Shown here: piece by piece, positions 1-64,000 of the stretch
Layout of the letters: each line of letters begins with the position of its first letter
How positions within the stretch are numbered: position 1 is the stretch's first letter
Virus record (IMG/VR): IMGVR_UViG_3300032893_000032
Span: 7,715 to 71,714 of that record
DNA length: 64,000 bases
Reading direction: 5' to 3' (one strand)
Origin: a virus
Made by a program: the position numbers and the translations under genes
The notes under the pieces: generated by a model
Told to the model about the DNA's origin: nothing
Seen by the model: only the letters and a program-made list of their open reading frames with translations
The model's database searches: none

Positions 1-487
1 GACGGGTTACAGCCTGTTCACCTTCGGGTGACGGGGTTTCGTCTTCATCAGTCTCGGAGAAGTCCTGATCGTCTTCGTCCTCGACTGGCGCACCGGTTGG
101 GATCATCACGGGTGGCTCCGGGGGCTTCGGCGGCGTATACCTCTGTACCCCGTTAGCCTCCAGGTACTGGTGATTCGCCATACTAACAGGGACTTCCTGT
201 ATCCCCGGCAGGAATTCCACTAGCTGCCCCAGCTTGTACTGCAGGAGGACTCGCTTGGGAAATACCATGGTGACGGTCGGCTCCCCCGCCTTCTGTGCCG
301 CCCGGATGGCGTCGGCTGCGGACTTCGACTGGGAAGAGGTTCCGAGGATCATGTTCGGACGGTCCTCGTCCCGCTCCACTATCCGGGTGTGGGTGTGGAG
401 CAGCTCCTGGTTGGGAGTCCTGACGACACCGGGTTTAGATGGCATACTGGCGTTGGGATTGCGGTCTGCTGGTTGTTCGTTTGCCAT
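1..487 (-). CDS. Head-associated protein downstream of the major capsid gene (partial, runs off the window)
   Basis: Not in the ORF track. Read by hand from ATG 487 (MANEQPADRN...), preceded by AGGAG. Open to base 1, with a Pro/acidic C-terminal part. Position follows the MCP. Confidence 0.65.
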   Translation of the reverse strand, partial: MANEQPADRNPNASMPSKPGVVRTPNQELLHTHTRIVERDEDRPNMILGTSSQSKSAADAIRAAQKAGEPTVTMVFPKRVLLQYKLGQLVEFLPGIQEVPVSMANHQYLEANGVQRYTPPKPPEPPVMIPTGAPVEDEDDQDFSETDEDETPSPEGEQAVTR

Positions 488-570
488 GTCTTTTTTCTCC
501 TGTTTCCTCTGTACTCGGTTTGAGGACTGGGGGGTGCGGACCCCGTCCCTTTTTGATGCTTCCGCCCCCG

Positions 571-1656
571 CTAGCTGATGCCGTCGCGGTAGCAGAGGGT
601 GGTTGCGTACACGACTTCCACCACGCCCAGACGGCAGAAGTAGGTGGACTTGTGGTAGATGGAGTCGTACTGCAGAGGGGTGCGCTGCAGCAGAGTCATG
701 GGGAATCTTACCCTTTTCTTGTCCTTGGTGTAGGCGATCATGCGGTCGTGTCCAGCGTTTCCGGTTCCGACCGTACCACCGCTGCCCGCCCCATTGCACC
801 ACTTCAGGGGGAGGATCTTGAGCTTCCCGTGGCCGCCTTTCGTCGAGATGTTGTTTTCCTCGACGTAGGTGGCGATGGAAACGTTCCCCGCCGTACTAAC
901 CTTCTCGGTCGAGATATAGCCGAAAGCCGTAGGGGGAAGGAGGACTCGGTCGGGCATCACTGCCCAGCCGCTTGCCGCCCAGTTGCTGGTCAGCATCTCG
1001 TTGAAGTCCGCCAGGATCTCATCCGGCGTCTTCTGCGTCCACAGGGGGGAGCCGAGAGCGCCGTTGGCCACGTTGGCGACGTTCGTAACCAGGGAGTTGT
1101 TGAGAAGGCCGTTTACCCCCAGGGTGGTATCGCCGATGTACACCTGCTCGTCGATATCCATCTGGTGCTTCAGCTTCATTCCCTCGTGGTACTGCTGGTC
1201 GACTGGCCGTCCGAGTTTGGCGGCAGACTCCAGCTCCAGAATGGTCCACTTCAGCTCCATGGCCCAGGGGGTCAGGGGGTTGGGAATCTTCGCGATGTCC
1301 AGCGACAGGCCGGTGATCTGGTCGGTGGATTTTCCGATCCAGGCTTTACCGGTTCCGATTCCATTTCCAGTTCCCAGGCCGCCGGGTGCGCCGTAGGTCG
1401 ACTGGGTGAAGGACGAGACCTCGTCCGCAATCGTTACATCCTCGCGGAGGTCGATATCCCGGCCCCAGGTAACGGCGGCCAGGGGTTCGTGGAGCGTCAT
1501 GTCCAGACGTTCCAGTTCGCCCACCAGGAAGGCTCCGGTTGAGTCAACCGTCCTCCCGTCGTGGGTAGAGAAGGTGTGGCCGAGGGGTACGTCCATCGGG
1601 CCACCGACACCGTCCCGCGTACGGGTGGCGGAGCGGCTGGTTCCGTAGGTTAACAT
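571..1656 (-). CDS. Major capsid protein (DUF2184/encapsulin-like HK97 fold)
   Basis: Motifs AFLVGELERLD, ELESAAKLGRPVD, VYIGD..GVNGLLN and DRMIAY; 361 aa; synteny. Confidence 0.93.
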   Translation of the reverse strand: MLTYGTSRSATRTRDGVGGPMDVPLGHTFSTHDGRTVDSTGAFLVGELERLDMTLHEPLAAVTWGRDIDLREDVTIADEVSSFTQSTYGAPGGLGTGNGIGTGKAWIGKSTDQITGLSLDIAKIPNPLTPWAMELKWTILELESAAKLGRPVDQQYHEGMKLKHQMDIDEQVYIGDTTLGVNGLLNNSLVTNVANVANGALGSPLWTQKTPDEILADFNEMLTSNWAASGWAVMPDRVLLPPTAFGYISTEKVSTAGNVSIATYVEENNISTKGGHGKLKILPLKWCNGAGSGGTVGTGNAGHDRMIAYTKDKKRVRFPMTLLQRTPLQYDSIYHKSTYFCRLGVVEVVYATTLCYRDGIS

Positions 1657-1722
1657 ATCTGCGTTCTCCTTTTCCTTTGAAATTGGTTGGTGAAGTGGCG
1701 AGTAGCCAGTTTAGCCGCTCCG

Positions 1723-2373
1723 TTAGCAGTTGAACAGCAGTTCGACGACGCCGGACGAATCCTGCACGCCGTTGTAGATGGAATTGTTGTTGCCCGAGAG
1801 CGTGGCGGTATTGCCACCACTACTGGTGACTTCCCACAGCCCCTGGGTATGGGAGCCGGAAGTAGCCGCGCACCAGATGTACGGCACGCCGTTTTTCGTC
1901 GAGTTGCCGGTGTTGATCTGGACGAGGATGGCTCCGGAAACCAGGATGTCGATAACGCCAGTCGTCGGGGGAGTCCCGCCGCCGAACGCCGGTGAAGCCG
2001 ACCCCAGGGTGTTGGCGGTGTTCTGCTGCAGGGGGTAGGGGCGGACGGTGATGCCGTAGGCTGCCGTAACGGCGGTGTCGCCAGCGGCAAACGGACGCAC
2101 CCCAAGAGTAGTGGCGTCGATCAGGACCGCCTGGCCGTAGTACAGCGGGGGAGCGTTCTTGTCGATAAGCGCCTGGAAGATCGAAGCCGGATGGGTACGG
2201 GTGACGGTGCCGGGGACGCCAGCACCCATGCGGAAGGTGAAGGCCACGTCACGCGTCTTGCACGGTCCGAGGAGCTGGACCTTGGGGATTGACCGCTCGT
2301 AGTCAGGCGTGAACAGACCGCCGGGCGACTTGCGGGAGAAGTGGAAACTCTTCATCATCTCCTTGATAGTCAT
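1723..2373 (-). CDS. Capsid decoration/cement protein
   Basis: RMGAGVPG.VTR and GITVRPYP motifs; lies between DUF2213 and the MCP. Confidence 0.8.
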   Translation of the reverse strand: MTIKEMMKSFHFSRKSPGGLFTPDYERSIPKVQLLGPCKTRDVAFTFRMGAGVPGTVTRTHPASIFQALIDKNAPPLYYGQAVLIDATTLGVRPFAAGDTAVTAAYGITVRPYPLQQNTANTLGSASPAFGGGTPPTTGVIDILVSGAILVQINTGNSTKNGVPYIWCAATSGSHTQGLWEVTSSGGNTATLSGNNNSIYNGVQDSSGVVELLFNC

Positions 2374-2474
2374 GTCTTATTTCTCCTTTGTTCGATTTTT
2401 ACTGCCGCGCCGCCCGGCGAAGGACGGAACGCGTTGGTGCGAGACTTTTCGACTGTACGCTGTCGACTTTCGAA

Positions 2475-3995
2475 TTACTTGTAGAACTCCGCCAGTTCCT
2501 TGTTCAAGTCGGCGGGGGTCTTGACCTTTCCCTTCACCCCCAGCCCGTTGCCGGACGAGATCCCGACGATGCCTGCGCGGGAGGCCGGACCAGTGCCCGC
2601 CGAATCGTTGTTCTGCGCCCGCTTGAAGTTGCCGACGGCAAGGAAGGCGTCCCGGACGCGGGAGCACGGGGTCTTCTTGTCGCCCACCTTCAGGCGGGGG
2701 AAGGCGGAGTCGACGAAGTCCCGGACCTCTACGTCCTGGGTGTAAGCCTGATCGAGAACGCGGCGGCGGAATCCGCAGAGTTGGTCGAAGGTCTTCTTCC
2801 GTGGGGCTGAGGAGTCGACAGTCGGCACCGAAACGCCGGGGAGAATGATCTCGGCCAGGGCGATGGTCTGTTCAAAACTATCCACAAGGTAGCGGCTGTC
2901 CGTTACCTTCCACGCCTTGTCCCCCGTTCCCTCGGGAGCCTCCGCTTCGAACTCGATCTCATGACCGTCCTTCGACCGCTTCTTGTCGGAATCTTCCTCT
3001 TCCTCCTCCTTGTCCCCCTCCTCGTACTCCTCCTCGGAGGATTCGTCGAGGACGGCGGCGGCGACCTTGTCCAGCGTGGTCTTGAGGTCGGCGGTGGCGG
3101 TAGCCTGAGCGGCCAGACCGTCCTCCACCTTCTTGAACCGGGCATCGATGGCGGCATCCATAGTCTTGCCGCTGTCTCCAGTCCGCTTGTCCTTGCAGTC
3201 CTTGCAGTCGCAGGCGGCCCCGTGGGCATCGTCAGTCTTCTTATCAACGGTGTGAACGTGCACGTGGGTCTCGGACTTCGCCCCGGACCCGGCTTCAGCG
3301 ATCTCGTCGATGACGGCGGCAGTAGCAGCTTGATCTCCACTGTCGACAGCCTTCTTGAGTTTATCGAACCATTTCATAATTCTTCTCCTTATTGAGAGTG
3401 GAGCTTCTGGTATTTCTACTGCTAAAATCGATACCGGGGAAGAGTAAGCCGCATCCCCGATGGCGCACCGGGACCCGCACCTGCCTTTTTCAACTAGAGC
3501 CACGTGGTTGCCCACGATGTCGTACTGGAAACCTTCGCCGGGTGCCGTCTGGGCGTACTTGGCGTCGTAGCCGCAGGACAGCTCCCTCTTCCCACTTCCC
3601 CCGTCCCCCCCATCGGTAGACAGCTCTTGGATCAGGAACTTGTCGTACACGATTAAATCGCCGACCAGACAGTCCCGCAAGTCGCCAGTCCCGCGATGCG
3701 GTCCCAGGACGGAACCTTTCGAGAATTCCAACCAGTTCTCCGGGTCGACGTCCACCGGCGGATGGTTGTCGACAAAGGGTTTGCCGTTGAAGCTGTCTAC
3801 CGTCTCCGGTCGAAAGACCTCCTTCTCCGTGCGGGTGATGTGAGCCACGCCATCGGGACCGGGGGCAACGGGGGTCTCATGGGGGCCGTAGATCATCGTT
3901 CCCGTGCGGGCGAGGACCACGTCCTTGCAGACGAGGAATCCCTCCGGGGTAAGGAAGCGGGTAGGTCCGATCTGTTCAGTGGTGTAGAAACGCAT
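2475..3995 (-). CDS. DUF2213 prohead protease/scaffold
   Basis: TPEGFLVC..V.LARTG, ELSCGYDA and NHVALVEKGRCG motifs; acidic scaffold-like C-terminal half. Confidence 0.9.
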   Translation of the reverse strand: MRFYTTEQIGPTRFLTPEGFLVCKDVVLARTGTMIYGPHETPVAPGPDGVAHITRTEKEVFRPETVDSFNGKPFVDNHPPVDVDPENWLEFSKGSVLGPHRGTGDLRDCLVGDLIVYDKFLIQELSTDGGDGGSGKRELSCGYDAKYAQTAPGEGFQYDIVGNHVALVEKGRCGSRCAIGDAAYSSPVSILAVEIPEAPLSIRRRIMKWFDKLKKAVDSGDQAATAAVIDEIAEAGSGAKSETHVHVHTVDKKTDDAHGAACDCKDCKDKRTGDSGKTMDAAIDARFKKVEDGLAAQATATADLKTTLDKVAAAVLDESSEEEYEEGDKEEEEEDSDKKRSKDGHEIEFEAEAPEGTGDKAWKVTDSRYLVDSFEQTIALAEIILPGVSVPTVDSSAPRKKTFDQLCGFRRRVLDQAYTQDVEVRDFVDSAFPRLKVGDKKTPCSRVRDAFLAVGNFKRAQNNDSAGTGPASRAGIVGISSGNGLGVKGKVKTPADLNKELAEFYK

Positions 3996-4012
3996 GAGGA
4001 TGGGGTAGGGGA

Positions 4013-4041
4013 ACTGTACCCGGCTAGACCGTAATTATCAA
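4013..4041 (-). promoter_or_regulatory. sigma70-like promoter for the DUF2213-capsid operon
   Basis: TTGATA-17 bp-TACAGT on the minus strand. Confidence 0.5.
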
Positions 4042-4154
4042 GGGCGCGGTCCCGGTCTTCTTTTCACCCGGCTGTACGTCCGCGCCCCGCTCTGGCACTC
4101 CCATCTCCCCGTTCAGCGAGATGAGTAACCACCCGTTAGAACCCGCGCCGCTAA

Positions 4155-4265
4155 TCATACCAACCAGTCCGCCAGATAGAGGAAGAGTAGAAAGGTGATG
4201 CCGAACAAAATGAAGAGGAAGATCATCCAGTCCTTCCAGTTCCAGCCGTTGGGGTCAAGCCACAT
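4155..4265 (-). CDS. Small single-TM protein (36 aa)
   Basis: MWLDPNGWNWKDWMIFLFILFGITFLLFLYLADWLV; starts 5 nt after the portal stop; below the ORF-track cutoff. Confidence 0.5.
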   Translation of the reverse strand: MWLDPNGWNWKDWMIFLFILFGITFLLFLYLADWLV

Positions 4266-4270
4266 TCGAC

Positions 4271-5971
4271 TTACATCCACTCCCCGGCGTAGTACATCGG
4301 TCCCTTGTGCGAATTCCGGAGGGCGTCGACCGTCAGTCCGGACCAGCCGTCCTTCGCCTTCCCATTAGGCTTTACCTTAACTTTTACCTTCAATTTCGAC
4401 CTGGACTTTCCCTTGGCGCTGGCACCTTTCGCCTTATCCCCCTTCTCGTCCTTCCGGTCTTCCATCTCCGCCTTGTGCGCTTCCTCGGCCCTTTCCCCTT
4501 CCTCACCGGACTGTTCGAACTCCTGCTCCCCACCGGCCAGGGCCAGTTCCTGTTCCGCCCTCTGCATCTCCTGCTGCTCTTCCCAGTTCGCCTCCGCCTG
4601 CTCAATAGCCTGGTCCGTAATATTGGTCCCTCTCCCCGTGACCTTCGACAGCTGACGAATCTCCCGGAGGGCGGTGGGGGGATCGTAGATCCCGGCGGTA
4701 ACCAGGCCCTGAATGTTGGTCGAATCCTGAGCGGCGATGGCAGCTTTGTCGTTGTCCGACAGCACCCAGAGGGAGCGGAAGTCCAGGGTGAACCCTTCCG
4801 GCACCTTAATCCCCTCCGACCGCATCATCAGGACGTAGGCATTCGTCACGGGAACTCTTAAGTCTTGTTCCTGCGACTGCTTGATGTTGTCGTAGTAGGT
4901 TCGCAAGTCGGCTTCCCCAGTCGAGTTCAAACCAGCAGGGGAGACGCCGAACATCCGGACCTGGGGAATCTGGAGAGCGCCGCAGAGCTGCTGCCCGATA
5001 TAGGTTACGGCTTCCGCCAGACCGGTCATGGACCCGACCTGCTGGACCTCCAGCTTGTCCTTCATGTCGAGGAGGGAGATGCCCTCGGTGGACTGCATCT
5101 GCCGCATCATCTGGACCTGGGCCATCAGGCCCTTGAGGGCTGGGGATGACCCTGAGGCGACTATCTCCCGGAGATTCTCGATGGAAAGGGTACGGAACCA
5201 GCACTTGTAGACGAGCTGAGCCATCCCCTGAGTGGCGGAATCGAAAGCCAGCATCCGGTCGTAGATGCGTTCGAGTACCGAAATGCCCCAGAGGTTTTCC
5301 ATCACCGCCTGCCAGTAGGGAAGCTTTATCCCGACCAGACGGAGGCAGCGGGAGTAGTGAATCTTCTGGCCACGGAGGGCGGGATACTCGGTATTGACCG
5401 TGTAGAACTTCGGGAGTCCGATGTTCGGACCCGGTTCGGTGATGAGGTCGGAGAGGGATGGTTCTACCGACCAGCGGTCCAGGGCCACCATCCCCTTGAA
5501 CTGACCCTTGCCGACCGTTTCAGGACGGAGGGGGGTGTCCATGCGCTGGCCGTCGACCAGGAGGACTCCGATGGCCCCGCCGTAAAGGCGGCTGGCCTTC
5601 ACCACGTCACAAATCGAATTCCAAAGTCCTAAGGAGTGGGCGGTACGCTCCAGATGTTCGATGTCCTCCGTCTCCACGTCACCACGGATGTCGACCCCGC
5701 CACGGGTCATGTCCTGAGCGACCAGATCGATGGCGACACCGCCAAGCCAGGAACCGCGATGTATCCACTCAAGGAGAGTACGAACCCGAGAAATCGGAAG
5801 GAATCCGTAGGTCCCCCCCGATGATATATTATCGGTTCCAATTCCAAGTCCTGCCGCAAAATTCTGGAACGAATCAACAGTCCGTATCCCTCCAGCCTTG
5901 TCCGCCGCTTTCCGCATGCGTCTATCTTCGGCTGCAGCTGTCTTTGCAATCCCTTTGGCTGACGCTCTCAT
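4271..5971 (-). CDS. Portal protein (DUF1073/Acb1-N-like portal family)
   Basis: SRLYGGA, WGISVLERIYD and LNSTGEADLRTYYD motifs; the ATG overlaps the HNH stop (ATGA). Confidence 0.92.
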   Translation of the reverse strand: MRASAKGIAKTAAAEDRRMRKAADKAGGIRTVDSFQNFAAGLGIGTDNISSGGTYGFLPISRVRTLLEWIHRGSWLGGVAIDLVAQDMTRGGVDIRGDVETEDIEHLERTAHSLGLWNSICDVVKASRLYGGAIGVLLVDGQRMDTPLRPETVGKGQFKGMVALDRWSVEPSLSDLITEPGPNIGLPKFYTVNTEYPALRGQKIHYSRCLRLVGIKLPYWQAVMENLWGISVLERIYDRMLAFDSATQGMAQLVYKCWFRTLSIENLREIVASGSSPALKGLMAQVQMMRQMQSTEGISLLDMKDKLEVQQVGSMTGLAEAVTYIGQQLCGALQIPQVRMFGVSPAGLNSTGEADLRTYYDNIKQSQEQDLRVPVTNAYVLMMRSEGIKVPEGFTLDFRSLWVLSDNDKAAIAAQDSTNIQGLVTAGIYDPPTALREIRQLSKVTGRGTNITDQAIEQAEANWEEQQEMQRAEQELALAGGEQEFEQSGEEGERAEEAHKAEMEDRKDEKGDKAKGASAKGKSRSKLKVKVKVKPNGKAKDGWSGLTVDALRNSHKGPMYYAGEWM

Positions 5972-6585
5972 CGAATCGCCGCCCACTCTTCCATTGTCCG
6001 CGCACCCTTCGACTCATTGCACGGCGGACAGAGAAGTTGTAAGTTTTCGAACCCGTTGCTGCCATTCCGCGACAATGGGATGACGTGGTCAACGTGGTAC
6101 TTGTGGAGAGTGGCTGGGCAGGCGGCACACTTCCCGTCCTGTAGAATCATGAGCAAGCGAACGTCGTCAGGGGTGTGGTGACCCTCTGCGCCCCGCTTCA
6201 ATGCTCGATGGTTGCGAGTAGCGGCGGCCCCGCGACAGCGAATGCGATATGGGTCACGCTCAATCGCCCGCTGGCGCTGCTCCTTTACACGGTCCCGATT
6301 AGCCCGTTTCCATTCTCGGTTAGCAACGATCCTTCGCTGCTTGTCACGACGGTAATAGTTGCGCTGATAGGCACTGGTGTCCCGATACGGACGCTTTACC
6401 GAATGGATATGGCCACACTCTACACAGACACCAGTCGCGAATCGCCGCTCTGCGATGTGACCATTCAAGCACGGTTCTCCTGTAAAGTACCGACCCGGAG
6501 AAGTGGCGAGATGAGCAAAGTCCAACATCCGGCGTGCGCGGGCCTCCTGCTTGTATTGCTGGCGATTCTCAGGGCGGATAGGCAT
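5968..6585 (-). CDS. Free-standing HNH endonuclease
   Basis: N-terminal YFTGEPC..GH..ER..CVEC zinc motif; C-terminal CAAC..HVDHVIPLSRNG.N...NLQLLC..CN..K. Confidence 0.9.
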   Translation of the reverse strand: MPIRPENRQQYKQEARARRMLDFAHLATSPGRYFTGEPCLNGHIAERRFATGVCVECGHIHSVKRPYRDTSAYQRNYYRRDKQRRIVANREWKRANRDRVKEQRQRAIERDPYRIRCRGAAATRNHRALKRGAEGHHTPDDVRLLMILQDGKCAACPATLHKYHVDHVIPLSRNGSNGFENLQLLCPPCNESKGARTMEEWAAIR

Positions 6586-6686
6586 CAGAAAGTCGACTGG
6601 TCCTCGGCGGAGGCGGAACGGGCTAGAGATTTGGCGGAGACTTTAGACACAGGCTGTGGGAGGAATTAAAGTAGAAAGTCTAAAAA

Positions 6687-7646
6687 CTAATCTTCCAACT
6701 TCTTGAGACTGTTGGACATTGCCTTGTGTCCGTAGTGCGCAGCCGCTTTCGCGTAAGAACCGGCCTGATCCGGGTCCCCACGCTCTATTTTCTCTTTTGC
6801 AATGTGGCCCATGTATGAGGCCCCGGAGGCGTGCTTCTTCTTGAGGGCACTTTTTAAGATTTTGGTAATTCCTGGGTCAAATTTGGCGTCGCCTGCGTCC
6901 TGAGCCATGCTCTGGTGTTCTTCCGTCTTCGGGTTCCACATCGCGTCGTTGGCCGCCTGGATGTCGGAGAGGGACATGTCGGTGACCGGTTGATAATCCG
7001 CCGTGTCGTTCATGTGCTTGATGGACTTCTCCATTCCTTTGGGAAGAATGGGCTTGGAGCCGGGCTTCTTGGATGTCCATGGAGTACGGATAGTCGACCG
7101 CAGGCTTGGCGATAATCCGGCCTTGATTCGGCGCAAATTGGCCTGGCCGATCTCCTCGCGGTTGCTGTCGTCATGGGCGACTATTTTCTTACCCTCCTTG
7201 TTCCTTATCTCCTGCCCGCCGCCGGGAGGATGGGCGACATCTGTCGACTTCCCTTTGCCGCCGTGTTCCTTTTCCTTCGCCTCCTCCGACAGGAACTCCC
7301 CGAGGTCCTTCTTCAACTCGGAAATGTTGGAGTCGTTCCACGTCGGCAATCCCGCCGGGTGGCGACGATTGCTGGACCGGACCACTCGCGGGCGCTTCCT
7401 CTCTTTCGCTTCGGCCTCCGCCTGTTCCTTTCTCAGTTGTTGTATGCTTGCCCCGGTCTTCCGGCTCATCGCCTGCTCATACCCCGTCCCGTGGAGCTGT
7501 GAGTGGCCAGTCGGGTGGGAGCCGGAGTCGTAGGCTGTCGCCTGCCCCTGTCCGTATGCCTCGTCGTTTGCCCTTTGTACGTCTCCGAGCGTCAATCCCG
7601 GAGCCACCGGGCCGTAGGCGTCTCTATTTTTATTCTGATTCGTCAT
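6687..7646 (-). CDS. Probable internal head/virion protein
   Basis: Charged and low-complexity, with an internal repeat (LTLGDVQRANDEAY / MSLSDIQAANDAMW); lies between TerL and the portal. Confidence 0.5.
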   Translation of the reverse strand: MTNQNKNRDAYGPVAPGLTLGDVQRANDEAYGQGQATAYDSGSHPTGHSQLHGTGYEQAMSRKTGASIQQLRKEQAEAEAKERKRPRVVRSSNRRHPAGLPTWNDSNISELKKDLGEFLSEEAKEKEHGGKGKSTDVAHPPGGGQEIRNKEGKKIVAHDDSNREEIGQANLRRIKAGLSPSLRSTIRTPWTSKKPGSKPILPKGMEKSIKHMNDTADYQPVTDMSLSDIQAANDAMWNPKTEEHQSMAQDAGDAKFDPGITKILKSALKKKHASGASYMGHIAKEKIERGDPDQAGSYAKAAAHYGHKAMSNSLKKLED

Positions 7647-7855
7647 CTTCGGTCTCCAGTCTCCTTCTCCAGTCTACCGTTTCCCGCCCCCTGTGTCAAG
7701 TATTTATCTCTCAGCGCCAGCGCTTTTTCCAGCTTTTCCCCCAAGTTGTAGCCGGACGGCGAGGGGGACGGGCAGTAGAAGGACGGGAACACGACTACGA
7801 ATCCGTCCGGCACCCGGTGGTCGACTTCCATGAAGCTGTCTATCCGTGTCGACAT
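7643..7855 (-). CDS. Hypothetical protein
   Basis: 70-aa ORF whose stop overlaps the next ATG. Confidence 0.5.
   Translation of the reverse strand: MSTRIDSFMEVDHRVPDGFVVVFPSFYCPSPSPSGYNLGEKLEKALALRDKYLTQGAGNGRLEKETGDRR
7671..7699 (-). promoter_or_regulatory. sigma70-like promoter
   Basis: tacTTGACA-17 bp-TAGACT, followed by an AAGGAG RBS and ATG 7646. Confidence 0.65.
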
Positions 7856-7877
7856 TCGACTTTCGCCTAGCGCCTTC

Positions 7878-9770
7878 TTACCGTCCCAGCCTCGCCCACA
7901 CTCCCAGCGTCCCCGCTCCCTGGATCATCGGGGTCAGGGCGTATCTATCGGCGTCCCAGCAGTGGTTGTTCTTATCCACAATCTCCGGGAGAACGTCTCT
8001 CGTCAATCTATCCCGCTTGTAGCTGTAGTGTCTAGCCTCCATCGCCTGATGGGGACAATTCGTCTGGTGGATGACGATCTCGTCGAACTTCTTCAGGAAC
8101 GCCACGCCGTCTTCTACCGACCCCGGCCATTTTTCAGCTTCCTCGATCATCAGGTGGGCGTCGTCCCCGGTCTGTTTCTTGATATTTTCGCCAGAGGTAC
8201 GACCGACGTAGGAAATGGTCTCAGGTCGACTGGAATCCGCCCGGATCATTCGCCCGACGACCTCGGGCATCGCCCGGTAGAAAAAGGTGGCGGTGTCATC
8301 CAGCTCCAGCCCGATCTTCCAAGCTTCCTTTTCGATCATCAGTCTATTCTTTCGTCCGTCTATCCACATCTTCATCAGCACCGTGGGGTCCTGGGCGAAT
8401 CCCCAGTCCGCTCCGTAGTACGGACCATCCCACTGCTGGTCGGCGGGGGCGTCGGAAGGGGGTGGGGTGAAATCGGCGATGGAATACTTCCCACGGAAGA
8501 TCTGGGAAGACATATTCTGGCGGCAGAGTCCGCCCCAGACGTTGGCGGCAGACTCCGGGTCCACGCGGTAGAGAAAGTCTTTCTCCTGGCGAAGATCCTC
8601 GGGGAACCACGGGTTCTCGGTCCAGTTAACCTGGGCAAGGAACAGGCGGTCAGGCCCAATGTCGTCAGCGTTGACCACGAACCGTTGATACGTCGGGTCC
8701 GTTTCCTCATCCGGGTTGAAGCTTACCCAGATTTCCGACCCCTGTTCACGTAGCGTGGGGATCAGGATGTTCCAGCTGTCCTCCGAGACCTTTTCCGCTT
8801 CCTCTACCCAAGCTATGTCCAGTCCCTCAGCCGATTTCACCTTGTTGGTATTCGACTTGATCCCGTAGAAGATGAATTCTGACCCGCGCTTCGGACCGGA
8901 TTCGGTAGGGTAAGGGAAGCGGTATATCCCTTGCTTCTGGATATCGAAGAACTTGTCGAATCCCAGGAGATGAATCTGGTTGGAAAGAAGGCGGTGGACG
9001 GACTCCTCGATGGAGTTCTGCAGTTCGCGGGCGCAGAGGATGCGGAGAGGGCGCTGGACAGAGAGGATTAGAAGGGCGCGGGCGATGGACCAGGAATTGT
9101 GCGTTACTGTTCCATCTTCTAACAAGAACAGTTGGTCTCCGTCCAGCGCTACACCCGCAAATTCCCCTGTGCCGTACGGCGTTACGTTGACTTCGGACAA
9201 CAGGAAGTCTTTGTTCTTATGTACGTCTTCCTTCTTAATCTTCTTGCGGGCTACGCGGCAAGGGATGCGCCATCCACGAAAGTGGGCACGCCAACGCTTG
9301 GATTGTGACATCCAGCCTTGAATACCAATATTGGTGATATCTGGCCACGATGGATAACGCCCATTTGGCCAGCGGTATCTACCAGTACTCGGGTTCATTC
9401 CGCGTGGCTGGCCGGAGGAGGCGGACTTGCGCAGCGATAGGGTGTGGTTCTCGTTGACCACGTAGTCCATAGCCGAAGTCTGATGCACCTTGTACAACTT
9501 CCCGAACCCCCGCGTGGTCGACAACACATTGCGGGGAAGGGAGTCCGGACCCATTAATTGCTCACCCATCCGTACCTCTTCAATTGGGCGCAGAGCCCCA
9601 TCGGCCATAATGACACGTGTCCCTAGAGCGAGGCACTTCGTACTTCCACGGCCCCCGTAGGCGACCTTGTACCTCTTGGGTCGAAACAGACCTTGTGCCC
9701 AGACGGGGAAGGCAGCCTGGACCTGAGGCTGCCGGATGGGACTAAGGGTGGATTGAGCCAGGGCCGACAT
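7878..9770 (-). CDS. terL: Terminase large subunit (PBSX/Terminase_3 type) with intein
   Basis: Walker A YGGRGSTK/S, Walker B AWVEEAE, FNP motif, nuclease GADWGF...DP and NHCWDADRY. Confidence 0.96.
   Translation of the reverse strand: MSALAQSTLSPIRQPQVQAAFPVWAQGLFRPKRYKVAYGGRGSTKCLALGTRVIMADGALRPIEEVRMGEQLMGPDSLPRNVLSTTRGFGKLYKVHQTSAMDYVVNENHTLSLRKSASSGQPRGMNPSTGRYRWPNGRYPSWPDITNIGIQGWMSQSKRWRAHFRGWRIPCRVARKKIKKEDVHKNKDFLLSEVNVTPYGTGEFAGVALDGDQLFLLEDGTVTHNSWSIARALLILSVQRPLRILCARELQNSIEESVHRLLSNQIHLLGFDKFFDIQKQGIYRFPYPTESGPKRGSEFIFYGIKSNTNKVKSAEGLDIAWVEEAEKVSEDSWNILIPTLREQGSEIWVSFNPDEETDPTYQRFVVNADDIGPDRLFLAQVNWTENPWFPEDLRQEKDFLYRVDPESAANVWGGLCRQNMSSQIFRGKYSIADFTPPPSDAPADQQWDGPYYGADWGFAQDPTVLMKMWIDGRKNRLMIEKEAWKIGLELDDTATFFYRAMPEVVGRMIRADSSRPETISYVGRTSGENIKKQTGDDAHLMIEEAEKWPGSVEDGVAFLKKFDEIVIHQTNCPHQAMEARHYSYKRDRLTRDVLPEIVDKNNHCWDADRYALTPMIQGAGTLGVWARLGR
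9096..9635 (-). mobile_element. Mini-intein (180 aa) in the TerL Walker A motif
   Basis: Starts CLALGTRVIMADG, has a block-B-like VNENH, ends LLEDGTVTHN followed by Ser. Removing it restores GGRGSTKS. Confidence 0.93.
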
Positions 9771-9772
9771 TT

Positions 9773-10600
9773 TTACTTCGTCTCACCCTCTAAAAATTTT
9801 ACATCGATCGTTGGCACAGGGGAAGCGGGGACAGGGGCTGGAGACTGTCCGCTGTCGCCAGGCGTCTGGAATGTCACGTTGACTATCGGAACTAGGAAGT
9901 TTGCCGCTCCCCCTCCCGGAATCTTGTCGTCCCCCCACAGCTTGAAATGTCTCCCAAGGAGTTCCGCCGCCTTCTGGCTATCCTTAAGTTCCAGCGTGGT
10001 CTTCCGTACCAGGAATCCCGGACGGACGACCTCCCCGGTCTCCTTATCTACCTTCGTCGGCTCCCTCTCTATCACTTCGCTCGACACCTTCTTTATCCGT
10101 CCAAACTGGTCCTTGGTGCAGTTCGCCAGATTGACGTATGGCGCACCGTTCTGGTCGAGGTCGATGTAGTTAGCCATGTTGGAGAACGCGTCCTTGTCCA
10201 GCTCCTGGAGCACCGCATCCGCCTGTCGGGCGTACTTTGCCGACTGGATGGAGAGGAGGCTGGCTATTGCCAGTTGCACCCGGTCCAGGGCCAATAAGCG
10301 GGAACTGGCTACCGCCGCCCACCGGGCCTTGTATCCTGCTTCCAGGGCCGCGTCCTTCCCCTTGAATCCGCTCGCTATCCAGGCGCGTACGAATATCTGT
10401 TCCTGTGGAAGGCAGGATTCGAGTTCGGGAGTGGAATTCTCCAGGGGGAGTTTGACAAGGCTTGACTCGCGGGGGAGGTGGCGGCGCAGGGCAGCGGTGG
10501 AGCGGGAATTGGGGATGGGACGAGTCTTCGGGCGGTGGGTGGAGGAGAATTGTCCCTTGTTCTTAGTTGGTTTCGACTTGGATTTGGACTTAGATGGCAC
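9773..10600 (-). CDS. terS: Terminase small subunit
   Basis: AALEAGY..A....SRLL, ELDKDAFSNM.NY and LELKDSQKAAELLGRH; directly upstream of terL. Confidence 0.88.
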   Translation of the reverse strand: MPSKSKSKSKPTKNKGQFSSTHRPKTRPIPNSRSTAALRRHLPRESSLVKLPLENSTPELESCLPQEQIFVRAWIASGFKGKDAALEAGYKARWAAVASSRLLALDRVQLAIASLLSIQSAKYARQADAVLQELDKDAFSNMANYIDLDQNGAPYVNLANCTKDQFGRIKKVSSEVIEREPTKVDKETGEVVRPGFLVRKTTLELKDSQKAAELLGRHFKLWGDDKIPGGGAANFLVPIVNVTFQTPGDSGQSPAPVPASPVPTIDVKFLEGETK

Positions 10601-10796
10601 GGGAATTTGAAGGAGAAGGTGGAACTAGGGTTCGCTGGGCATAGGCTACAGCCGCCTTCTCCAGCCGTATCTCACGGGTGCGGTAGATGATCGACCGGCC
10701 ACGGACGACTAACGAGTGATCGTACTCCCTGGGAAAACGGAGAAGGTTGGTAGACGGTCGACGTCTGGACTTAGGCTTAAACCAGTTCATACTCAT
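10590..10796 (-). CDS. Hypothetical protein
   Basis: Overlap-coupled to both neighbours. Confidence 0.45.
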   Translation of the reverse strand: MSMNWFKPKSRRRPSTNLLRFPREYDHSLVVRGRSIIYRTREIRLEKAAVAYAQRTLVPPSPSNSRAI

Positions 10797-11173
10797 AAGT
10801 CGGCAGCCACCAGTCTGCCTTCTAGAAATGCGTGATGCGGGTGACCGGAAGTGGTCCGCCAGGCTTCCGGATAAGCTAGGTCCAAGTTCTGGGGAGGAAG
10901 AGGGGGAAGGAGGCGGGGGATGGGGACTTTCGCCAGTCGACTGGACTTGTCCTGGAAGCGGTGGCGGATACTGGAGATAGGCTCAAGCGTATGAAGATGG
11001 ATGAGGAACTTGGAGACTCGGGTGGCGGCGAACTGGAGACGTTCGACACCGTTCACCGACCACCCCTGGGAAATTCTCTCGGCGCAGAGGGCGGCGGCGG
11101 TGGAAGCGGAAAAGTAGTGGGAAGGGGGGTCGATCCGGGGATCGTGGTGAGGAAGGATAGCGCCTATTCGCAT
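10793..11173 (-). CDS. Hypothetical protein, first gene of the leftward operon
   Basis: 126-aa ORF downstream of the minus-strand promoter. Confidence 0.5.
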   Translation of the reverse strand: MRIGAILPHHDPRIDPPSHYFSASTAAALCAERISQGWSVNGVERLQFAATRVSKFLIHLHTLEPISSIRHRFQDKSSRLAKVPIPRLLPPLPPQNLDLAYPEAWRTTSGHPHHAFLEGRLVAADL

Positions 11174-11312
11174 CTCGAAAGTAACCTAGCTAGGGATCGC
11201 CCTTGTGTTTCGAATTCCCCAAGGGGAAGGGGAAACCGAACTCTTGCACCGGACGGAGGAGACTCACGCCAAGGAGTTAGTTGTTTGGGTGCGGAGACTG
11301 CTTCCAGCTACG

Positions 11313-11342
11313 AAGGTACCACGTGGGGGGAGGGGGTGTCAA
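11313..11342 (-). promoter_or_regulatory. Leftward promoter (packaging operon)
   Basis: TTGACA-18 bp-(TGG)TACCTT in the divergent intergenic region. Confidence 0.5.
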
Positions 11343-11453
11343 TAGATCGGGCGGGGAAGGGGTAGGAGAAAGTCTCCTTGTCAATACGGGGAAGGCTGTA
11401 TCCTGACGTTTGGAGATTTACCCAGGAGAAGCGGAAGAAGGGGGAGGAAGGTA

Positions 11454-11483
11454 TTGACCGGAGACGTTCGCCTGGGGTATACT
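11454..11483 (+). promoter_or_regulatory. Rightward promoter for the XRE gene
   Basis: TTGACC-18 bp-TATACT. Confidence 0.55.
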
Positions 11484-11511
11484 TGACCGTAAGGTAGGCC
11501 GACGAGGGGTC

Positions 11512-11904
11512 ATGAGCAGCCCGAACGTCAATCCCGAGACGAAATCCGCTAGGAAATCGGAACGGGACTATCCGGGGATGGTGAGGAAGGGGAAGGCAGC
11601 ACGGGGCTTGCCTACACCTCTTTCCCTTGCGTCCCCGGACCGCCCTCTACACAGGCGAATTTCCCACCCACCGAGACGGAACCCCAGGCTCCACAAGCTG
11701 GCTCCCGGACTTACACTAGGGGAACTGGCGAGGAGACTGGGTGTGAACACGGAGTACGTCTCCCGGATTTTCAACCGGAAGCGGCAGCCCAGCGCCGAAC
11801 TCGCGATGCGCATGGCGAATACCTTAGGCATTAGCTTTGAGGAATTCACTAGAGTGGTGGTAGGTAGATTCCGCCCGCACCGATCCCGGTCCAAGTCCCT
11901 GTAA
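11512..11904 (+). CDS. XRE-family HTH regulator
   Basis: GLTLGELARRLGVNTEYVSRIFNRKRQPS...MANTLG. Confidence 0.88.
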   Translation: MSSPNVNPETKSARKSERDYPGMVRKGKAARGLPTPLSLASPDRPLHRRISHPPRRNPRLHKLAPGLTLGELARRLGVNTEYVSRIFNRKRQPSAELAMRMANTLGISFEEFTRVVVGRFRPHRSRSKSL

Positions 11905-11962
11905 CATCCCTTGTAACATTACCATCGGAATGTGAGACACATTCTTGTCACATTCAGGATAC

Positions 11963-11991
11963 TTGCCCGACTGTAGGGGATGTGGTAGAAT
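11963..11991 (+). promoter_or_regulatory. sigma70-like promoter
   Basis: tacTTGCCC-17 bp-(TGG)TAGAAT, followed by GGAGG and ATG 12016. Confidence 0.6.
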
Positions 11992-12015
11992 TGGGGTAGA
12001 TGGAGGTACTGCCGA

Positions 12016-12468
12016 ATGACCAATCCGATTCGAAATGCTGTCGTCCCCCTCACCCCTCGCGACCTCGTCCGCTGCAAGCGCTGCGGCTGCCCCGACCTCG
12101 CCTGGGTCCAGTTCAAGTCCGGCAAGTGGGCGCCGGTTCAGACCGCCTGCCGCCGCCCGCTGTGGCGCGGCCAGGGTCCGGCCCCCGAGGGATTGTTCGC
12201 CCTGAAGTTCAACTACCACCGCTGCGAGGAGTACCGGGCGCTGCAGGCCGAGATCGAACGGCGCAACAGCCAGTGCCATCCCAAGGCCGACCGGCCAGCC
12301 GAGATCGTGGCGGACGCCGCCGGATACTTGATCCGGCAAATGTACGCCAACGGGGCGGCGGAAGCCACCACCCGGATAACAAACGAGAACGATCCATTGA
12401 CCGCCGCCATCCACTTGCTGGCCAAGAAGGCGGCGGAAGTGCCCAATTTGAATGGAGTGAAGCTATGA
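12016..12468 (+). CDS. Zn-binding phage protein
   Basis: CKRCGCPDLAWVQFKSGKWAPV...HRC motif; strong RBS. Confidence 0.7.
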   Translation: MTNPIRNAVVPLTPRDLVRCKRCGCPDLAWVQFKSGKWAPVQTACRRPLWRGQGPAPEGLFALKFNYHRCEEYRALQAEIERRNSQCHPKADRPAEIVADAAGYLIRQMYANGAAEATTRITNENDPLTAAIHLLAKKAAEVPNLNGVKL

Positions 12469-12896
12469 ACCAGTCCAAGGTCGAATCCCAGCTGGTTGCC
12501 GAATACTCCGGCCTCACGGATCTCCAGATCTGTATCATGGAAAGTCTCAAGACGGATGGTCCGGGGTGCACCGCCGACTTGCAGTTTCGCCTGTCGATAG
12601 AGCTTGCTGGTCAGGGTGTGCCGCAGCCCCGGAGATGGACAAAAAAGGAGGTGCAGCACGCGGTAGACGGTCTGGTGGATCTGAGGAAAGTCGGCTGGCT
12701 GAGGGGGGAGGGGAAGTGGACGGCGCAACTGGACCTTCCCCTGTCGACCGTCGTCCTCGCCAGCCGCCGGGAGATTCCGACGTTCGACTCCTGCGAGATC
12801 TGCGGGGACGGGGACCCAGGGAAGGTGCAAACGGTGCTGGACTACCTGACGGCTGCGGTACGCCGGGGGGAGATAAAGCTGGAGCGGGAACGGTAA
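12465..12896 (+). CDS. Hypothetical protein, possible winged-helix plus CxxC
   Basis: ATGA-coupled start MNQSKVES; wHTH-like pattern. Confidence 0.55.
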   Translation: MNQSKVESQLVAEYSGLTDLQICIMESLKTDGPGCTADLQFRLSIELAGQGVPQPRRWTKKEVQHAVDGLVDLRKVGWLRGEGKWTAQLDLPLSTVVLASRREIPTFDSCEICGDGDPGKVQTVLDYLTAAVRRGEIKLERER

Positions 12897-12910
12897 CCAG
12901 CTGGGGATAC

Positions 12911-12939
12911 TTGACAAACGGTTCGGGTGATGGTAGAAT
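12911..12939 (+). promoter_or_regulatory. Strong sigma70 promoter
   Basis: tacTTGACA-17 bp-(TGG)TAGAAT. Confidence 0.8.
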
Positions 12940-12977
12940 CGTAGACAGTTGTACAGGTCCCAAGGAGGGACCGAGAA

Positions 12978-14630
12978 ATGGTGAACATCCGCCCACAATC
13001 CTTCTCCTCCACCCCCGATTCCAACCCCGAACAGGAACATACGCAGACGGAGGCGGCAGTCGGCAGCCGCCAGTGGTCCCCCTTTCAGCAGGCCATCTTC
13101 GACTTCGTGGAGAAGGGGAAAGGGTCAGCCACCGTCGTAGCAGTCGCAGGTAGCGGAAAGACGACAACGATAGTGGAAGCGGCCAAGCGCCTGCCTCAAG
13201 GGATTTCCGCTTCGTTCGTCGCCTTCAACAAGTCCATCGCTGACGAGTTAAAGCAGCGTCTACCCGGTCACGTCCGGGCGCAGACTATGAACAGCCTAGG
13301 ATTCGGAGCGTGGCGCAGGCATCTTGGCGGGGACGCCACCGGGTTGCGGCTGGATGCGAACAAGACCCGGGAACTGTGCCGGACCGAGATCCCGGACCAG
13401 TTCTACGGACTGCTGAGCAAGGGAATGCCCCGGCTCATCGGGGTGGCGAAAGCCTGCGGGATAGTTCCCATGGATCTGGATGGAGCCGGGGAGTACGACG
13501 GTCTGATCCCGGATTCGGACGACGTTTGGTCGGACATTGTTGAGAGATATGGGATAGACATGGAGGCGGACGTCGACAAGCCATCGGAGGCTGAGCTTAT
13601 CGCCCGGTACGCCCGCAAGATCCTGACCCAGTCGATAGCCGTCTCCCGCCACCTGATAGACTTCGACGACCAGTTGTACATGCCCGTCATTACTGGGGCA
13701 AGGTTCTGGCAGAACGACATCCTGTTCGTCGACGAGGCCCAGGACCTGAATATGGTGCAGCGGGTGATCGTGAGAAGAGCGCTGAAGGGAAACGGAAGGT
13801 TGATAGCGGTGGGAGACCCGAACCAGGCCATCTACATGTTCCGTGGAGCGGGGCACAACTCGATGGATGAGCTGAAGGAAGCTTTCAACTGTCAGGAGCT
13901 GCCGCTGACTATTTCCTACCGGTGTCCGAAACTGGTGGTCGCCGAAGCTCAGAGGTTCGTCACTCATATCCGGAGCCACGAGCAGGCGAAGGATGGAGTG
14001 GTGGAGATCCGGGCGAAGTATTCAGCGACCGATTTCCAGGGGACGGATCTAGTGATCTGTCGAAATTCGAAACCGTTGATCGAGCTTGCTTTCCGTCTCC
14101 TCCGGGACGGGGTACCGTGCAAAGTCCGGGGCCGGGACATCGGGCAGGGGCTGGTAGCACTGGTACGGCGGTTTAAGGAGGCGGATCTCGACAAGTTCCA
14201 GACGAAGCTCGACGAGTACGTGTCGAAGAAGACCTGGGACTGGCTGCAGAAGCGAAAGGAGGATCTGGCGCAGCGGCTGCAGGACCAGTACGACACCCTC
14301 CAGGTGTTCATCGAGGCTCTAGACCCCGGATCGACCACGGACCATCTGGTGCAGAGGATCGAGGGAATGTTCACGGACAACGGGGTGGGAAGCTGCCTGA
14401 TGCTCTCGACCATCCACAAGAGCAAAGGGACCGAATCAAGGCGGATCTGGATCTTGGACTGGGACCTCATGCCTTCGCGCTTCGCCCGTACGCCGGAGGC
14501 CAAGCAACAGGAAAGGAATCTTCAGTACGTCGCCCTCACGCGGTCTTTGGAGGAGTTGAGGTTCATTACCAGCAAAGGGTTTGTAGAAGGGAAGCAGAAA
14601 TCGGCTGGTAACCAATTAACCGAGTCGTAA
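12978..14630 (+). CDS. UvrD/Rep-like SF1 helicase
   Basis: AVAGSGKTT, VDEAQD, GDPNQAIY.FRGA, STIHKSKG.E and YVALTR. Confidence 0.95.
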   Translation: MVNIRPQSFSSTPDSNPEQEHTQTEAAVGSRQWSPFQQAIFDFVEKGKGSATVVAVAGSGKTTTIVEAAKRLPQGISASFVAFNKSIADELKQRLPGHVRAQTMNSLGFGAWRRHLGGDATGLRLDANKTRELCRTEIPDQFYGLLSKGMPRLIGVAKACGIVPMDLDGAGEYDGLIPDSDDVWSDIVERYGIDMEADVDKPSEAELIARYARKILTQSIAVSRHLIDFDDQLYMPVITGARFWQNDILFVDEAQDLNMVQRVIVRRALKGNGRLIAVGDPNQAIYMFRGAGHNSMDELKEAFNCQELPLTISYRCPKLVVAEAQRFVTHIRSHEQAKDGVVEIRAKYSATDFQGTDLVICRNSKPLIELAFRLLRDGVPCKVRGRDIGQGLVALVRRFKEADLDKFQTKLDEYVSKKTWDWLQKRKEDLAQRLQDQYDTLQVFIEALDPGSTTDHLVQRIEGMFTDNGVGSCLMLSTIHKSKGTESRRIWILDWDLMPSRFARTPEAKQQERNLQYVALTRSLEELRFITSKGFVEGKQKSAGNQLTES

Positions 14631-14633
14631 TAC

Positions 14634-14663
14634 TTGACAAACGGTTCGGATTTGTAGTAGAAT
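14634..14663 (+). promoter_or_regulatory. Strong sigma70 promoter
   Basis: tacTTGACA-18 bp-TAGAAT; shares TACTTGACAAACGGTTCGG with the 12911 promoter. Confidence 0.75.
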
Positions 14664-14713
14664 TGTTGTGCAATTCAGTTTGGTTTGGCAGGTACCAGAA
14701 AAGGAGGCAGTAA

Positions 14714-14941
14714 ATGGCATCACCAGCAACAGAACGAGCGAAAGTGAGAAAGGCGGCAATGGCCGCCGATCTACGCGCAATGAAGTCTTACATCGTCACC
14801 TACCCGAACGGCACCCGAACAATTGAGATAGCAGCGCGGCTCCTAGAGCAAACTTCTGTTGGCCGATTCAATGCCGCCATCCGGTCGCTGAACGCCGACG
14901 AAGGCCGATATCAGCGGAAGGAGGCGGCCCCGTGCAGCTAG
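14714..14941 (+). CDS. Hypothetical protein
   Basis: AAGGAGG RBS; 75 aa. Confidence 0.65.
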   Translation: MASPATERAKVRKAAMAADLRAMKSYIVTYPNGTRTIEIAARLLEQTSVGRFNAAIRSLNADEGRYQRKEAAPCS

Positions 14942-15981
14942 CCCCCAATCCCAGCGGATGGTCGAAAGGTCAACCGGAGTACCGTCTCGACAGTCTCCCG
15001 GTCGGCTCCCGCTTCCGTTGCTCCTTCCCCCACCGGGTGGTCACGGGAGTGGTGGCGGACCAGTTCAAGGGGTCCGTGCAAGTACGGCTGGACGGGGGGT
15101 CGAAACAGGTTACCATGACCACGGCGGACGGGGAGGCGGTAGAATTCCAGAGTAGAAAGTCGAATTATACCTATTGGGCAGGGGATTGCCCGGTGGAGTA
15201 CGTCGGAGTGGACGAAAAATTCTTAGCACAACTACAGGAGGAAAAGGACATGCCCCGAGGAATAAAGGGAAGTGGAAAGTCGAAAAATGGAAAGGCTGCG
15301 AATTCTGCCCAGCCCGCACAGGCAGAGCAAAAGACCAATGGAAACGGCAAGGCGAACGGGGAGACTACCAGTTCGATCCGGCATACGGACCCCAAGACCA
15401 AGGCTCTTCTCCTCAGGTGGCGGTTCGCCGTCCAGAGCCTAGGGGAACTGTTGAAGGTAGACGGTCCGGTGGAGAAGTCCTGTTCCGCTCGAGACAAGGT
15501 CCAGTCGATCTACGACGAAGCCGTCGGGCAGCAGGTTAAGCTCCCGGCGATCCAGACCTATCCCGATCCGGTGTTCCAGAAGATGGAGCTGGCGGAAGTC
15601 GGGCCAGAGGGGGTGGGGATGATAGAGACCCGCAACGAGAAGGAAAATTCGAATCAGGAGGTTGATGAAGATATGAAGAAGGCGAAAGCGGTAAAGAAGG
15701 GCAAGGCGAAAGCAGCCAAGCCACGTGCTGAAAAGAAGGCGAAGGTGGCCAAGAAGGCCGACAACCCCTGCGGCTGCGGCTGCGGGGCGCTGGTTGCCGG
15801 GAAGTTCAAACAGGGTCACGACTCCACCTACAAGTCCCGCGTGCTGAAGGTCGAACGGGGAGAGATGAAGCCCACGGACCCGGAAGTCCGGAAGATGCTG
15901 GGGAAGGATGGAGAGAAGATTGCGTTCCGGGAGCTGGCGAAGGGTGGATGGAGCTGCACCAACTCGCTGACGGCAAAGTAA
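14932..15981 (+). CDS. Multidomain basic protein with a Lys/Ala-rich tract and CGCGCG..F..GHD motif
   Basis: GTG start with AGGAGG; C-terminal Zn-knuckle-like motif of a kind seen in phage DNA-binding proteins. Confidence 0.65.
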   Translation: MQLAPNPSGWSKGQPEYRLDSLPVGSRFRCSFPHRVVTGVVADQFKGSVQVRLDGGSKQVTMTTADGEAVEFQSRKSNYTYWAGDCPVEYVGVDEKFLAQLQEEKDMPRGIKGSGKSKNGKAANSAQPAQAEQKTNGNGKANGETTSSIRHTDPKTKALLLRWRFAVQSLGELLKVDGPVEKSCSARDKVQSIYDEAVGQQVKLPAIQTYPDPVFQKMELAEVGPEGVGMIETRNEKENSNQEVDEDMKKAKAVKKGKAKAAKPRAEKKAKVAKKADNPCGCGCGALVAGKFKQGHDSTYKSRVLKVERGEMKPTDPEVRKMLGKDGEKIAFRELAKGGWSCTNSLTAK

Positions 15982-16141
15982 GTAGACCGTCGACGGGCGG
16001 AAGGGGCCTCGGGGCGTCCTGCTGGCGAAGGACGGCTACCGAGGCCCCAGCCGTATCCGGACGGTTGAAGGAAGGCGGCACGACGTTGCAGGACGGATAG
16101 GAGACGAGAGGCGGCTACCCGGCCCGGTGTCGGCTCAGATA

Positions 16142-16170
16142 TTGACGGGGAGGCCGGTATCTGGTATACT
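16142..16170 (+). promoter_or_regulatory. sigma70-like promoter
   Basis: TTGACG-17 bp-(TGG)TATACT. Confidence 0.7.
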
Positions 16171-16316
16171 GGGTCCGCTCATGATCCGGACGACGACGGC
16201 CCGCTACGGCACAGACGGCACGCCCCCTGATATACGAAGTGTCATCCTGCCGCAGCCTCCCGCCCGTACGCCCTGACCCACAAGCAGACTTAGTAAGAAA
16301 AAGGAGCCTTCGCCAC

Positions 16317-16907
16317 ATGGCTTTCGACCCGTCTGCGTTTGACAACAACGACTCGATGTTCGACCAGTCCGAATTCATCGTCCCCGCAAGCGATACCAAG
16401 GGGCACTCCGTCATGTACCACTTCCGCTTCCCCGCCAGCATGCAGCGGCACATGCAGCAGATCGTGACCAGCAGGAAATTTCCCTACATCACTCCCTCAG
16501 ACCTGGTCCGCCACGCCCTGATGCGGCACTTCGAATGGCTGGAGGAGATTACCAAGTCCCACCCCATGCCGAACAACTGTAGAAATTCCCTGGCGCTGAT
16601 CCGGATGGAGGCGGAATACGTCCGGTCGACCATGGAGGAGAAGGAATTCGACGACCACTTCCAGCTGGTGCAGAAAAGGGTACAGGAACTGCTGGCGAAG
16701 AAGGGTGGAAGGGCGGAAGCTCTGAGGACAATTTCCAGAGCGATATCCGCCACCCGGCAAATGCCGTCAGGGTTCTTCCGGGACCAGCACCTGGAGCGGC
16801 TGGAGGAGAACTTCGGCCACCTGCTGGATGGAGGGAAGATGGGGAAGGTGAATAGAGCAACGGACGAGGAGGAGGGGGAGGGGGCCGGAGATGGACTACC
16901 GCAGTAG
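16317..16907 (+). CDS. Putative ribbon-helix-helix DNA-binding protein
   Basis: AAGGAG RBS; YHFRFP..MQ..V..RKFPY.T.SDLVRHAL RHH-like pattern. Confidence 0.6.
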   Translation: MAFDPSAFDNNDSMFDQSEFIVPASDTKGHSVMYHFRFPASMQRHMQQIVTSRKFPYITPSDLVRHALMRHFEWLEEITKSHPMPNNCRNSLALIRMEAEYVRSTMEEKEFDDHFQLVQKRVQELLAKKGGRAEALRTISRAISATRQMPSGFFRDQHLERLEENFGHLLDGGKMGKVNRATDEEEGEGAGDGLPQ

Positions 16908-17082
16908 GGGGGACGGGGGCATGGAGAAGGCCGAGGGATACTGGGATGGGGGTGGGTACTGGGCCGCAGGCCCGTGGTCTTTTTTTTTTAGTGCTACACG
17001 GACTTTCCGATGCACACGTAGCACACACACAGGGATATACCAAAGAAGTAGCACAAGTAGCACTAAGGAATTCTAACCAAAA

Positions 17083-17907
17083 ATGAACTACATGGGTGGG
17101 AAATTTCGACAGGGGAAGAAGATCGCAGAGGTGGTGGCGAGACTGTCGGCGGGCGGGGGGAGATTGTATTACGAACCGTTCTGCGGGGCAATGGGGTCGG
17201 CTTATCAAGTACTGGACCGCTGTGGCGTGAATTTAGCCGGAAGCCGCCTATCGGATGTATCCTCTCCCTTAATAACAATGTGGACGGCGGTCTTGAACGG
17301 ATGGGAACCTCCTGACCAAGTCACCGAGGAGTTTTATGACTACGTGAAGTTGATCCAAGACCCCGACGACCCTATTACGGCTTTTGTTGGCTTCGGACTC
17401 TCCTTCGGCGGGAAGTATTTCGGAACATTCGCTCGATCCAAGCCCGGAAAGAAGCCGCACGGGCACGACGCGGGGTGCGCGAAGAGGTCGTGTAAGAGAC
17501 GCGCCTCCGTTCTATCAAAACACGGGGCGAAGGTCTATTGCTGTGACTACCGGGAAGTTATAGACTCCGGCCAGATCTTTTACCTTGATCCCCCGTACCA
17601 CCCCGGAAAAGGGAGGAATAAGTGCCACGACTTCGCCGGGGGGTTCGACACCCAGGAGTTCTTCGAGTACGCCCGGATGCTGGTGGCGCTGGGCAACCGA
17701 GTGATAGTGACGGGATTCGATGCCCCAGACGACTGGCGGGTGATCCATTCTTGGGGCGACACGGTAGTCCGCCACTACGCCGGGAAGGGGTCGGATGGGA
17801 CCTGTGAGTCGATCTACGCCCATGTGTCGCAGGTGGAGGACGGGACGTTCGACGCCTACCTGCATACGAAGGCGGAGGGAAAGGAGGCTGTCGCCCGTGC
17901 CCGTTAG
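17083..17907 (+). CDS. D12-class (Dam-like) DNA amino-methyltransferase
   Basis: NYMGGK, EPFCGAMG (SAM-binding) and YLDPPY catalytic motif. Confidence 0.9.
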   Translation: MNYMGGKFRQGKKIAEVVARLSAGGGRLYYEPFCGAMGSAYQVLDRCGVNLAGSRLSDVSSPLITMWTAVLNGWEPPDQVTEEFYDYVKLIQDPDDPITAFVGFGLSFGGKYFGTFARSKPGKKPHGHDAGCAKRSCKRRASVLSKHGAKVYCCDYREVIDSGQIFYLDPPYHPGKGRNKCHDFAGGFDTQEFFEYARMLVALGNRVIVTGFDAPDDWRVIHSWGDTVVRHYAGKGSDGTCESIYAHVSQVEDGTFDAYLHTKAEGKEAVARAR

Positions 17908-20467
17908 CCTGCGCCATTCGAAGGTTGACCTTCCCTCCCCCGTCTGTTTCGGCATTCCCCAGAAGTTCGCCGACTGGCGGGGGATACAGGCGCAGGCTAT
18001 CTCCGCCTCCCTAGCCAGCCAGAAGAGGTTCGTGTTCCAGTCCGCCCCTACTGGGACGGGGAAGAGCCTGATGTACGTAGCCGAAGCCCTGATGACTGGA
18101 CAGAGGACCGTTATCCTGACGTCGACCAAGGGGCTACAATCGCAGCTGGTGGGGGACTTCCAGGAGTCCGGACTGGTAGACATCCGGGGGATGGGGAACT
18201 ATCCATGTAAGGCGGCGGAGGACTTCGGGCTAACGGCTGGGGCTACGTCCCATGCCATCTCGTGTGAAGAGGGGCCGTGCCGCTCGGGACTTAAGTGTTC
18301 GCTAAAAGACTTCGGCTGTTCCTACTACGATGCCTACCGAGTGGCCCAGGGGGCGGGACTGGTGGTTACTAATTACGCCTACTGGATGACGATTAACAAG
18401 TATGGCGAGGGACTGGGGCACTTCGACCTGCTGGTGATGGACGAAGGCCACAATTGTGTTGTAGCGGGGACGGACGTGGGCGGCACCCCCATAGAAAAAA
18501 TAGAGGTGGGGGATTGGGTGCCATCGTGTTGGCGCGGCTGCATAATTTATAGACGTGTTGTACAGACCTTCCGAAGCCGACCAACACACCTATTAAGGCT
18601 GTGGTGCAACGGACGGCCCACAATTTGTACGGAAAATCACCCAGTCCTGACGCACCGGGGATGGGTATCAGCGGGAACACTACGAATTGGCGACCTTATA
18701 AGGAGCACTCAGAATGAAGAGAACCTTGTACCCCAAGAGAGTGGAGACGAAATGTCACTGGTGTCACGGCCCGGCGGTAGTGGAAGGAAGCAGGCGATGC
18801 TGGGAGTGGCGAAAGAGCGGGAGGGCATACTGCTCGGAGACGTGCGCCCAATCCTACCGGAACAAAGTGACAACGGAGCGAGGGCAGCCGTTGCACGTAC
18901 GTCTGTTCCACTCCAAAAGGATCAAAGGGAAGAACAACCCAATGAAGTCGGCGTCTGCGCGACAGAAACTGAGTCGGACGCTAAAAGCAAATGGAGTGAA
19001 GCCGCCAATTCGAGGAGGGTTTGGGAGTCCGACGCCGAAACCGCAACTGATACTAGCCAAAGCGCTGGATTGGCCGTTAGAAGTAGTGGTACCGACCGGA
19101 CCACGAAGGCCGGGGAAACCGACCAACTACAAGATAGACATTGCAAGTGCGGAACACAAAATCGCAGTGGAAGTAGACGGCAAAAGCCACGGGATGTTGG
19201 ATCGTCAACGCGCCGACCGAGTGAAGGAGAAGTTCTTGGCTGGACGCGGCTGGACGGTGTTGAGGTTCTCAAACCAACAAGTGATGGAGAATTTGGAGGA
19301 CTGTGTCCGGGCGGTTATGTCTATAACCTCGAAGTCGAAGATACCCACAACTATATCGCCAACGGCATAGTCATGCACAATAGCCCCGACGAGCTGTCCA
19401 ATTTTCTGGCGGTGGAGATGGAGATGGGGGAACTGGAGACTGTGCTGGGGGACGCGGGGGTAGGGGTAGGAACGAAGCTTGGAGACTGGCAGAAGTGGGC
19501 TGCGGGACACGCCAGCCGATTGGCGGAGAAGATCGACCGGGCGCAGGCGGAAATGGAAGAGGCAAGGGAAAACGGGTCGGGAAGGGTAGGGTACGGACGG
19601 CTGAAGGTCCTTACCCAGTGGAAAAAGGTCAGCGGACGTCTGAAGTCTATCCTGGGAGCGAAAGGGGAGTGGGTGTATGAGAGACAGGGAAGGACGCACA
19701 GGTTCGACCCGGTGTGGCCGGGGGAGTACGCCGAGGGAGCGTTGTTTAGAGGAATTAAGAAAGTGGCTGTCTTCTCTGCCACGCTTAGACCGAAGACGGC
19801 TGAGGTCCTGGGCGTCCGACGAGAGGAAATGGAGTTCCTTGACTGGCCGTCTCCGTTCCCTGTAAGCAGGCGACCTATCTACCACGTCCCGACCGTGCAG
19901 ATGAATCACCGGACGGCGAAGGATGGAGACAGCTTAAGAAGATGGATGACGAGGATAGATCAGATCCTGAGGCAGAGGCAGGACCGGAAGGGGATTGTCC
20001 ACTGCGTAAGCTATGAAAGGAGGAACTACATACTGCAGAACTCGGAATTCGCCGGATCGATGATCAGCCACGACAGCCGGGGAACGAGGCTGGCGGTGGA
20101 GAAGTACAAGAAAGCGGAGGCACCGGCTGTTCTAGTGTCGCCATCGGTGGGTACGGGTTTCGATTTTCCCGGCAGCGAATGTCGCTTTATCATCATTGGG
20201 AAGCTTCCGTACCCGGACCTACGGTCAGAAATAATGAAAGTAAGGAGGAAGCGGGACGGGACGTACTACGACTACTTAGTCGCCCAGAACTTCGTCCAGA
20301 TGGCGGGAAGAGGGATGAGGTCGGAAGACGACTGGTGCGAGGTACTGGTGATAGATGACAATTGCCTGTGGCACGTGTACCGGTACAAGTCGTTCTACCC
20401 CACGTGGTTCATGGACAGCTTCCAACCTAAAAACGCTATTCCTCCCCCTTTAGGGCTAGATACTTGA
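17897..20467 (+). CDS. DinG/XPD-family SF2 helicase with intein
   Basis: GTG start after AAGGAGG; APTGTGKS, Fe-S-type Cys cluster, DEGH, SATL, GFDFPG and QMAGRGMRSEDD. Confidence 0.92.
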   Translation: MPVSLRHSKVDLPSPVCFGIPQKFADWRGIQAQAISASLASQKRFVFQSAPTGTGKSLMYVAEALMTGQRTVILTSTKGLQSQLVGDFQESGLVDIRGMGNYPCKAAEDFGLTAGATSHAISCEEGPCRSGLKCSLKDFGCSYYDAYRVAQGAGLVVTNYAYWMTINKYGEGLGHFDLLVMDEGHNCVVAGTDVGGTPIEKIEVGDWVPSCWRGCIIYRRVVQTFRSRPTHLLRLWCNGRPTICTENHPVLTHRGWVSAGTLRIGDLIRSTQNEENLVPQESGDEMSLVSRPGGSGRKQAMLGVAKEREGILLGDVRPILPEQSDNGARAAVARTSVPLQKDQREEQPNEVGVCATETESDAKSKWSEAANSRRVWESDAETATDTSQSAGLAVRSSGTDRTTKAGETDQLQDRHCKCGTQNRSGSRRQKPRDVGSSTRRPSEGEVLGWTRLDGVEVLKPTSDGEFGGLCPGGYVYNLEVEDTHNYIANGIVMHNSPDELSNFLAVEMEMGELETVLGDAGVGVGTKLGDWQKWAAGHASRLAEKIDRAQAEMEEARENGSGRVGYGRLKVLTQWKKVSGRLKSILGAKGEWVYERQGRTHRFDPVWPGEYAEGALFRGIKKVAVFSATLRPKTAEVLGVRREEMEFLDWPSPFPVSRRPIYHVPTVQMNHRTAKDGDSLRRWMTRIDQILRQRQDRKGIVHCVSYERRNYILQNSEFAGSMISHDSRGTRLAVEKYKKAEAPAVLVSPSVGTGFDFPGSECRFIIIGKLPYPDLRSEIMKVRRKRDGTYYDYLVAQNFVQMAGRGMRSEDDWCEVLVIDDNCLWHVYRYKSFYPTWFMDSFQPKNAIPPPLGLDT
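18455..19381 (+). mobile_element. Intein (309 aa) just after helicase Walker B (DEGHN|S)
   Basis: Starts CVVAGTDV, has block B CTENHP, ends VYNLEVEDTHNYIANGIVMHN followed by Ser. Confidence 0.93.
18714..19370 (+). CDS. Vsr/DUF559-like endonuclease nested in the intein in the +1 frame
   Basis: Own AGGAG RBS at 18701; CHWC..YCSETC Zn finger; NUMOD3-like GKNNPMK; YKIDIA...IAVEVDGKSH...DRVKEKFL..RGWTVLRFSN. Confidence 0.88.
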   Translation: MKRTLYPKRVETKCHWCHGPAVVEGSRRCWEWRKSGRAYCSETCAQSYRNKVTTERGQPLHVRLFHSKRIKGKNNPMKSASARQKLSRTLKANGVKPPIRGGFGSPTPKPQLILAKALDWPLEVVVPTGPRRPGKPTNYKIDIASAEHKIAVEVDGKSHGMLDRQRADRVKEKFLAGRGWTVLRFSNQQVMENLEDCVRAVMSITSKSKIPTTISPTA

Positions 20468-20499
20468 CAGTCGGGCCGGATCAGTAGGAGCAGCAAAAA

Positions 20500-20790
20500 A
20501 TGCCGTTTAGACCGTGGAGAAACAGTAAAAAGAGAATAGCGGAGCGCAACAAACGTATAATAAGAGAATTCAAAAACGTACCGTGCGCCGATTGTAGGAA
20601 GAGGTACCCCTTCTACGTCATGGACTTCGATCACGTACGGGGTAAAAAGGAGTGTGGTATAGCAAATTTTGTAACCCGTAAGGGTTGCTCCGTAGAGAAG
20701 TTGTTGGAGGAAATCGCAAAGTGTGATGTAGTGTGTGCCAACTGCCACCGGAAAAGAACGCATAAGAGAAGCTCGGGACTATATACTTGA
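20500..20790 (+). CDS. Small HNH endonuclease
   Basis: PCADC....PFYVMDFDHVRG.K....EIAKCDVVCANCHRKRT. Confidence 0.88.
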   Translation: MPFRPWRNSKKRIAERNKRIIREFKNVPCADCRKRYPFYVMDFDHVRGKKECGIANFVTRKGCSVEKLLEEIAKCDVVCANCHRKRTHKRSSGLYT

Positions 20791-20816
20791 CGGGCTGGTC
20801 ATGTGCGTGGTATCCT
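20787..20816 (+). promoter_or_regulatory. sigma70-like promoter
   Basis: tacTTGACG-18 bp-(TGG)TATCCT. Confidence 0.55.
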
Positions 20817-20897
20817 TGCCGTGGCTGGTAGGTAAGCAGGAGAGCAAGGCGGCGTCGGGACCACCTGACAGCCGATTTCGAAAGGAGACAGGACAAA

Positions 20898-21713
20898 ATG
20901 GCAGGACAAAAGGAAACTGGAACAGGAATTAGCATTCGGCCCGACGCATTCAAACATGGCGGCGGTCTGATCAATGACGTGGACGCCCTCATCAAGCAGG
21001 CGCGGTGGGGATACTCCGATTTCAACGGCAAGGCCCCCAACACCCTGGTGGCGCACCTGACCTACGAGTACGAGGACGCGGACGGGGCGAAGCTGGAGGA
21101 AGAAGGGCTATACAGCTGCGGGAAGAAGGGGAGCGAGAACTTCACTCCGTCGAAGGACGGAAAGACCCTGCAGCAAGTCGGCGGGGAAAGCCAGCTGTCC
21201 GACGGGTGCAACTTCTTCACCTTCATCTCGAGCGTGGTGAATGCCGGATACCCGACGGACCAGATCGAGGGATCGGACATCTCCTTCCTCGACGGGTTGA
21301 AGGTTCACCTGTTGCGGGAGAAGCAGCCGGAGCGGTCGGGGATTGCGAAGCGGGAAGACGGGAGAGAGTCGACCGTCCTCTGCATTTCGAAGATCTACAA
21401 CCTTCCGGGCCAGGCTGGGACGAAAGCGGCTGGGAAGGGAGCCAGCGCACCGGCGGCGGCCAAAGGTGGAAAGGCCAATGGAGCGGCGGCTGGATCGGCG
21501 GATGTCGAGTCGGCTGCGGTCGATGCCGTGCTGGATGTGCTGGGAGACGCCGGAGGGACGCTGCAGAAGAAGGAGATCAGCCAGAAACTGTTCGCCTCCC
21601 TCAAGGGAAAGCCGATGCAGAAGGAGATTATCCAGATGGCCTTCCGCGACGAATTTCTATCGGCAGAAGGCCGCCCCTGGACGTTCGCCGACAATACCGT
21701 TTCGCTGGGCTAG
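20898..21713 (+). CDS. Putative ssDNA-binding/recombination protein
   Basis: AAGGAG RBS; beta-rich N-domain, Ala/Gly/Lys linker, small helical C-domain; next to an exonuclease and an AAA ATPase. Function inferred from context. Confidence 0.45.
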   Translation: MAGQKETGTGISIRPDAFKHGGGLINDVDALIKQARWGYSDFNGKAPNTLVAHLTYEYEDADGAKLEEEGLYSCGKKGSENFTPSKDGKTLQQVGGESQLSDGCNFFTFISSVVNAGYPTDQIEGSDISFLDGLKVHLLREKQPERSGIAKREDGRESTVLCISKIYNLPGQAGTKAAGKGASAPAAAKGGKANGAAAGSADVESAAVDAVLDVLGDAGGTLQKKEISQKLFASLKGKPMQKEIIQMAFRDEFLSAEGRPWTFADNTVSLG

Positions 21714-21738
21714 TGGAAGTAGAAAGTCTCTTTCCCCG

Positions 21739-21771
21739 GTGGGCGGGGGATGGCTGCACCGCCCACTTTTT
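21739..21771 (+). terminator. Intrinsic terminator
   Basis: GTGGGCGG...CCGCCCAC stem followed by TTTTT. Confidence 0.65.
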
Positions 21772-21882
21772 CCTTCCAAGGCAGGTTTGATTGAAAAAAT
21801 GTCCATGTCGAAGATTGATCCGATTCGGTAGATGGTGCGAACTTTGCCGGAAAAGGGCTAAAGAACGGAAGCGGAAACGAAA

Positions 21883-22482
21883 ATGGTAGTGACGGAAGTA
21901 CAATTCGACCCCAGACAGATCCTGGGACCGGCGGACACGGACAAGCACCTTGCCCCCCGATCCAAGGGCCTGCACCTGTCGCAGATCTACGACGACCTAC
22001 AGCAGTCGGCAAGGGGTATGGTCATCGGCCAGGACAAGTTGACGAGTGAGGAATTGCAGTGGTACCGCAGCGTCGGATATGTATGGGAGAGGGTGGTGGA
22101 CGATGCCTTCGCCAAATGTCTGCTGTCGCCTAATTGCGTACGACTGGGAGAGGTAACGGTCGACGGAATAACGGGGTCGCCGGATCTCGTGGACCTGTCG
22201 TCGGACGACTGGGTCGTGGTGGATACAAAAGCAACATTCAAATCGTCGCGGAAGCTGGACGATCTGGAGAAGAACTTCTGGACGTGGACGGTGCAGCTGA
22301 AGGGGTACTGCTACATGGTGAAGGCGACCCGAGCGCGGCTGCTGGTAATGCATATCTGTGGTAACTATGCGCCGCCCCGACCGATAGTGAAGCAGTTGGA
22401 ACTGGAATTCACGCAGGAAGAGCTACAGCAGAACTGGAACGTCCTTGTGGCTCATGCCCGCCGGAGGAAATGGTTAAAATGA
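21883..22482 (+). CDS. PD-(D/E)XK Cas4/RecB-like exonuclease
   Basis: HLSQI, GITGSPD, VVDTK and QLKGY motifs. Confidence 0.8.
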   Translation: MVVTEVQFDPRQILGPADTDKHLAPRSKGLHLSQIYDDLQQSARGMVIGQDKLTSEELQWYRSVGYVWERVVDDAFAKCLLSPNCVRLGEVTVDGITGSPDLVDLSSDDWVVVDTKATFKSSRKLDDLEKNFWTWTVQLKGYCYMVKATRARLLVMHICGNYAPPRPIVKQLELEFTQEELQQNWNVLVAHARRRKWLK

Positions 22483-22916
22483 CGGACGGCACACGCATTA
22501 CCCATTTCGACGGCCCGTACAATTTCCTGTCGAACTTCTATCGGGTAGATATCGAATTTGAAGGGGTGGTATACCCGTCCGTAGAGCACGCCTATCAGGC
22601 GGCTAAGACGCTGGATACGGGGGAGCGTATCAGGATCGCCCAACTCCCTAGCCCGGCTGCCGCCAAGAAAGCGGGGAGGAAGGTGGAGCTACGGCCCCAC
22701 TGGGACGCGATGCGGATAGACGTGATGCATGAACTCCTACGCCGGAAGTTCTACCTCGGCGACGGCCTGAGGGAGCGGCTGCTGGCCACCGGGAACGCCA
22801 CCCTAGTGGAAGGGAACTGGTGGGGGGATAACTTCTGGGGGTCATGCCCACCTAATGGGCGTGGTGCTAACAACCTAGGAAAGCTCCTAATGAAGGTAAG
22901 AGAGGAATTAAAATGA
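22479..22916 (+). CDS. NADAR (YbiA-like) protein
   Basis: FLSNFY, YPSVEHAYQAAK, LLATG.A.LVEGN.WGD.FWG and G.NNLGKLLMKVR. Confidence 0.95.
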   Translation: MTDGTRITHFDGPYNFLSNFYRVDIEFEGVVYPSVEHAYQAAKTLDTGERIRIAQLPSPAAAKKAGRKVELRPHWDAMRIDVMHELLRRKFYLGDGLRERLLATGNATLVEGNWWGDNFWGSCPPNGRGANNLGKLLMKVREELK

Positions 22917-23686
22917 AGATTATTAGGCCGTATGCCCGAATCACTTCTGACTCCCACGCCCATATTCCACTAAACGGGATGCGGCATATTGAGTGGTGCG
23001 CCCGTATTTCCCACCGTTCGGAGGACGCCCAGTCACAAGACTCCTGGCGGCGGCTGATCCAGTCGGTGGTGTTGGAGCACGGGGACTGGTCGGTGGTGGA
23101 GCATGTCAGCGTGACTGTTGACGCGGTGGTCGACCGGGGAATAACACACGAGTGGGTGAGACACCGGCTATTCTCGTATACGCAAGAGTCAACGAGGTTC
23201 GTGAACTACGAGAAGAAGATGGCACCGAGTTTCATTTACCCGAAGCCGGAGGTAGAGTGCCTTCTGTGCATGAACGGTCACGAACTCCGCCACGACTACA
23301 AAAATCCTTATGGTGTGTGGTGGCACAGCGATGTCAGTTTACGGACACCGGAAGAATGCGCTAATCGGAACTGCGCGTATGATCCGCGTTGGCTAAATGC
23401 GATTAATGAGGCGGAAACTTCCTACATCTCACTTGTCAAAAATGGGTGGAGGCCACAGGAGGCCCGGTCCGTCTTCCCTAACGCTCTCGCCTCCCGCCTA
23501 GTCACCACCGGCAACCTCCGCAACTGGCGACACTTTTTCATCATGCGGACCACCGCCGAGGCCCACCCGCAGATGCGGCAGGTAACCATTCCGCTGCTGG
23601 CGGAGTTCAAGTCCAAGTTCCCGCTGATCTTCGACGACATCGAACCAACGGCGAAACAATCGGAATCCATGAAAAGGATGCGGTAG
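22913..23686 (+). CDS. thyX: Flavin-dependent thymidylate synthase
   Basis: RHRLFSYTQESTR signature; EARSVFPN; NLRNWRHF..R...AHPQMR. Confidence 0.95.
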   Translation: MKIIRPYARITSDSHAHIPLNGMRHIEWCARISHRSEDAQSQDSWRRLIQSVVLEHGDWSVVEHVSVTVDAVVDRGITHEWVRHRLFSYTQESTRFVNYEKKMAPSFIYPKPEVECLLCMNGHELRHDYKNPYGVWWHSDVSLRTPEECANRNCAYDPRWLNAINEAETSYISLVKNGWRPQEARSVFPNALASRLVTTGNLRNWRHFFIMRTTAEAHPQMRQVTIPLLAEFKSKFPLIFDDIEPTAKQSESMKRMR

Positions 23687-23704
23687 GGAGGAACAAGGAG
23701 ACTT

Positions 23705-24553
23705 ATGGCAACGAACGTACCAAGTGGCAGTCAGCAGTCGAACGTCGTCCGGACCCAGTCGGCAGCCGACTTACTTTCAGGTCCGGACCTCAGGGAATTT
23801 CTCCTCCTGGTGGGGAAGGACGGCGTGGGGAAGACCTGTGCCGTCCTTTCTCTTGCCCGATGGGTGGAGATGTGTGTCAACCCGGAGGCTACCTTCTACC
23901 TGATAGACAGTGAGAACAAGGTCCGGTCGGCCATGAAGGCGTTTGGCGGCGATGCGCCGGGGAACGTCGTCTACTACAAGGTCGACACCATGAACCAGGC
24001 GACCTGGGCGGTGGACGACATACTGAGGAAGCATAAGCCGGGGGACTGGTTGGGTGTGGAATCAATGTCCAGATTGTGGGAGCGGGCACAAGACTTAGCC
24101 TATCTCGCCACCTCCCAGCTGGACAAGGCGGAGTATTTGGAGAAGCGAGCAAGGGAAGGGAAGAAGGCTCCTCCGATCCCGTCCCCGGACAGCTTCTGGT
24201 CGGTGGCCAAGGGGGCGCATGACGGGGCCTTTCTGGATAGGCTGGCGCTGGTTGAGGATCTGAACGTCGTCCTGACATCCACGCTGCAGAAGCCGCCGAA
24301 GGAAGGCGGATTCATGAAGGAGAATGTGGATAGGAAAGCTGTGCGAGTCGAAATGGGGATAGACCTTGGGATCGACGGGGCACCGAGACTGCCGTATTAC
24401 GTCGAGACCCTGGCGATGCTGACGCTGAAAGCCGGACAGGTAAGCTGCCAGGTGCTGAGGGACAACCTGTCGGGGAAGGACGAGACGCGGGTGGAGTTCG
24501 AAGTCCCGGACCGGAAGAGCTGGGCGGGAGAATTCTGGGGGAGGTGCAGGTAA
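23705..24553 (+). CDS. AAA_24/Sak4-like ATPase
   Basis: Walker A GKDGVGKT, IDSE and a variant Walker B (GVESMS). Confidence 0.7.
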   Translation: MATNVPSGSQQSNVVRTQSAADLLSGPDLREFLLLVGKDGVGKTCAVLSLARWVEMCVNPEATFYLIDSENKVRSAMKAFGGDAPGNVVYYKVDTMNQATWAVDDILRKHKPGDWLGVESMSRLWERAQDLAYLATSQLDKAEYLEKRAREGKKAPPIPSPDSFWSVAKGAHDGAFLDRLALVEDLNVVLTSTLQKPPKEGGFMKENVDRKAVRVEMGIDLGIDGAPRLPYYVETLAMLTLKAGQVSCQVLRDNLSGKDETRVEFEVPDRKSWAGEFWGRCR

Positions 24554-24554
24554 G

Positions 24555-24875
24555 ATGAAAACGGTGGCGAACGCCGACATGAATCCGAAGACGGACCTTT
24601 CCCGCACCCCTCGCGCCCTCGCCATGCTGCTGGCCATCTCGAACTTCGACGGGGACTGGCGACAGGTGGAGGGGGTGACGGAGGTGGACCGGATCTTTCT
24701 GGAAGACATGCTGGGGAAGGCGGGGAAATACAGAAAGGGAATGCAGGTGAGCCGGAGACAGTTCGCCCGTCTCCGGGACCTGCACGGGCTAATTGTTAGG
24801 GGGAAGACGGTGGGGAAGGTCGAAACGAAGGCGGAGAAGATGGCTGAGAAGGTGGAAGGAGCGGTCGCCCGATGA
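24555..24875 (+). CDS. Hypothetical protein
   Basis: Coupled ORF, 106 aa. Confidence 0.55.
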   Translation: MKTVANADMNPKTDLSRTPRALAMLLAISNFDGDWRQVEGVTEVDRIFLEDMLGKAGKYRKGMQVSRRQFARLRDLHGLIVRGKTVGKVETKAEKMAEKVEGAVAR

Positions 24876-25114
24876 ACATCTCCTGTCCCAATTGCCGCGC
24901 CGTCATCATCTCCTCCCTTTCCACCGCCCGCCATCCCTCCCCCGACATCTGGTCGCGGGAAGTAGTCTGTAGCCGCTGCCGGGCGGTATACCGGATAGAG
25001 GTAAATCTGCTAAGAGAAGGGGAGACGAAAGAAGAAAGAGCGGGGAGAAAGGAAAAAGAGCAGGGGAAAGGGGGTAAGCCCGATGAAGTCGATAACGCTG
25101 CTCAGCGATCATGA
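24872..25114 (+). CDS. Zn-ribbon protein
   Basis: CPNC...CSRC; ATGA overlap. Confidence 0.6.
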   Translation: MNISCPNCRAVIISSLSTARHPSPDIWSREVVCSRCRAVYRIEVNLLREGETKEERAGRKEKEQGKGGKPDEVDNAAQRS

Positions 25115-25421
25115 GGCGGATGTGCTGCAGGCCATCCATAGGGAGGCCCAGCGCGCTGTCCTCTTCCACGGGGAAGTTACCGACGACCCCTGCCGCGTGA
25201 TCGCCAACCTGACGAAGGAACTGGGGGAGGCGGCGCAGGAAGTGACGAAGATGACCAGCCGGTCGATGAAGGAGCGGGAGGGGAGGAACGACCCGGAAGA
25301 AAAGATCCTCCCGGTGACGAGGGAGGACAGGCTGGCGAGAATCGCGATGGAGCTGGTACAGGTGGCGGCTTACTGCTACCTGGTGGTAATGAAAATTGAA
25401 CAAGGTGGATACCGGGATTGA
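25083..25421 (+). CDS. mazZ: MazG-like NTP pyrophosphohydrolase (MazZ-like)
   Basis: LTKELGEAAQ...ELVQVAA all-alpha MazG motifs; lies just upstream of purZ. Confidence 0.7.
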   Translation: MKSITLLSDHEADVLQAIHREAQRAVLFHGEVTDDPCRVIANLTKELGEAAQEVTKMTSRSMKEREGRNDPEEKILPVTREDRLARIAMELVQVAAYCYLVVMKIEQGGYRD

Positions 25422-25425
25422 TAGG

Positions 25426-25454
25426 TTGACGTCGGCAAGACTGCGTGGTATACT
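25426..25454 (+). promoter_or_regulatory. Promoter for LAGLIDADG-purZ; likely leaderless first ORF
   Basis: TTGACG-17 bp-(TGG)TATACT with an ATG 6 nt after the -10. Confidence 0.7.
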
Positions 25455-25460
25455 GATCCC

Positions 25461-26096
25461 ATGACTGGTAAGGTACTTTACGCATGGCTGGCTGCGCTTA
25501 TCGACGGGGAAGGGGCGGTAATGCTGATAGACAAGCGGGGGAGTGGGCACGCGGTCCGTGTTGGTCAATTCCGCCCCACCATCAATGTGTCGAACTCCGA
25601 CTACCGACTGATCCTAGCTCTGATGAAGGAGACAGGGATTCACCGAGTGTACGCCCACAAAAAGGGAAGCCCCAACGGAAAAGTTCGCAATCGATACGTG
25701 TGGTCGTGGCGTCTTGCCAACCGGGACATACGAGAGTGGGGGCCAAAAATTCTTCCGTTTCTGGTTATTAAGCGACGTCAGGTAGAGCTGATATTGGAGT
25801 ACGTAAACTTCAACTATCGGTGGTTGACGCTACGTAAGAACAAAAAGAAAGTTGAGGAGATGAAGCGACGCAAGGTGGAGATCTTCACGGAGATACGGGC
25901 GCTTAACGAACGCGGGATCGACAATCGCCATCTTATTCCAGAAATTAACCGGATTCGTAATGAGTATAATGCCAAATTAAAACAGGAGAGGGGAAACAAG
26001 TCATGGAAAGAGCTAAGGGAACAGGAAACCCGATCACAGTCGTCCAAGGCGGTTTTTGGGGATCGGAGGGGAAGGGCGCAGTTACAGCGTTCCTGA
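25461..26096 (+). CDS. Single-motif LAGLIDADG homing endonuclease
   Basis: WLAALIDGEGAV, INVSNSD..LI and ILPFLVIKRRQ; lower GC than its neighbours. Confidence 0.9.
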   Translation: MTGKVLYAWLAALIDGEGAVMLIDKRGSGHAVRVGQFRPTINVSNSDYRLILALMKETGIHRVYAHKKGSPNGKVRNRYVWSWRLANRDIREWGPKILPFLVIKRRQVELILEYVNFNYRWLTLRKNKKKVEEMKRRKVEIFTEIRALNERGIDNRHLIPEINRIRNEYNAKLKQERGNKSWKELREQETRSQSSKAVFGDRRGRAQLQRS

Positions 26097-27448
26097 CTAA
26101 CAGGGACAAAGTCGACTTCTGCGTACGCGGAGGAACTATCAACGCTGGTCACACGGCCTACTATAAAGGGAAGCCGTATGTATGTCAGCAAATCCCAGTG
26201 GGGTTCACTAACCCCAACACGGCATTGGTAATTGCTCCTGGCGCTTATGTACACCCGTTCGTCCTTGCCAAAGAGATTGAAATGATAAACAAGGCCACAG
26301 GCGAGGATGTCCGTAAGCGCCTATTTATTGATCACCGCTGTGGGCTTCATTTACCCGTTCATACTGACCGGGCAAAAGTAGCAAACAGGCATCACTCAAT
26401 GGGCGCAGTCGGCAAGGGGTGTTCGGAAGCGGTGGTCGACAAGATCCGGAACCGGGGGAGTGGGAAGACGCAGCTGTTTGAACAGTGGCTTCAGGAATTT
26501 AGACTGACGGATAGGGAGGAGAAGTTCGCCGACTGCATCGGGGCTGGAAGGAGACTGACGGACGTCCTCGGTCCGGTGGCTTTCGCCGACACCACGGCCC
26601 TCCTTAACCGGAGCTGGGATGGCGGGGCAAAGATACTGGTGGAAGGGACGCAGGGGACGCTGCTGGATCTTCACCTCGGTCCCTACCCCTACACTACGCA
26701 CAAGCAGACTCAGTGTGGAAACTGGATAGCGGAATGCGGACTATCCCCTAGCCTGCCCTACGAAGTGGTGCTGGTCGTCCGTTCGTACCCCATCCGCGTG
26801 GCGGGGAACTCCGGACCGATGCCTCGGGAGATCTCCTGGGTGGATCTGGCGCGGAGGATCAACGGAAGGCTGGAGGCCCACGGTCTGCCGCCACGGGTAA
26901 GGGAAAGCAGCTTGCGACAGTTCGAATCCGCCTGTCAACATGTCGCCGGGATGTCCGATCCCCCGAGGAACTGGAAAATCGAAAACTGGCCGCAGGAGAT
27001 AAGGGAGAAGAATCCGGAATTCGTCTCGGAACTTCATAAGGCGGCCCTTGAACAGCTGGAGACGGAGGTGGTGGACGACCTAAGGAACCTATTCGAACTG
27101 ACAACGGTAACGAAGAAGCTCCGGAGAATTGCGGAGCTGGACCGGGATACGCTGAAGCGGAGTGTCCAGATGAACCGCCCGGCGTACATTGTCCTAACGT
27201 TTGCCAACTACCTATTCCCTGAGATGTGGGGGTGGGGGCAAGACGAATTCGATGGATTGGACAGGCGGAATGGGGAGTCGTTCGACAATCTCTTCACCTA
27301 CGCCAGCGAGCTGGAGGCGGACACCGGGACGGAGGTAAGGTGGTGCACGCTGGGGCCGGAGGACAAACACTTCGTCGACGTGCTGGGAAGGACGAATGGT
27401 CAGTACCCCATGCATTTCACCGGGACGGAGAATGAGGTAAACGGGTGA
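26003..27448 (+). CDS. purZ: PurZ-family (adenylosuccinate synthetase-like) 2-amino-deoxyadenylosuccinate synthetase
   Basis: GGFWGSEGKG (Ser for PurA Asp13), NAGHT, EGTQG, YPIRVAGNSGP, TTVTKKLRR and LTFANY. Confidence 0.88.
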   Translation: MERAKGTGNPITVVQGGFWGSEGKGAVTAFLTNRDKVDFCVRGGTINAGHTAYYKGKPYVCQQIPVGFTNPNTALVIAPGAYVHPFVLAKEIEMINKATGEDVRKRLFIDHRCGLHLPVHTDRAKVANRHHSMGAVGKGCSEAVVDKIRNRGSGKTQLFEQWLQEFRLTDREEKFADCIGAGRRLTDVLGPVAFADTTALLNRSWDGGAKILVEGTQGTLLDLHLGPYPYTTHKQTQCGNWIAECGLSPSLPYEVVLVVRSYPIRVAGNSGPMPREISWVDLARRINGRLEAHGLPPRVRESSLRQFESACQHVAGMSDPPRNWKIENWPQEIREKNPEFVSELHKAALEQLETEVVDDLRNLFELTTVTKKLRRIAELDRDTLKRSVQMNRPAYIVLTFANYLFPEMWGWGQDEFDGLDRRNGESFDNLFTYASELEADTGTEVRWCTLGPEDKHFVDVLGRTNGQYPMHFTGTENEVNG

Positions 27449-28191
27449 TCACCGTCGACCCCAGGACGGGTTCCGACAGACTCTTCGCCAGACTCCGGCA
27501 GAAGAAGGGCCTACCGGTGGTATCCGGGACGCTGGAGTTCGGCGACGCCTGCTGGCTTGGTCAGGGGCCGGAGGGGAGACCAGTGACCGTGGGGGTTGAG
27601 TACAAGTGCGTCCCAGACGTATTAAGTTGTATCGCCAACGGGAGGTTCGCCGGTCACCAGCTCCCCGGTCTGCTGGCGACCTACGACTTGCCGATTCTGC
27701 TGGTCGAGGGGGATACGAGGGCTAGTTTGAAGGATGGCAGCCTGCAGATTCGCCACCCAGTGAAGAAGTTCTGGTTCGAACCGAAGTCGGGCGGAAGAGG
27801 GTGGATGTACCGGGACCTAGTCCACTGGCTGGCAACGGTTCAGTTTAAAGCCGGGGTACGGGTGGCGAGGACCGGAGATCTGGAGGAAAGCGCGGAATGG
27901 GTGGCTGCCTCCTATTCGTGGTGGAATTCCAAAACATGGGAAGATCACAAGTCCCATTTACATCTGCATTCATCCCTGGACGATCAGGTCAGCATCCTTA
28001 AGCCCACTCTGTTGAGACAGCTGGCAGCTTGTCTCCCCGGCGTCGGCCTGCTAAAATCGGCGGCGGTAGCCAGACACTTCCGTAGCCCATTCGAAATGCT
28101 GATGGCGGACGAGGGGGAGTGGGAAAAGATCGAGGGAATAGGAAAGGGAACGGCGAGGAAGATATGTCAGGCGATGATGAACGGAAAATAG
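27445..28191 (+). CDS. ERCC4/XPF-like structure-specific nuclease with (HhH)2
   Basis: ITVDPR, LEFGD, VEYK..D..S...GR and LLVEG; LPGVG and IEGIGKGTA HhH motifs. Confidence 0.88.
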   Translation: MITVDPRTGSDRLFARLRQKKGLPVVSGTLEFGDACWLGQGPEGRPVTVGVEYKCVPDVLSCIANGRFAGHQLPGLLATYDLPILLVEGDTRASLKDGSLQIRHPVKKFWFEPKSGGRGWMYRDLVHWLATVQFKAGVRVARTGDLEESAEWVAASYSWWNSKTWEDHKSHLHLHSSLDDQVSILKPTLLRQLAACLPGVGLLKSAAVARHFRSPFEMLMADEGEWEKIEGIGKGTARKICQAMMNGK

Positions 28192-28601
28192 GGGGACCAC
28201 CCAGTGCCGATGGGGCAAGGGGGTGGCAGGCGGTGCTTGATAGGGCCGAAATTGCCTTATATAAGAATCGGGCCAGAAGATCGCGGCTACTAGCCGCCAT
28301 CAAGTTATTCAAGGATAAAATTAGAACCGGGGAGCCTTGGCCAGTTAATTGTGAAGCTGGCCGGTATCCAGACAGCGAGGAAAGGCCAATGATCCAGCTT
28401 CTTGATTCCGATGTCGACCTCCTGGAGGCATTCCTCAGGCGTCTGGTCACCAATGTGGTCATCCGGCAGGAGATCCGCGACACCGCCCTATCCATGCTTC
28501 GGCGGCTGGAGCTGGCCCGGAAGGGGTACCCGGACTACCGGAAGCCGATGGAGGGGAAGGCCGAGGAGAGGGCGGAAGGGATGGAAGGGGAGAAGGGGTA
28601 G
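28164..28601 (+). CDS. Hypothetical protein (start uncertain, possibly 28390)
   Basis: Fills the gap between the ERCC4 nuclease and the polymerase. Confidence 0.4.
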   Translation: MSGDDERKIGGPPSADGARGWQAVLDRAEIALYKNRARRSRLLAAIKLFKDKIRTGEPWPVNCEAGRYPDSEERPMIQLLDSDVDLLEAFLRRLVTNVVIRQEIRDTALSMLRRLELARKGYPDYRKPMEGKAEERAEGMEGEKG

Positions 28602-28605
28602 GGGT

Positions 28606-31449
28606 ATGGTGACGAAGACGCGCAAGAAAGGTAGTCGTCCTGCAACGTCCTTCAACGGACGCGGGCTGCGGACCGTCACCCCGCCCTCTACCCCTCCCGC
28701 AGCCCCCGGAGCCGTCTCCGGTATATCCCGGTTGCTCCACCCCCCCTACCGGCAGGAGGACTGGGTATCGGCGTACGGACCAGAGAAAGCGGCGATTTAT
28801 GTCTTAGGTGAGCGTCCGGGGGAGGACGAATGGCGACGGGGGATTCCCTTTATCGGTCCGTCTGGCCGTGTGCTCTCGGACTGGTTCGAACGGGCCGGAC
28901 TATCGCTCGACTGCGCCCGACGGTGGAACGTGGTAAACGACTACAAGCCGGGGAACCCGGAACCGGCGAAGTGGGAAGTGGAAAGGGACAGGGAGAAAGT
29001 CAAGGAGGACATCGACAGGTCGGGGGCAAGGGTAATTGCGGCGGTGGGGGCGCACGCCATCCGGTGGGTGTTGGGGGAAGGGTACGACTTGGACACGGTG
29101 AACGGGGTGCCGATCTGGTGGACAGAGGGGAGAATCTGTGTCCCGGTTTATCATCCGGCGAACTCCTTCTACCAGATCCATTTGGCGGCGAACGGGCAGG
29201 CTGACGTAAGGACGGTGGCTAGAGTCGTTCGAAGGGAGCAATGGCCGCTCACCGACACCTTCCTCTGTCCGGATTACCAAGAGGCGAAGTGGGGGGAACT
29301 CCACTCCCATATTCTACTTGACGCGGACGTACGCCGGATAGCGATCGATACCGAGGGGAGCCGGAGCGGGCCGTGGTGCCTAACCTACTCCACAGCCGCC
29401 GGAGATGCCCGTCTGGTTAAAGCTGGTAGCCCGGAATTGAAGTGGTTCATAAAGGAGCTGGAGATATTCACCCTGTGCGGTGGGAAGGTTGTTCTCCATA
29501 ACGCGATGTTCGACTTGGGGGTGCTGCGGGCGATGGGGATAGACTTACCATTCGGGTCGGTGATCGATACGATGGTCCGCGCCTACAACCTCTGTCTGGA
29601 GCCGCAGGGGCTGAAGGCTCTCGCCTACCGCCACGCCGGGATGGAGATGTCGAGCTACGAGGAGCTGGTGCACGAGGCCAATCAGGCGCATGCCGTAGAC
29701 TACATCATGCAGGCGGCGTTCGGATGGAACTGGCCGGATTCCGAACCCTACCTCGTGATGGAGAGGAACAAGGAAACGAAGAAGTTCGAACCGAAGGTGA
29801 AGAAGCCGTGGTCCATCCAGAGGTATCTGGACAGGCTGGTGGCGGACAAATGTAAGAATCCGGAGGAAATAGACCTGAGGAAGAGGTGGGAGGGGATTGA
29901 CGTAGAGGTGAGGAGACCGGTGGAAGATGTACTCGGTCCGATGCCCGTGGCGACTCTTGACGACGTTCCCTTTGAGAAGGCCTGCGCCTATGCCAACCGG
30001 GACGCAGATGCGACTCTTCGGATAGACCCGGTGCTCGAGCGAATGCAGGCGGACATGGGGATGCTGACGGTGGACCCCGACCAGCCTAGGGTGTTCGAGA
30101 TCGACATGGGGGCGCTGCCGATGTTCGAACGGATGCAGGCTAACGGGTTCCGGGCGGACAAGGGGCACTTTGTACAGCTGGGGCAGAGGATGGGAAGGGA
30201 GATGGAAAGGCTCCGGGGAGAGATCCACGGGCTGACGGGGGCGGAGATCAATCCGAATTCCCCGGATCAGGTGGCGGAACTGATCTTCGGACAGCTGAAC
30301 CTTCCGGTGGGGAAGCTGACCAAGGGTGGGAAGAGCGGGAAGAAGAAGCCGTCGACGAACGACAAGGTACTGGAGGCGATGAGATTCGTCCACCCGGTGA
30401 TGCCGCTGATCCTGGACTACCGGGAGTGTAGCAAGATTAAGTCCAGCTTCTGCGACCCTTTGTCCCAGCTGCTGGGAAGGGACGGAAGGATAAGGGGGAC
30501 GATAAAGATCACGAGGGTGCCGACTGGCAGACCGTCGATGGTCGACCCCAACCTCCTTGCCCAACCGGTAAGGTCGGAACTGGGGAGGGAGTTAAGGAAG
30601 GGATTCATCGCGGAGGAAGGGTGTGTGCTGGGGGACTGGGACCTGTCGCAGATCGAGATGTGCGTCATGGGGGACCAGTCGATGGACCCGGTGCTGGTAG
30701 ACCTCCTATGTGATCCCAACAAGGACGCGCACTCGGAGACTGCCGCCTTAATCTTCGGATTGCCGCTACACAAGGGGACGAAGAAGGAAAGATACGCAGA
30801 GGTGGACGAGATCCGGCACCGGTATCCGGCGAAACGGGTGGGGTTCGGCGTGATAACGGGGATAACGGGAGTGGGACTGGAAGCGCAGATGGCGCTGGCG
30901 AACGCGACGAAGAACGGACTGCCGCTGGGGCAGGGCGGGGACCCGTGGACCGAGGATGACTGCGATGGGATGATCGAGGAGTGGTTCAAGGTATATCGGG
31001 GAGTAAAACAGTACATGTTGAACTGCCGGGCGGAACTGAGGCAATACGGGTATGTCACCGACCAGTGGGGTCGCGTGAGGTATTTACCGGGGGTCTACTC
31101 AGAAAAGTCGTGGGTGAGGGAAGAGGCGGAGCGGCAGAGCCACAGCCACAAGATCTCGTCCTCGGCCCAGGGGATCATGAAGCTGGCGATGCGGGAGATC
31201 TGGGGATTCATGCTGCAGGAGTGGGGGGACGAGGGGAGAACGCACAAGGTGGGGGACACGGTCTACCCCGGACGGCACGTCGAACCACTGCTATCCATTT
31301 ACGATAGTCTGGTGATGGAACTCGACGATGACCCAGTGTTCAAGGAATATTGGAATTCCGTAATGGTCGGGTGTATGACGCAGACGGTGAAACTGAAAGT
31401 TCCGATCCGCGTAAAGGGAAGCTGGTCGTATAGATGGGGAGGAGACTAG
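28606..31449 (+). CDS. polA: Family A DNA polymerase with N-terminal family-4 UDG-like domain and 3'-5' exonuclease
   Basis: UDG GERPG...PFIGPSG...YHPA; exonuclease IDTE, HNAMFD and YANRDA; polymerase TGR, DLSQIE, R..AK...FG and IYDS. Confidence 0.93.
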   Translation: MVTKTRKKGSRPATSFNGRGLRTVTPPSTPPAAPGAVSGISRLLHPPYRQEDWVSAYGPEKAAIYVLGERPGEDEWRRGIPFIGPSGRVLSDWFERAGLSLDCARRWNVVNDYKPGNPEPAKWEVERDREKVKEDIDRSGARVIAAVGAHAIRWVLGEGYDLDTVNGVPIWWTEGRICVPVYHPANSFYQIHLAANGQADVRTVARVVRREQWPLTDTFLCPDYQEAKWGELHSHILLDADVRRIAIDTEGSRSGPWCLTYSTAAGDARLVKAGSPELKWFIKELEIFTLCGGKVVLHNAMFDLGVLRAMGIDLPFGSVIDTMVRAYNLCLEPQGLKALAYRHAGMEMSSYEELVHEANQAHAVDYIMQAAFGWNWPDSEPYLVMERNKETKKFEPKVKKPWSIQRYLDRLVADKCKNPEEIDLRKRWEGIDVEVRRPVEDVLGPMPVATLDDVPFEKACAYANRDADATLRIDPVLERMQADMGMLTVDPDQPRVFEIDMGALPMFERMQANGFRADKGHFVQLGQRMGREMERLRGEIHGLTGAEINPNSPDQVAELIFGQLNLPVGKLTKGGKSGKKKPSTNDKVLEAMRFVHPVMPLILDYRECSKIKSSFCDPLSQLLGRDGRIRGTIKITRVPTGRPSMVDPNLLAQPVRSELGRELRKGFIAEEGCVLGDWDLSQIEMCVMGDQSMDPVLVDLLCDPNKDAHSETAALIFGLPLHKGTKKERYAEVDEIRHRYPAKRVGFGVITGITGVGLEAQMALANATKNGLPLGQGGDPWTEDDCDGMIEEWFKVYRGVKQYMLNCRAELRQYGYVTDQWGRVRYLPGVYSEKSWVREEAERQSHSHKISSSAQGIMKLAMREIWGFMLQEWGDEGRTHKVGDTVYPGRHVEPLLSIYDSLVMELDDDPVFKEYWNSVMVGCMTQTVKLKVPIRVKGSWSYRWGGD

Positions 31450-31453
31450 GACC

Positions 31454-31750
31454 ATGACAAATCAGACCAAGACCAATCCGTACCTCGTCCCGGCCACCGT
31501 CCGGTGCGCGGGTCCGAACTGTCAGAAGGTGAAGGGGGAGACGAACCACTGGTTCACCGTCGCGCCGAATACCACCACCGACGGACCGTATAGCAGCATA
31601 CTGACTGTCTGGAGGGGGGCACAGGCTGTTTACGAACTAGACTCGTCTTTCCTCCCGGTCTGTGGTGAGGAGTGTCTCCAGAAGGTCATCAGCCACATTC
31701 TACACACGCCCAGGCAGGAAGAGGCGAAACAGGAGGCGAAAGATGTTTAG
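31454..31750 (+). CDS. Zn-finger protein
   Basis: CAGPNC.KVKGETNHW...VCGEEC. Confidence 0.65.
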   Translation: MTNQTKTNPYLVPATVRCAGPNCQKVKGETNHWFTVAPNTTTDGPYSSILTVWRGAQAVYELDSSFLPVCGEECLQKVISHILHTPRQEEAKQEAKDV

Positions 31751-32171
31751 TCCAGGGGACAGAGAAGTTCTCGACCGAGTTCTGATGCTGGCGGAGGCGA
31801 TCTATACCAACACCCGCCCCCGCTTATCCGCAACCCTCAACTACAGACCCAGAAGAATGGGAGAAGGAAAAGGAAAAGGAGAAAGGAAAATGGCGACGAT
31901 CAGAGTGGGACAGACGGCTAGCCCCGTCTACCAAGAGTGGAGTGGGCCGAACGGCACGGGGGACAAGCTCCCGCCCGCAGGCCCGGTGACGTACGCGAGC
32001 GACAACCCGGCGGCGGTGACGGTCGATTCGAATTCCGGGGTGGCTACCGGTGTAGCGGCGGGAACGGCCAACATCACGGCTACGGACGCTGCGGACAGCC
32101 TCACCGCTACGACCCAGATCACGGTGGTGGAGGAGGCTGTTTCGGCAACGCTCGACTACACGCCGAACTAG
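31743..32171 (+). CDS. Ig-like (Big_2) domain protein with an internal in-frame start at 31890
   Basis: VTYASDNPAAVTVDS.SGVATGVAAGTANITAT. Confidence 0.8.
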   Translation: MFSPGDREVLDRVLMLAEAIYTNTRPRLSATLNYRPRRMGEGKGKGERKMATIRVGQTASPVYQEWSGPNGTGDKLPPAGPVTYASDNPAAVTVDSNSGVATGVAAGTANITATDAADSLTATTQITVVEEAVSATLDYTPN

Positions 32172-32227
32172 CCAGATCTAGGGGCGAGAGGCAAGGGAAA
32201 GGTAAATGGCCGACCGCCCCTAGGTAC

Positions 32228-32256
32228 TTGACAGGGAGGCTGGTAAGTGGTAGACT
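32228..32256 (+). promoter_or_regulatory. sigma70-like promoter
   Basis: tacTTGACA-17 bp-(TGG)TAGACT, just after a CTAGGGGCG/CGCCCCTAG hairpin. Confidence 0.75.
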
Positions 32257-32276
32257 GTGGAATGGAGGCGGGAGAT

Positions 32277-32837
32277 ATGGTACAAAAGAAAAAGAAAACG
32301 GCAGTGCGAACCAAGGCGGAACTGGGAAGGAAACTAAATCCGGAGCGGAAGAAGGAACTGGAAAAAGCGGCCAGCCGACCGAAGCCTGCCCCCATGGCGG
32401 AGGAAGTGGAGCAGGAGCTGGAGTTTACCGTCCGCGAGTGCGATCTCGAACAGGTGGACGAGGGCTACCAGCAGATGCTGGAGGAGCTGGCTCTGGACCG
32501 GACGAAGTATAAGGATCTGGCGGAGACGAACGAGAAGCTGCGGAAGGACACCGACGCCCTGCTGCAGGGGATGATGGCGGACATCGGGTACAACCGGATA
32601 AACCTTCCGGGGGATGGTAAACTGGTGGTAAAGGAATGCCGGGGAAGGTCCGGGTCGACAGTCTCCGTGCCGAAGCTGCTGGAGCAGGGAGTGGACCCGG
32701 ACGTAATTAGAAAGGCGACGGTGCCGGGGAAGGCTTACTATTACGTGAAGGTGGAGGAGAGGACGGAGAAGGAGCAGGAGGAGTACGACCGGAGGAGACT
32801 GGCGGAGGCAGCCAGAGCGACAGGCGGTAGGCAATGA
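32277..32837 (+). CDS. Hypothetical coiled-coil phage protein
   Basis: Basic N-terminus, coiled coil and KLLEQGVDPDVIRKAT motif. Confidence 0.6.
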   Translation: MVQKKKKTAVRTKAELGRKLNPERKKELEKAASRPKPAPMAEEVEQELEFTVRECDLEQVDEGYQQMLEELALDRTKYKDLAETNEKLRKDTDALLQGMMADIGYNRINLPGDGKLVVKECRGRSGSTVSVPKLLEQGVDPDVIRKATVPGKAYYYVKVEERTEKEQEEYDRRRLAEAARATGGRQ

Positions 32838-32953
32838 GCCTGATCTGGGCGCAGCAGGACTTCGAACGGCGTCGGCGAGGATGGAGGCTGTGGAGCAGGC
32901 AGCCGTGGAGCTGGGGAATGGTGAAACACCTGTGGAGGCTGATATGGGAATGA
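32834..32953 (+). CDS. Trp/Arg-rich 39-aa peptide
   Basis: ATGA overlaps at both ends; MSLIWAQQDFERRRRGWRLWSRQPWSWGMVKHLWRLIWE. Confidence 0.5.
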   Translation: MSLIWAQQDFERRRRGWRLWSRQPWSWGMVKHLWRLIWE

Positions 32954-33492
32954 CGATTGACCTCCTCGACCTCAGCCACGTACCCCGATGGACGACGCAC
33001 CCCGTGGCCCGTCCGCAGTCCGTCGCCGAACACTCCTACCGCGTAGCCATCCTTGTTAACCGTCTAGCTGGGTTGTTCAACGAACAGCCGGACAGGTTCA
33101 CCACTCTGGACCTAGACATCACCATGCGGGCCGTGTGGTGGGCCTTGTTACACGATGGCCCGGAGGTGAAGACCGGGGACCTGCCGCATCCGGCCAAGCG
33201 CATGATCGGGGCTGGAGAGTGGGAAAGGATGGAGGAGGAAGCCTGCCCCTGGTACCGATGGTTCAAACCGGACCCGAACGGGATTGTCTACCGGATGGTC
33301 CAGCTGGCGGACGTGGTGGAGGCCCTGACCTGGATGTCGAGGTATGGGCAGGGGTGCAGGGACAGGTTCAACGGGGAAGATGTGGTAGGGCAACTGAGAG
33401 CGAGGATTGGGAAGGCGGCGGAAGAGGCGGACAAGGTATTCCCTGGACTAGGGGGAGCGGTGAAAGAACTGGTAAAGGAGACATGTGAATGA
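32950..33492 (+). CDS. datZ: HD-domain dNTP/dNMP phosphohydrolase (DatZ/YfbR-like)
   Basis: RW....QSVAEHSYRV, LLHD.PE..TGDLP.PAK and V.LAD..EA; co-occurs with purZ. Confidence 0.82.
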   Translation: MTIDLLDLSHVPRWTTHPVARPQSVAEHSYRVAILVNRLAGLFNEQPDRFTTLDLDITMRAVWWALLHDGPEVKTGDLPHPAKRMIGAGEWERMEEEACPWYRWFKPDPNGIVYRMVQLADVVEALTWMSRYGQGCRDRFNGEDVVGQLRARIGKAAEEADKVFPGLGGAVKELVKETCE

Positions 33493-33926
33493 AGTTCGAT
33501 CTAGACTTTCCTGACTCCATCTACAACATCGAACCGGAGACGTGGAACCGGTTCGCCGAGGCCCTTCAGGGCATGCTCAACCGGATGGCGATGAGCTACC
33601 ACAAGTACCATTCCTCCCGCCCCCTGTACGATTCCTGCCCGGAAGAGACCAAGATGGTATTCACCCGGCAGAGAATGGCGATGTACGACGGGGGAGGGCC
33701 GGGGGAGAACTTGTGCGACTGCGGGGTGGGTATAGGAGTTCCAATCCGCCGTCATCGATTAAACTGCTTTCTGTCTCGGGTTAAACTTAGTACCGGAAAT
33801 GTGGAAAACTGTCTGGACGCAGCCAACGGTCTGGTATTAGAGATGTTGTTCCCCACCCACCCCAAGGCACACTTCCGGTCACAGTCGAGTGAGGAGTCTC
33901 CGGGGATCACCTATAAGGAGGATTAG
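33489..33926 (+). CDS. Putative all-alpha nucleotide pyrophosphohydrolase-like protein
   Basis: M.NRMAMSYHKY, TGN.E...DAAN...E..P.HPKAHF.S..S.ESPG, a pattern seen in a recurrent phage family. Confidence 0.55.
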   Translation: MKFDLDFPDSIYNIEPETWNRFAEALQGMLNRMAMSYHKYHSSRPLYDSCPEETKMVFTRQRMAMYDGGGPGENLCDCGVGIGVPIRRHRLNCFLSRVKLSTGNVENCLDAANGLVLEMLFPTHPKAHFRSQSSEESPGITYKED

Positions 33927-33931
33927 GAAGT

Positions 33932-34456
33932 ATGGCAAACAGCGATCCGAATAAGTTTGATCTTCAGGGGGCCTTGTCCTCCTTCTTCGCCGTCCGTCCT
34001 CCCCATCCGGACCGGGCGGAACTTGTTCGTACCTTCATCCAGTTCATTTCCACCCCCGAGGGCGTTCGACTGGCGGCGGCGGTGGCGAGCGACAACAAGG
34101 ATACGAAGCTTACCCCTCCGGCGGTCATCCGCCTGGGAATAGTCCATGGGATGGCGGTGGGGGTGCTGCTGGAGCGGAATCGTGACCAGCCGGGGAACGA
34201 ATTCGACACCCGGATGATAGTGAGACTGTACCTCGGGGACGGGGGATTGGGGGGGCTGAGGGACCAGAGGGAGGTGCAGCACGCGCTTCGCCCGCTGGTG
34301 GTGGCGGAGGCGGAAGGGTTCAAAAAGGTGTCGGAGGAGATGGCGGGGGAGTGCGAAAAGAATGGGTTGCCACCGGCGAGGGCGCTGCAGCTGGGGCTGG
34401 TGTACGGCATGGCTGTGGGAGTGATAATGGAAAGGGATAAGGGAAAGGGTAGGTGA
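33932..34456 (+). CDS. Hypothetical protein with an internal duplication
   Basis: PP...LG.V.GMAVGV..ER occurs twice. Confidence 0.65.
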   Translation: MANSDPNKFDLQGALSSFFAVRPPHPDRAELVRTFIQFISTPEGVRLAAAVASDNKDTKLTPPAVIRLGIVHGMAVGVLLERNRDQPGNEFDTRMIVRLYLGDGGLGGLRDQREVQHALRPLVVAEAEGFKKVSEEMAGECEKNGLPPARALQLGLVYGMAVGVIMERDKGKGR

Positions 34457-34659
34457 GGGGAATGGCGAACGAAGCAGCGGCGCACCGGGAGTTTGACGAG
34501 AAGATCGCGCGGAAGTACGAGCTAGAAATGAACGTCTGTGTCGCGGTGGGCAAACGGGCAAAACAGCCGTCCATACTAGCTGTGCGGGCCATCGACGAAG
34601 CGGTACGGACGGCGCTGGAGAAGGCAGCGCAGGTTGCCAATGACGAAACTAGCCACTAG
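34453..34659 (+). CDS. Hypothetical protein
   Basis: Coupled small ORF. Confidence 0.5.
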   Translation: MRGMANEAAAHREFDEKIARKYELEMNVCVAVGKRAKQPSILAVRAIDEAVRTALEKAAQVANDETSH

Positions 34660-34755
34660 GCTGCCAGCAGCGAAGGGCAGAAGGCGGCTTACAACATTTG
34701 GGCGGCAATCCGCTCCATCGTGCTCCGGGCGGAGGATGTGAGGGAGGGATAGGCG

Positions 34756-35019
34756 ATGTCCAAGTCTCAAGTGGTCGTACTCCGTAGTAAATACGATAAG
34801 TTAAGGGAAGAGTTATCCAAGAAAATATCGGAGACTTATCCTGCCGGAACCCGCTGTGCAATCTTGCGCGAAAGAAACGGGAGTAAATTTCGCATCTACG
34901 GGAGAGTCGCCTTCGGTCCTTGGCCTTCAGAGCCTACACGCTTGGGGATTAAAACCGACAAGCGGGGAACGATAATGTGGGCCGACTGTAACGATTTAGA
35001 ATGCCACTGCGCGACGTAG
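34756..35019 (+). CDS. Hypothetical protein
   Basis: GGAGG RBS. Confidence 0.6.
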   Translation: MSKSQVVVLRSKYDKLREELSKKISETYPAGTRCAILRERNGSKFRIYGRVAFGPWPSEPTRLGIKTDKRGTIMWADCNDLECHCAT

Positions 35020-35036
35020 CCAAGGAGGGATGACCA

Positions 35037-35204
35037 ATGACGGCCTGCGATCACAAGTGTCACACAGTAGGGCTTAATCCGTGGGTCGAATACTGTCCGG
35101 TTTGTGGGTGCAGGAATGAGAAGTTTGATCCGAAAGCGGAAGTCCCACAATGGTTGCGAGACTTCATGGCGGACGTTCCAGAGCGTAAAGGAGAGATGAG
35201 ATGA
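35037..35204 (+). CDS. Small Cys-rich protein (55 aa)
   Basis: AAGGAGG RBS; CDHKC..CPVCGC; stop overlaps the next ATG. Confidence 0.55.
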   Translation: MTACDHKCHTVGLNPWVEYCPVCGCRNEKFDPKAEVPQWLRDFMADVPERKGEMR

Positions 35205-35383
35205 GCGGACGTATTCTTACTGTGATTATGCGAAACGATGCGCCATTGATATACACCAACGATAGCCCAACATATCGAACGGTTCAGATCGAACTAACGG
35301 AGGATCAAGTCAGTAAGATCGTCCCTTTGTCGAAAGAAGAAGCAATCTCAAAATGTTGGATCGAACCTGAGCGGGGAGCCTAA
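35201..35383 (+). CDS. Hypothetical protein
   Basis: AAGGAG RBS; ATGA overlap. Confidence 0.6.
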   Translation: MSGRILTVIMRNDAPLIYTNDSPTYRTVQIELTEDQVSKIVPLSKEEAISKCWIEPERGA

Positions 35384-35387
35384 CTCA

Positions 35388-35600
35388 ATGACGACACGCG
35401 ACAAGGCGGGGACGCGGGCCACGATGCAAGAAGTCCGAGACTTGATCGCATTCTATGACGCTCACGGATGGGATTGGCTTTTGGCCGCTGAATACACACT
35501 CGGTTTGCGCAGTGGCGAGTTAGATCGAAGAGAACACTGGCTTAATGACTACATCATGATTCCGAGAAGGAAAGCGCGAAAGGAGGCCAACCGTGGCTGA
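35388..35600 (+). CDS. Hypothetical protein
   Basis: GGAG RBS. Confidence 0.6.
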   Translation: MTTRDKAGTRATMQEVRDLIAFYDAHGWDWLLAAEYTLGLRSGELDRREHWLNDYIMIPRRKARKEANRG

Positions 35601-35775
35601 GGGGAAGACGGGCCGCTGTAGGTGGCCGTGGTCGCATAACTGGACGAAGTGGACCACTACCGAGCGCGGAACCGGATACAGAAGTGAATCATCCTTCAGT
35701 ATCGGACGATATGAGATGCAGCGTCGTGAGTGCATAGTGTGCGGAAAGTCACAACTTCGGGAGACGATGTCATGA
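35593..35775 (+). CDS. Small Zn-binding protein
   Basis: C...H.W..W...Q.REC..CGK; AGGAGG RBS. Confidence 0.6.
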   Translation: MAEGKTGRCRWPWSHNWTKWTTTERGTGYRSESSFSIGRYEMQRRECIVCGKSQLRETMS

Positions 35776-35811
35776 GCGTCCCCGAGGGCCGGACGGAGAA
35801 GGAGTGAGGGT

Positions 35812-36186
35812 ATGAGCGACTTTAAACACGATTGGGAATGTGCGGCAATTGGCGAAAAGGGTTATTACTTCTGGAGGTGCAAGAGGTGTGGAACTAGTCT
35901 TCCCTATCCTTCTCCAAATGAAGCATTTGATGCTAAAGGCCCGTGCTCCGGCAACGCCACGCCATTGTCCAGCCTGCATACTTGCAGCCTTGCGCCAGAC
36001 GCCGAAGCCTCCGTCCGGAAGATGCGGGAAAGGATCGAGACGATTGATTGGAAGATGATTAAAGCCGCTGAGGACGACTGGAAGAAACAGGGAAGGGTCG
36101 GACAGTATCACGGACACATAGCAGAGTTTGTTCGGGCCGCGCTCGCCGCCCCGGACGCTCCCCCGGAGAAGGAGAATGGACAGTGA
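35812..36186 (+). CDS. Hypothetical protein (HDW..CKRCG)
   Basis: AAGGAG/GAGG RBS. Confidence 0.6.
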   Translation: MSDFKHDWECAAIGEKGYYFWRCKRCGTSLPYPSPNEAFDAKGPCSGNATPLSSLHTCSLAPDAEASVRKMRERIETIDWKMIKAAEDDWKKQGRVGQYHGHIAEFVRAALAAPDAPPEKENGQ

Positions 36187-36386
36187 CAAAGCAGGAAATT
36201 CTTGATGGCTTGAAGTCGGGCAGGAAACTTCGATGTGACCGCAAAAACGAGCCATTGCTTCCTTGGTTACTTGGACATCCACACATTACTAACAAGTTCG
36301 TTCAGTCAGATGACCAGTGCAGTTATATTGAGTTTTCGTGGTCCGAATCCACTACGCCGGAGGGAAAATGCTCGGACTCGCAATAA
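36183..36386 (+). CDS. Hypothetical protein
   Basis: GTGA overlap; RBS present. Confidence 0.55.
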   Translation: MTKQEILDGLKSGRKLRCDRKNEPLLPWLLGHPHITNKFVQSDDQCSYIEFSWSESTTPEGKCSDSQ

Positions 36387-36520
36387 TGATCGTTGGTCTC
36401 TATTCGTTCTTATGGCGCATGTCTCATGATATTGAGGAAATTGAGAGGGTAGTAAAACGCCTCGAAAAGTTTTGCAAACCGACTACGCCGGAAGATGGCG
36501 GGAAAGGAGGTGCCAATTGA
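36368..36520 (+). CDS. Small membrane-anchored protein
   Basis: MLGLAIMIVGLYSFLW TM segment; GGAGG RBS. Confidence 0.5.
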   Translation: MLGLAIMIVGLYSFLWRMSHDIEEIERVVKRLEKFCKPTTPEDGGKGGAN

Positions 36521-36746
36521 CAAAGATATCACTGACCCGTGCTATTCAAAGTATTGCGAAGTCGGCCAAGGTGGACTGCAAATCAATGCGGAACCCGCAT
36601 ACGTTAGCTGTCCTGATGGTTACGAACTTAACGCTGCTGACCTCAAGTGCCATCGCACAGGCAGCGATTGACCGCGCCCAGCGAGGCCGCATAGCTGGAG
36701 GCGGAAGGGAACATGCGGCTTCTTAGTGAAAAGAAGGAGAAAGACT

Positions 36747-37403
36747 ATGAAGAAACGTGAAGTGGGAATTCGGTTTTGGTGCTTACTGCTGGTGCTCGTC
36801 GTCCTGTCTACTTTGTCCCGTGCCGACTCCATCCGCCTCGTCTACCTCCCTGGTGACGGGTCCTTCTCCATTTCCCAGTCTTCCGGGATACGGGAGTCCG
36901 CCTACGTCTGGGGCCTGGATGGAAGGTACGGAAGGAGAGGGCAGTGGCGGGGAGTGATAACCCTGTCCACCGGCCCGATGCTTAGCGGCAGCCTCCTGTC
37001 CTCAGCCGTCTTCTCCAGCCAAGGGTCGACGTTCGACGTCTACGGGGGACTGGGGAATAGCCTGTTTACCGGGGGGTTGACGGGAGACGTCTACTGGACG
37101 GCGCTGGGGGTGCATCGGCGGGCGGGAAAAGCAGAAGAGGAATTCGAACTGCGGGGAGAGGTGGAAGGGGAGCTGTGGAATGGGGTAGAGGTAACGGGGG
37201 AAGCGAGGCAGCAGGTGTGGCTACTGAGGAACGGGGAATGGCGAGGGGGGAAGGGGTGGATGTCGGCGGGCGGCGGAGGAAAGGGAGGAGGGGGAGGATT
37301 GGGGACGGCCCCGGAACCCTCCACCCTTTGGTTGCTGGGGAGCGGCGGACTAGCCACCGGATTGAGACTAGTCCTGCTTAAGGTCCGCCAGATCCGCCAG
37401 TAG
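36747..37403 (+). CDS. PEP-CTERM sorting-domain surface protein
   Basis: Signal peptide ending SRA-DS; C-terminal APEPSTLWLLGSGGL...KVRQIRQ. Confidence 0.85.
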   Translation: MKKREVGIRFWCLLLVLVVLSTLSRADSIRLVYLPGDGSFSISQSSGIRESAYVWGLDGRYGRRGQWRGVITLSTGPMLSGSLLSSAVFSSQGSTFDVYGGLGNSLFTGGLTGDVYWTALGVHRRAGKAEEEFELRGEVEGELWNGVEVTGEARQQVWLLRNGEWRGGKGWMSAGGGGKGGGGGLGTAPEPSTLWLLGSGGLATGLRLVLLKVRQIRQ

Positions 37404-38117
37404 CTGGGAGATGTCGAACCCGCTGTACGACTTTCCACTAAGCTTGTCCACCCAGTCTTGAGTCACGACGGCGTACGCCTCCGAACAAATCTTGGAGAAG
37501 GTCCCCCACCCCATCTGCTGGAGCTTCGCCCAGGTCACGCAGGTACACCCGTCCCGTCCGTAGCCGAACAGTGGTACGGAATGGCCGCCGAGATTTTGTC
37601 CTGATGGCTGGTCCCACGCCTTTCCCTGGTCGAACTGCTCCTCCATCGACTGGTAGACCGATATCCCGACGTTAACTCCGCCGAAGAGCCAGATGGCCTG
37701 GCGGACCTCCTCGATATTCGTCTGGTCCACTTCCGCCCATGCTAGGATCTGGTGTCCGGCAATCCCCGTCTTCCGCCAGTATTCCAGGACGTCCGGGATG
37801 GCCGCTCCTTGGTCGGTGGAAGGATCGCCGGGGACGTACCCGGTGATGGCTGAATAGGCCGCCACTACCTCTTCGACAGTCGGTACGACCATAGACCCGG
37901 TATGAATGGTGGCACACATCAGCGTGTGGGCGATGCAGGCGCAGGTACAATCCCCTATCGAATCGTTCCCGAACATGTTCCACTGGTCGGCGGGGACTTT
38001 GTACTCCCAGTAGACCTTGAGGGGAGAGGGGGGGACAGAAGCGAGGTAACGGCTGAGCTGAAGGGGACGGGAGGAGGATGGGGACTTTCGGGGGGCGAGT
38101 GCAGCTAGGGACTTCAT
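37368..38117 (-). CDS. Papain-fold (C1-like) cysteine peptidase
   Basis: GNDSIGDCTCA, DQGA, GGHSV...GY and TW; AGGAG RBS. Confidence 0.75.
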   Translation of the reverse strand: MKSLAALAPRKSPSSSRPLQLSRYLASVPPSPLKVYWEYKVPADQWNMFGNDSIGDCTCACIAHTLMCATIHTGSMVVPTVEEVVAAYSAITGYVPGDPSTDQGAAIPDVLEYWRKTGIAGHQILAWAEVDQTNIEEVRQAIWLFGGVNVGISVYQSMEEQFDQGKAWDQPSGQNLGGHSVPLFGYGRDGCTCVTWAKLQQMGWGTFSKICSEAYAVVTQDWVDKLSGKSYSGFDISQLLADLADLKQD

Positions 38118-38155
38118 AGGGAGAATTCTCCTGTGTAAACGGGTAGAAATGGGGT

Positions 38156-38193
38156 AAAAATCCGGAGAGGGCGCAGGTCTCCTCCCCCTCCGG
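38156..38193 (-). terminator. Possible intrinsic terminator after the lysis genes
   Basis: CCGGAG...CTCCGG stem followed by ATTTTT on the minus strand. Confidence 0.5.
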
Positions 38194-38236
38194 TAGGCGT
38201 TGGTTGCTGGCGGTAAGTACGAAATTCTAGGCCGAC

Positions 38237-38890
38237 TCAACTCCTGCTGGCGGCAGCCTTCTGCAGTTTCTTCAGCTTCTTCGCCTCGTGCGCCCGCATG
38301 TGGGCGAGCTTCTTGGCTGAGGCGGTCTGGCTGGTCCCCAGTCCGAAGTTGATTCCCGTGGTGTAGCCGCACTTGAACACGTTCCGGGCGGACACGTTGT
38401 CCGGATTAAGGACGGGAAAGGTCCCGCAGTCGGCCTCGAAGATGTTGAGGGTGAAGCGTCCTGACCCGGTGGGGTCGAAGTTGGCACCGAGGCGCAGCAT
38501 GGCGGCGGGCTTGTTGATGTTCTGGTTATTATTCACCGCCACCCGTCCGAATCCCCCCGCCCCGCCGAAGTACGGGTTAAGCCTGTTGCAGGGGAGGGTG
38601 GTCTCGTCCAGAAGCTTGCAGGCGAACCACATATCGATGTCGGTGCCGAAGAGGAAGCTCTCGGACCCAGCCGCCGGAATGGACCAGACGTCGGCGCGGA
38701 GGCGGGAGTAGGTGGTGAACTGGTAGGCTCCCCCTACGTCTATTCCACTGGTCGATCCGGCTACCGGCGATCCCAGGAAGTTGGACATGAAGGTGAAGCT
38801 GGGGGCGTTGGGGACATTGGACTGGGTCCAGCCGCATACCGCCAGCACCAGTGTGGCTGCCACGATAATGCTTACCTTTTTCATTTGCAT
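38237..38890 (-). CDS. Secreted, outer-membrane beta-barrel-like protein in the lysis cassette
   Basis: Signal peptide; amphipathic beta strands (LNPYFGGAGG, LRLGANFD); basic C-terminal helix. Confidence 0.6.
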   Translation of the reverse strand: MQMKKVSIIVAATLVLAVCGWTQSNVPNAPSFTFMSNFLGSPVAGSTSGIDVGGAYQFTTYSRLRADVWSIPAAGSESFLFGTDIDMWFACKLLDETTLPCNRLNPYFGGAGGFGRVAVNNNQNINKPAAMLRLGANFDPTGSGRFTLNIFEADCGTFPVLNPDNVSARNVFKCGYTTGINFGLGTSQTASAKKLAHMRAHEAKKLKKLQKAAASRS

Positions 38891-38932
38891 TCTCTCCTTT
38901 GTTGGTTTGTTCTACTTTTTTTACGCCAGTGT

Positions 38933-39340
38933 CTACTTACCACCAGTTCCACTGCCCGCGTTCCCACCAGTAGGGTCCAGGTAACTAATGGTCACCGGCC
39001 CCTGCTCCAGAGCAGCTTGCAGCTTTTGGAAGAACAGGTTGAACTCCTCCACCGAGTGGCCGACGAAGTCGGTACCGACAGTTTCCCCCACCAGAGTGCA
39101 GTCCTCCGTATCCTTCGCCCAGTTTCCCCAGTGTATCCGTATCCCCGAGTGGCCGGGGACGTTGAGGACGTGGGGCATGAGACGGCGGAAGCGTACGGAC
39201 TGGTCTATCACCAGGTCAAACGTCCCCGCCGCAAAGGTGGAGGCTGGCTCCAGGGTAAAACACTCGTGCACCCCGTCGATCAGCATCTCGCCCAGGGTGG
39301 CGATGGAGTCGGGCGGACGGCGCTGTACCACTATCTTCAT
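38933..39340 (-). CDS. Endolysin, DUF5675 (L,D-peptidase-like)
   Basis: TLGEM.IDG..C.TLEP, VPG.SGIRIHWGN...DTEDC.LVG. Confidence 0.85.
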   Translation of the reverse strand: MKIVVQRRPPDSIATLGEMLIDGVHECFTLEPASTFAAGTFDLVIDQSVRFRRLMPHVLNVPGHSGIRIHWGNWAKDTEDCTLVGETVGTDFVGHSVEEFNLFFQKLQAALEQGPVTISYLDPTGGNAGSGTGGK

Positions 39341-39348
39341 AGGGATGT

Positions 39349-39582
39349 CTAGTTATCCTCCCCTCCGTTGGATTGAGACCAGGCGAGGATCTTTGGACCC
39401 CATACCAGGGCCTCGCGGCTCACTACCGTGGCCAAAGCTACTTTTCCGACGTTCACCCACCAGTCGGCGGTGTGCCACCCCATGAACTGGGGAAATAAAG
39501 TGGTCATGGTGGCGTTGGTAAGCAGGGCGTTCACCGCCTGCTTTAGCGAAACGATGAGAAAAGACTTCAGTTTAGCTGTCAT
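39349..39582 (-). CDS. Putative holin
   Basis: 77 aa with two hydrophobic segments; next to the endolysin. Confidence 0.55.
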   Translation of the reverse strand: MTAKLKSFLIVSLKQAVNALLTNATMTTLFPQFMGWHTADWWVNVGKVALATVVSREALVWGPKILAWSQSNGGEDN

Positions 39583-39613
39583 CCCGTTCCTCCTTTTTGC
39601 CTACTCGTTCATC

Positions 39614-39952
39614 CTACCCATCCAGTTTTTCCTTGTCATGCATCCGGAAGCAGCGGTTCTCGATAAGCCGGAGACGGCGTTCGGACAGCTCCACCGACTG
39701 CTGGATAAGGGCGGTCTGCATCTTCAGCTCCCCTATCTGCTCGTCCCGCTTTCCATTAAGCTCCTTCTGCTCGCTGTGAAACTCGGTAAGAGCGCGGAGC
39801 TTCTGCTGGTTCTCGGTGTACATTTCTATCTGCTCCTTCTCGGTCTTTTTTCTGTCCAGATAAAGGGTGGCGAAGGCTACTATGAACACGCCCAGCTCGA
39901 TCACGTGTCCGATGTTGAACTCGAAAAATCCCTGTCCTTGCGTGATTACCAT
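39614..39952 (-). CDS. TM plus coiled-coil lysis-region protein
   Basis: FNIGHVIELGVFIVAFATLY TM segment followed by a coiled coil. Confidence 0.6.
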   Translation of the reverse strand: MVITQGQGFFEFNIGHVIELGVFIVAFATLYLDRKKTEKEQIEMYTENQQKLRALTEFHSEQKELNGKRDEQIGELKMQTALIQQSVELSERRLRLIENRCFRMHDKEKLDG

Positions 39953-40095
39953 TGTTGCTCGTCCCCCGGCCAGATCTCGCTGCGGTCGCCCCCTCAGACG
40001 CCGCAACGCTGGCTAACGACTGTCGACTCTCTACTGCTACCGCTATCATTACTTCTACATCTACTTTTATTACCATTACCATGGTTTCTCTGACT

Positions 40096-43000
40096 CTAGT
40101 GGTGACTTCCCCCAGTCACTATCCCCCCATCTCCCATCTTCATCCCGTCGTTCAGCGCTACCGTATAGTTCGACTGTCCAAACGCCCCGACGTGGTCCTC
40201 CGAGTACGGACCGTGGGGGCCGCAGTAGCTGGCCGCCGGACACACCCACTGGTGGCTGGTCATGTCGAACAGGAACTGGGAGTAGTTGAACCCCCCGACG
40301 TAGGACGATCCGGCGGCCAGCTCCACCTTCGTCAGGTCGAAGTTCGTCGACCAGGGACGGGCGGTGAAGGGGCAGTTGTTGGGGTCGAACGGAGTGGATG
40401 GGACGCAGGGGGTGATGGGGAAAACGTTCCCCGAGAGATATCCGGCAAACCCCAGGCAGCTCGGGTCGGGGGAGGACCCGAGGCAGCCAGCGGTCGTGGG
40501 AGTTGGGGACGCCCAGTTGGTAAAGGGTGATGGCGGGGAATTATTGCCCGACCCGCCGGGTACGGATAGGTAATTGGAAATGGGACGGCCCAGCATGACG
40601 GACCGGTACCAGGCGAACGTCTGGGGGTCCATGCACAGGTCCCCCGGAGCCGTCCCCCCAGAATTGTGGCTGCCCTCCCCCGTGGTGCAGGTCAGGCCGA
40701 CCAGGTTTACCCCCATCCCCGGTTTCGTCCCGGTGGGGAAGGCGAACAGGTTGTCGTGGTAGCGGTTGCTGATAGACTGGGCGGAGGTCCCGGCGGCATA
40801 GTCCCATCCCACCGGCTGCGTCCCGAACATGGTGTTGTGGTGGACGCGGATGCTGAAGGGGAGGCCGGAGCCGTTGCCCAGCATGCAAAAGTGGGTAGAT
40901 GGGGGGTAGTCATCAGGAAGCCCCACCTGGTTCCAGTAGACGTCCAGCCCGTTGGGAGCGGTGGGGGGAATGGCGTAGGCGACCGTAGAGCTGCTGTTCC
41001 CCACTATATATCCGTTGGCTGAGCAGGTCGAGTCGGAAATAGCACCCGACGTGAAGGTGGAAATGTCCTGCGTCTCCACCCCGTTCCCCGGATAGATGTC
41101 GGTTACCTGATAGGCGTGGGTAGGAATGATGATAGACCACTGGAGATTGCCGCAGGTGGCCACGGAATTGCACAGGGTCCCGGACGGGTAGCCCGACCCC
41201 GCAGGCGGCTGGTAGTCGAACGCGTCCCCTAGAGACCCGTCGTTGGTGATAAGCTGGGTCCCGTTGTTATAGGCGTAACGGATAGGGAAGGTCCCGGACC
41301 AGTCGACCACCGCCGTCGGGGTGATCTGTGCGCCGGAGCCGGTAGAGTTCCCGGTGAGGATGTACGCCGTACCCGTGGCGTATCCGCTTCCCATAGTCTG
41401 CTGCGTCATTCCCGTCACCGCTCCGCCGGAGACCGAGGTGACCTTGAAGACAGCCGCCCCCTGCTGGGTGCAGGACCCTGAGGCAAAGGTCAGGCAGGCG
41501 GTGAGGATCTTCCCCACGTCCCCCGAAACGAACCCGGTCCCGCCCGCCGACAGGGTGTAGGTGGAGATCGACCCCCCCGCATTGGTGATGATGACGGAAC
41601 AGTTTGGCATCACCACGCCGAAATTGTTCCCCGGCTTTCCCGTGGCCGGATTCGTACCGGTACAGTTGGGAGAGTTGGTCACCGGGTCCTGCCGGGAGGT
41701 GAACGACACGAGGACCACGCCCGAGGAGGAGACGACGGAGGAGAATGGAGTAGAATTAAGGGAAAAGACTGCGTCCGGATAGGCGGGATTGACCACCGAT
41801 CCGGGGACCGGGTCGAACCCCAGGGGGGAGGGACGGCAGGCGGCGTGGGAAACTCCCGAGAGGCGGGACATCTGGCAGTAGAAGTTCTGCTGCGTACCGG
41901 CAAATTCCGCTATCTCCCCTGCTCCCGTTCCCCAGCTGGCCGCCTCCCCCAGGTTCCCGACCACGCAGTTGAAGAAGTCCAGGTTCCCCATAGACTTCGA
42001 CACTCCCCCGCCGTTTCCCGGCGATCCCGCGCGTAGGCCAAGGGTCCAGGCCCCGGACGAGTCCCGGACCCAGCAGGACTGGATGTGGACGTTGTCCGTG
42101 CCATTCAGCGGCACCCCCAGCTGGTCGAACACCCCCGCCGCCCCTCCGCCCGAAATCGACCGCTCGTCGATCAACCAGGTGTATCCGTGCTGCGCGTCCG
42201 GCCAGGTGTGCTCGGCCAGAACCCCCACGAAGGCCACCCTCTCCCCCATCTTGCTCTCGATGGTGTTCTTGACGGAGTAGTTCATGGGGCAGGTATTGAG
42301 GCTGGCCCCTCCGGACAAGGTCCCGCATCCGAATGGTAAGGTGGGGGAGTGGCCTGCGCCGGCGGAGAGCTGGCGGTAGTCGGGATTACGGGAGAAGACG
42401 GAACGATGGATGAACATGTCATTAGCAATCCCCTTCTGATCCGCCGGTCCTCCCCCCGAGAACCACCCGGCGGACCCGCACTCCATGTACAGGCCGTAGA
42501 AGAGGATGTTGCCGGGGGTGGCGAACCCGGTGGAGATGCAGTGGGACTCGGAGTTCACCCAGTGGCTCTTCTCCAGGTAGGAATTGCCGAACCAGGAATT
42601 GTTGGCGTTCCAGGCGACGAGGGAGATGGTGTCGTCTCCGCAGCCGTTCGCCCACTGGGCGGGGGGATTGGTAAGGGAGAAGGAGACGGTGGTACCGGCG
42701 GTGCCGGGAACGACCGAGGAGGTGGAAAAGGTAAGGTCGGAAATGGAAGGCTGGACGGTGGTGGGGGTGAGCCAGACCCCGGTAGGGCCGAGGGTGTAAG
42801 GGGAGCCGTTGATCGTAATGGTGGCCCCGGGGACAAAGGTCAGTCCTATCCGGTCACCGTTCACCCAGGTAAAGTTCTTTCCGTCAGTGGTGGAAGCCTG
42901 CCCGGACATCGTCCACCCGTGCTGGGCGTTGGTGGCCTGCGTTCCCGTTCCGCACGGGCCGGAGGGCTGTCCGGGGTCTCCGGGGTCCCAGCCGTGGATG

Positions 43001-44205
43001 TAGGACCGCTCCAGTCCCACGTGGTCCGCCCCGTACCAGGTGGGGGCGGTAGTGGTGTTGACGGAGTAGTCGGCGTTGATCACCGCCCCCGAGGCGCGGA
43101 CGGGCTGGGCCGGGGAGTACCCCTTGGCCCCTCCCTGCGATCCGCCGGGGATGGGGGAGACCTGAAGGTCGCGCAGAACCACGTGGTTGGACCAGGTAAA
43201 GGGGCCATAGACCGGGTCGACGTAGGGAGAGGAGCCACCCAGGGTGTTGATGCTGGCGTCCTGGTCGAAAAGTATCCCGGAATTGGTAGTGGGAACCTTG
43301 CCGGAGGGTCCGGATTCGACTATCGACCACATGCGGGCTACGTCGTTTAGGCTACCTCCGGGCTTGCCATCTGAAGTCAAGGTGTGGCCGTCGCATCCCG
43401 GGTTCCTCTGGCCGCCGAATTCGGAGATGGAGGTGTAGAAGCCGTTGGGGGCGACCCCGCCGGAACAGGCCGGACGGTTAGGGGGAAGGGGCTGAGTAGA
43501 TTCGACTATGGCCCATTTGGTCGGCTCCTGATAAGTCACGGGGTCAAGCTTCCCGGTAACCAGTACCCCGTAGGCGTCCCCGGTGGTCTTGCCGTAGGTG
43601 GTCTCCACGATAGAGCAGGAGGGGGGGACGGCTAGGTGCCAGCAGGCATCCTTGTAGTGGGAGGAGGAGAAGTTGGATGGGGAACAGCCATTGCCAGGGG
43701 AGGAGGGAGGAGTGTTGGCATTGCACGCCCAGTCGTTGAAGAAAGCCTGGAGACCGGCCTGGGAGCAGGCGTAGGGGCCGTAGCCGGAGACCGCCGAACC
43801 CCCCATAGTGACGGATAGGTCATAAGACGGACAGTCGGTATCGGGCTGAGCGGGATTAACCCAGTTGACGGGGAGCTGGGCGGCGAAGTCGGTGTTGAGA
43901 CCGGGATAGACCTGATCCGACATCGACATGGAGTCGGTGAGGGTAGCGATATGCTGGGAATGGGAATTGTGTACGGTCACCAGGGCGTCGGTCAGGGTCT
44001 GGGAATCGGAGATGAAGAACCCGTGGCCGAGGCGGATGGTGTCGCCGAAGGATTGGAAGTCGGAGATGGTGATGATGGTGGAGTTCTGGCTGGCGAAGGG
44101 GGTACCCATTTGCCCCCCGGCGAGGAGGCCGCCGTTTAGGGTCCCCTGGGCACAGGAGAGCGCCGGGATGAGGACCAGAACTCCAGTAAGGAGGAAATTT
44201 CGCAT
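40096..44205 (-). CDS. Large beta-helix-like tail spike/adhesin with signal peptide
   Basis: AAGGA RBS; MRNFLLTGVLVLIPALSCA-Q; KN.IESK..ERV.F.G...EH.WPDAQ.G beta-helix pattern; Cys-rich. Confidence 0.65.
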   Translation of the reverse strand: MRNFLLTGVLVLIPALSCAQGTLNGGLLAGGQMGTPFASQNSTIITISDFQSFGDTIRLGHGFFISDSQTLTDALVTVHNSHSQHIATLTDSMSMSDQVYPGLNTDFAAQLPVNWVNPAQPDTDCPSYDLSVTMGGSAVSGYGPYACSQAGLQAFFNDWACNANTPPSSPGNGCSPSNFSSSHYKDACWHLAVPPSCSIVETTYGKTTGDAYGVLVTGKLDPVTYQEPTKWAIVESTQPLPPNRPACSGGVAPNGFYTSISEFGGQRNPGCDGHTLTSDGKPGGSLNDVARMWSIVESGPSGKVPTTNSGILFDQDASINTLGGSSPYVDPVYGPFTWSNHVVLRDLQVSPIPGGSQGGAKGYSPAQPVRASGAVINADYSVNTTTAPTWYGADHVGLERSYIHGWDPGDPGQPSGPCGTGTQATNAQHGWTMSGQASTTDGKNFTWVNGDRIGLTFVPGATITINGSPYTLGPTGVWLTPTTVQPSISDLTFSTSSVVPGTAGTTVSFSLTNPPAQWANGCGDDTISLVAWNANNSWFGNSYLEKSHWVNSESHCISTGFATPGNILFYGLYMECGSAGWFSGGGPADQKGIANDMFIHRSVFSRNPDYRQLSAGAGHSPTLPFGCGTLSGGASLNTCPMNYSVKNTIESKMGERVAFVGVLAEHTWPDAQHGYTWLIDERSISGGGAAGVFDQLGVPLNGTDNVHIQSCWVRDSSGAWTLGLRAGSPGNGGGVSKSMGNLDFFNCVVGNLGEAASWGTGAGEIAEFAGTQQNFYCQMSRLSGVSHAACRPSPLGFDPVPGSVVNPAYPDAVFSLNSTPFSSVVSSSGVVLVSFTSRQDPVTNSPNCTGTNPATGKPGNNFGVVMPNCSVIITNAGGSISTYTLSAGGTGFVSGDVGKILTACLTFASGSCTQQGAAVFKVTSVSGGAVTGMTQQTMGSGYATGTAYILTGNSTGSGAQITPTAVVDWSGTFPIRYAYNNGTQLITNDGSLGDAFDYQPPAGSGYPSGTLCNSVATCGNLQWSIIIPTHAYQVTDIYPGNGVETQDISTFTSGAISDSTCSANGYIVGNSSSTVAYAIPPTAPNGLDVYWNQVGLPDDYPPSTHFCMLGNGSGLPFSIRVHHNTMFGTQPVGWDYAAGTSAQSISNRYHDNLFAFPTGTKPGMGVNLVGLTCTTGEGSHNSGGTAPGDLCMDPQTFAWYRSVMLGRPISNYLSVPGGSGNNSPPSPFTNWASPTPTTAGCLGSSPDPSCLGFAGYLSGNVFPITPCVPSTPFDPNNCPFTARPWSTNFDLTKVELAAGSSYVGGFNYSQFLFDMTSHQWVCPAASYCGPHGPYSEDHVGAFGQSNYTVALNDGMKMGDGGIVTGGSHH

Positions 44206-44215
44206 CGGCTCGTCC

Positions 44216-44911
44216 TTAGGTAATGGTGATGGTCCAGGTGATCTGGAGGGTGTCGGCGATAGCCATGGAGACTGGGGTGAAGGTATTCTCAAAGAGAATG
44301 GGTCCGGTGCCAGCCGTTCCGCCAGTGGCGACTCCTGCCGATGCGATAGTCCCATTAGGAGTACCATGAGAAACGTCCTGAGCCGCTCCGGCGGTCCAGG
44401 TATAGGTAAGGGTATAGACCCCATTTCCGGTCCGGGCAAAGGTGGCCTGATGCCGGGCAAGGCCGGAGGTGGAAATCTCGTAAGTCCCCGGAGAAGCCCC
44501 CCCGTTCATGTTACAGTTGGAGGAGGCGGGGGTGGCGGAAGCGGGGCAGTCGGCGGCTGCTACGGTGCCGGAGACGGAGAGGGCTAGGTAATTACCGAGA
44601 CCGGCGGTAGGAAGACCGGAGGTGCCGGACATGAGGAAGGCGGACCAGTCCTTGGCGAGATTGGTATCGAGGTTGTGGGTGACCTCACGGGAGTAGACGG
44701 TCGACGGATCAGCGGCGCACCCGATTTGGTCAACTACGACCTGATACGGAGCATCTTTTCCATCTTGGAAGTAGGTGGTGTAGTTCTGACAGTGGCGGGC
44801 GACGATCTCCACTCGGTCGGCGTGCGACATGTGGTCGGCCTGGGCTAAGGCGAAGGTGGGGGTAAAGGTGAGTGCCGCCAGTACGAGGGTTGCTGCTAAT
44901 ACCTTTTTCAT
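44216..44911 (-). CDS. Tail-fibre-associated protein with signal peptide
   Basis: MKKVLAATLVLAALTFTPTFALA-Q; C-terminal GLAR..A....DTLQITWTIT typical of fibre/adaptor proteins. Confidence 0.65.
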   Translation of the reverse strand: MKKVLAATLVLAALTFTPTFALAQADHMSHADRVEIVARHCQNYTTYFQDGKDAPYQVVVDQIGCAADPSTVYSREVTHNLDTNLAKDWSAFLMSGTSGLPTAGLGNYLALSVSGTVAAADCPASATPASSNCNMNGGASPGTYEISTSGLARHQATFARTGNGVYTLTYTWTAGAAQDVSHGTPNGTIASAGVATGGTAGTGPILFENTFTPVSMAIADTLQITWTITIT

Positions 44912-44951
44912 TTGTCCTTTTCTCCTGTCTGTTTCGAATTTCGATTTCGAC

Positions 44952-45977
44952 TTACGGAAGTATACTGCAGCTTGCCCCAGCCACCACCGTGACGGTCCCG
45001 GCCACACTGGTCGTCGCCGCCTGCAGGCTAAACGTTCCCGGCGTACCAGCGTTCCACTGGATTGCCCCGTAGATCTCGAAGTTGTAGTTGGTGCTGGTGG
45101 CGAATGCATTGGCGCCCGAGAGGAGCGTCCCGTTAGTCACCGAGTTCGTCTCCTTCGGACCGGTGGTGACGTTGTTGGCGATGGCGGTGCCATACCAGAT
45201 GGACTGGGGGGTCTGGCTGGCGGTTATCGCCAGGGCCATTCCCGCCGTGGTGGAGGAAGAGGACCACAGGCCATCGCAGCGGAAGTGGATGGTGGAGTTG
45301 GCGGCGATGGTCGGGGAAGTGAGGCCGGATATGGTGGTTCCGGAGACGCTGTTGGTGGAGTAGGAGGTGGAAAAGAAGGAATTGGCGGCGTGAAGGGTGT
45401 GGTTGGTAACCGTCGGACCGGAAGCCCCGTCGTCTCCTGCCAGCGTTCCAGATGTATTGTTCCAGAACATCAGGTCGTTGACGACGGTCGTCCCCGGACC
45501 GGCGAGGCTGCCCGACACCGGGTTGATCTCGGGCGGGAAGAGGTAGACGAGGGAGGTGGAGCCGGAGCCTGTGGAGGCCGACTGGACGAAGCCTAGTACG
45601 TCCCCGCCGGACGCAGGATAAGTCGTGGACCCAGTATCGTGGCCGTCGCCGCCGACCGAGGAAGAGATCTGGATATAGTGCCGTACGGTTGTCGACCCAT
45701 CCACCACCATCGGCCATGCCCCGGAGATGGCGAGGCAGGCCAGCCCTGACGTTCCGGCGTTCGCCACCACCAGACCGGCATAACCGGTAGTATCGGTGGT
45801 CTGCATGACTACGGCCTGGCCGGTGGAGGTAAGTTTGGCCGCCTTGTTAAGAGTGGTCCCGGTGGAGGTGTCGTTGGGGACGGGGGCGGTGTTGAAGGGA
45901 CAGGCTTGAGCCATTCCCCGTGTGGAAAGGAAAAGGGCCGAAGCCAGCGCCAGAGTCAGTAGAAATGTGCGTCTCAT
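44952..45977 (-). CDS. Fibre/spike protein with signal peptide
   Basis: MRRTFLLTLALASALFLSTRGMA-Q; cement-like N-domain and beta-sandwich C-domain. Confidence 0.65.
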   Translation of the reverse strand: MRRTFLLTLALASALFLSTRGMAQACPFNTAPVPNDTSTGTTLNKAAKLTSTGQAVVMQTTDTTGYAGLVVANAGTSGLACLAISGAWPMVVDGSTTVRHYIQISSSVGGDGHDTGSTTYPASGGDVLGFVQSASTGSGSTSLVYLFPPEINPVSGSLAGPGTTVVNDLMFWNNTSGTLAGDDGASGPTVTNHTLHAANSFFSTSYSTNSVSGTTISGLTSPTIAANSTIHFRCDGLWSSSSTTAGMALAITASQTPQSIWYGTAIANNVTTGPKETNSVTNGTLLSGANAFATSTNYNFEIYGAIQWNAGTPGTFSLQAATTSVAGTVTVVAGASCSILP

Positions 45978-46011
45978 TGAGAATTCTCCTTGTTCCTAAA
46001 TTTCCTTATCC

Positions 46012-49000
46012 CTAGATCCTCTGTCCGGGGTAGATGGATAGCTGGTTCGCCGTCAGGATGTTGGACGAGCTTGCCGTCCCCCACGTCACCTGCAGGTCCA
46101 GATTCTGGTTGGCCGAGAACTGCAGCCCCGTCATCTGCCCGCTGTCGCACCCGCCCACCATCGCCCCGGCGGTGCTGAGGAAGCGGAAGCAGCCGTGGCC
46201 CTGAGCCGTAGTCAGTCCGGTGATGGTGAGGTAGTAGTCGAACTCCCACGCCGCCCCCGACAGCGAACCGACTACTGGGACGGTGATGGTGCGGCTGCCC
46301 GACCCCACGACTATCGTGACGGTGAGGGTAGGGGGAGAACCGGCTGTACTCAGTATCCCGCCCGCCGAAAAGTGGAGGGTCTTGTCCCCCGCCGAGTAGG
46401 GAAGGATGACGTTGGCGGTCAAGGTACGGTTGCCGATGAAGGTTGCCCCGAGGATGGTGGTGGCGGAGGCGGTATTAGAAACCGTGGAAGCGGAGGTGAG
46501 GGAAAGTCCGGGGTAGACCGGGGTGGCGAGGACCGGGGGGTAGAAGGACGATCCCCCGCCGCCTGATCCCGAGGGGACGAAGCATCCCACGGAATTACCC
46601 CCGACGTCTACGCCAGCCGCCGCCTGTCCCGCCGGGCATGGGGTGGGGGAAGTGGCAAGAGCGGAAGCGGTGGCGGCCAGTCCGGAGATTCCGACGGGGA
46701 GGGGATTGTTAAGGAGGGCGTTGGGAATGTGGCCGCCGGAATCGGTCTTTACCAGCTGGCTGGGGCCGTTGGTGGAATTACCCTGAGTCGTGACGTTGGA
46801 CTGGAAGGACCAGCCGGGGATGGATGGGTCGAAGAACAGACCGGAGAGGGAGGAAAGGCCGGAGACCAGCGGCAGGGCGTCCCCCTCAATCCCGACGACC
46901 GTCTGAGACGTATTGGTACCGGACAGATCCCCACCGGCAGTGAAAAGGTTACCAATCGACGGGTCAAACTTCACCCACCCCGCCCCGAGGATGTTCATGT
47001 AGAAGTGGCCATCGGTGTCGAACGCCCATCCGGACTGGGAGCCGGACAGCGCCGTGGGATGGTTGGAAAGGTTGGCGGTGGTGTACTGCTGGGGACAGGT
47101 AGGGCAGGTGGCGGAGATGGTGTCCTGCACCTCCAGCTTATTGGGAATTACCACTCCCCCGGTCCCGTTCGCTGCCGTATCTCCCACCTGCAGCCGGGTG
47201 TTGTCCCCCGACCCCGCCCATCCGGTGACGGCGGTGTTGTCGGTCCCGACGCTGCTCGTTCCGTTCCTATACTTCACCTGGTCGGCGTGGGCCAGCCGTA
47301 GCGACCCGGTCTGTGCGGAATTGGCGGAGGAGGATTCCAGACGGTTAAAGACCCAGGAGTAGGCGGCGTTGAACTGAGAAAAGATCGAGGCGTAGCCGGA
47401 AGAAATGGTGTAGGTCCCGGCGGAGGGAAGGGTGCCGGGCTGGAACCCGATGTCACAGCTGGCGGCGGCCAGGCAGGTGTTGGCACCAGGGGTGCAGGTA
47501 TTGGTGGATTCACAGGAAGACCCAGGAGCTTCCTTCGTCAGGACAGTGAAGGTGGTGTTAAGGAGAATGGCGAGGGAGCCGCTGGTAGGGGTAAGGGCGG
47601 GGAATTGGAAGGTCCCGCCTATCGGCCAGGCAAACTTGTTGGTGAGCGAGGGGTTGAGCATCGTCGCCCAGACGGTGGTGCCAAGGGAGGGGACGAAGAC
47701 CTGGGAGACTTGATTCTGAATTGGGCTGAGAGCGGCGTACCATCCGATCTCCGGATGGTTCTGGTAGGAGTAGATAGCGGAATTAGGAGAACCCTGGTCA
47801 ATAGTGGACTCGATAGGAAAGACCACGGGACCGGGAATGCCCTGAGGACCCTGGGGTCCGGTAGGGCCAGCGGGACCGGTCGCGCCCGCCGGACCGGTGG
47901 GGCCGGTAGCGCCGGTGGCTCCGGTCAGTCCACTGGGAATTCCGAAGTCGAGGGCAGCAGCGGAAGAGGACCCGCTATTACTGACGGTGGCGGGGGAACC
48001 GGGGGTAAGAGTGGTGGTGGAGTTGACGGAAATGGTGGCGGCGGTGCCGGCAGGACCGGTCGGACCGGTGGCTCCGGTGGGTCCCTGTGGCCCGGTGTTG
48101 CCCTGGGGGCCTTGAGGACCGGTAGGTCCGGTAGGTCCGGCGGGTCCCGTAGCGCCAGCCGGTCCCGTGGCCCCCGTCGGCCCCGGAGGACCCTGGAGAC
48201 TGCCCTGGGCGGTCCAGTGGCCGGAGATCTTCTGGTAGTAGATGCCGGTGGAAGAATTGATGTCGAAGTCGCCGTTCGACCCGGTGCCGTCCGAGGGGAC
48301 GCCGGACTGGGAATACCAGACGGACCCGGCGGTACCGGCAGGACCCTGGGGACCGGTTGGACCTTGGGGACCGGTGTTACCCTGAGGACCCTGTGGTCCG
48401 GTAGCCCCCTGTGGCCCAGTTGCACCAGTTGCACCCTGCGGACCCTGCGGCCCAGTCTGTCCGGTTGGACCCTGCGGACCGGTAGGTCCGGTTGCCCCGG
48501 TAGCTCCGGTAGGACCCTGGACTCCGGCGAACGACAGCACCCCCCAGTTGGAGTTGATCGTCGACCCGTAGACGCAGGGGGTGACGGAGCAAGGTTCCTG
48601 ATTAGTGTTGGAAGTGGTGGCGAGGAAGGAGGCTCCACGGTCGGAAACCGCCTGGCCAACGGCATAGGTCGGGGAGTTGGACCACGCCCCCTGCCACGCT
48701 ACCCCCGTACCTCCGCCCCCGGTGACGCACACCGGACGACCAGTGGTGTCATACCCCTGAACCACCGTCCCCGATCCACAGGCCAGGGAATAGATCCCGC
48801 CGAGCGATGAGGGGGTAGGAGGGGGAAGCTTACTAAGAAACATGTTGGGAAGGGAGGGGATGAACTGGTCGAAATTGCAGGTCCCTACGCCAGCGGTAGT
48901 CGAACACCAGTAGTTGGAGGTCTGGGGCTGGATGCACTGGTAGCCGGAACGCTGGGACTGGGGAATGAGGACCTGGCCCTGCGGACCACGGAGGGTGAGG

Positions 49001-49317
49001 GAGAAGCAGACGTTGGCCGGATTGGTGATGACGGTGTTGGGAAGCTTGCAGGGCTGGTTGATGGCCCCGGTGGTAACGGAGCAGGAGGTGGGGGACTGGA
49101 TCTGCTGCCCCCCGCCGCCTAACTGGTAGGAGATGGGGTTGCCGTAATTGTCCACCGGGGCTAGGATCATGGTGCCGGAGGAGAGGAGGGTAGCACCCGG
49201 ACCGGTGATGTCGGAGGCGGTAACGGTCATCCATACCGGGTCCTGAGCAAGGGCCGGGGAGATGAGGGACAGGGCCGAAGCCAGCAGGAGAAAAAGGGAG
49301 ACTGTAAGTTTTCGCAT
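46012..49317 (-). CDS. Collagen-like tail fibre with signal peptide
   Basis: [25 protein letters not shown]; three (Gly-X-Y)n tracts, WQGAWS carbohydrate-binding-like module and GGDLSGT repeat. Confidence 0.8.
47830..48525 (-). repeat. Collagen Gly-X-Y coding repeats
   Basis: 9-nt periodic GPT/GAT/GPQ codons in three blocks. Confidence 0.9.
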
Positions 49318-49334
49318 AGTTTTTATTCCTCCTG

Positions 49335-50021
49335 TTAAGCCTTCCCGATGGCTACCCACATGACCTCGGTCCCGCCCCTAGCCGCCTCGATGGTGGCCCC
49401 GGTGGTGGAGACGCTGGTGTAGTCGCAGGATGAACTGTTGGCCGTCATAACCAGGGCGGGGCGGGCGGAAAATGTCTTGGGGAAGGAGAAGGATGTGGGG
49501 GAACCGCCGGGGACGGTAAGCGCCCCGAACTGGATGAGAAGGGGGCCGATGTAGATGTAGCTGGAGGAGGGAGTGGCGACGAGATTGCTGTTCCCCGTAC
49601 CCACCGCCCGCTGGACGAAGGCGGTGTCGGCCAGACGGGTGGAGTTGTCGGTAGATGGTTGGGTGGGGCAGGTAGGATTTCCGGTAAGAGGGGTGTTGGT
49701 GAGGATGCCGGGGAGGTCGGCAGCCGTCAGGACGTTGGCGAATATGGCTGCCAGGGATGTAACGGCGGCGGAGTAGGACCCGGCGTAAGCCGCCTGCCCC
49801 GGCGATCCGTCCAGCACCATATACCCCTTGGTAGCGAGAGCGAGGGCGAGAGCGGTGTAGAAGGTGGACGACTGGTAACGGAACTTGTTGATGGAGACGG
49901 AGGGGACGATGGCTCCCGAAGCCACGCCGTTGACCCTCTGCCCGTCGGTCTGATAAGTGGAATCGTTCTCCTGATTGGTGGCGGGAGGGTTGAACTGGAG
50001 GAAGTTGTTAGAACCCGGCAT
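49335..50021 (-). CDS. Baseplate-attached short tail fibre
   Basis: R..G..SG..PS...NK...Q, LTGNPT.PT....DNST.LA.TAFVQ and LIQFG gp53-like C-terminus; no signal peptide. Confidence 0.8.
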   Translation of the reverse strand: MPGSNNFLQFNPPATNQENDSTYQTDGQRVNGVASGAIVPSVSINKFRYQSSTFYTALALALATKGYMVLDGSPGQAAYAGSYSAAVTSLAAIFANVLTAADLPGILTNTPLTGNPTCPTQPSTDNSTRLADTAFVQRAVGTGNSNLVATPSSSYIYIGPLLIQFGALTVPGGSPTSFSFPKTFSARPALVMTANSSSCDYTSVSTTGATIEAARGGTEVMWVAIGKA

Positions 50022-50070
50022 TTGGAAGTCTCCTGTATCCTGTATCCTATGTCCTGTTTCCTATTGAGCC

Positions 50071-51417
50071 TTAGACGGCATATCCCGTATCGGCACCCGC
50101 CACGGTAGCGTCGTTCCGGTCGGCTCCGTACATCGGGAGTTGGGCGAATGAAATGTTGGACAGCACCCCCTCCGAAACCGGTAGGATGAGACCGTTGAGA
50201 ATGATCTGCTGGGTGAGGTTGTCGAAGTCTCCCGACACGACTATAATTACCGACATGTCCTGGTTGTCGATGATCCGGAGGCTGGTACCGGGGAAGGCGG
50301 AATTCCAGTAGGGATAGAGGTCCCTAGGTAGTCCGGACCAGTGGTTCTGGATGACCTTCCAGCGGAGCAGCATGCGGTAGTGAGAGTCGTCCATCAGGGC
50401 GCTGAAGTTCTGCGTCGCCGTGATGTTGACCGTCAGCCCCGACCCGCTCCCCCCGGTCGTGCTCAACCCGCTGGCGTTGCTGTACCCGTTGCCCCCAGTG
50501 TTAACCGACAGCTGGTAGACGTTGCCCAGTCCCCCCACTGCGGTAACCTTGGCCGTTCCGCCGCTGGCTCCCCCCTGTATTATGTTTACGATGTCCCCCA
50601 GGTGGTAATGCGAACCGCCGCCTCCGCCGCCTCCCGCCTGCTGCACGGTAAGGAGCGCCCCGCCCATGGGCTGGAAGGGGAGAAGGCGGGGGACGCCGAT
50701 AACCTGTCCCAGGATGTCCAGCTGTTGTCCAACGGCGAGGTCCAGGTCGAAGTCCGATGGGAGGAGGGAGGCGGAATACTGAATGTGGGAAAGGACCCCA
50801 ACGATGGTCCCCAGCCACTGCTGCAGATTGGGGGCGGAGGAATATTCGGAAGTAAGAAGGCCGAGGTAATAATCGACTGCCGATATGCGGAGACAGGAGA
50901 CCGCAGCCAGTTCCCAGATAGTGGACCCCGGGCCGCCGGAAGGTACGTAGTCGACGGCGGACTTGACCGAGGCGTAGGCGGTGCCGAACGGGGCCGGACC
51001 GGAGATAGTTAATGAGTGCCAGTTCGAATCGGTAAGAACGGCGGACTGGGAAACGTACCCGAGGATGTTCCCCTGGGAGTCGAAAAATTCCACGTAGGCC
51101 TTCGGCTGCATCGGGCCGGATACGTACTTGATAGCGATGGTGAGGGAGAAGTAGTCGCCGAACTTGGCCGGGAAGTATCCGGGAGTCCACCCTAGGGTGT
51201 CCGCCCGCTGGCTGCTGGCCACCACGCCGCCGAAGTGGTCGGCGGAGGAAATCTGGAGGGACTGGGCACCGGCATAAGGGGTGGAGGTGTCGTAAGATAG
51301 AGACGGAGGATTGCCGCCGCTGTCCGGCTGCAGGAACCAGCCGGGGGGAGGGAGGCCGGGAAGCTGGAATCCGCCGTTCTGAATCGGTAGGGGAACGGAC
51401 TGAAGGGGGGTGGACAT
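50071..51417 (-). CDS. Baseplate wedge (DUF2612) with N-terminal CBM-like domain and an internal insertion
   Basis: FDLDLAVGQQLDILGQVIGVPR, DDSHYR.LL..K...NHW and IIDNQDMS. Confidence 0.85.
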   Translation of the reverse strand: MSTPLQSVPLPIQNGGFQLPGLPPPGWFLQPDSGGNPPSLSYDTSTPYAGAQSLQISSADHFGGVVASSQRADTLGWTPGYFPAKFGDYFSLTIAIKYVSGPMQPKAYVEFFDSQGNILGYVSQSAVLTDSNWHSLTISGPAPFGTAYASVKSAVDYVPSGGPGSTIWELAAVSCLRISAVDYYLGLLTSEYSSAPNLQQWLGTIVGVLSHIQYSASLLPSDFDLDLAVGQQLDILGQVIGVPRLLPFQPMGGALLTVQQAGGGGGGGSHYHLGDIVNIIQGGASGGTAKVTAVGGLGNVYQLSVNTGGNGYSNASGLSTTGGSGSGLTVNITATQNFSALMDDSHYRMLLRWKVIQNHWSGLPRDLYPYWNSAFPGTSLRIIDNQDMSVIIVVSGDFDNLTQQIILNGLILPVSEGVLSNISFAQLPMYGADRNDATVAGADTGYAV

Positions 51418-51435
51418 TGGGCTGCGAACTAGGGA

Positions 51436-52647
51436 CTAGATGCTGTTGATCTGTACTCCGCCGGACGACGCCACCTGGTTGTACGGAACCGGGATGTCGA
51501 TGGTGGTAACGGGTCCGGGGGAAAGTCCTAGGGCCACGCCCCGGACGCTGTAGATGGGCTGCTGGAGATTGGTGTTCTGCGACATGGCGACGGCGTATAA
51601 GGCCGACTGGGTAACGGTCTCCCCGATGGCTAGCGACCCGAGATAAGAAACGAGGGCGGACTGGATGGCAGCGGTGACGGAGGAGGTGTAGGCCGGGGTA
51701 AGTCCGTGGATTTGGACGACCACGTAGATGGGAAGGAATCCGGGACCGGACCCCACCGCCGGAGCGGAGATGACATCGAACTGGATCGGTTCGGTGAGCT
51801 GGGTGTTGGGATCGAGGACGTTCACCACGGTAGTGCCGTTGGTCGCGCACCCCTCGGACTTGTTGGTATAGATGGTGGTGGCCAGGGTAAGGGGATCGCC
51901 TCCCTGGACGATGACGGTAATGGAGTGAGGGGGGCAGCCGTTCGAATCGGTAGAGCCGGTAGGGTTGTGCTCGATGGCGGCGCGAACTACGCCGGAAACG
52001 GCTTCGACCTGGGCCAGGGTACCGGCGACGAGGGAGCGGGATGGCTTGGCTACCGACTGGAAGAAACGGGCACGGAGCTGGCTATCCGACTCCACAGGCT
52101 GTCCGGGGGTGGCGACGTTCGACCCGTTGTCCACTCCGGTCCATCCCGACTGGGGATTGGTGATGATGGAGAGCTGTCCGGGGGCGGTAATGTTGAAATT
52201 TCCAAGTTGCTCACAGATGACCAGGGCCTGGGCGTTGCCTGTGCCGTCGAGGGTGATGGACGGGGAAAGGTCCCAGAGTAACCCGTAGACGGTATCCTGC
52301 ACCACTCCGTTGGAGATGGTGGCGTTGGGAGTGCCAGTGAGGTTGACGAGGCAAATGGAATGGGTGGCGGGCTTACGGGAAATCCCGACGAGCTTGCACA
52401 GGGCGTCCAGTCCCGCTCCGACCGCCGTCTGTGGGGAAAACTGGTTATAAGAGAGCTGTAGCCCCTGCATGGCGTCGGCAAGGGCCAGGGAGGTGGAGGA
52501 AATCTCCTGGTGGTCGGAGGAATCGTTTCCCAGGTAGACCGACTGGCCGTAGATGGAGAGGTAGGCCGACTGGAGAAAGTCCAGGATGTCCTGGTAGGAC
52601 GGAAGATGAAGGCCGGAGGCGTCGACGTATGGTGGGGTATAGGACAT
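51436..52647 (-). CDS. Baseplate J-like wedge protein
   Basis: A.G.GLD, ESDSQLRAR and PPHSI..IV.GG motifs. Confidence 0.92.
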   Translation of the reverse strand: MSYTPPYVDASGLHLPSYQDILDFLQSAYLSIYGQSVYLGNDSSDHQEISSTSLALADAMQGLQLSYNQFSPQTAVGAGLDALCKLVGISRKPATHSICLVNLTGTPNATISNGVVQDTVYGLLWDLSPSITLDGTGNAQALVICEQLGNFNITAPGQLSIITNPQSGWTGVDNGSNVATPGQPVESDSQLRARFFQSVAKPSRSLVAGTLAQVEAVSGVVRAAIEHNPTGSTDSNGCPPHSITVIVQGGDPLTLATTIYTNKSEGCATNGTTVVNVLDPNTQLTEPIQFDVISAPAVGSGPGFLPIYVVVQIHGLTPAYTSSVTAAIQSALVSYLGSLAIGETVTQSALYAVAMSQNTNLQQPIYSVRGVALGLSPGPVTTIDIPVPYNQVASSGGVQINSI

Positions 52648-52652
52648 AGGAG

Positions 52653-53054
52653 TTAGGCCAAAGAGGCTGATGGAGGCTGTGGGTAAGTGATCACGGGTAT
52701 GGGTCCGAAGACGGTCGAAACGCTACAGGAGAAGGAGAGGCGGCGGGTGGACTTGTCGATGGAGGACTGGACGTTCGAAACGCCGGTGACATAGGGAGTA
52801 TCGGTAATTCGCTTCTGAATAAGGAGACTGACCTGGGGAAGGTTGGCCCCACCGTAAGTCAAGATCTTCTGCCACAGGGGTAGGCCGTCGGTCAGGTTCT
52901 CCCACCATTCCCCCTCGAATAGGAGCAGGCGGGTGCGGATGATCTGGTCGACAGCGGCCTTGTCGGCAAGGAAATTCCCCTGTCCCTGGCCACGCTGCGG
53001 ATCATTCGAACCGTCAGTAGATAGCGCCCGGACTGTGATCAAGGGTGCGGCCAT
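52653..53054 (-). CDS. Baseplate sheath initiator (gp25/W-like)
   Basis: TRLLLFEGEWW...DGLP; TPYV.GV. Confidence 0.8.
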   Translation of the reverse strand: MAAPLITVRALSTDGSNDPQRGQGQGNFLADKAAVDQIIRTRLLLFEGEWWENLTDGLPLWQKILTYGGANLPQVSLLIQKRITDTPYVTGVSNVQSSIDKSTRRLSFSCSVSTVFGPIPVITYPQPPSASLA

Positions 53055-53732
53055 CTAGAGAACCCCTCCCGTGTGTCCGCCGCCGGTCTGTACGCCGGTG
53101 TGTTCATGGGTGAGGAAAGCTTTGTTCTGGATGGTGGCGGTACCCTGGAGATTGGTGGTGCCGGTGACCACCAGATTGCCGTTGACGGTGACGGTTGGAG
53201 CGGTAAGCTGTATCTCCCCGTTCCCCACCTCCACGACAGTCTGGCCATCCCGCGAGCGCAGTTGGGCGGAGGAGGAGGACCAGTTGGTAGGGACGTTGGG
53301 AAGGGAGAAGGGGCCGAAGATTGCCAACCCGTCCGACAGGTCGTGCCGCCGCCGCTTCTCCCTGTTCTGCAGCCCACCGTTCTGCCACCAGGCGTTGATG
53401 CAGGTGTCGGAGAACACCAGCAGGCACTCGTCGCCGGGGGATATGGGGAAGGTAAGGAGAAAGTCCCCAGCGGATGGAACGAGGACCGGGACCTTGGAAA
53501 GCTGGGGCAGGGGAACGTCCGTAGGGACGAGGTCCTTGTTCACCTTCTCCCGAATGAGGGGTTGGACGGTGACGGTCGCCGTGGAGGGGTCGAAGGAGAC
53601 AACTTCAGCCGGGATGGCCACGCGGAACATGCAGTCGTGGTCCCAGAGGAGCCGCCGCCACTGCTCGATCTCCGGAGCCAGGCGGGTGGGGATGTCGACG
53701 AACGACGAAGCGGGAGTCTGGGTATTGCCCAT
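53055..53732 (-). CDS. Baseplate spike (Gp138-like)
   Basis: FPI.PGDECLLVFSD, RRHDLSDG and HEH iron-binding tip. Confidence 0.9.
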   Translation of the reverse strand: MGNTQTPASSFVDIPTRLAPEIEQWRRLLWDHDCMFRVAIPAEVVSFDPSTATVTVQPLIREKVNKDLVPTDVPLPQLSKVPVLVPSAGDFLLTFPISPGDECLLVFSDTCINAWWQNGGLQNREKRRRHDLSDGLAIFGPFSLPNVPTNWSSSSAQLRSRDGQTVVEVGNGEIQLTAPTVTVNGNLVVTGTTNLQGTATIQNKAFLTHEHTGVQTGGGHTGGVL

Positions 53733-54796
53733 TAGCTGTTCCCCCTGTTCGTGTTCCAGTTCTGCAGCAGCATCATGGCTGTCCTGCCACCCGTACGGGT
53801 TATCCCATCGATCTCCACGTACCACGCCTGCCCACGCGAATCCCCCACGAACCGCGTCCCGGCTACGATGTACACCCCATCCTGATCCAGAACGGTGAGG
53901 GTAGCGGGGACCGGGGACTGCTGGTAGAGGAGCATCTTTCGGATCAAGGAATTGTCGATCTTCACTAGGAGATAGGGTTTTGTCACCTGCACGCGGGCGT
54001 CTAGTAGAGCGGTAAAGCGAACTCCACCGGGGACCTGCTGCGGCGTCCCCACTATCACCCCGTCGGCATTGGAACTAGGACGGGGCTGGGCGAGATTCGG
54101 CTGCGGGAGGGCGGGAGGAGTAAAGGTGAGGGTGGGGACGGCGGGAATGTCCGTGTCGTTCACCCCCTGGAAGTTCAGTCCGGCCTTGCCCTCATACCAC
54201 TGGAGGTTGGCATCCTCCGCTATCTGGGTGAAGTAGTGAGACTGGGAGCCGAAGAAGGCATCGGGACGGGACGGCTTGGTGGAAGGGATGAGGGTGGAGA
54301 GGGCGGAGACCGGAGTCTGGGTCTGGGCGGCGAGCTTGCGGACGATGTCCGGCTGGGTAAGTCCGGTATACTCTCCCGAAACCAGCTGCTGCTGCCCCGT
54401 TAGGCCGAGGATGCAGTGGAAAGTTAGCTTGCGGTCGATCACGTTCTCCCGCTCGAAGAGCAGCTGGAATACCGGGGAGGACCACACCACCCCGTAGCCG
54501 TTCGAATTGGTCTTGTACCCAGCCTCCAGCGAAACCTGGATGTCCTGGTAGTTCGTCACTCCCATGATGTCGTTGATGGTGGCGGCGGAAAGGTTGTAGA
54601 CGGAGATGTCCCCTACCCAGAACACCTGGAACGCCCGCTGCTGCAGGTCGAAGGTGAAACGGAGGGCGGGGGAGTCGTCGGAAGAGATGGAGTAAGTGGT
54701 GCCGGGAATCTGGATAGTCAACTCATACTTCCGCTGGAAAAGGGCCAGCGGTGGTGTGCTGGCGGCGTTCGACTGCGGGCTGGAGACTGTCGGCAT
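53732..54796 (-). CDS. Baseplate hub protein
   Basis: ISVYNLS, SLEAGY and G.Y.V......GDSRGQAWY. Confidence 0.85.
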   Translation of the reverse strand: MPTVSSPQSNAASTPPLALFQRKYELTIQIPGTTYSISSDDSPALRFTFDLQQRAFQVFWVGDISVYNLSAATINDIMGVTNYQDIQVSLEAGYKTNSNGYGVVWSSPVFQLLFERENVIDRKLTFHCILGLTGQQQLVSGEYTGLTQPDIVRKLAAQTQTPVSALSTLIPSTKPSRPDAFFGSQSHYFTQIAEDANLQWYEGKAGLNFQGVNDTDIPAVPTLTFTPPALPQPNLAQPRPSSNADGVIVGTPQQVPGGVRFTALLDARVQVTKPYLLVKIDNSLIRKMLLYQQSPVPATLTVLDQDGVYIVAGTRFVGDSRGQAWYVEIDGITRTGGRTAMMLLQNWNTNRGNS

Positions 54797-54797
54797 G

Positions 54798-55158
54798 TGG
54801 CTGCTTCTACAGTTGATTCCCTGTTTCGTTGGGCTAGCTCAGATGGATCGGCTCAATCTTCAAATCAACGCTCTGGTACGATCCGGTCTTGTTTTGCCAG
54901 TCCTTGAAGCCCATCGATCCCGACGCACTTACACGCAGGATCTTTTCAGGTTCAATCGTAGATAGGGTTTGGGCGACAAGTTTCCGCACGTGTTGGACGG
55001 TTTCCTGTTCGCCTTTGTCGTTCATGTTGATTCGTTCAAACTGCTGTTCGAGCTGCTCCGCAATTTTCGGTGCGAAGCCGCAAGCACTAACGCTCCATGA
55101 CATAAGTTTCTCCTTTTTGGAATTTGGTAGTCATGGGAATCAACTGTAGAAGTAGCCA
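54798..55158. repeat. 24-bp inverted repeat pair (54798-54821 / 55135-55158) flanking an inserted gene
   Basis: TGGCTGCTTCTACAGTTGATTCCC vs GGGAATCAACTGTAGAAGTAGCCA, 23/24 complementary. Confidence 0.9.
54834..55103 (-). CDS. Inserted hypothetical protein (89 aa)
   Basis: AAGGAG RBS; more AT-rich than the flanking baseplate genes. Confidence 0.7.
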   Translation of the reverse strand: MSWSVSACGFAPKIAEQLEQQFERINMNDKGEQETVQHVRKLVAQTLSTIEPEKILRVSASGSMGFKDWQNKTGSYQSVDLKIEPIHLS

Positions 55159-55164
55159 TGGGAA

Positions 55165-55515
55165 CTAGTTGTTGGTATACTCCGGGGTGTCGCCCCAGAT
55201 CAGTACGAAATCCGTTCCGAGGTCTGTATCGTCCGGGGAGTCCTTCGCCACCCCGGAGGCATTGATGATGTAGGCTGAACCCAGAGCCATGTAGATGAAC
55301 TGGCCGAGTAGGTTGGCGGAGGGGAAGCCCCCGCAGAGCAGTGGAATGTTGGAAAGAAGGGGGGTGCCGGAGGAATCAAAAATAGCCAGTTCCCAGTAGC
55401 CAGCCGTCTCGTTGAAGTTGAGGTCCAGGCCGAGGGCCAGAGTCTCCCCGTCTACGTTGAGCACGCAGGTGAGGGACTGGTTGGGAGAATTGGTAAGTGG
55501 AATGAGCTGCTGCAT
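55165..55515 (-). CDS. Baseplate plug protein (DUF6983-like)
   Basis: IPL..SPNQ...W.L.I.D..G..LL..IPL..G..NLL.Q...M.LG; LGTD..L.W. Confidence 0.8.
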   Translation of the reverse strand: MQQLIPLTNSPNQSLTCVLNVDGETLALGLDLNFNETAGYWELAIFDSSGTPLLSNIPLLCGGFPSANLLGQFIYMALGSAYIINASGVAKDSPDDTDLGTDFVLIWGDTPEYTNN

Positions 55516-55520
55516 AGTCC

Positions 55521-56135
55521 CTAGCTCCCCCCTCCCGTAGCCGACTGCAGCGGCCCCTGGACTCCCGGGGGAACGGGCTGGGGAAGTACCCCTCCCTGCG
55601 GGGAATTGCCATTCTGGTTCGGGCGGGCGGAGACGGAATTCGGCGTACTGGTCACCGTGCCGGTAAGGATCTCCTCGAAGGTAACTAGCGCGCGGAGAGC
55701 CGTCCGGGTCCGGAAGTCGTCTATCGCCCGGATGTGCTGGACCAGCATGTTCGAATAGGTACGGAGCTTGGTCTGTATAGTTAAGATTACGACTTGTTCC
55801 TTGAGCTGCAGAAGGGTCTGGTAGGCCGACACCGACTTGGTGCTGGCGGAGGTCCATTGACCGGCGGTGTAGCTGTCCATCGAGTCCGACATCCCGATCT
55901 CGACGCGGAGCATTGAGGGATTGTTATAGGCATTGTCGGTGATGGAGGCACCGGCCTGGATGGGCTGCTGCGACTTGGTAAGGGAATCCTCGTGTTCCGT
56001 GCGGAGGATGGCGTCGAAATAGTAAGTGGTGGATGATCCGGAGCCGCCGGAGGAAGACGGAAGGGTCCCGGTGATGGAGAACTTCTGCGTCTTCTGCCAA
56101 CCCGGCGGACGGAATCCTGTGGCCGCGCTGCTCAT
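55521..56135 (-). CDS. Tail tube initiator (Dit-like N-terminal domain)
   Basis: FDA...EH......PI..GA.ITDNAY..P; AYQ.L..L......T..R.Y.NM. Confidence 0.8.
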   Translation of the reverse strand: MSSAATGFRPPGWQKTQKFSITGTLPSSSGGSGSSTTYYFDAILRTEHEDSLTKSQQPIQAGASITDNAYNNPSMLRVEIGMSDSMDSYTAGQWTSASTKSVSAYQTLLQLKEQVVILTIQTKLRTYSNMLVQHIRAIDDFRTRTALRALVTFEEILTGTVTSTPNSVSARPNQNGNSPQGGVLPQPVPPGVQGPLQSATGGGS

Positions 56136-57737
56136 CTATGCGAACACCGTAGAGGCGTTGGCCATGTTGAACTGCGCCCGCCACCTCAGTCTCTCGTCTA
56201 CCTTCGTAGCCACCGCATGACCGATTTCCTCGGCTGAAGCCCCCGGATGGTTGACGTGAACGTGGATGTCGCCGAAGGTCGCCCCCACCGACCCGCCGGA
56301 GTAGGAGGAGGGGTGGAGGGCCGAGAATCCACCAGCCTTCATCTTATCCCTTCTCCTCAGCACGTCCCCGACGTATCCCGACGGGTCCTTAGTAACGAAT
56401 CCGCCGTACGCCTTTAGGGCCTTCCCCACGTCCCCGCCGATCTCCGGATGAAGCTTGGGGTCGAGGAGCTGGGAGAGGTAACGGGTACCGGCCTCGATAT
56501 TGCGCTCAGCATCGAAAATGGATGAACCGGAAAGTCCCAGGCCAGCGGCGGTACCGGGCATGAGTTGCATCAGTCCGGACGCACCAGAGGAACGGTTAAC
56601 GGCGTTCGGGTCCCACCCGGATTCCTTATCGATGATCCCGGCGACGAGGAACGGGTCGAGATGATATTTGGCCGCATATCGCATCGCCAAGAGGTATTCC
56701 TCAGACTTCTTTATTGAGGCAAACTTACCAACCAGGGGAGTAGACTGCTGGTACTGCTTGGCCAGAGGATCGGTCCCCCGCTCCACTCCCTTGGCAAGCG
56801 GTCCAAGGATGGCTCCGGGTAGAGGACCGGCTCCCAGCAGGGAGCTGCCGATGGCCCCCTCCACCATCGACCGCATGTAGGGGTGGTCTTGAAGGAGCTG
56901 GACGAAGTCCTTCACGATCTGGAGAGTGTACTTGACCGAATCCCCGATGTGGTGGAGGGCCAGCCCGATGTTCTCGATGTTGATGGCTCCTGACTTCATC
57001 TTCTGGTCGTCGTAGAACTCTCCGAGAAGCCGCATGACCTCGGACCCAGCGGTCTTCCCGATGTCGAATATGTCGCGGAAGATGTCGCGGACGTCGTGGA
57101 GGACGGGGACAAGAGAAGTAGCGATGCGGGAGGAGATGCTGGGGAAGTCCCGCTGGAACCAGTCGTTGAACTGGCGCAATCGAGTAAGGAGGGAGTTCTC
57201 GTCGCCGAACAGGGCTTTAGAAAGATCGCGGGTGAGGGCGAAGGCGAACACCTGAGCCTCCACCCGCATCTTGGTGAACTCAAACCGGATATCCCGGATC
57301 TTCCTCATCTGGGACTCCATGTCCTGCCCGCCGCCCGCACGGGAGAACATCCGGGTTTCCAAGTCGACTAGTTCCTTGTACCTCTCGCGGAGTTCAGCCG
57401 GTCCCCATATGATGTCCTCCAGCGAATACCCGAGAGCGTCGGTAGCAATCTTCATCGTCCGGGCGGCGTCGGCGGAGATGAACATCCGGCGGGCGAAGAT
57501 CTGGTACTGGAGGTCGGCCTGGGCCGTTCTATCCATCACGCCGAGGGTGGCTCCGGCGACCGAGGTAAGAGCTGAAGTGACGGCCACGCCTGCGCCCACG
57601 AATCCACGGGTGAAGCGGCCAGTGAACTCCTCCACCTCACGGGCGGTTACCCGGAGGACGTCGTTGAAGCGAGAGAGCTGCGGCTGGTCGACCGCGAATC
57701 CCAGGGAGACCAGGTACTCTTGGATGACGTTTGCCAT
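56136..57737 (-). CDS. Tape measure protein with SLT lytic transglycosylase domain
   Basis: EYLVSLGF start; ESGWDPNAV..SGASGLMQLMP.TA...NIEAGTRYL...ALKAY. Confidence 0.9.
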   Translation of the reverse strand: MANVIQEYLVSLGFAVDQPQLSRFNDVLRVTAREVEEFTGRFTRGFVGAGVAVTSALTSVAGATLGVMDRTAQADLQYQIFARRMFISADAARTMKIATDALGYSLEDIIWGPAELRERYKELVDLETRMFSRAGGGQDMESQMRKIRDIRFEFTKMRVEAQVFAFALTRDLSKALFGDENSLLTRLRQFNDWFQRDFPSISSRIATSLVPVLHDVRDIFRDIFDIGKTAGSEVMRLLGEFYDDQKMKSGAINIENIGLALHHIGDSVKYTLQIVKDFVQLLQDHPYMRSMVEGAIGSSLLGAGPLPGAILGPLAKGVERGTDPLAKQYQQSTPLVGKFASIKKSEEYLLAMRYAAKYHLDPFLVAGIIDKESGWDPNAVNRSSGASGLMQLMPGTAAGLGLSGSSIFDAERNIEAGTRYLSQLLDPKLHPEIGGDVGKALKAYGGFVTKDPSGYVGDVLRRRDKMKAGGFSALHPSSYSGGSVGATFGDIHVHVNHPGASAEEIGHAVATKVDERLRWRAQFNMANASTVFA

Positions 57738-57740
57738 GGG

Positions 57741-57991
57741 TCAGCCGCCGACCTGTTCCGGCGGTGGTTCGTTCACCTTGCCCATCAGGTCCAGCATGTC
57801 GTGCGCGTCCATCAGGTCCTCAGCCGTATAGGTCCCGTCGTACAGTTCGTGCTGCCGCCATATTCCCCGGATGACCGGGCGGAAGAGGAAAAGGTCTAGA
57901 CCAGTTTCCCCGTCACTCTCTCCGTCCCCACCTGTGTCTGTGTTGACGGGAGGGGTGGCGGCGTCTTCTTCTCCCCGCCGTCGCGGACGAA
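57741..57991 (-). CDS. Tail assembly chaperone C-terminal extension (-1 frameshift frame, DUF6889-like)
   Basis: The -1 frame reads ...FLFRPVIRGIWRQHELYDGTYTAEDLMDAHDMLDL and has no suitable start of its own. Confidence 0.75.
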
Positions 57992-58414
57992 AAAAGGGGA
58001 AAGGTTGAAGACCAGAGTTTCCTCCACCAGTTTGTCCACCGCCACCGGATCGGCAGCCAGCTCCGCATCCAGCTTCCCCCCTACCATCACCGGGAGGGCG
58101 GAGTCATCGGAGCCGGAGTCGTCGGCATAGCGGCGAACGACGCGGAGGCAGGAGAGCTGTATGCGCTTAAACTCCTGCGGGTCGAGCAGCGGTCCGTACA
58201 CCATCCAGTAGAACCGGCACGCCTCCTGGGAAAAGGAGACGGGGTCCGAGGGGGGTGGGGAATCCGGCCTCTCCGCCTGATCGGCGGCGGACAGGTTGCG
58301 GGCGCTGGTGGAAACGAGGAGACGGTAGAAACGGGTGGAGTCGTACAGGTCGAAAAGTCCCAGTCGGAACTTCTGGCCCGCTACTTCTACGTCAGTGGTG
58401 GTGGGTCGTGGCAT
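57896..58414 (-). CDS. Tail assembly chaperone
   Basis: Between the tube and tape measure genes; FNLSPFF contains a slippery site. Confidence 0.8.
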   Translation of the reverse strand: MPRPTTTDVEVAGQKFRLGLFDLYDSTRFYRLLVSTSARNLSAADQAERPDSPPPSDPVSFSQEACRFYWMVYGPLLDPQEFKRIQLSCLRVVRRYADDSGSDDSALPVMVGGKLDAELAADPVAVDKLVEETLVFNLSPFFVRDGGEKKTPPPLPSTQTQVGTERVTGKLV

Positions 58415-58463
58415 GGGGGGTGCGGCCTCCTAAGCCGTTGGTCGAAAGTAGAAAGTCTACTGA

Positions 58464-58916
58464 TTAAGCCGTCAAGTTCTGTACGTCGGCGAACGGCAAT
58501 GCCCAGGAGATCTTCTGCCCCTGCGCCTCGTACGGTTTCGGCGGGATCTTGCCGAACGACCCGCCCTGGCAGCGGTGAGACGTCCCGTCCAGAGTATTCC
58601 GGAGGGTGACGGTCAGGACGGCGGCCTGGGACGCGTCCCCGTTCTGTAGCGCTGAGTTGATGGCGTTCCAGGTATTCAGCATCCATTTGTAGAGGGCGGA
58701 GGTCTGCTGGCAGTTTACCGTCACCATCCCATTATCCCCGACTATCGCCGATACCATGACGTTTCCGTCAGCGGCGACGTCCTGCGAAGTGTGTTCGGTA
58801 AGGTTGTCCACCACCACCGACCCCGCTCCCACCTGTCCCGAGATTACGAACTGGTTGGGAGACGCCAGGGGGTGGGTGAAGACGGCGGCCAGAGCCTTGA
58901 AGCTGTAGTTTGTCAT
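58464..58916 (-). CDS. Tail tube protein (DUF3277-like)
   Basis: YSF, VAADG.VM.S...G.VT...QQTS. Confidence 0.85.
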   Translation of the reverse strand: MTNYSFKALAAVFTHPLASPNQFVISGQVGAGSVVVDNLTEHTSQDVAADGNVMVSAIVGDNGMVTVNCQQTSALYKWMLNTWNAINSALQNGDASQAAVLTVTLRNTLDGTSHRCQGGSFGKIPPKPYEAQGQKISWALPFADVQNLTA

Positions 58917-58981
58917 AAGTCGAATTCTCCTGATTCTAAGGTCTGTTTCCTAGTTCAACTTCCTCTGCCCCTGTCTCCGTC

Positions 58982-60382
58982 CTAAGTCTGGTCATACACC
59001 CCGATAAGGGTGGACTGGGCCGCTCCCGCTTCGTTGATGGCAAGGTAGATCGGCATGGACTTCCGGCTGTTCTTGTCCGACTGCGACTGGGTGTTGTAGG
59101 GAGGGGACTGGGCGAGGAATCCGGGGTTGGGGAGAGTCTGCCCCGGAAGGAGGTTGAGGATGGCCACTCCCCGCCACGTTCCCGGTCCGATGAATCCAAT
59201 GGTGGCGAGGGACTGAGCCGCCTGGTTCACGTCGTCGAGCAGTATAGCCTGTCCGGGATCGGTCTGCGGCACCTTCGGCAGGGTGGCGTAGGAATTCATC
59301 ACATTGAACTGGATGGCGGCGGAGAGCATGTCGCGGAAGAGGATCTGGTCGAGGTAGGTGTTGCCGGAGCTGGAGAAGGTCGTCCCGCGCTGGGTAAACT
59401 GGTAATCAGGCAGCCCGGTAACCCCCTGCCCGTAGCCGACGTAGACGTTGCCGGAGTTCCCCGTGATGTTGGAATAAGTGGTCTCGGAAATAGGTTCCGT
59501 GGTGATGCCGACGAGGGACTTGGCGAACAGGGTGAAGGCGGAATTCGCCAGACCGGTGTTCAGACCCATGGCATTCCCCATCATGGCGACGGCGGCGTAG
59601 ATGTTGTTAGGGTAGGCACCGGACTGGGTGGTGGAGTAGATCCCACAGGTCCGGGTGTAGTCCTGAGTAGCAAGTGTGGCGAACAGGTTCCCGGCGGAGT
59701 TGGCAGCCACGGCGGCGTCGGAGGTCTGGAAGAAGTAGGCACCGACTGGGGAGAGGGACTGGAAGGCTGCAGCCAGAGCCAGGTGGTCCGCGTCCTGCGC
59801 CGTGACGTCCGTGTACGCCCACCAGGCGGAAGACTTCGCCCGGATCTGCTGCATGGCGTAGAGGCAGGTGTCGCCGACAACGGTAACGTCGATCTCCGCG
59901 CCGGTGCCGGAACCGCCGGTAAGGGCGATGGCGTTGGCGACCGTAGCCCCGGTGCCGGGGGCGAGGAGAGTGGAGCCAGTGATCCCGCCCGAACCGTTAA
60001 CGGCGGTAACCTGAATCTGAGCGCCAGTGACGCCGGTAACTCCGCAGACGTCCCCCACCACATACCCCGTCCCCAAGTTGCCGGAGTGAATATTGTAGGT
60101 ATTGATCGACGTCAGGTCCCGTCGCCCCACCCACCAGGACTGCGGGGGGACGGCCTGGGAAATGAGAATGGAGGCGGCGATGTACTCCGGATCGGTAGTC
60201 AGGAACCCGTCGGTAGCCATCTGGCTAAGGGCCGTGTACTTCTTCACGCGGGTGGTGGGGGAGATGTGGGTGGAAGTTCCGGTGATGCACCCCTGGTTGA
60301 AGGTGGGGGCGGAGGGGGCCTGTGCGCCCACCAGCACCACTACGTCGACTACGTCGGAAAGCGGAAGAGCCGGGGTAGACAT
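58982..60382 (-). CDS. Tail sheath protein (DUF3383)
   Basis: LSDVVDV, PEY.AA....Q, KVPQTD.G and R.S.PI......GA. Confidence 0.9.
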   Translation of the reverse strand: MSTPALPLSDVVDVVVLVGAQAPSAPTFNQGCITGTSTHISPTTRVKKYTALSQMATDGFLTTDPEYIAASILISQAVPPQSWWVGRRDLTSINTYNIHSGNLGTGYVVGDVCGVTGVTGAQIQVTAVNGSGGITGSTLLAPGTGATVANAIALTGGSGTGAEIDVTVVGDTCLYAMQQIRAKSSAWWAYTDVTAQDADHLALAAAFQSLSPVGAYFFQTSDAAVAANSAGNLFATLATQDYTRTCGIYSTTQSGAYPNNIYAAVAMMGNAMGLNTGLANSAFTLFAKSLVGITTEPISETTYSNITGNSGNVYVGYGQGVTGLPDYQFTQRGTTFSSSGNTYLDQILFRDMLSAAIQFNVMNSYATLPKVPQTDPGQAILLDDVNQAAQSLATIGFIGPGTWRGVAILNLLPGQTLPNPGFLAQSPPYNTQSQSDKNSRKSMPIYLAINEAGAAQSTLIGVYDQT

Positions 60383-60405
60383 AGGTAGAAAGTCTCCTTA
60401 TCCTT

Positions 60406-61020
60406 TTATCCTTGGGAACTGACGATCGTAATATCGGAAAACGGTTGCGAGATGGAGGGGGAAGACTCCACATAGGTCCGGACCTCGGTAGACTTGACGG
60501 TGCCGACGGTAGACTGCTCAGTCGTAAGCTCGTTGAAGCGGCAGGAGAAGTCCACCCGCTCCCACCACTGGCCTCCGGCGAATGGTTCAGGTGCCCGCAC
60601 AGGGGCGGAGGGGTCGGTAACCGGGGCCAGCTGGAAGGACTCTAGGAATTGCTTGGTCGCCTCGTCGTTGCGAAGCTTGGTCCGAATTATCCTCGCCCGG
60701 TCGAAGGAAGTGGGGCCGAGGACTATCCACGTCACCTCCCACACCCGGACGTAAGTGGTGGTGATGTTGTCGAAATTCGGGTCCAAAGGATCGGTGGAAA
60801 GCTCCTGGTCCGCCACCCGGTTGTACTCGTCGTCTACTTCCCGCGTTGCGATGACGGTGATGTCCTGATCCACGCCGTATCCCGGCTGCCCCTCGGTTGG
60901 CCACGAGGTGCGGACTAAGGGGAAACTCTCGGGGGTGGCGGCAAGACCCAACATGAACAGGGTAAGTCCCTGGAAGATGATGTCGGCGGTACGCGGGATG
61001 ATGGGGGACTGGGTAGACAT
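60406..61020 (-). CDS. Tail terminator/neck protein
   Basis: W.V.W..LGP.S.D.A; WWER.D; synteny. Confidence 0.75.
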   Translation of the reverse strand: MSTQSPIIPRTADIIFQGLTLFMLGLAATPESFPLVRTSWPTEGQPGYGVDQDITVIATREVDDEYNRVADQELSTDPLDPNFDNITTTYVRVWEVTWIVLGPTSFDRARIIRTKLRNDEATKQFLESFQLAPVTDPSAPVRAPEPFAGGQWWERVDFSCRFNELTTEQSTVGTVKSTEVRTYVESSPSISQPFSDITIVSSQG

Positions 61021-61035
61021 TGGAATTCAAATTAC

Positions 61036-61410
61036 CTAAGAACCAGCCATTCGGCCAGCGTAGGCGTAGTAGAAACCCCTAGGACCGTACGGCCACGTCT
61101 GGATAACGCGCCACTTCTGGCCGCGCCACACCAGGATGTCGGACGTTCCCCCCTGGGTAAGCCCCGAGGGGTCGGTGTGGGTGGTAAACAGCGGACGGTT
61201 GGTGTAGTAGAGAATGGCCCCCTCCACCCGGTCGGCCTCGGGGACGGTCTGAATGGACTTGGCCGTAGCCGGGGTAACCGTTCCCCAGCTGTCGATGGCC
61301 TGAGGAGGAGGCTCCTGCCATCCGCCGAGGCCCTGTACCCCACCGACTGACCGGAGGATCTGGACGTACTCCGAAAATGCCTGGTCCTGTGTGACTTCCG
61401 ACAGATCCAT
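61036..61410 (-). CDS. Head closure/stopper protein
   Basis: PEADR..G; D.LVW.G..WRV...W...G.Y.A. Confidence 0.75.
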   Translation of the reverse strand: MDLSEVTQDQAFSEYVQILRSVGGVQGLGGWQEPPPQAIDSWGTVTPATAKSIQTVPEADRVEGAILYYTNRPLFTTHTDPSGLTQGGTSDILVWRGQKWRVIQTWPYGPRGFYYAYAGRMAGS

Positions 61411-62030
61411 TAGGCCGCTCCCTTGCCCTTTCTAATCACAAAGGTCATAGACTTTCGAAGTTCTCCGGTATCAATGAGAGGCTGAGCCGAACCCTTGCGG
61501 CGAATGGTGGAGGGCTTGTTCGGCGGCCACCCGTTCCGGGGATCGGTGAACCATCTCCGAACGATGTTCTGCGCGTCCAGCCCCGTGGCCGTCAGGTATC
61601 TCTCCACAGTCGCCACATCCTGCCCCGACAGGTTGGCCTGGGCCGCACGCCTGAGGTCCTCCGCCAGTTTCTCCTTGTTCCCCGTGGCCACGATGGCTGG
61701 CTCAATAATCGGGCGCGGAGGAACGGCATAAGCGAGAGACCCTTTAGAATGGAGATAGAGGGCGAGGGCCTGGTTATACCCAATTCCCCGGTTCTTCATC
61801 ATCGCTCCCATCCGTCTGCGGGCATCTATCGTCCGGACCCCGTGGGTGTGGAGGAAAGCCAGTTCCGCATTCGTCACCGCTTGCTGCCCCTTATTCGACC
61901 GTCGACTGGTGGTCCGTCCGGGGATTCCCACCAGCACATCCCGGCTGGTGAGGTCGAGCAGGCGGCTGGCTACTCCCTTCGCCCCCTCTCCCTTCACCGC
62001 GAGGTTTATCGTAGGTCTCATGGGCCTCAT
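61410..62030 (-). CDS. Neck/tail completion protein
   Basis: VLVGIP, NAELA..H..G, PPRP and PN.PST...KG...PLIDTG.LR.S. Confidence 0.8.
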   Translation of the reverse strand: MRPMRPTINLAVKGEGAKGVASRLLDLTSRDVLVGIPGRTTSRRSNKGQQAVTNAELAFLHTHGVRTIDARRRMGAMMKNRGIGYNQALALYLHSKGSLAYAVPPRPIIEPAIVATGNKEKLAEDLRRAAQANLSGQDVATVERYLTATGLDAQNIVRRWFTDPRNGWPPNKPSTIRRKGSAQPLIDTGELRKSMTFVIRKGKGAA

Positions 62031-64000
62031 TGGTGCGGGCACACCAGCACCTGCCCCTGCGCCGCCGTACGCTGGGCGGTGGCTATGGGAATAGACTGGA
62101 AGCTGGCGTTGACGCTGCCCTGCGGCGTAGCGGCGTAGCAGGAGTTGGCGTCAAACGGCAGTAGACTCCCGCTGCCGTCCGGTGGTCCGCCCATAACGTT
62201 CAAATAACAGTCCAGAGCCGGGATGGAAGTTACGTGCGAAGCCCAAGCCGTAGCCAGCGTCCCGCCCGTGCACTGGCTGGCGTTGGTGGCCAGCGCCCCA
62301 TCGTAGGTACCGCCGGAGCAGGTTCCAACATTGCCCGAACTTACATCCGGACCAATTGGCGGCCACGCCTTTCCAGCGGGCCACCAGGAGGGAGCAGAGT
62401 TATAGAAAAGGGATGCGGGAAGAGTGTGCGCAAGAGTGTTGAAGTAAGAGGAAGAGAAATTGGCGTTGATGTGGGCTACCGCACCGGGAGAAGCCTCAGT
62501 CGAATCCCAGCGAACCGCAGCGTTCACTGTGTCGTAGTTCCCCCAGCGCATCGCAGTTGAGCGCGAGAGCGGATCGCACACCGGAGGGCTAGTGCATGTC
62601 AAGTCTGTAGTTTCGCCGACGCCGGTGCCGCCAAAATTGAATATGCTTTTTGATGCCAGAGTCGTATTAACCCCGCCGCTGGACGAGGTAGCATACGCCT
62701 CGTAGTTGCTGTGATAGCCAGCCTGCCCCATCACATTGCCAGCAAAGTTGAAGGCGCGAACGTAGGCACGCTGGTTGAATGGGACGGTAGAATACAGCTT
62801 CCCGGTCTGCCATCCAGGAGTATGGTTGCGGAACATTGTTCCTTGGTAGCTTGATCCGAACTCTTCATCCGCCCAGATGGTCTGGAACATATTCCCTTCA
62901 AAAATATTGAACTCGTTGCCTGCGTTGTGCGAGTAGTCTGTGAACTGCAGATAATTGCCGGAGAAAATGTTGTCTAGGCTCAGGTTGTAGTCAAATACGC
63001 AGCCGGAACAGTTGCCCTCCATGATCGGATTCGTAACCTGCTGGAAAATGTTGTTCTCGGCATCGATCCCGCTGGCCGACTCAAGTTCTATTGCGTAGCT
63101 CTGCTCCGCGTGCGATTGCGACTGGTAGATGTAGCTGTCGCGGATAACGTCGAAGGCTCCGTAGAAAATGAAGTAGTGCGCCCGTGTGGAATCGATGGAG
63201 CGGACATTCTTGACCCAGCAGTGGTAGCACCCGGCCTTCTCTACGGCGGATACCACGGTGCCGTTGTCAAGGTTCGTGGCGTCGATGGTCATGTTCTCCA
63301 GGCCGTCGTTCTGAACCTGTCCGCCCGGCCACCAAGCACCAGGCGCGTTGCCCGACGCTATATTCGTGAAATAAACCGGGGGATAAATGCCGACCGTGTA
63401 TGGGCCAGATCCGCTGCCAGAGATTGATTGAATGACGGTAAGCTGCTTCTGCGAGTACGTAGGGCCGCTGCCGGGGTTGAACTGCCTGCCGTCCGAGTTG
63501 GCGGGAGATCCGTCGTTCCCGCTGCAGTGGGGGCTGCCGCCGGACTGTGCGGGAGTGAAGCTGTCACAGAGGAACTCTCCGCCGTTGTCGGTGAGATCAT
63601 TGGCTTGGTCGAGGATGATGAACTGGCCGACAGAAGGTGGAGTGCCGCCACAAGTATTAAGAGTGACGGTCGCCGTACCCTGCGCATATCCTGCGGTCCA
63701 TGCACACTGACGGTTGCCGGATGGAGGATTGGTCGCGGTTCCCCACGAGGAGAACGTAGACTTCATCATGCAGATTCCGGTGGGGAGCCCGGTGCAACCG
63801 TCGCTGCCCTCGATAATCAAGGTTGTAGCGTTCGGGCCAGAGCCACGCAGCACTTCATTCCCTTGATCGGCAAAGTGAAAGCCGTTCACGTAATAAGTGC
63901 CCGATGGAAGGTTGACGACATTGTGTGTGTCGTCGCAGGTAGCAAGAGCATTCTGAATGGCCGTGTGATTGGCTGCCGCATTTCCCGCGCCGGTCAACAA
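62027..64000 (-). CDS. Large right-handed beta-helix (pectin-lyase-like) protein, 5' end outside the window
   Basis: TAIQNAL..C....V.LP.GTY, LRG.G...T.L, CWVKNV and ENNIF repeats; many Cys residues. Confidence 0.75.
   Translation of the reverse strand: MLTGAGNAAANHTAIQNALATCDDTHNVVNLPSGTYYVNGFHFADQGNEVLRGSGPNATTLIIEGSDGCTGLPTGICMMKSTFSSWGTATNPPSGNRQCAWTAGYAQGTATVTLNTCGGTPPSVGQFIILDQANDLTDNGGEFLCDSFTPAQSGGSPHCSGNDGSPANSDGRQFNPGSGPTYSQKQLTVIQSISGSGSGPYTVGIYPPVYFTNIASGNAPGAWWPGGQVQNDGLENMTIDATNLDNGTVVSAVEKAGCYHCWVKNVRSIDSTRAHYFIFYGAFDVIRDSYIYQSQSHAEQSYAIELESASGIDAENNIFQQVTNPIMEGNCSGCVFDYNLSLDNIFSGNYLQFTDYSHNAGNEFNIFEGNMFQTIWADEEFGSSYQGTMFRNHTPGWQTGKLYSTVPFNQRAYVRAFNFAGNVMGQAGYHSNYEAYATSSSGGVNTTLASKSIFNFGGTGVGETTDLTCTSPPVCDPLSRSTAMRWGNYDTVNAAVRWDSTEASPGAVAHINANFSSSYFNTLAHTLPASLFYNSAPSWWPAGKAWPPIGPDVSSGNVGTCSGGTYDGALATNASQCTGGTLATAWASHVTSIPALDCYLNVMGGPPDGSGSLLPFDANSCYAATPQGSVNASFQSIPIATAQRTAAQGQVLVCPHQ

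What the first reader, a model, noticed from the sequence alone, without database searches (positions are those of the whole stretch)
25083..33926. Z-genome (2-aminoadenine)-type pathway with a mosaic, enlarged PurZ
Seen: purZ-like, mazZ-like and datZ-like genes in one replication block, plus a further all-alpha hydrolase. Established: PurZ+MazZ+DatZ make dZTP and deplete dATP. This PurZ mixes signatures. GSEGKG and PIRVAGNSGP resemble, from my recall, the GTP-using PurZ0 group. LTFAN (Phe/Asn at E. coli PurA K331/D333) resembles ATP/dATP-using canonical PurZ. It has Lys at the R303 position and GAV instead of the phosphate-binding GTT/GST, and two insertions bring it to 481 aa. Inference: an intermediate or new PurZ lineage, possibly with a changed substrate, in a myovirus lineage.
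Basis: partly seen in the sequence, partly recalled or inferred. Interest (0 to 1): 0.85.

Follow-up and report, generated by a model that had tools for sequence, protein, structure and literature searches.

The report
Third PurZ lineage in a myovirus
An uncultivated contractile-tailed phage carries a gene set that most likely replaces adenine with 2-aminoadenine in its DNA, built around an enlarged, so far metagenome-only branch of the key enzyme PurZ.

Summary
The genes are real and the motifs read correctly. Window 26003-27448 encodes a 481-aa PurA/PurZ homologue. It has Ser at the E. coli Asp13 position and a PurZ0-like P-loop and PIRVAGNSGP loop. Its F-x-N-Y nucleotide-base pocket matches the ATP/dATP-using PurZ of phiVC8 and S-2L.

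It is not a one-off. At least 142 metagenomic sequences (406-508 aa) carry the same 60-100-residue insertion. In a quick ML tree they form a clade (SH-aLRT 100) beside the PurZ0 group and apart from canonical PurZ.

The gene sits in a module kept in IMG/VR relatives: 112-aa MazG-like protein, PurZ, ERCC4 nuclease, UDG-PolA fusion, 196-aa unknown, DatZ-like HD hydrolase. The virus is a myovirus.

Not supported:
- Lys at the R303 position is common to PurZ and PurZ0, so it is not special.
- The 145-aa ORF has no detectable hydrolase kinship.
- The 112-aa protein is MazG-like only at weak significance.
- Nothing shows a changed substrate. The one unique feature is Val136 in the 5'-phosphate loop, where the 141 other sequences have Thr.

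Verdict: a new variant of a known kind. Z-DNA is inferred, not shown. The careful tree and AU test were lost with the script machine.

The parts
25083..25421 (+). 112-aa MazG-like candidate ('m112'), the possible MazZ counterpart, lying directly upstream of purZ
   Evidence: The family alignment A3 (17 sequences) has invariant R38, E46, E49, E90 and Q93. This is an E-x-x-E plus E-x-x-Q pattern. S-2L MazZ has E-x-x-E plus E-x-x-D (PMC8342488 section 10). PDB profile hits: 2gta 1.4e-3 and 5ie9 1.8e-3. PHROG 2831 scores 1.1e-5. It precedes the enlarged purZ in 12 of 22 related loci.
25461..26096 (+). Homing-endonuclease-like ORF (211 aa) inserted between m112 and purZ; it overlaps the purZ start by 94 nt
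   Evidence: PHROG 5046 'HNH endonuclease' scores 6.7e-15. LAGLIDADG_1 scores only 0.068. It occupies the same slot in L002 only, among the related loci.
26003..27448 (+). Enlarged PurZ-like succino-(amino)deoxyadenylate synthetase candidate, 481 aa
   Evidence: The AF2 model has pLDDT 86.2 and pTM 0.88. Its core matches short PurA 5k7x (TM by target 0.85), PurZ 6fko (0.80) and PurZ0 7vf6 (0.78).
26837..27082 (+). Insertion 2 of PurZ (about residues 279-360): a five-helix subdomain between the PIRVAGNSGP loop and the Asp-binding TTVTKK loop
   Evidence: The short homologues have gaps here in the L-INS-i alignment. AF2 predicts helices 279-292, 301-316, 331-336, 338-350 and 354-360, with block pLDDT mostly 86-98. 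A segment of 60-100 residues is present in all 142 clade sequences.
26459..26587 (+). Insertion 1 of PurZ (about residues 153-195): three short helices
   Evidence: Query residues 153-195 correspond to chain residues 145-158 of Pyrococcus PurA. AF2 predicts helices 159-169, 171-178 and 185-189. The window's segment is among the 9 longest of 142.
27445..28191 (+). ERCC4/XPF-type nuclease with a C-terminal HhH, a conserved member of the module
   Evidence: PF02732 scores 9.5e-12. It follows purZ in 13 of 22 related loci.
28402..31449 (+). Family-4 UDG / 3'-5' exonuclease / PolA fusion polymerase. The real start is probably the ATG at 28606, just after the stop of ORF 28119-28601.
   Evidence: PF00476 1.7e-69, PF03167 6.7e-16 and PF01612 8e-7. 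DpoZ_1 scores 87.6 bits against a cut-off of 500; DpoZ_2 scores 16.2 against 350. The UDG+PolA arrangement is found in 12 of 22 related loci.
32247..32837 (+). 196-aa protein of unknown function, a conserved member of the module between PolA and DatZ
   Evidence: No Pfam, PHROG or NCBIfam match. Homologues lie in 10 of 22 related loci in the same position.
32881..33492 (+). DatZ-like HD phosphohydrolase (a later start at Met22/Met24 is possible)
   Evidence: PHROG 7076 scores 9.3e-23. YfbR-like scores 3.8e-12 and HD_3 5.6e-11. BLASTP to S-2L DatZ gives 35% identity over 82 aa, E 3e-10, with S-2L Trp20 = Trp37 and Ile22 = Thr39. The best PDB match is DatZ 6zpa at 3.3e-6. One iterated HMM joins it with the DatZ of S-2L and phiVC8, an ORF of the Acinetobacter phage locus L165, and 10 IMG/VR loci.
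33489..33926 (+).
   Evidence: 16 relatives, with invariant R32, K39, Y40, G103, N104, E106, D110, N113 and others. No family or fold match.
22913..23686 (+). ThyX flavin-dependent thymidylate synthase, upstream in the same nucleotide-metabolism and replication block
   Evidence: PF02511 scores 2e-39.

Best explanation
This is the replication and nucleotide block of an uncultivated myovirus. It most likely makes 2-aminoadenine (Z) DNA.

Proposed mechanism; every step is inferred from homology and none is shown:
1. The 481-aa enzyme condenses dGMP with aspartate, using ATP or dATP as phosphate donor, to give N6-succino-2-amino-2'-deoxyadenylate. Host PurB and kinases convert this to dZTP.
2. 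The DatZ-like HD hydrolase removes dATP.
3. The 112-aa MazG-like protein may supply dGMP from dGTP.
4. The UDG-exo-PolA fusion replicates the genome.

The enzyme belongs to a third, metagenome-only PurZ lineage. It has a PurZ0-like scaffold, an ATP-type base pocket, and a clade-wide helical insertion of 60-100 residues placed just before the aspartate-binding loop.
For: Substrate-side residues, by alignment, compared with structure-based roles in PMC8342488 and the preprint 10.1101/2025.10.22.683976:
- Ser21 = phiVC8 S14 / S-2L S23.
- Thr367 = phiVC8 T262.
- Arg265-Val266 = S-2L R240-V241, the 2'-OH clash.
- Lys372 = phiVC8 K267.

Donor-side residues:
- Phe400, Asn402, Tyr403 = phiVC8 F295, N297, Y298.
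- Gly451-Pro452 = S-2L G335-P336.

These are clade-wide in 142 sequences: Ser 138, Val266 142, Lys372 141, Phe400 142, Asn402 124, Tyr403 137.

The module is conserved in 22 related loci, many cut by contig ends: m112 in 12, ERCC4 in 13, UDG-PolA in 12, DatZ-like in 10.

The slot between ERCC4 and PolA holds a gene with a PF18909 (dATP/dGTP diphosphohydrolase N-terminal) match in 3 relatives. A fourth has it upstream of purZ. Three of these four score over the cut-off.

The preprint found the Pfam domains PF00709, HD_3/YfbR-like, PolA/exo and UDG linked on restriction-resistant (dZ-enriched) aquatic phage contigs. The window's block holds all of them.

Tree: the enlarged clade has support 100. 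All Ser-type rows together have support 96 and are separate from Asp-type PurA.
Against: - No chemistry and no DNA composition data exist for any member of this clade.
- The protein misses the curated cut-off of the PurZ model (182.8 against 300). It scores higher on the archaeal PurA model (208.7 against 368).
- The signature residues are not phage-only. Short proteins with Ser, PIRVAGNSGP, TTVTKKxRR and F-L-N-Y sit between housekeeping genes in a Saccharibacteria MAG. They are the only PF00709 match in 3 of 5 assemblies tested. They are the sister of the enlarged clade (SH-aLRT 93).
- This copy has Val at a position that is Thr in the 141 other sequences (E. coli T129 / S-2L T132, in the nucleotide pocket). 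It also has Ala78, where the 141 other sequences have Gly.
- DatZ-likeness is modest: 6zpa scores 3.3e-6 against 2.9e-5 for YfbR. The residue at S-2L Ile22 is Thr.
- m112 has Gln where MazZ has its fourth acidic residue.
- The polymerase is in neither DpoZ family.
- The tree is a quick search with SH-aLRT only. The careful tree and AU test could not be run.
Confidence: 0.68

Rival explanations
1. The enzyme is an auxiliary adenylosuccinate synthetase. It would convert IMP plus Asp to adenylosuccinate, perhaps with ATP instead of GTP, to boost (d)ATP supply. The genome would then be ordinary A-DNA. The HD protein would be a general 5'-deoxynucleotidase of the YfbR type.
For: - It scores higher on the archaeal PurA model than on the PurZ model.
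- The best PDB sequence matches are Pyrococcus PurA, at 4e-40.
- The nearest short relatives sit in a cellular housekeeping context and are the sole PurA homologue in those assemblies.
- The HD protein matches YfbR-like models.
Against: - Asp13 is 99% conserved in the PurA group, while Ser is found in all 147 phage PurZ-group sequences (PMC12884076 section 24). Here Ser is found in 138 of 142.
- The residue that would hold the ribose 2'-OH (E. coli R303) is Lys, and Val266 is kept as in PurZ.
- PF18909 and DatZ-like partners occur in relatives.
- In 61 genomes of the Saccharibacteria MAG's phylum, 8 have a canonical full-length PurA and only 2 have divergent forms. The Ser-type is therefore not that phylum's standard PurA.
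Confidence: 0.14
2. The lineage makes Z, but this copy is impaired or has shifted in nucleotide binding because of the unique Thr136Val and Gly78Ala changes.
For: The window deviates at 5 of 100 columns that are at least 90% conserved. The median is 1 among the 60 sequences compared. Two of the five changes are unique, with all 141 others conserved. Thr136 aligns with S-2L T132 of the dGMP base pocket. The codon is GTC, two changes away from any Thr codon.
Against: - The frame is intact over 481 aa, and every other catalytic motif is kept.
- Val is isosteric with Thr.
- Three of the other 59 sequences compared deviate as much or more (5, 7 and 16 columns).
- All the partner genes are intact.
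Confidence: 0.1
3. The helical insertion next to the aspartate loop changes the second substrate or the product. For example, a different amino-group donor could give a purine modification other than Z.
For: The insertion lies between the RV loop and the TTVTKK loop. In S-2L that loop touches aspartate. It holds clade-invariant residues W279, N287 and S342.
Against: The aspartate-loop residues themselves (TTVTKKLRR) are those of PurZ and PurZ0. No extra modification enzymes were found in the block. The position of the insertion relative to the active site was not measured.
Confidence: 0.05

Closest known systems
PurZ0 of actinophages (Gordonia phage Archimedes, PDB 7vf6; Arthrobacter phage Wayne; Gordonia phage Frizzle)
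   Same: - Ser P-loop G-S-E-(A/G)-K-G, PIRVAGNSGP loop and TTVT(K/Q/N)KxRR loop.
- Same 67-row group in the quick tree (SH-aLRT 94).
- Better PDB sequence score than canonical PurZ: 2.3e-32 against 1e-20.
- Basal members of the enlarged clade have dUTPase-domain neighbours, as PurZ0 phages have DutZ.
   Different: - The base pocket is F-x-N-Y, whereas PurZ0 keeps the Asp of the guanine-binding motif (T-M-L-D-Q, S-F-A-D-Q).
- Two insertions add roughly 100 to 120 residues compared with PurZ0 of 363-379 aa.
- The window has a DatZ-like gene. The iterated dUTPase profile did not hit the window.
- It forms a separate clade (support 100) from the PurZ0 clade (support 100).
- That PurZ0 uses GTP is recalled from Tong et al. 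2023, which is not in the library.
Canonical PurZ (phiVC8 6fm1, S-2L 7odx, Acinetobacter phages) with DatZ and MazZ
   Same: - The ATP/dATP pocket residues F, N/Q and Y.
- Ser at Asp13, Val after Arg in PIRV, and Lys at R303 (PMC8342488).
- A DatZ-like partner, and a small MazG-type gene next to purZ, as in S-2L and phiVC8.
   Different: - The P-loop is GSEGKG, not GSTGKG.
- It branches elsewhere in the quick tree.
- It scores 182.8 bits against a cut-off of 300 on NF038379.
- It has the insertions.
- The polymerase is a UDG-PolA, not DpoZ or PrimPol.
- The virus is a myovirus, whereas the abstract of PMC8599892 (search listing) names Siphoviridae and Podoviridae.
Archaeal short PurA (Pyrococcus horikoshii 5k7x/2d7u; NCBIfam NF003295)
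   Same: It is the best sequence match (4e-40) and the best fold match (TM by target 0.85). It shares the short-PurA core.
   Different: Archaeal PurA keeps Asp13 and the T-K-(I/L)-D guanine motif, and it lacks the AGNSGP loop extension and both insertions. The window scores 208.7 against a cut-off of 368.
UDG-PolA fusions (N4-like cluster 17; SPO1, SP-10, SP-15), Czernecki et al. 2023, PMC10201439
   Same: [quoted passage not shown]
   Different: These fusions are not linked to Z genomes in that paper. Here the fusion is a fixed neighbour of a PurZ-like gene. The UDG motifs G-E-R-P-G and H-P-A are present in the translation (my reading by eye), unlike the degenerate N4-like UDG.

Membership tests
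Canonical PurZ (NF038379 amino_Aden_PurZ) | Score at or above the curated cut-off of the family model | tested here: not met
   182.8 bits against a cut-off of 300
Canonical PurZ | Ser in place of E. coli PurA Asp13 | tested here: met
   Ser21; 138 of 142 clade sequences
Canonical PurZ | Adenine-binding pocket: Phe and Tyr stacking, with Asn/Gln at the E. coli D333 position | tested here: met
   Phe400, Asn402 and Tyr403 align with phiVC8 F295, N297 and Y298
Canonical PurZ | One clade with phiVC8, S-2L and Acinetobacter-phage PurZ | tested here: not met
   In the quick ML tree, canonical PurZ (support 100) lies outside the 67-row group that holds the window. This rests on SH-aLRT only. The careful tree and AU test were not run.
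Canonical PurZ | Catalyses dGMP + Asp + (d)ATP to dSMP | not testable with these tools
   Needs an enzyme assay
PurZ0 | G-S-E-(A/G)-K-G P-loop and PIRVAGNSGP loop | tested here: met
   Alignment with Wayne and Frizzle PurZ0 and with 7vf6
PurZ0 | Retained Asp of the guanine-specificity motif (E. coli D333) | tested here: not met
   Asn402. In the clade, Asn is found in 124 of 142 and Asp in 18.
PurZ0 | DutZ (and often DmtZ) encoded in the genome (98 of 98 PurZ0 genomes, PMC12884076) | tested here: not met
   The iterated dUTPase profile hit 109 loci but not the window. Only the 64-kb window of the 71.7-kb record was scanned.
Archaeal-type PurA (NF003295) | Score over the cut-off, and Asp13 | tested here: not met
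   208.7 against 368; Ser21
DatZ (dATP triphosphohydrolase) | HD-domain metal ligands (H, HD, E, D) and Trp20 of S-2L DatZ | tested here: met
   The BLASTP alignment keeps AEH, HD, E and GD, and Trp37 = Trp20. PHROG 7076 scores 9.3e-23.
DatZ | Ile22, the adenine-specificity residue | tested here: not met
   Thr39. The preprint reports Thr/Ser at this position as common in dZ-enriched contigs, often with Tyr20.
MazZ (MazZ-1 / MazZ-2) | Four conserved acidic metal ligands (S-2L E35, E38, E50, E53 in the paper's numbering) | tested here: not met
   E46, E49 and E90 are invariant, but the fourth position is an invariant Gln93. hhalign to S-2L MazZ gives probability 0.2%.
All-alpha NTP pyrophosphohydrolase (MazG-like) superfamily | Detectable profile or fold similarity to MazG-type enzymes | tested here: inconclusive
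   2gta scores 1.4e-3 and 5ie9 1.8e-3, behind a designed protein. Atlas feature scores are 0.88 or lower, and a structure row named MazG is under the bar.
DpoZ (phiVC8-like or Wayne-like) | Score over the NCBIfam cut-off; Phe at motif-B position B4 | tested here: not met
   87.6 against 500, and 16.2 against 350. Motif B reads K-R-V-G-F-G-V-I-T-G, so by my alignment by eye B4 is Thr (B4 is defined in PMC10201439).
PF18909 / DUF5664 (dATP/dGTP diphosphohydrolase N-terminal) for ORF 33489-33926 | Profile similarity | tested here: not met
   No Pfam hit for any of 17 family members. hhalign probabilities are 0.4-0.9% against two profiles and 3.7% against one relative.

The most novel reading that the evidence does not exclude
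The enlarged clade is a third, independently assembled Z-genome system. An ancestor of PurZ0 type, still paired with a dUTPase-like partner in basal members, changed the guanine-binding Asp to Asn and so switched to ATP. It gained a helical lid next to the aspartate loop. In its crown group it recruited DatZ, a MazG-like protein with a Gln in place of the fourth acidic ligand, and a UDG-PolA. That polymerase would be a third, convergent Z-handling polymerase. This would extend Z-DNA to myoviruses.
Probability: 0.3. Interest if true: 0.75.

Novelty: new variant of a known kind. Interest (0 to 1): 0.6.

Why it matters
Published trees of PurZ from GenBank viruses show two subgroups, PurZ and PurZ0. 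They differ in phosphate donor, partner enzymes and polymerase (PMC12884076).

A large metagenome-only lineage that combines the PurZ0 scaffold with the PurZ donor pocket and the PurZ partner DatZ would matter for three reasons:
- It shows how the two systems relate.
- It gives a natural experiment on what sets donor specificity, because 124 members have Asn and 18 have Asp at one position.
- It offers new parts for making Z-DNA in cells: a PurZ with an extra subdomain, and a UDG-PolA that may handle Z.

It would also put Z-DNA into contractile-tailed phages. No paper in the held library with both 'PurZ' and 'myovirus' describes that (2 papers, judged by their titles and abstract starts).

Tried and rejected
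- A close-relative scan of IMG/VR with the single protein found nothing. The alignment-based scan then worked.
- BLASTP co-occurrence was too insensitive for the small genes. It was replaced by iterated HMMs.
- hhalign of the 112-aa and 145-aa families against MazZ and DUF550/DUF5664 profiles gave probabilities of 0.2-0.9%. The one strong result there, S-2L MazZ against the Acinetobacter protein, is trivial because that protein was in the MazZ alignment.
- ORF 28164-28601 occupies the slot where relatives have a PF18909 gene. It has no Pfam hit and no similarity to the L002 gene (E 0.07).
- For the 145-aa ORF, the AF2 model, Foldseek against the PDB, Atlas and a PDB profile search gave nothing usable.
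- I considered that the Ser-type enzyme might be the normal PurA of Patescibacteria. In 61 genomes of that phylum, 11 had any PF00709 match and 8 of those were canonical full-length PurA. So this is unlikely as a rule, but the function of the cellular Ser-type copies stays open.
- A careful tree with bootstraps and an AU test of 'enlarged clade + canonical PurZ' was started, but the script machine was lost. The phylogeny therefore rests on one quick search, from which no rows were dropped (96 rows, 358 of 845 columns kept).
- The position of the insertion relative to the active site or dimer interface was not measured, for the same reason.
- Paper supplements were not asked for. The sequence lists of the preprint's 29 PurZ from dZ contigs, and the 'over 2000' predicted Z viruses cited in PMC13128860, may already contain this clade.
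- The original PurZ0 paper (Tong et al. 2023) is not in the library. Its GTP preference is recalled. PMC12884076 section 24 states the donor preferences of PurZ0 and PurZ as 'ATP and GTP, respectively'. That conflicts with PMC8342488, where S-2L PurZ uses dATP/ATP, so I take the sentence to be inverted.

Full report
**What is there.** The window is part of a 71,714-bp IMG/VR virus record, estimated 76% complete. The + strand between about 12 and 37 kb is a replication and nucleotide block. Tail sheath, baseplate wedge, baseplate hub, portal and large terminase genes elsewhere in the window make it a myovirus.

The genes in and around the interval, with their family matches:

| Coordinates | Product | Evidence |
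|---|---|---|
| 22470-22916 | NADAR-domain protein | PF08719 2.2e-26 |
| 22913-23686 | ThyX | PF02511 2e-39 |
| 25083-25421 | 112-aa protein 'm112' | only PHROG 2831, 1.1e-5 |
| 25461-26096 | homing-endonuclease-like ORF | PHROG 5046 6.7e-15 |
| 26003-27448 | 481-aa adenylosuccinate-synthetase homologue | PF00709 6.6e-49; PHROG 1211 (PurZ) 9.9e-63 |
| 27445-28191 | ERCC4 nuclease | PF02732 9.5e-12 |
| 28402-31449 | family-4 UDG / exonuclease / PolA fusion | PF03167, PF01612, PF00476 |
| 32247-32837 | 196-aa unknown | no match |
| 32881-33492 | HD hydrolase | PHROG 7076 'dATP triphosphohydrolase' 9.3e-23 |
| 33489-33926 | 145-aa ORF | no match |

**The PurZ-like protein falls between the curated families.**
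- It scores 182.8 bits on the NCBIfam PurZ model (cut-off 300).
- It scores 208.7 bits on the archaeal-type PurA model (cut-off 368).
- Against PDB sequences the order is: Pyrococcus PurA 4e-40; PurZ0 7vf6 2.3e-32; E. coli PurA about 6e-30; phiVC8 PurZ 1e-20; S-2L PurZ 3.5e-13.
- 7vf6 is named PurZ0 of Gordonia phage Archimedes in PMC12884076.

**Motifs.** I fetched reference genes from annotated records:
- S-2L, phiVC8, Wayne, an Acinetobacter phage, Frizzle, a Bacillus phage and E. coli purA.
- Two archaeal short PurA that pass their model's cut-off.

I then aligned 96 proteins with L-INS-i.

| Site | E. coli / archaeal PurA | Canonical PurZ | PurZ0 | Window |
|---|---|---|---|---|
| P-loop | GDEGKG | GSTGKG | GSEAKG | GSEGKG |
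| Loop after the RV pair | TRVGAGP | PIRVGGTSGG / PIRVAEWSGP / PIRVAGWSGP | PIRVAGNSGP | PIRVAGNSGP |
| Base-specificity motif | T-K-L-D; archaeal T-K-I-D | N-F-C-N-Y / N-F-A-Q-Y / N-F-A-N-Y | T-M-L-D-Q / S-F-A-D-Q | T-F-A-N-Y |

The scaffold motifs look like PurZ0 and the donor pocket looks like canonical PurZ.
- Structure papers give the roles. phiVC8 F295 and Y298, and S-2L F306 and P336, stack on adenine. S-2L Q308 (= phiVC8 N297) clashes with a 2-amino group.
- Lys372 does align with E. coli R303. But phiVC8 has K267 there, PurZ0 has Lys too, and 141 of 142 clade members have Lys. It is not a distinguishing feature.
- GAVGKG is real. Ala135 is the clade norm (132 of 142). Val136 is unique: Thr in the 141 other sequences, codon GTC. 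It aligns with S-2L T132 of the dGMP pocket.

**The enlargement is a clade trait.**
- The large protein search returned 1691 proteins at E <= 1e-5 among 8000 candidates scored. Of the 120 listed, one is the window's own fragment. The other 119 are 406-508 aa long and 44-58% identical, all from metagenome sources.
- In 142 sequences (the window, those 119, and 22 loci), the segment between residues 279 and 360 is 60-100 residues long in every one.
- Short homologues have only a few to about ten residues there.
- AF2 with a 33-row alignment gives pLDDT 86.2 and pTM 0.88. It folds this segment as five helices with high confidence, and the first insertion as three short helices.
- The core superposes on short PurA (TM by target 0.85), PurZ (0.78-0.80) and PurZ0 (0.78).
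- No record among 50,697 GenBank phage records has a match above 35% identity. Only 2 of 193 matching records cover 80% of the protein. The lineage therefore has no deposited phage representative in that collection.

**Phylogeny.** This rests on one quick ML search: LG+G4, SH-aLRT only, 96 rows, 358 columns.
- Long bacterial-type PurA was used as the outgroup.
- Asp-type archaeal short PurA is basal.
- All Ser-type rows form a group of 87 (support 96).
- Canonical PurZ (100) groups with the Bacillus phage protein.
- A cellular Ser-type group of 12 has support 94.
- A 67-row group (94) holds four lineages: the PurZ0 clade (100); a clade of about 350 aa from IMG/VR with F-x-D-Y (99); a two-row IMG/VR pair, L039 and L066 (99); and the enlarged clade (38 rows, 100) with two short cellular proteins as its sister (93).
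- The planned careful tree and AU test were lost with the script machine. The deeper order should be treated as provisional.

**Gene context.** Iterated HMMs over all fetched loci and a map of the 22 loci of the enlarged clade show one repeated order: m112, PurZ, ERCC4, UDG-PolA, the 196-aa gene, DatZ-like.

| Module member | Loci with it (of 22) |
|---|---|
| m112 | 12 |
| ERCC4 | 13 |
| UDG-PolA | 12 |
| 196-aa gene | 10 |
| DatZ-like | 10 |

- Many loci end at contig borders, so a miss is not an absence.
- In three relatives a gene with a PF18909 match (dATP/dGTP diphosphohydrolase N-terminal) lies between ERCC4 and PolA. A fourth has it upstream of purZ. Three of the four score over the cut-off.
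- Seven loci, mostly basal in the tree, have a dUTPase-profile hit near purZ. Three of these genes were scanned with Pfam and all three carry the dUTPase domain (L017, L020, L021). This is the PurZ0-type partner.
- The homing-endonuclease ORF sits between m112 and purZ only in the window and in L002.

**Partners.**
- The HD protein aligns with S-2L DatZ at 35% identity over 82 residues, E 3e-10. The metal ligands and Trp20 are kept, and Thr stands at Ile22. Its best PDB match is DatZ, but only about tenfold better than YfbR. The preprint notes Thr/Ser at position 22 in dZ-enriched contigs, often together with Tyr20.
- m112 has an invariant E-x-x-E and E-x-x-Q. S-2L MazZ and the small phiVC8 gene between purZ and datZ show E-x-x-E and E-x-x-D. 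The profile evidence for a MazG fold is weak, and there is no profile link to MazZ.
- The polymerase is far below both DpoZ cut-offs. By my reading it has Thr, not Phe, at motif-B position B4. It belongs to the UDG-PolA kind described in PMC10201439.
- The preprint 10.1101/2025.10.22.683976 reports the UDG Pfam among the domains linked to adenylosuccinate synthetase, HD_3/YfbR-like and PolA on restriction-resistant aquatic phage contigs. That fits this module. I could not check whether those contigs belong to this clade.

**A caveat found on the way.**
- The pattern scan of one genome per species gave 114 relatives. Many lie on megabase bacterial contigs and carry Ser, PIRVAGNSGP and TTVTKKxRR.
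- One lies in a Saccharibacteria MAG between a PfkB kinase, transketolase, an S1 protein, RNase Y and iPGM.
- In 3 of 5 assemblies tested, the Ser-type protein is the only PF00709 match. In the other 2 it is a second copy beside a canonical PurA.
- In 61 genomes of that phylum, only 11 have any match and 8 of those are canonical.
- So the 'PurZ signature' is not confined to phages, and its meaning in cells is unknown. This lowers my confidence that residues alone give the substrate.

**Verdict.** The main inference, a new and mixed PurZ lineage in a myovirus, is supported. The suggestion of a changed substrate is not supported, and neither is the identity of the fourth gene. I put 0.68 on a working Z pathway.

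Noticed in passing
L085-L161 (for example L086:5989-6996, L099:5995-7119, L124): Bacterial and some archaeal genomes encode short (about 330-390 aa) PurA homologues with the phage-type Ser P-loop, PIRVAGNSGP and TTVTKKxRR. The scan gave 114 relatives. In a Saccharibacteria MAG the gene lies among housekeeping genes and is the only PurA homologue. In Dehalococcoidia and Methylobacterium it is a second copy.
   Followed up: partly
L099:5518-8028: In a Dehalococcoidia MAG the Ser-type PurA-like gene is preceded by an HTH regulator gene. It is followed by a dCTP-deaminase/dUTPase-like gene (PF22769 7.1e-11). This pairing recalls PurZ0 plus DutZ of actinophages. The iterated dUTPase profile also hit many other cellular loci.
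   Followed up: partly
window 26408-26410 (residue 136 of the PurZ-like protein): Val (GTC) stands at a position that is Thr in the 141 other clade sequences. Ala78 likewise stands where the 141 other sequences have Gly.
   Followed up: partly
enlarged clade, position of window residue 402: 124 of 142 members have Asn and 18 have Asp at the guanine/adenine-discriminating position. This is a natural series for testing what sets the phosphate donor.
   Followed up: no
window 22470-22916: A NADAR-domain protein (PF08719 2.2e-26; PHROG 1017 5.8e-45) lies just upstream of ThyX. From my own knowledge, NADAR enzymes reverse ADP-ribosylation of guanine in DNA, so it may be a counter-defence gene.
   Followed up: no
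window 25461-26096; L002:9519-9992: A homing-endonuclease-like ORF with a LAGLIDADG-type motif is inserted between m112 and purZ in 2 of the 13 places that have both genes. In the window it overlaps the purZ start by 94 nt.
   Followed up: partly
window 33489-33926 and relatives P0122-P0126: The 145-aa family comes in a short form (about 108 aa) and a long form (135-147 aa). The long form has an inserted Cys/His-bearing stretch (C-x-C ... H ... C), which may bind a metal.
   Followed up: no
window 28606-29300 (UDG domain of the polymerase) and motif B near 30900: The UDG domain keeps G-E-R-P-G and H-P-A, so it may be active, unlike N4-like UDG-PolAs. Motif B has Thr where Klenow has Tyr766 and DpoZ has Phe. 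Both were read by eye.
   Followed up: no
PMC12884076, section 24: The paper says PurZ0 and PurZ prefer 'ATP and GTP, respectively'. PMC8342488 shows S-2L PurZ using dATP/ATP, so the order in that sentence looks inverted.
   Followed up: partly
L195 (G121:C3:93311-94633): A Patescibacteria-phylum assembly holds a 468-aa open frame with a weak PF00709 match (103 bits). It may be an enlarged-clade gene on a binned phage contig.
   Followed up: no
window 17083-17907; 21883-22482; 31887-32171: The same block holds a DNA methyltransferase (PHROG 56 2.8e-21), a PD-(D/E)XK nuclease (PF12705 6.7e-7) and a small Big_2-domain ORF (PF02368 9.4e-7).
   Followed up: no

What the first reader, a model, noticed from the sequence alone, without database searches (positions are those of the whole stretch)
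30500..31330. PolA with minor-groove-sensing residues systematically replaced
Hand alignment to Klenow: motif B RYPAKRVGFGVITG (N761G, Y766T); NLLAQP for NLQNIP (Q677L, N678A); ERQSHSHKISSSAQG for ERAAINAPMQGTAAD (N845S, Q849S); motif C IYDS for VHDE (H881Y, E883S). The catalytic Asp residues, R668, R754, K758 and F762 are retained. Established: Q849, N845, H881 and Y766 shape the nascent-pair pocket and read the minor groove, where the 2-amino group of Z lies. Inference: an independently evolved Z-adapted polymerase, or one that tolerates a bulkier minor-groove modification than Z.
Basis: partly seen in the sequence, partly recalled or inferred. Interest (0 to 1): 0.82.

Follow-up and report, generated by a model that had tools for sequence, protein, structure and literature searches.

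The report
Z-phage polymerase lacking O-helix tyrosine
This uncultured phage's only detectable DNA polymerase, encoded just downstream of the gene for making 2-aminoadenine (Z) DNA precursors, has lost a near-invariant active-site tyrosine at the position that both known Z-specific polymerase groups also changed, so it probably marks a third Z-linked polymerase lineage, though no preference for Z has been measured.

Summary
ORF 28606-31449 (+) encodes a 947-aa UDG-like / 3'-5' exonuclease / family A polymerase fusion. Aligned to real E. coli Pol I, it reads Q677L, N678A, N761G, Y766T, N845S, Q849S, H881Y and E883S. R668, D705, E710, R754, K758, F762 and D882 are kept.

The enzyme belongs to a large metagenome-only UDG-PolA family. 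Across 115 IMG/VR relatives plus the window, only position 766 tracks PurZ:
- 22 of 24 PurZ-bearing records have Thr, Asn or Phe there.
- 17 of 19 PurZ-lacking records that are at least 75% complete keep Tyr; the other 2 have Met.
- All 15 Thr-type loci with informative context have PurZ just upstream.

The other "minor-groove" substitutions also occur in complete relatives without PurZ, so they are not Z-specific. I found no support for a modification bulkier than Z.

Published work reports Tyr-to-Phe at this position as the only change shared by both DpoZ clades. This is therefore a new variant of a known kind, probably a third DpoZ-like lineage. Phylogenetically independent contrasts are few, and selectivity is untested. 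This scan has noted the same pattern before on other genomes.

The parts
28606..31449 (+). Gene for the UDG-like / 3'-5' exonuclease / family A DNA polymerase fusion (947 aa; ATG at 28606, five bases after the TAG of the upstream ORF)
   Evidence: ORF list and translation. Start context. Pfam PF03167 + PF01612 + PF00476. AlphaFold2 model with pLDDT 90.1 and pTM 0.87. Foldseek top match is the Klenow fragment 1kfs, TM 0.86 on the target.
28774..29172 (+). N-terminal family-4 UDG-like domain (residues 57-189)
   Evidence: Pfam UDG E 5.9e-16. PDB 4zbx family-4 UDG E 2.6e-14, with GERPGE, PFIG, NVV and HPA aligned to the UDG motifs.
29341..30009 (+). 3'-5' exonuclease domain, with Exo I (AIDTEG, 29341-29358), Exo II (HNAMFDL, 29497-29517) and Exo III (YANRDAD, 29989-30009)
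   Evidence: Pfam DNA_pol_A_exo1. Motif positions. D248, E250, D303, Y462 and D466 are invariant in the 50-sequence family alignment. The motif names are recalled.
30172..31440 (+). Polymerase domain (residues 523-945)
   Evidence: Pfam DNA_pol_A E 1.4e-69. Taq and Klenow hits at E 2e-50 and 6e-45.
30550..30567 (+). NLLAQP (E. coli NLQNIP): Q677L, N678A, I679Q
   Evidence: NL[LM]A is family-wide and also occurs in complete PurZ-lacking relatives.
30634..30669 (+). Motif A, DWDLSQIEMCVM: D705 and E710 kept, Y706L, R712C
30820..30861 (+). Motif B / helix O, RYPAKRVGFGVITG: R754, K758 and F762 kept, N761G, Y766T (Thr751 codon at 30856-30858)
   Evidence: In the model, helix 735-750 ends just before T751. 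Column 766 is the best PurZ discriminator.
31129..31173 (+). Motif 6, ERQSHSHKISSSAQG: R841 kept, I844H, N845S, A846H, Q849S
   Evidence: SHSH accompanies Thr766 in 112 of 114 Thr-type family proteins. Ser849 is in 43 of 246 family proteins.
31294..31314 (+). Motif C, SIYDSLV: H881Y, D882 kept, E883S
   Evidence: Tyr881 is in 26 of 246 family proteins. E883S is also present in the phiVC8 and Pumancara DpoZ.
26003..27448 (+). PurZ-type adenylosuccinate synthetase homologue (GSEGKG: Ser at the PurA Asp13 position)
   Evidence: Pfam PF00709 E 6.6e-49. Sequence and alignment to archaeal PurA GDEGKG. Best GenBank phage matches are PurZ phages.
27445..28191 (+). ERCC4-type nuclease gene lying between purZ and the polymerase
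   Evidence: Pfam ERCC4 E 9.5e-12.
32881..33492 (+). HD / YfbR-like phosphohydrolase (DatZ-like candidate dATPase)
   Evidence: Pfam PF12917 E 3.8e-12 and PF13023 E 5.6e-11. These are the domains that the preprint 10.1101/2025.10.22.683976 names for DatZ (passages seen).

Best explanation
ORF 28606-31449 encodes the only DNA polymerase I could detect in this 71.7-kb uncultured phage record, so it is presumably the replicase. It is a three-domain enzyme: a family-4-UDG-like domain, an apparently intact 3'-5' exonuclease and a Klenow-type polymerase. It belongs to a large, metagenome-only UDG-PolA family. Within that family it sits in a 'Thr-type' clade whose helix O ends GFGVITG, so the near-invariant Tyr (E. 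coli Y766, 'position B4') is Thr, and whose motif 6 reads RQSHSHKI. In this clade the gene always lies just downstream of purZ.

Working model: PurZ plus host enzymes make dZTP, and the HD/DatZ-like hydrolase lowers dATP. The polymerase then copies a 2-aminoadenine (Z) genome. Loss of the Tyr that stacks on the terminal or templating base at the end of helix O is its adaptation to Z:T pairs. The most likely mechanism is a shift in the balance between polymerisation and backtracking/editing, so that the weaker A:T nascent pair is extended less well. That is the mechanism proposed for phiVC8 DpoZ, and it does not involve reading the 2-amino group directly.

Shown here: the domain architecture, the residue identities, the fold, and the PurZ co-occurrence and synteny. 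Inferred: that Z is in the DNA, that the enzyme prefers dZTP, and how it would do so. The additional Q849S, H881Y and E883S changes are a feature of this enzyme's nearest relatives only, and I cannot assign them a role.
For: Architecture and fold:
- Pfam gives UDG + exo + DNA_pol_A.
- The AlphaFold2 model has pLDDT 90.1, and Foldseek's best match is the Klenow fragment.

Only polymerase found in the held record:
- One PF00476 match, and no Prim-Pol or PolB match.

Z genes:
- PurZ with GSEGKG lies 1.2 kb upstream.
- An HD/YfbR-like gene lies 1.4 kb downstream.

Size of the family:
- 111 of the 120 listed homologues carry UDG + PolA domains.
- 3,034 representative proteins match at E <= 1e-30.

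PurZ census over whole IMG/VR records:
- PurZ+ is 24 records, counting the window. Position 766 is Asn in 13, Thr in 8, Phe in 1 and Tyr in 2.
- PurZ- records at least 75% complete number 19. Position 766 is Tyr in 17 and Met in 2.
- An unbiased scan of all alignment columns ranks column 766 first (Fisher 1.1e-7, not corrected for phylogeny).

Synteny:
- All 15 distinct Thr-type loci with informative context have PurZ. Eight come from IMG/VR. Seven are new metagenome loci with PurZ on the same strand 0.7-2.6 kb upstream.
- All 17 whole PurA-like proteins from relatives' loci carry Ser at the Asp13 position. The 18th, L090, is cut by its contig start.

More than one origin:
- An AU test rejects a single clade for all Thr/Asn/Phe rows (p 1e-54) and for the Asn rows (p 0.003).

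Published parallel:
- I confirmed Phe in the phiVC8 and Pumancara DpoZ.
- The preprint 10.1101/2025.10.22.683976 (passages seen) found the UDG Pfam domain associated with physically dZ-enriched contigs and left the connection undefined.
Against: - Independent contrasts are few. On well-supported branches only 3 independent PurZ+/PurZ- pairs exist. Position 766 goes the same way in 1-2 of them and never the other way, so the sign test cannot reach significance. A single origin of the Thr type is not rejected.
- Two PurZ+ records keep Tyr: L027 (YQ) and L145 (YW, a complete record).
- Losing the Tyr is not exclusive to PurZ phages. Met occurs in 2 complete PurZ- records, L068 and L158. Phe at the aligned position occurs in 6 of 32 generic PolA loci with no PurZ, one of them on a complete 117.5-kb record.
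- Asn-Gly types L056 (60% complete), L225 and L269 show no PurZ in the sequence held.
- Both DpoZ papers judge this position unlikely to explain Z-versus-A choice. They note that Tyr-to-Phe in Taq is tolerated, and that cyanophage S-2L achieves full substitution without a selective polymerase (PMC8599892 section 13; PMC10201439 passages).
- No experiment shows Z in this phage's DNA or any selectivity of this enzyme.
- No MazZ (PF04447) was found, although that search's control was uninformative.
Confidence: 0.6

Rival explanations
1. Lineage history or relaxed constraint. The substitutions are inherited quirks of a divergent polymerase clade. With DatZ and PurZ reshaping the dNTP pool, the polymerase needs no selectivity, and the Tyr was simply free to drift. 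On this reading the enzyme replicates the phage genome but does not discriminate A from Z.
For: Seven of the eight listed substitutions occur in complete PurZ-lacking relatives. A single origin of the Thr type is not rejected. Only 3 well-supported independent contrasts exist. Met or Phe at this position occurs without PurZ. S-2L needs no selective polymerase, and the DpoZ authors doubt that this position matters (PMC10201439 and PMC8599892, passages and section 13).
Against: Tyr766 is kept in 17 of 19 PurZ-lacking near-complete relatives and in 26 of 32 generic PolAs, so it is normally under strong constraint. It is lost to three different residues in PurZ-linked lineages of this family, which cannot be one clade. 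It is also lost in both published DpoZ clades. Thr is invariant across the 34 Thr-type sequences aligned (T751), which looks like selection rather than drift.
Confidence: 0.27
2. The pocket is remodelled (N845S, Q849S, H881Y, Y766T) to accept a purine with a minor-groove group bulkier than the 2-amino group of Z, or some other hypermodified base.
For: The full eight-residue combination is rare: 3 of 246 family proteins, namely P0002, P0003 and a fragment identical to the window. Distant UDG-PolA relatives in GenBank sit beside 7-deazaguanine synthesis genes and beside a gene annotated 'pyrimidine hmase synthase' (presumably a hydroxymethylase), so the wider family does serve phages with modified DNA. 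Several neighbouring ORFs have no assignment.
Against: No additional base-modifying enzyme was recognised in the replication block. The recognisable genes are PurZ, an HD hydrolase, ThyX, NADAR, a D12 methyltransferase, helicases and nucleases. Each of these substitutions also occurs singly in relatives without PurZ. R668 is retained.
Confidence: 0.06
3. The helix-O change serves the fused UDG-like domain rather than Z, for example to coordinate primer-end shuttling among the pol, exo and UDG sites, or to handle uracil.
For: All members carry the UDG-like domain. PMC10201439 (passages seen) predicts that this domain faces the pol and exo sites. The UDG motif residues are retained here.
Against: UDG-PolA relatives without PurZ keep Tyr766 (17 of 19), so the fusion alone does not call for its loss. 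The non-UDG DpoZ clades also lost the Tyr.
Confidence: 0.05

Closest known systems
DpoZ, phiVC8-like subfamily (PolA cluster #18 of PMC10201439; PDB 7PBK)
   Same: A family A polymerase with a proofreading domain, encoded next to purZ and a dATPase gene. It has lost the helix-O Tyr (position B4) and has Ser at E883 in motif C (PMC8599892 section 13).
   Different: No GenBank phage polymerase exceeds 31% identity to this one, and phiVC8 DpoZ falls outside the UDG-PolA family in the tree. This enzyme has an N-terminal UDG-like domain, keeps Phe762 (Leu in phiVC8) and has Thr rather than Phe at 766. Its Z preference is unmeasured.
DpoZ, Wayne-like subfamily (PolA cluster #19; represented here by the Arthrobacter phage Pumancara polymerase)
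   Same: PurZ-adjacent PolA. The Tyr at 766 is lost, Phe762 is kept and motif C reads HDS.
   Different: It is a separate long branch in the tree, has no UDG domain and has Phe rather than Thr at 766. Its genomes use dUTPase-type helpers instead of DatZ (PMC12884076 and the preprint, passages seen).
UDG-fused family A polymerases (N4-like cluster #17, and unclustered UDG-PolAs such as SPO1)
   Same: The same three-domain layout: family-4 UDG-like, exo, pol (PMC10201439 passages).
   Different: According to the paper, N4-like enzymes have lost the UDG catalytic residues and are not linked to DNA modification. Here the UDG motif residues are retained and the genome carries PurZ. I did not align N4 or SPO1 sequences. 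The five GenBank UDG-PolA records I did check have no PurZ, and the two that could be aligned keep Tyr766.
Engineered Klenow Y766S/A and Bst Y714S mutants
   Same: A small polar residue replaces the helix-O Tyr. The review PMC10520511 (passages seen) states that Y766A/S lowers fidelity. A Bst Y714S structure with a G:T mismatch is among the structural matches (3hpo).
   Different: Those are laboratory mutator variants of repair polymerases. Here Thr is the conserved natural state of a presumed replicase, so compensating changes are expected. SHSH in motif 6 co-varies with Thr in 112 of 114 proteins.

Membership tests
DpoZ (Z-specific family A polymerase) | Family A polymerase domain with catalytic Asp residues and a 3'-5' exonuclease domain | tested here: met
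   Pfam PF00476 E 1.4e-69 and PF01612. D705, D882, R754 and K758 are kept. The exo motif residues are invariant in the family alignment.
DpoZ (Z-specific family A polymerase) | Encoded in a phage genome that carries PurZ (a PurA homologue with Ser at Asp13), close to it | tested here: met
   PurZ at 26003-27448 with GSEGKG. All 15 informative Thr-type relatives share this synteny.
DpoZ (Z-specific family A polymerase) | Belongs to one of the two published sequence clusters (phiVC8-like or Wayne-like) | tested here: not met
   Best identity to any GenBank phage polymerase is under 31%. The phiVC8 and Pumancara DpoZ lie outside the UDG-PolA family. 7PBK is not among the 50 structural matches listed.
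DpoZ (Z-specific family A polymerase) | Phe in place of the helix-O Tyr (position B4), the one substitution shared by both clades | tested here: not met
   The Tyr is lost, but to Thr rather than Phe. Related PurZ-linked clades have Asn, and one record has Phe.
DpoZ (Z-specific family A polymerase) | Measured preference for dZTP over dATP | not testable with these tools
   This needs enzyme assays.
UDG-PolA fusion polymerases | N-terminal family-4 UDG-like domain fused to exo and pol domains | tested here: met
   Pfam PF03167 E 5.9e-16. PDB family-4 UDG 4zbx E 2.6e-14. 111 of the 120 listed homologues share the architecture.
N4-like PolA (cluster #17) | UDG catalytic residues replaced or deleted, and clustering with the N4 polymerase | tested here: inconclusive
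   GERPGE, PFIG, NVV and HPA align with the UDG motifs, so the residues are not lost. This differs from the paper's description of N4-like enzymes. The N4 sequence itself was not compared.

The most novel reading that the evidence does not exclude
In this enzyme's small sub-clade, four pocket residues are changed together: Y766T, N845S, Q849S and H881Y. That combination is seen in 3 of 246 family proteins. It might create a different selection mechanism from the backtracking proposed for known DpoZ. The enzyme might read the purine 2-amino group directly, or accept a purine with a larger N2 substituent than Z. That would make it a polymerase for a not-yet-described DNA chemistry.
Probability: 0.08. 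Interest if true: 0.85.

Novelty: new variant of a known kind. Interest (0 to 1): 0.6.

Why it matters
What makes a polymerase prefer Z over A is an open question. The two published DpoZ clades share one substitution, Tyr to Phe at the end of helix O, and their authors doubted that it matters. If PurZ-linked lineages of an unrelated UDG-PolA family have lost the same Tyr independently, to Thr and to Asn, that position becomes the prime candidate and a natural mutagenesis series (Tyr, Phe, Thr, Asn). It could also serve as a sequence marker for Z genomes in metagenomes, and as a handle for engineering polymerases that write ZTGC DNA. The result may also explain an unexplained association in a 2025 preprint between the UDG Pfam domain and physically dZ-enriched contigs: here the UDG domain is part of the polymerase of many PurZ phages.

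Tried and rejected
- A close-relative scan of IMG/VR with the single protein found nothing. An alignment-based scan was needed.
- GenBank phages hold no close relative. Best identity is under 31%. Five GenBank UDG-PolA records, including Microcystis phage Mel-JY34, Brevundimonas phage StAshley and Vibrio phage ABTNL-3, have no PurZ and are only 20-33% identical over the aligned pieces. No cultured representative was found.
- The second IMG/VR scan used unspecific patterns and returned many generic PolAs. I used 32 of them as an outside control.
- The phylogenetically independent-pairs test was run and is underpowered (3 pairs). I therefore do not claim statistical significance beyond the raw association.
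- MazZ: no Pfam hit for ORFs 25083-25421 or 33489-33926. PF04447 was not found in the record, but the control rang nowhere, so this is uninformative.
- PHROGs gave nothing useful for 8 of 10 neighbouring ORFs.
- Rows dropped from the counts: 70 PurZ-lacking records under 75% complete, which cannot show absence, and 3 records with sub-threshold PF00709 matches (L048, L060, L061).
- 11 Thr-type metagenome loci with less than 1.4 kb upstream of the polymerase gene were uninformative.
- The MAFFT alignments behind the residue tables were made in fast mode. Distant rows, such as motif 6 of phiVC8 DpoZ, may be misaligned.
- Supplements could not be seen. Supplementary Fig. S7B of the preprint (sequences of phiDpoZ1 and phiDpoZ2) may already show UDG-PolA-type enzymes. 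Supplementary Fig. S2 of PMC10201439 covers the unclustered UDG-PolAs.
- My statement that a UDG-PolA DpoZ lineage is not in print rests on two searches only.
Full report
**What is there.** The window is bases 7715-71714 of a 71.7-kb IMG/VR virus record that is estimated 76% complete. The finding lies in ORF 28402/28606-31449 (+). I take ATG 28606 as the start. It lies five bases after the TAG of the upstream ORF and follows a purine-rich stretch. The 947-aa product (P0001) has three Pfam domains:
- UDG, residues 57-189, E 5.9e-16
- DNA_pol_A_exo1, E 6.6e-07
- DNA_pol_A, residues 523-945, E 1.4e-69

An AlphaFold2 model built on a 50-sequence family alignment is confident, with pLDDT 90.1 and pTM 0.87. 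Its best structural match is the Klenow fragment (1kfs, TM 0.86 on the target). In the held record I found one PolA match and no Prim-Pol or PolB.

**Check of the observation.** I fetched E. coli polA, the phiVC8 DpoZ and a Wayne-like DpoZ from Arthrobacter phage Pumancara, and aligned them with P0001. With true E. coli numbering, P0001 reads Q677L, N678A, N761G, Y766T, N845S, Q849S, H881Y and E883S. R668, D705, E710, R754, K758, F762 and D882 are kept. HMMER against Taq Pol I pairs the same residues. All motifs lie inside 30500-31330.

**Genomic setting.**
- A PurA homologue lies at 26003-27448 (PF00709, E 6.6e-49). It has GSEGKG where archaeal PurA has GDEGKG. This Asp-to-Ser change is what the preprint 10.1101/2025.10.22.683976 uses to define PurZ (passage seen).
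- Its best GenBank phage matches are known PurZ phages.
- An ERCC4 nuclease gene separates it from the polymerase gene.
- An HD/YfbR-like (DatZ-type) gene lies at 32881-33492.
- ThyX, NADAR, a D12 methyltransferase and two helicases lie upstream.
- I could not confirm a MazZ.

**The family.**
- No GenBank phage polymerase exceeds 31% identity.
- The large protein collection holds a big family of the same architecture: 111 of the 120 listed hits carry UDG + PolA domains, at 37-74% identity.
- The representative library has 3,034 matches at E <= 1e-30.
- In 246 family proteins, position 766 is Thr in 114, Tyr in 81, Met in 25, Asn in 22 and Phe in 2.
- Thr goes with Ser845 in 112 of 114.
- Ser849 occurs in 43 proteins and Tyr881 in 26.
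- The query's full eight-residue combination occurs only in P0002, P0003 and an identical fragment.

I fetched 80 + 35 UDG-PolA loci from IMG/VR. I then searched their whole records for PF00709.
- 23 records plus the window have a PurA-like gene above the curated cut-off.
- All 17 whole PurA-like proteins I extracted carry Ser at the Asp13 position. An 18th (L090) is cut by its contig start.
- Among the 24 PurZ+ records, position 766 is Asn 13, Thr 8, Phe 1 and Tyr 2.
- Among the 19 PurZ-lacking records at least 75% complete, it is Tyr 17 and Met 2.
- I left out 70 PurZ-lacking fragments and 3 records with sub-threshold matches.
- A scan of every alignment column ranks column 766 first (Fisher 1.1e-7, uncorrected for relatedness). 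Next come 759, 768, 639, 677 and 678.

A metagenome scan with a Thr-type alignment and a local PurZ HMM added synteny evidence. All 10 Thr-type loci with at least 1.4 kb upstream have PurZ on the same strand 0.7-2.6 kb upstream. Seven of these are new, giving 15 of 15 distinct informative Thr-type loci. Of 10 Tyr-type loci with at least 3 kb upstream, only 1 has PurZ in the flank.

**The other substitutions.** They do not track PurZ. In the 19 PurZ-lacking near-complete records:
- Q677 is replaced in 9.
- N678 is Ala in 6.
- N761 is Gly in 11.
- N845 is Ser in 3.
- Q849 is Thr in 1.
- H881 is Tyr in 1.
- E883 is Ser in 2.

Of the 24 PurZ+ records (one is cut before these motifs), 20 keep Q849, 21 keep H881 and 14 keep N845. 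A review lists N678 as a backbone contact, and R668 and Q849 as the minor-groove hydrogen-bond partners (PMC10520511, passages seen). R668 is retained here. G already places a 2-amino group in the minor groove, so accepting Z needs no new sensors (established chemistry). The "systematic minor-groove" reading is therefore not supported, apart from position 766.

**How independent are the events?**
- A quick IQ-TREE of the 43 informative rows, with motif B columns blanked, needs 6 changes of PurZ state. At least 3 are forced by well-supported branches.
- Only 3 independent pairs are available. Position 766 moves with PurZ in 1-2 of them and never against it. A sign test cannot reach significance.
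- AU tests reject one clade for all Thr/Asn/Phe rows (p 1e-54) and for the Asn rows (p 0.003). They do not reject one clade for the Thr rows.
- So the Tyr was lost at least twice in this family, once to Thr and once or more to Asn, in addition to the two published Tyr-to-Phe cases.

**Counter-examples.**
- L027 and L145 have PurZ and keep Tyr. In both, the neighbouring Gly767 is replaced, by Gln and Trp respectively.
- Met at 766 occurs in two complete PurZ-lacking records.
- Phe at the aligned position occurs in 6 of 32 generic PolA loci, and none of the 32 has PurZ.

**Literature.**
[quoted passage not shown] It also says that specificity probably reflects base-pair stability and backtracking rather than direct reading of the 2-amino group.
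- PMC10201439 (passages seen) calls the position B4. It describes UDG-PolAs (N4-like cluster #17 and unclustered ones), and asks whether Z specificity has arisen in other PolA subfamilies.
- PMC12884076 (2026, passages seen) still recognises two DpoZ groups.
- The preprint 10.1101/2025.10.22.683976 (passages seen) finds the UDG Pfam domain associated with dZ-enriched contigs, with the connection described as "undefined". It validates two new DpoZ homologues whose sequences are in a supplementary figure I could not see.
- My searches for DpoZ with 2-aminoadenine and for PurZ with uracil-DNA glycosylase found no description of a UDG-fused, PurZ-linked polymerase clade.
- Earlier notes of this scan report the same pattern on other genomes. 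They are unchecked AI notes, and I treat them as leads only.

**Verdict.** The residues are as described. The enzyme is best read as the replicase of a PurZ phage and as a member of a new, UDG-fused, PurZ-linked PolA lineage. Its loss of the helix-O Tyr parallels both known DpoZ clades. Whether it prefers Z, and whether residue 751 causes that, is untested. The extra Q849S/H881Y/E883S changes are peculiar to its nearest relatives and remain unexplained.

Noticed in passing
window 28744-29250: The UDG-like domain keeps the residues that align with the family-4 UDG motifs (GERPGE, PFIG, NVV, HPA). However, the Cys of the aligned NVVKC stretch is Asp here. The Thr-type clade consensus also lacks the N-terminal CxxC seen in the Asn-type clade consensus. 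The domain may therefore be a cluster-free but possibly active glycosylase. That these Cys residues bind an Fe-S cluster is recalled, not tested.
   Followed up: partly
window 30634-30669: Motif A reads DWDLSQIEMCVM. The Arg aligned with E. coli R712 is Cys in the window, in P0002 and in P0003, but Arg in the other 23 PurZ+ and all 19 PurZ- records.
   Followed up: no
L008, L066, L070, L068, L158 (IMG/VR loci): A separate branch of the UDG-PolA family has Met at position 766, Ala at 845 in most, and PKHS in place of PVRS in most. It shows no PurZ even in a complete 51-kb record, and accounts for 25 of 246 family proteins. It might serve another DNA chemistry.
   Followed up: no
L274 (Brevundimonas phage StAshley) and L275 (MW202455.1): Distant UDG-PolA genes in GenBank lie directly beside 7-deazaguanine synthesis genes (QueC/D/E-type), and beside a gene annotated 'pyrimidine hmase synthase' plus a thymidylate synthase. 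Both keep Tyr766 and lack PurZ.
   Followed up: partly
L140, L138 (IMG/VR loci): Some relatives' polymerase genes carry large in-frame insertions inside the TGR, motif B or motif 6 regions. They look like inteins but were not tested.
   Followed up: no
window 17795-20467: A DEAD/Helicase_C_2 (DinG-like) helicase gene is interrupted by an intein-type domain (Intein_splicing E 2e-08, below Pfam's cut-off).
   Followed up: no
window 26003-27448; loci L082-L100: PurZ of the Thr-type clade is long (open frames of 421-474 aa; 481 aa here) and 39-48% identical to the window's. PurZ of the Asn-type clade is shorter (open frames mostly 360-438 aa) and only 25-31% identical. All whole copies carry Ser at the Asp13 position.
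   Followed up: partly
L056, L225, L269: Polymerases with Asn-Gly at positions 766-767 (GFGIINGITG type) show no PurZ. This holds for a 49-kb record that is 60% complete, and for up to 10 kb fetched on either side in two metagenome contigs. They are either exceptions or incomplete records.
   Followed up: partly
L167, L171, L172, L185, L189, L192: A generic (non-UDG) PolA type reads NFNFAFEGG in motif B, giving Phe at the position aligned with Y766. It has no PurZ, including on a complete 117.5-kb record.
   Followed up: partly

Follow-up and report, generated by a model that had tools for sequence, protein, structure and literature searches.

Predicted Sec leaders on four consecutive fiber-region genes of a contractile-tailed wetland phage

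Results

The window analyzed here is a 64,000-nt stretch of the ~71.5-kb genome of a contractile-tailed phage of wetland origin, whose host probably belongs to the Acidobacteriota. Four genes, referred to as A–D, follow the baseplate block and a short fiber in gene order (Table 1), with intergenic gaps of 10–40 nt and one strand used throughout. From the short fiber to the end of D, consensus scans for terminators and for promoters of the sigma-70 type found no sites beyond chance. As originally predicted, the baseplate-proximal short fiber lacks a signal peptide; it carries the tail-fiber motif LTGNPTCPTQPSTDNSTRLADTAFV and matches PHROG tail fiber families 4209, 2631, 22682, 454, and 7032. 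A PEP-CTERM protein gene adjoins the lysis block on the opposite strand. The contig yielded no integrase or resolvase, and the phage encodes its own PolA, helicases, and ThyX; for these reasons it is likely virulent, and A–D must therefore act in lytic growth.

Table 1. Features of the late region, in window coordinates unless marked otherwise
Feature	Position	Strand	Details
Downstream block	37368–40006	−	5 genes, past D
PEP-CTERM protein gene	36726–37403	+	Pfam PF07589, E = 1.9e-4, 21.8 bits (cutoff 20.7)
phrog_19005 peptidase-like	37368–38372	−	downstream block
Leader-bearing protein	38237–38890	−	217 aa; downstream block
DUF5675	38933–39340	−	downstream block
Holin-like ORF	39349–39582	−	77 aa; label read from sequence, no family match behind it
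phrog_3999 membrane/coiled-coil protein	39614–40006	−	downstream block
Gene D	40096–44205	−	1369 aa
Gene C	44216–44911	−	231 aa
Gene B	44952–45977	−	341 aa
Gene A	46012–49317	−	1101 aa
Leader of A	49246–49317	−	residues 1–24; predicted cleavage before Gln25
Short fiber	49335–50021	−	228 aa; 2 Cys; leaderless
Baseplate block	50071–54796	−	Pfam/PHROG profile matches; every gene leaderless
DUF2612 protein	50071–51417	−	baseplate block; leaderless
Baseplate J	51436–52647	−	baseplate block; leaderless
Wedge W-like	52653–53054	−	baseplate block; leaderless
Spike	53055–53825	−	baseplate block; leaderless
Hub	53732–54796	−	baseplate block; leaderless
Leader-bearing protein, second cluster	62027–64000 (in-window part)	−	713 aa; 19 Cys; start MRNRAWAALFVAALISYSAFG before Gln, across contig junction
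Other second-cluster members	contig 890–4370 (outside window)		221, 574, and 357 aa

The start sites and N-termini of A–D agree with the original prediction of RBS-supported starts and four consecutive Sec-type signal peptides with Gln at +1. The ATG codons at 49317 (A), 45977 (B), 44911 (C), and 44205 (D) each have a Shine–Dalgarno-like motif 7–13 nt on their 5′ side, namely AGGAGG (A), AAGGAG (B), AGGAG/AAGGA (C), and AAGGA (D). For A, C, and D, frames that open farther upstream were rejected as true starts because they overlap the preceding genes. Sec leaders were defined by a basic n-region, an uncharged hydrophobic h-region of ~10–20 residues, and small residues at −3 and −1, and were called by inspection and with a crude rule set made for this analysis, not SignalP. 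Such leaders were found on A, B (residues 1–23, MRRTFLLTLALASALFLSTRGMA before Gln), C (residues 1–23, MKKVLAATLVLAALTFTPTFALA before Gln), and D (residues 1–19, MRNFLLTGVLVLIPALSCA before Gln), all ending small-x-Ala in the canonical Sec/SPase I form. The rule-based test flagged 0/26 leaderless late structural genes of the phage. Leaders are borne by 10 of the 69 phage genes, and 1.5% of random circular gene orders contain a run of at least four.

Gln at +1 of the SPase I site, as in the Bacteroidetes-type Q-rule, occurs in 4/4 of A–D and in 7/8 of the large leader-bearing proteins of this phage, compared with only 7/56 leader-positive ORFs when 397 kb from an Acidobacteria MAG was examined. 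An alternative assignment of D as a lipoprotein (SPase II; ..ALSC/AQ) was rejected, as A-L-S-C departs from the lipobox L-[AS]-[GA]-C; the leaders of D homologues end in ..ECLGQ, ..PAFGQ, ..PALGQ, and ..ALAQ, and the lipobox Cys is not conserved.

Predicted leaders are retained in most members of all four families and are conserved as a feature, not as a sequence, across divergent homologues. The rule-based test detects one at the same place, with a different sequence, in 5/5 homologues of the A N-domain, and is passed by 21/23 non-self homologues of B (12/12 in the alignment by eye) and 57/73 homologues of C; by eye, 6/7 non-self homologues of D begin with one. The homologues start at the same Met and display n-, h-, and c-regions and small-x-small sites. 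Cys enrichment travels with the leader. The mature parts, most of them described from the outset as rich in closely spaced Cys, contain 20 (A), 4 (B), 4 (C), and 34 (D) Cys, and the mature leader-bearing proteins are enriched relative to 26 late proteins that lack leaders (MWU p = 1.7e-5). The same trend accompanies leaders in 17 other loci (p = 0.001), and the leaderless members of the C family (P0062, P0071, P0080, P0094, and P0098) have 0–1 Cys.

Leader conservation and Cys enrichment strongly support the predicted export of A–D, which very probably fold in the periplasm and not at the site of tailed-phage particle assembly. It is highly improbable that the N-terminal segments are uncleaved membrane anchors or artifacts of start choice, with cytoplasmic assembly proceeding as usual. 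The leader calls do rest on sequence rules, and longer frames exist for three of the genes, but those frames run into their neighbors while the chosen ATGs carry RBS motifs. The start Met and leader architecture shared among homologues, together with even Cys counts and the enrichment itself, which fit an oxidizing compartment, also weigh against such an artifact.

Gene A joins its leader to a conserved Cys-rich N-domain (residues ~25–200), a CBM-like stretch, a collagen region (~264–500), and a C-terminal part of ~600 aa. The collagen fiber expected among the mature parts was recovered here, with PF01391 matching three stretches (E = 3.1e-22, 78.5 bits vs a gathering cutoff of 27.2). Membership of A in tail-fiber families extends outside the collagen repeats: phrog_819 (tail protein, E = 1.3e-51) covers residues 264–782, and phrog_5073 (tail fiber, E = 2.6e-49) covers residues 202–349, including the non-collagen residues 202–263. 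The N-domain homologues (P0099–P0103) are all leader-bearing with conserved Cys, and P0103 combines a leader and an A-type N-domain with tail-fiber PHROGs 4209, 22682, 2631, 7032, and 454, which are common to the leaderless short fiber. These family matches support a probable fiber nature for A.

For B, the proposed label "adaptor" was not confirmed. No Pfam or PHROG family matched B, and a match to Rcc01698_C is weak and sub-threshold (E = 0.011); its mature part opens with the conserved C-P-x-G-T..P-N-D..T-G-T-T. After its leader, C is a predicted β-sandwich with the conserved motif ARHCQ.Y...C..DPSTVF...HNL.T (model pLDDT 82.6). A BFVD search with the C model gave 30 hits at E ≤ 1e-3, some of them to named tail fiber and minor tail proteins. 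VIA-align aligned it with 8jou_a (GP4 fiber/adaptor; Z 8.4, rmsd 3.1, 120 aligned) and 9h4p_BD (HFTV1 tail; Z 8.2, rmsd 2.2, 119 aligned), a Z near 8 being the edge of that tool's common-arrangement range, and the six best rows were all phage virion chains. The modeled fold of C thus appears to resemble phage fiber, adaptor, and baseplate chains, and a fiber nature is supported.

The description of D as β-helix spike-like could not be substantiated, with no match in Pfam (even at E ≤ 1), PHROGs, PDB sequences, or 50,697 phage records. Atlas neighbors that carry Beta_helix score 0.87–0.88; these sub-threshold leads (all <0.9) put D close to Acidobacteriota β-helix clusters. P0105, a D homologue with 64% identity, has an additional Phosphoesterase domain at its C-terminus (E = 4.9e-25). 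The atlas leads would suit a reading in which A–D are auxiliary metabolic genes, secreted carbohydrate-active enzymes that would feed the infected host, a role suggested for soil viruses, and soil prophage CAZymes with leaders do exist (5%, 3261/64,678, in the available part of PMC13507307). We regard this as improbable: Pfam returned no CAZyme or other enzyme family in A–D, A is a collagen fiber and C has a predicted fiber/adaptor fold, and leaders occur on 4/4 genes against the 5% baseline.

The pattern is wider than the four genes first singled out. A second set of four Cys-rich genes with leaders separates the head module from the tail module and extends beyond the window, with the 713-aa protein as its last member. 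Comparable clusters were seen at 17 further IMG/VR loci and in two genomes of the siphovirus type; in locus L050, the genes with leaders are interspersed among those for the Ad1 adaptor and Hc1 head closure. Clusters are located at boundaries between modules, either head/tail or tail/lysis, and in genome G003 after the lysozyme gene. Such borders are also insertion places of accessory cargo, which counts against a particle role.

Discussion

We propose with high confidence that A–D are late proteins of the fiber or spike kind made with cleavable Sec leaders. Sec would carry them across the inner membrane, SPase I would cut before Gln, and the proteins would then fold in the oxidizing periplasm with disulfide bonds; the exposed Gln may be capped as pyroglutamate. 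The particle, baseplate and leaderless short fiber included, would be built in the cytoplasm, and the exported proteins would meet it only once the holin opens the inner membrane, attaching on the outside to bind receptors or cut glycans. The phage would thereby obtain disulfide-stabilized appendages suited to life in soil or wetland. Whether A–D join the particle in this manner is nearly an even call, leaning slightly toward doubt. The analysis shows the leaders, their conservation, the Cys enrichment, the fiber-type modules, and the late-operon position; from these we infer cleavage, disulfides, pyroglutamate, and attachment for A–D. Of the original interpretation, the export part is strongly supported, and the fiber nature is supported for A and C. 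Leaderless host-recognition candidates exist in each phage examined (the short fiber here; J-like central fibers in genomes G002 and G003), so receptor binding need not depend on the exported set alone.

The same export evidence also fits a scenario in which A–D remain outside the particle and act on or from the envelope of the infected cell. They could keep progeny from sticking to debris or infected cells by cutting or masking surface glycans, loosen slime for release, or form surface fibers anchored by the post-leader N-domain. The module-border positions, the leaderless receptor-binding candidates, and the phosphoesterase domain on one D homologue all favor this scenario, as do the MAT (mosaic adhesive trimer) fibers of Bdellovibrio bacteriovorus. 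As described in the accessible part of PMC10769870, these pair a signal peptide and a conserved β-rich domain of ~130 aa with a long trimer resembling phage tail fibers or tailspikes and with swappable tips, a plan paralleled, by description, in A and its five homologues. The conserved post-leader domain of A recalls cell-surface, non-virion fibers, which counts against a particle role. MAT fibers differ in that a cellular predator, and not the late region of a phage, encodes them, and they were shown on its surface or vesicle; in many, an S74 chaperone-protease domain forms the end (PMC10769870, same part), a family for which Pfam gave no match in A–D. An envelope role is a credible possibility but clearly short of even. 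Approximately 9 kb (~15 kb with the second cluster) is large for accessory use in a likely virulent 71.5-kb genome, and the modules are of the virion fiber kind. An outer-membrane route is also not evident, since A–D carry no PEP-CTERM or other sorting tail by eye and no such Pfam family.

Among phage genes with leaders, the lom/bor-type morons of lambda follow the tail-tip gene or neighbor the lysis genes, and they encode small outer-membrane proteins of temperate phages with their own promoters in lysogens. In contrast, A–D are large and fiber-type, belong to a phage without an integrase, and showed no promoter or terminator in the scans. Sec- or SAR-exported endolysins (fOg44 Lys44 and P1 Lyz type) are likewise late phage proteins that use host Sec before lysis, but they are lysis enzymes encoded by single genes and not clusters (PMC6116005, available part). 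Leader cleavage also exposes Gln in Q-rule genes of Porphyromonas gingivalis phages, whose function is unknown and which their authors read as envelope modifiers, in further agreement with an envelope role (PMC10367356, available part). The Q-rule is described as Bacteroidetes-specific, and "Acidobacteria," "other phyla," and "phage" appear nowhere in the accessible text of PMC5837995.

Attachment of A–D to the virion is made plausible, by analogy, by the cultured Cellulophaga phage phi18:3 (NC_021794), whose GenBank record annotates gp085, gp086, and gp087 as virion, structural, and tail proteins "based on experimental MS/MS proteomics." This record of leader-bearing proteins as virion proteins speaks against a purely envelope role. 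Like A–D, the three are consecutive late genes, in phi18:3 just upstream of the lysis genes, with basic/hydrophobic leaders, small-x-small sites, and Gln at +1; among the other proteins with MS support in that stretch of phi18:3, 0/9 carry a leader. Unlike the present phage, phi18:3 is a podovirus of Bacteroidota, and its three proteins have almost no Cys (0, 1, and 3). The MS/MS label could stem from co-purifying envelope material. A tblastn search against phage records found no sequence similarity between A–D and phi18:3, and no paper in the literature searched discusses the leaders of gp085–087.

By the standard teaching, every part of a tailed-phage particle folds and is assembled in the cytoplasm. 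We tentatively suggest, at somewhat less than even confidence, that tailed phages infecting Acidobacteriota and, judging from the phi18:3 record, Bacteroidota build two-compartment particles: head, tail, and baseplate would be cytoplasmic, outer fibers and spikes would be periplasmic with disulfides and a pyroglutamate cap, and the two would be joined after holin opening. To our knowledge, such a route is absent from textbooks, and our literature search found no paper describing a periplasmic fiber route for tailed phages. If host-recognition gear is routinely exported by Sec, phage assembly would gain a late extracytoplasmic step. Fiber folding would then rely on host Dsb and SPase, representing new host factors and resistance routes, and recombinant receptor-binding proteins or depolymerases of this type would need periplasmic expression. 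In soil viromes, genes with leaders are frequently classed as cargo of a metabolic or envelope kind, and the reading proposed here would affect such calls.

A run of signal-peptide genes in the fibre region

Four fibre-type late genes (A–D) follow the leaderless short fibre on one strand, 10–40 nt apart. As the original prediction held, each opens with the start signals listed in the table and a predicted Sec/SPase I signal peptide (the leader), in which an uncharged hydrophobic stretch separates a basic n-region from a small-x-Ala site with Gln at +1; its statement that the short fibre has no such segment also stood. The longer upstream frames of A, C, and D extend into the preceding genes. 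Leaders were called with our own rule-based test (basic n-region, h-region, small residues at −3/−1) rather than a trained predictor, and the test flags 0 of the 26 leaderless late structural genes of the phage. When 69 genes, 10 of them leader-bearing, are shuffled, 1.5% of the orders contain a run of at least four such genes. The predicted export of A–D is the firm part of our interpretation. Assignment of D as a lipoprotein was rejected from an alignment of its homologues.

Features of the phage genome; positions refer to the window unless the contig (the whole virus record) is named
Feature	Position	Strand	Remark
Short fibre, 228 aa	49335–50021	−	Leaderless; downstream of the DUF2612 gene
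A	46012–49317	−	ATG, Shine-Dalgarno-like motif, leader
B	44952–45977	−	ATG, Shine-Dalgarno-like motif, leader
C	44216–44911	−	ATG, Shine-Dalgarno-like motif, leader
D	40096–44205	−	ATG, Shine-Dalgarno-like motif, leader
Second cluster	contig 890–4370 (outside the window) and window 62027–64000	−	713-aa gene spans the contig junction
Large terminase region, portal region, DUF4054 and Mu-F-like proteins		−	Head module
Major capsid	571–1656	−	Head module
Sheath	58982–60382	−	Tail module
Tube, tape measure with SLT domain, plug, hub, spike, W-like wedge, baseplate J, DUF2612		−	Tail module
217-aa leader-bearing protein	38237–38890	−	No known family
Papain-like peptidase candidate	37368–38372	−	phrog_19005, E=1.6e-34
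PEP-CTERM protein	36726–37403	+	Opposite strand, adjoining the export cluster
Adenylosuccinate-synthetase-like, HD, PolA and ThyX genes (as a group)	26003–27448, 28402–31449, 32881–33492, 22913–23686	+	Replication module
DEAD/Helicase_C_2 helicase	17795–20467	+	Candidate intein

Conservation of leaders, cysteines, and Gln at +1

Judged by their homologues, the predicted leaders of the A–D families are under selection. The N-terminal segments recur in all five homologues of the Cys-rich A N-domain (residues ~25–200), which share a conserved Cys set, and in 21 of the 23 non-self members of the B family (24 proteins including the phage's own), 57 of the 73 non-self members of the C family (74 representatives including its own), and 6 of the 7 non-self D homologues, the seventh of which begins inside the alignment. 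Within the 12-member B alignment, every protein has a leader of poorly conserved sequence, and the mature part opens with an invariant C-P..P-N-D..T-G-T-T block. Some of the 16 C-family failures are truncated and others are genuinely leaderless; the leaderless members P0062, P0071, P0080, P0094, and P0098 contain 0–1 Cys each.

Mature A, B, C, and D contain 20, 4, 4, and 34 Cys, respectively. Leaving the PEP-CTERM protein aside, the phage's leader-bearing proteins have a higher Cys content than its 26 leaderless late ones (Mann-Whitney p=1.7e-5). This enrichment fits folding in an oxidising compartment, with putative disulfides.

Gln occupies +1 in 4/4 of A–D and in 7/8 of the large leader-bearing proteins of the phage, compared with 7/56 leader-positive ORFs in 397 kb of an Acidobacteria MAG scored by the same test (Fisher p=4e-5). 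In the literature, the Q-rule is specific to Bacteroidetes (PMC5837995), and that paper makes no mention of Acidobacteria. The Gln excess hints at a Q-rule-like habit beyond the Bacteroidota, or in the phage's true host.

Resemblance of A–D to virion proteins

By the modules of A and the predicted structure of C, A–D are virion-type proteins. The collagen fibre named in the original prediction was borne out in A (collagen repeats, Pfam E=3.1e-22), which also matches, beyond the collagen part, the tail PHROG phrog_819 over 264–782 and the tail-fibre phrog_5073 over 202–349. One homologue, P0103, joins a leader and an A-type N-domain to two copies of the tail-fibre motif of the short fibre, and it and the leaderless short fibre match the same tail-fibre PHROGs. 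The structure model of the A N-domain (pLDDT 48.4) was too poor for a fold search, and a predicted complex of three short-fibre 120–228 chains with three A 25–200 chains, run without controls, scored 0.24 against a mark of 0.32.

The model of C (pLDDT 82.6) gave 30 BFVD matches at E≤1e-3, among them tail fibers of Stenotrophomonas phage Ponderosa and Xanthomonas phage phi31 and a minor tail protein of Mycobacterium phage Fortunato. In a VIA-align all-against-representatives structural search, the best six rows were all phage virion chains, led by the GP4 fibre/adaptor (Z 8.4) and the HFTV1 tail (Z 8.2) and followed by the KP1 baseplate, Sf14 neck, phiKZ gp139, and phi812 baseplate. Both searches were clearer than Foldseek against the PDB, where the best match reached only E=4.2e-3.

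Neither B nor D has an assigned fold, and two further labels did not carry over: "adaptor" for B found no confirmation in Pfam, PHROG, or PDB sequence searches, nor did "beta-helix" for D in those searches or among its atlas neighbours. PDB sequence searches with D and with the B profile returned no match, and neither D, B, C, nor the A N-domain had a tblastn match in 50,697 GenBank phage records. That A–D are AMGs is a weak alternative: no enzyme family was found in them, and among soil prophage CAZymes only 5% have leaders (PMC13507307). A D homologue with 64% identity carries a C-terminal phosphoesterase domain.

Leader-bearing clusters elsewhere

Between its head and tail modules the phage carries four more leader-bearing, Cys-rich genes (221, 574, 357, and 713 aa), a second cluster whose 357-aa product contains a chitobiase/hexosaminidase C-terminal-type domain (PF13290, E=9.4e-6). 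Clusters of large leader-bearing ORFs, A-like and B-like ones among them, also follow the tip genes in G002 and G003, two IMG/VR genomes of siphovirus type with lambda-J-like tail tips; G002 has two more leader-bearing ORFs between its capsid and connector genes.

IMG/VR was scanned with the narrower C-family alignment (A4), the wide one (A2) being without a usable conserved stretch. The scan returned 19 loci, counted as 17 once L044 and L046, with identical gene lists, were dropped. In 15 of the 16 loci with a called C-like gene, that gene has a leader; the next ORF of at least 150 aa is leader-bearing too in 12/15. Within 5 kb, leader-bearing ORFs make up 36/107, an enrichment over the 11/76 farther off (Fisher p=0.0036), and ORFs with leaders are richer in Cys (p=0.001). 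One locus, L050, reads terminase, portal, protease, capsid, a 205-aa ORF, C-like (leader), 691 aa (leader), Ad1 adaptor, 148 aa (leader), Hc1 head closure, and 572 aa (leader). On this gene order, leader-bearing genes are woven into morphogenetic operons and not just placed at the tail-fibre position. An IMG/VR locus search with the DUF2612 protein alone found no relative.

Genome, lifestyle, and host

The window spans bases 7715–71714 of the 71,714-base record. The ends of this record (1–205 and 71510–71714) overlap by 205 nt with one mismatch, so we interpret the genome as circular or terminally redundant and about 71.5 kb long; the record is labelled linear in IMG/VR, with a CheckV completeness estimate of 76%. 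The minus strand holds the head and contractile-tail modules, and the plus strand holds replication genes (UvrD-like and DEAD helicases, PolA, ThyX, adenylosuccinate-synthetase-like and HD-domain proteins). A search of the contig for integrase and resolvase families found none, so a virulent lifestyle is probable.

Three lines of evidence, each short of proof, point to a probable host among the Acidobacteriota: a MAG titled Acidobacteria bacterium supplies the only B-family match among one-genome-per-species contigs, a PEP-CTERM gene is present in the phage, and the atlas neighbours of D, which serve as leads only, are mostly Acidobacteriota. The B-like domain is present in only 4/401 sampled Acidobacteriota genomes. 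PEP-CTERM-like ORFs, identified by eye only, also lie beside clusters in G003 (9971–10861, +) and in the Acidobacteria MAG locus L004 (13125–13727, −). Three wetland metagenome DNA runs, one of them possibly the source, contain pieces of the phage in contigs that are fragmented and include foreign pieces drawn in by collagen repeats; the sequencing-run search listed no RNA runs holding the phage stretch.

Four of the replication genes together resemble a 2-aminoadenine (Z-base) genome cluster, to which the names PurZ, DatZ, and DpoZ belong. The adenylosuccinate-synthetase-like gene best matches short archaeal PurA entries in the PDB and also PurZ (7odx), the HD protein best matches DatZ (6zpa, E=3.3e-6), and PolA has an exonuclease and a UDG-like N-terminus. 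An intein seems to split the DEAD/Helicase_C_2 helicase gene (PF14890, at 34.6 bits a little below the cutoff of 35.8). The 217-aa leader-bearing protein and the peptidase candidate come after holin-like and DUF5675 genes; G002 has a similar peptidase-like ORF after its leader-bearing cluster.

Fate of the exported proteins

A literature search of the main texts of articles found no description of Sec-exported tail fibres of tailed phages, and the terms "tail fiber", "collagen", "transmembrane", "depolymerase", and "pectate" do not occur in the Tunturi Acidobacteriota phage paper. Sec-exported phage endolysins are described in a review (PMC6116005). The main rival to attachment to the particle is that A–D stay with the cell envelope, or work as free enzymes or adhesins. 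Bdellovibrio MAT fibres show that a leader, a conserved beta-rich domain, and a phage-like trimeric fibre together can serve as a cell-surface device (PMC10769870), and P. gingivalis phage genes with Q-rule leaders are read by their authors as envelope modifiers (PMC10367356).

A cultured phage offers a precedent for attachment. Cellulophaga phage phi18:3 gp085, gp086, and gp087 begin with MKNKITIIMILMSISFGYS, MKKTIYILSILLLTISGVSA, and MKHTFSIVLFFILSIGLNA, respectively, each followed by Gln, and its record lists them as virion, structural, and tail proteins "based on experimental MS/MS proteomics analysis"; in the same stretch, 0/9 other MS-supported proteins have a leader. Given this precedent, modules typical of virion fibres, and the share of the genome (about a fifth) that a seemingly virulent phage devotes to such genes, we favour late attachment, in which the exported fibre-type proteins would join the particle late.
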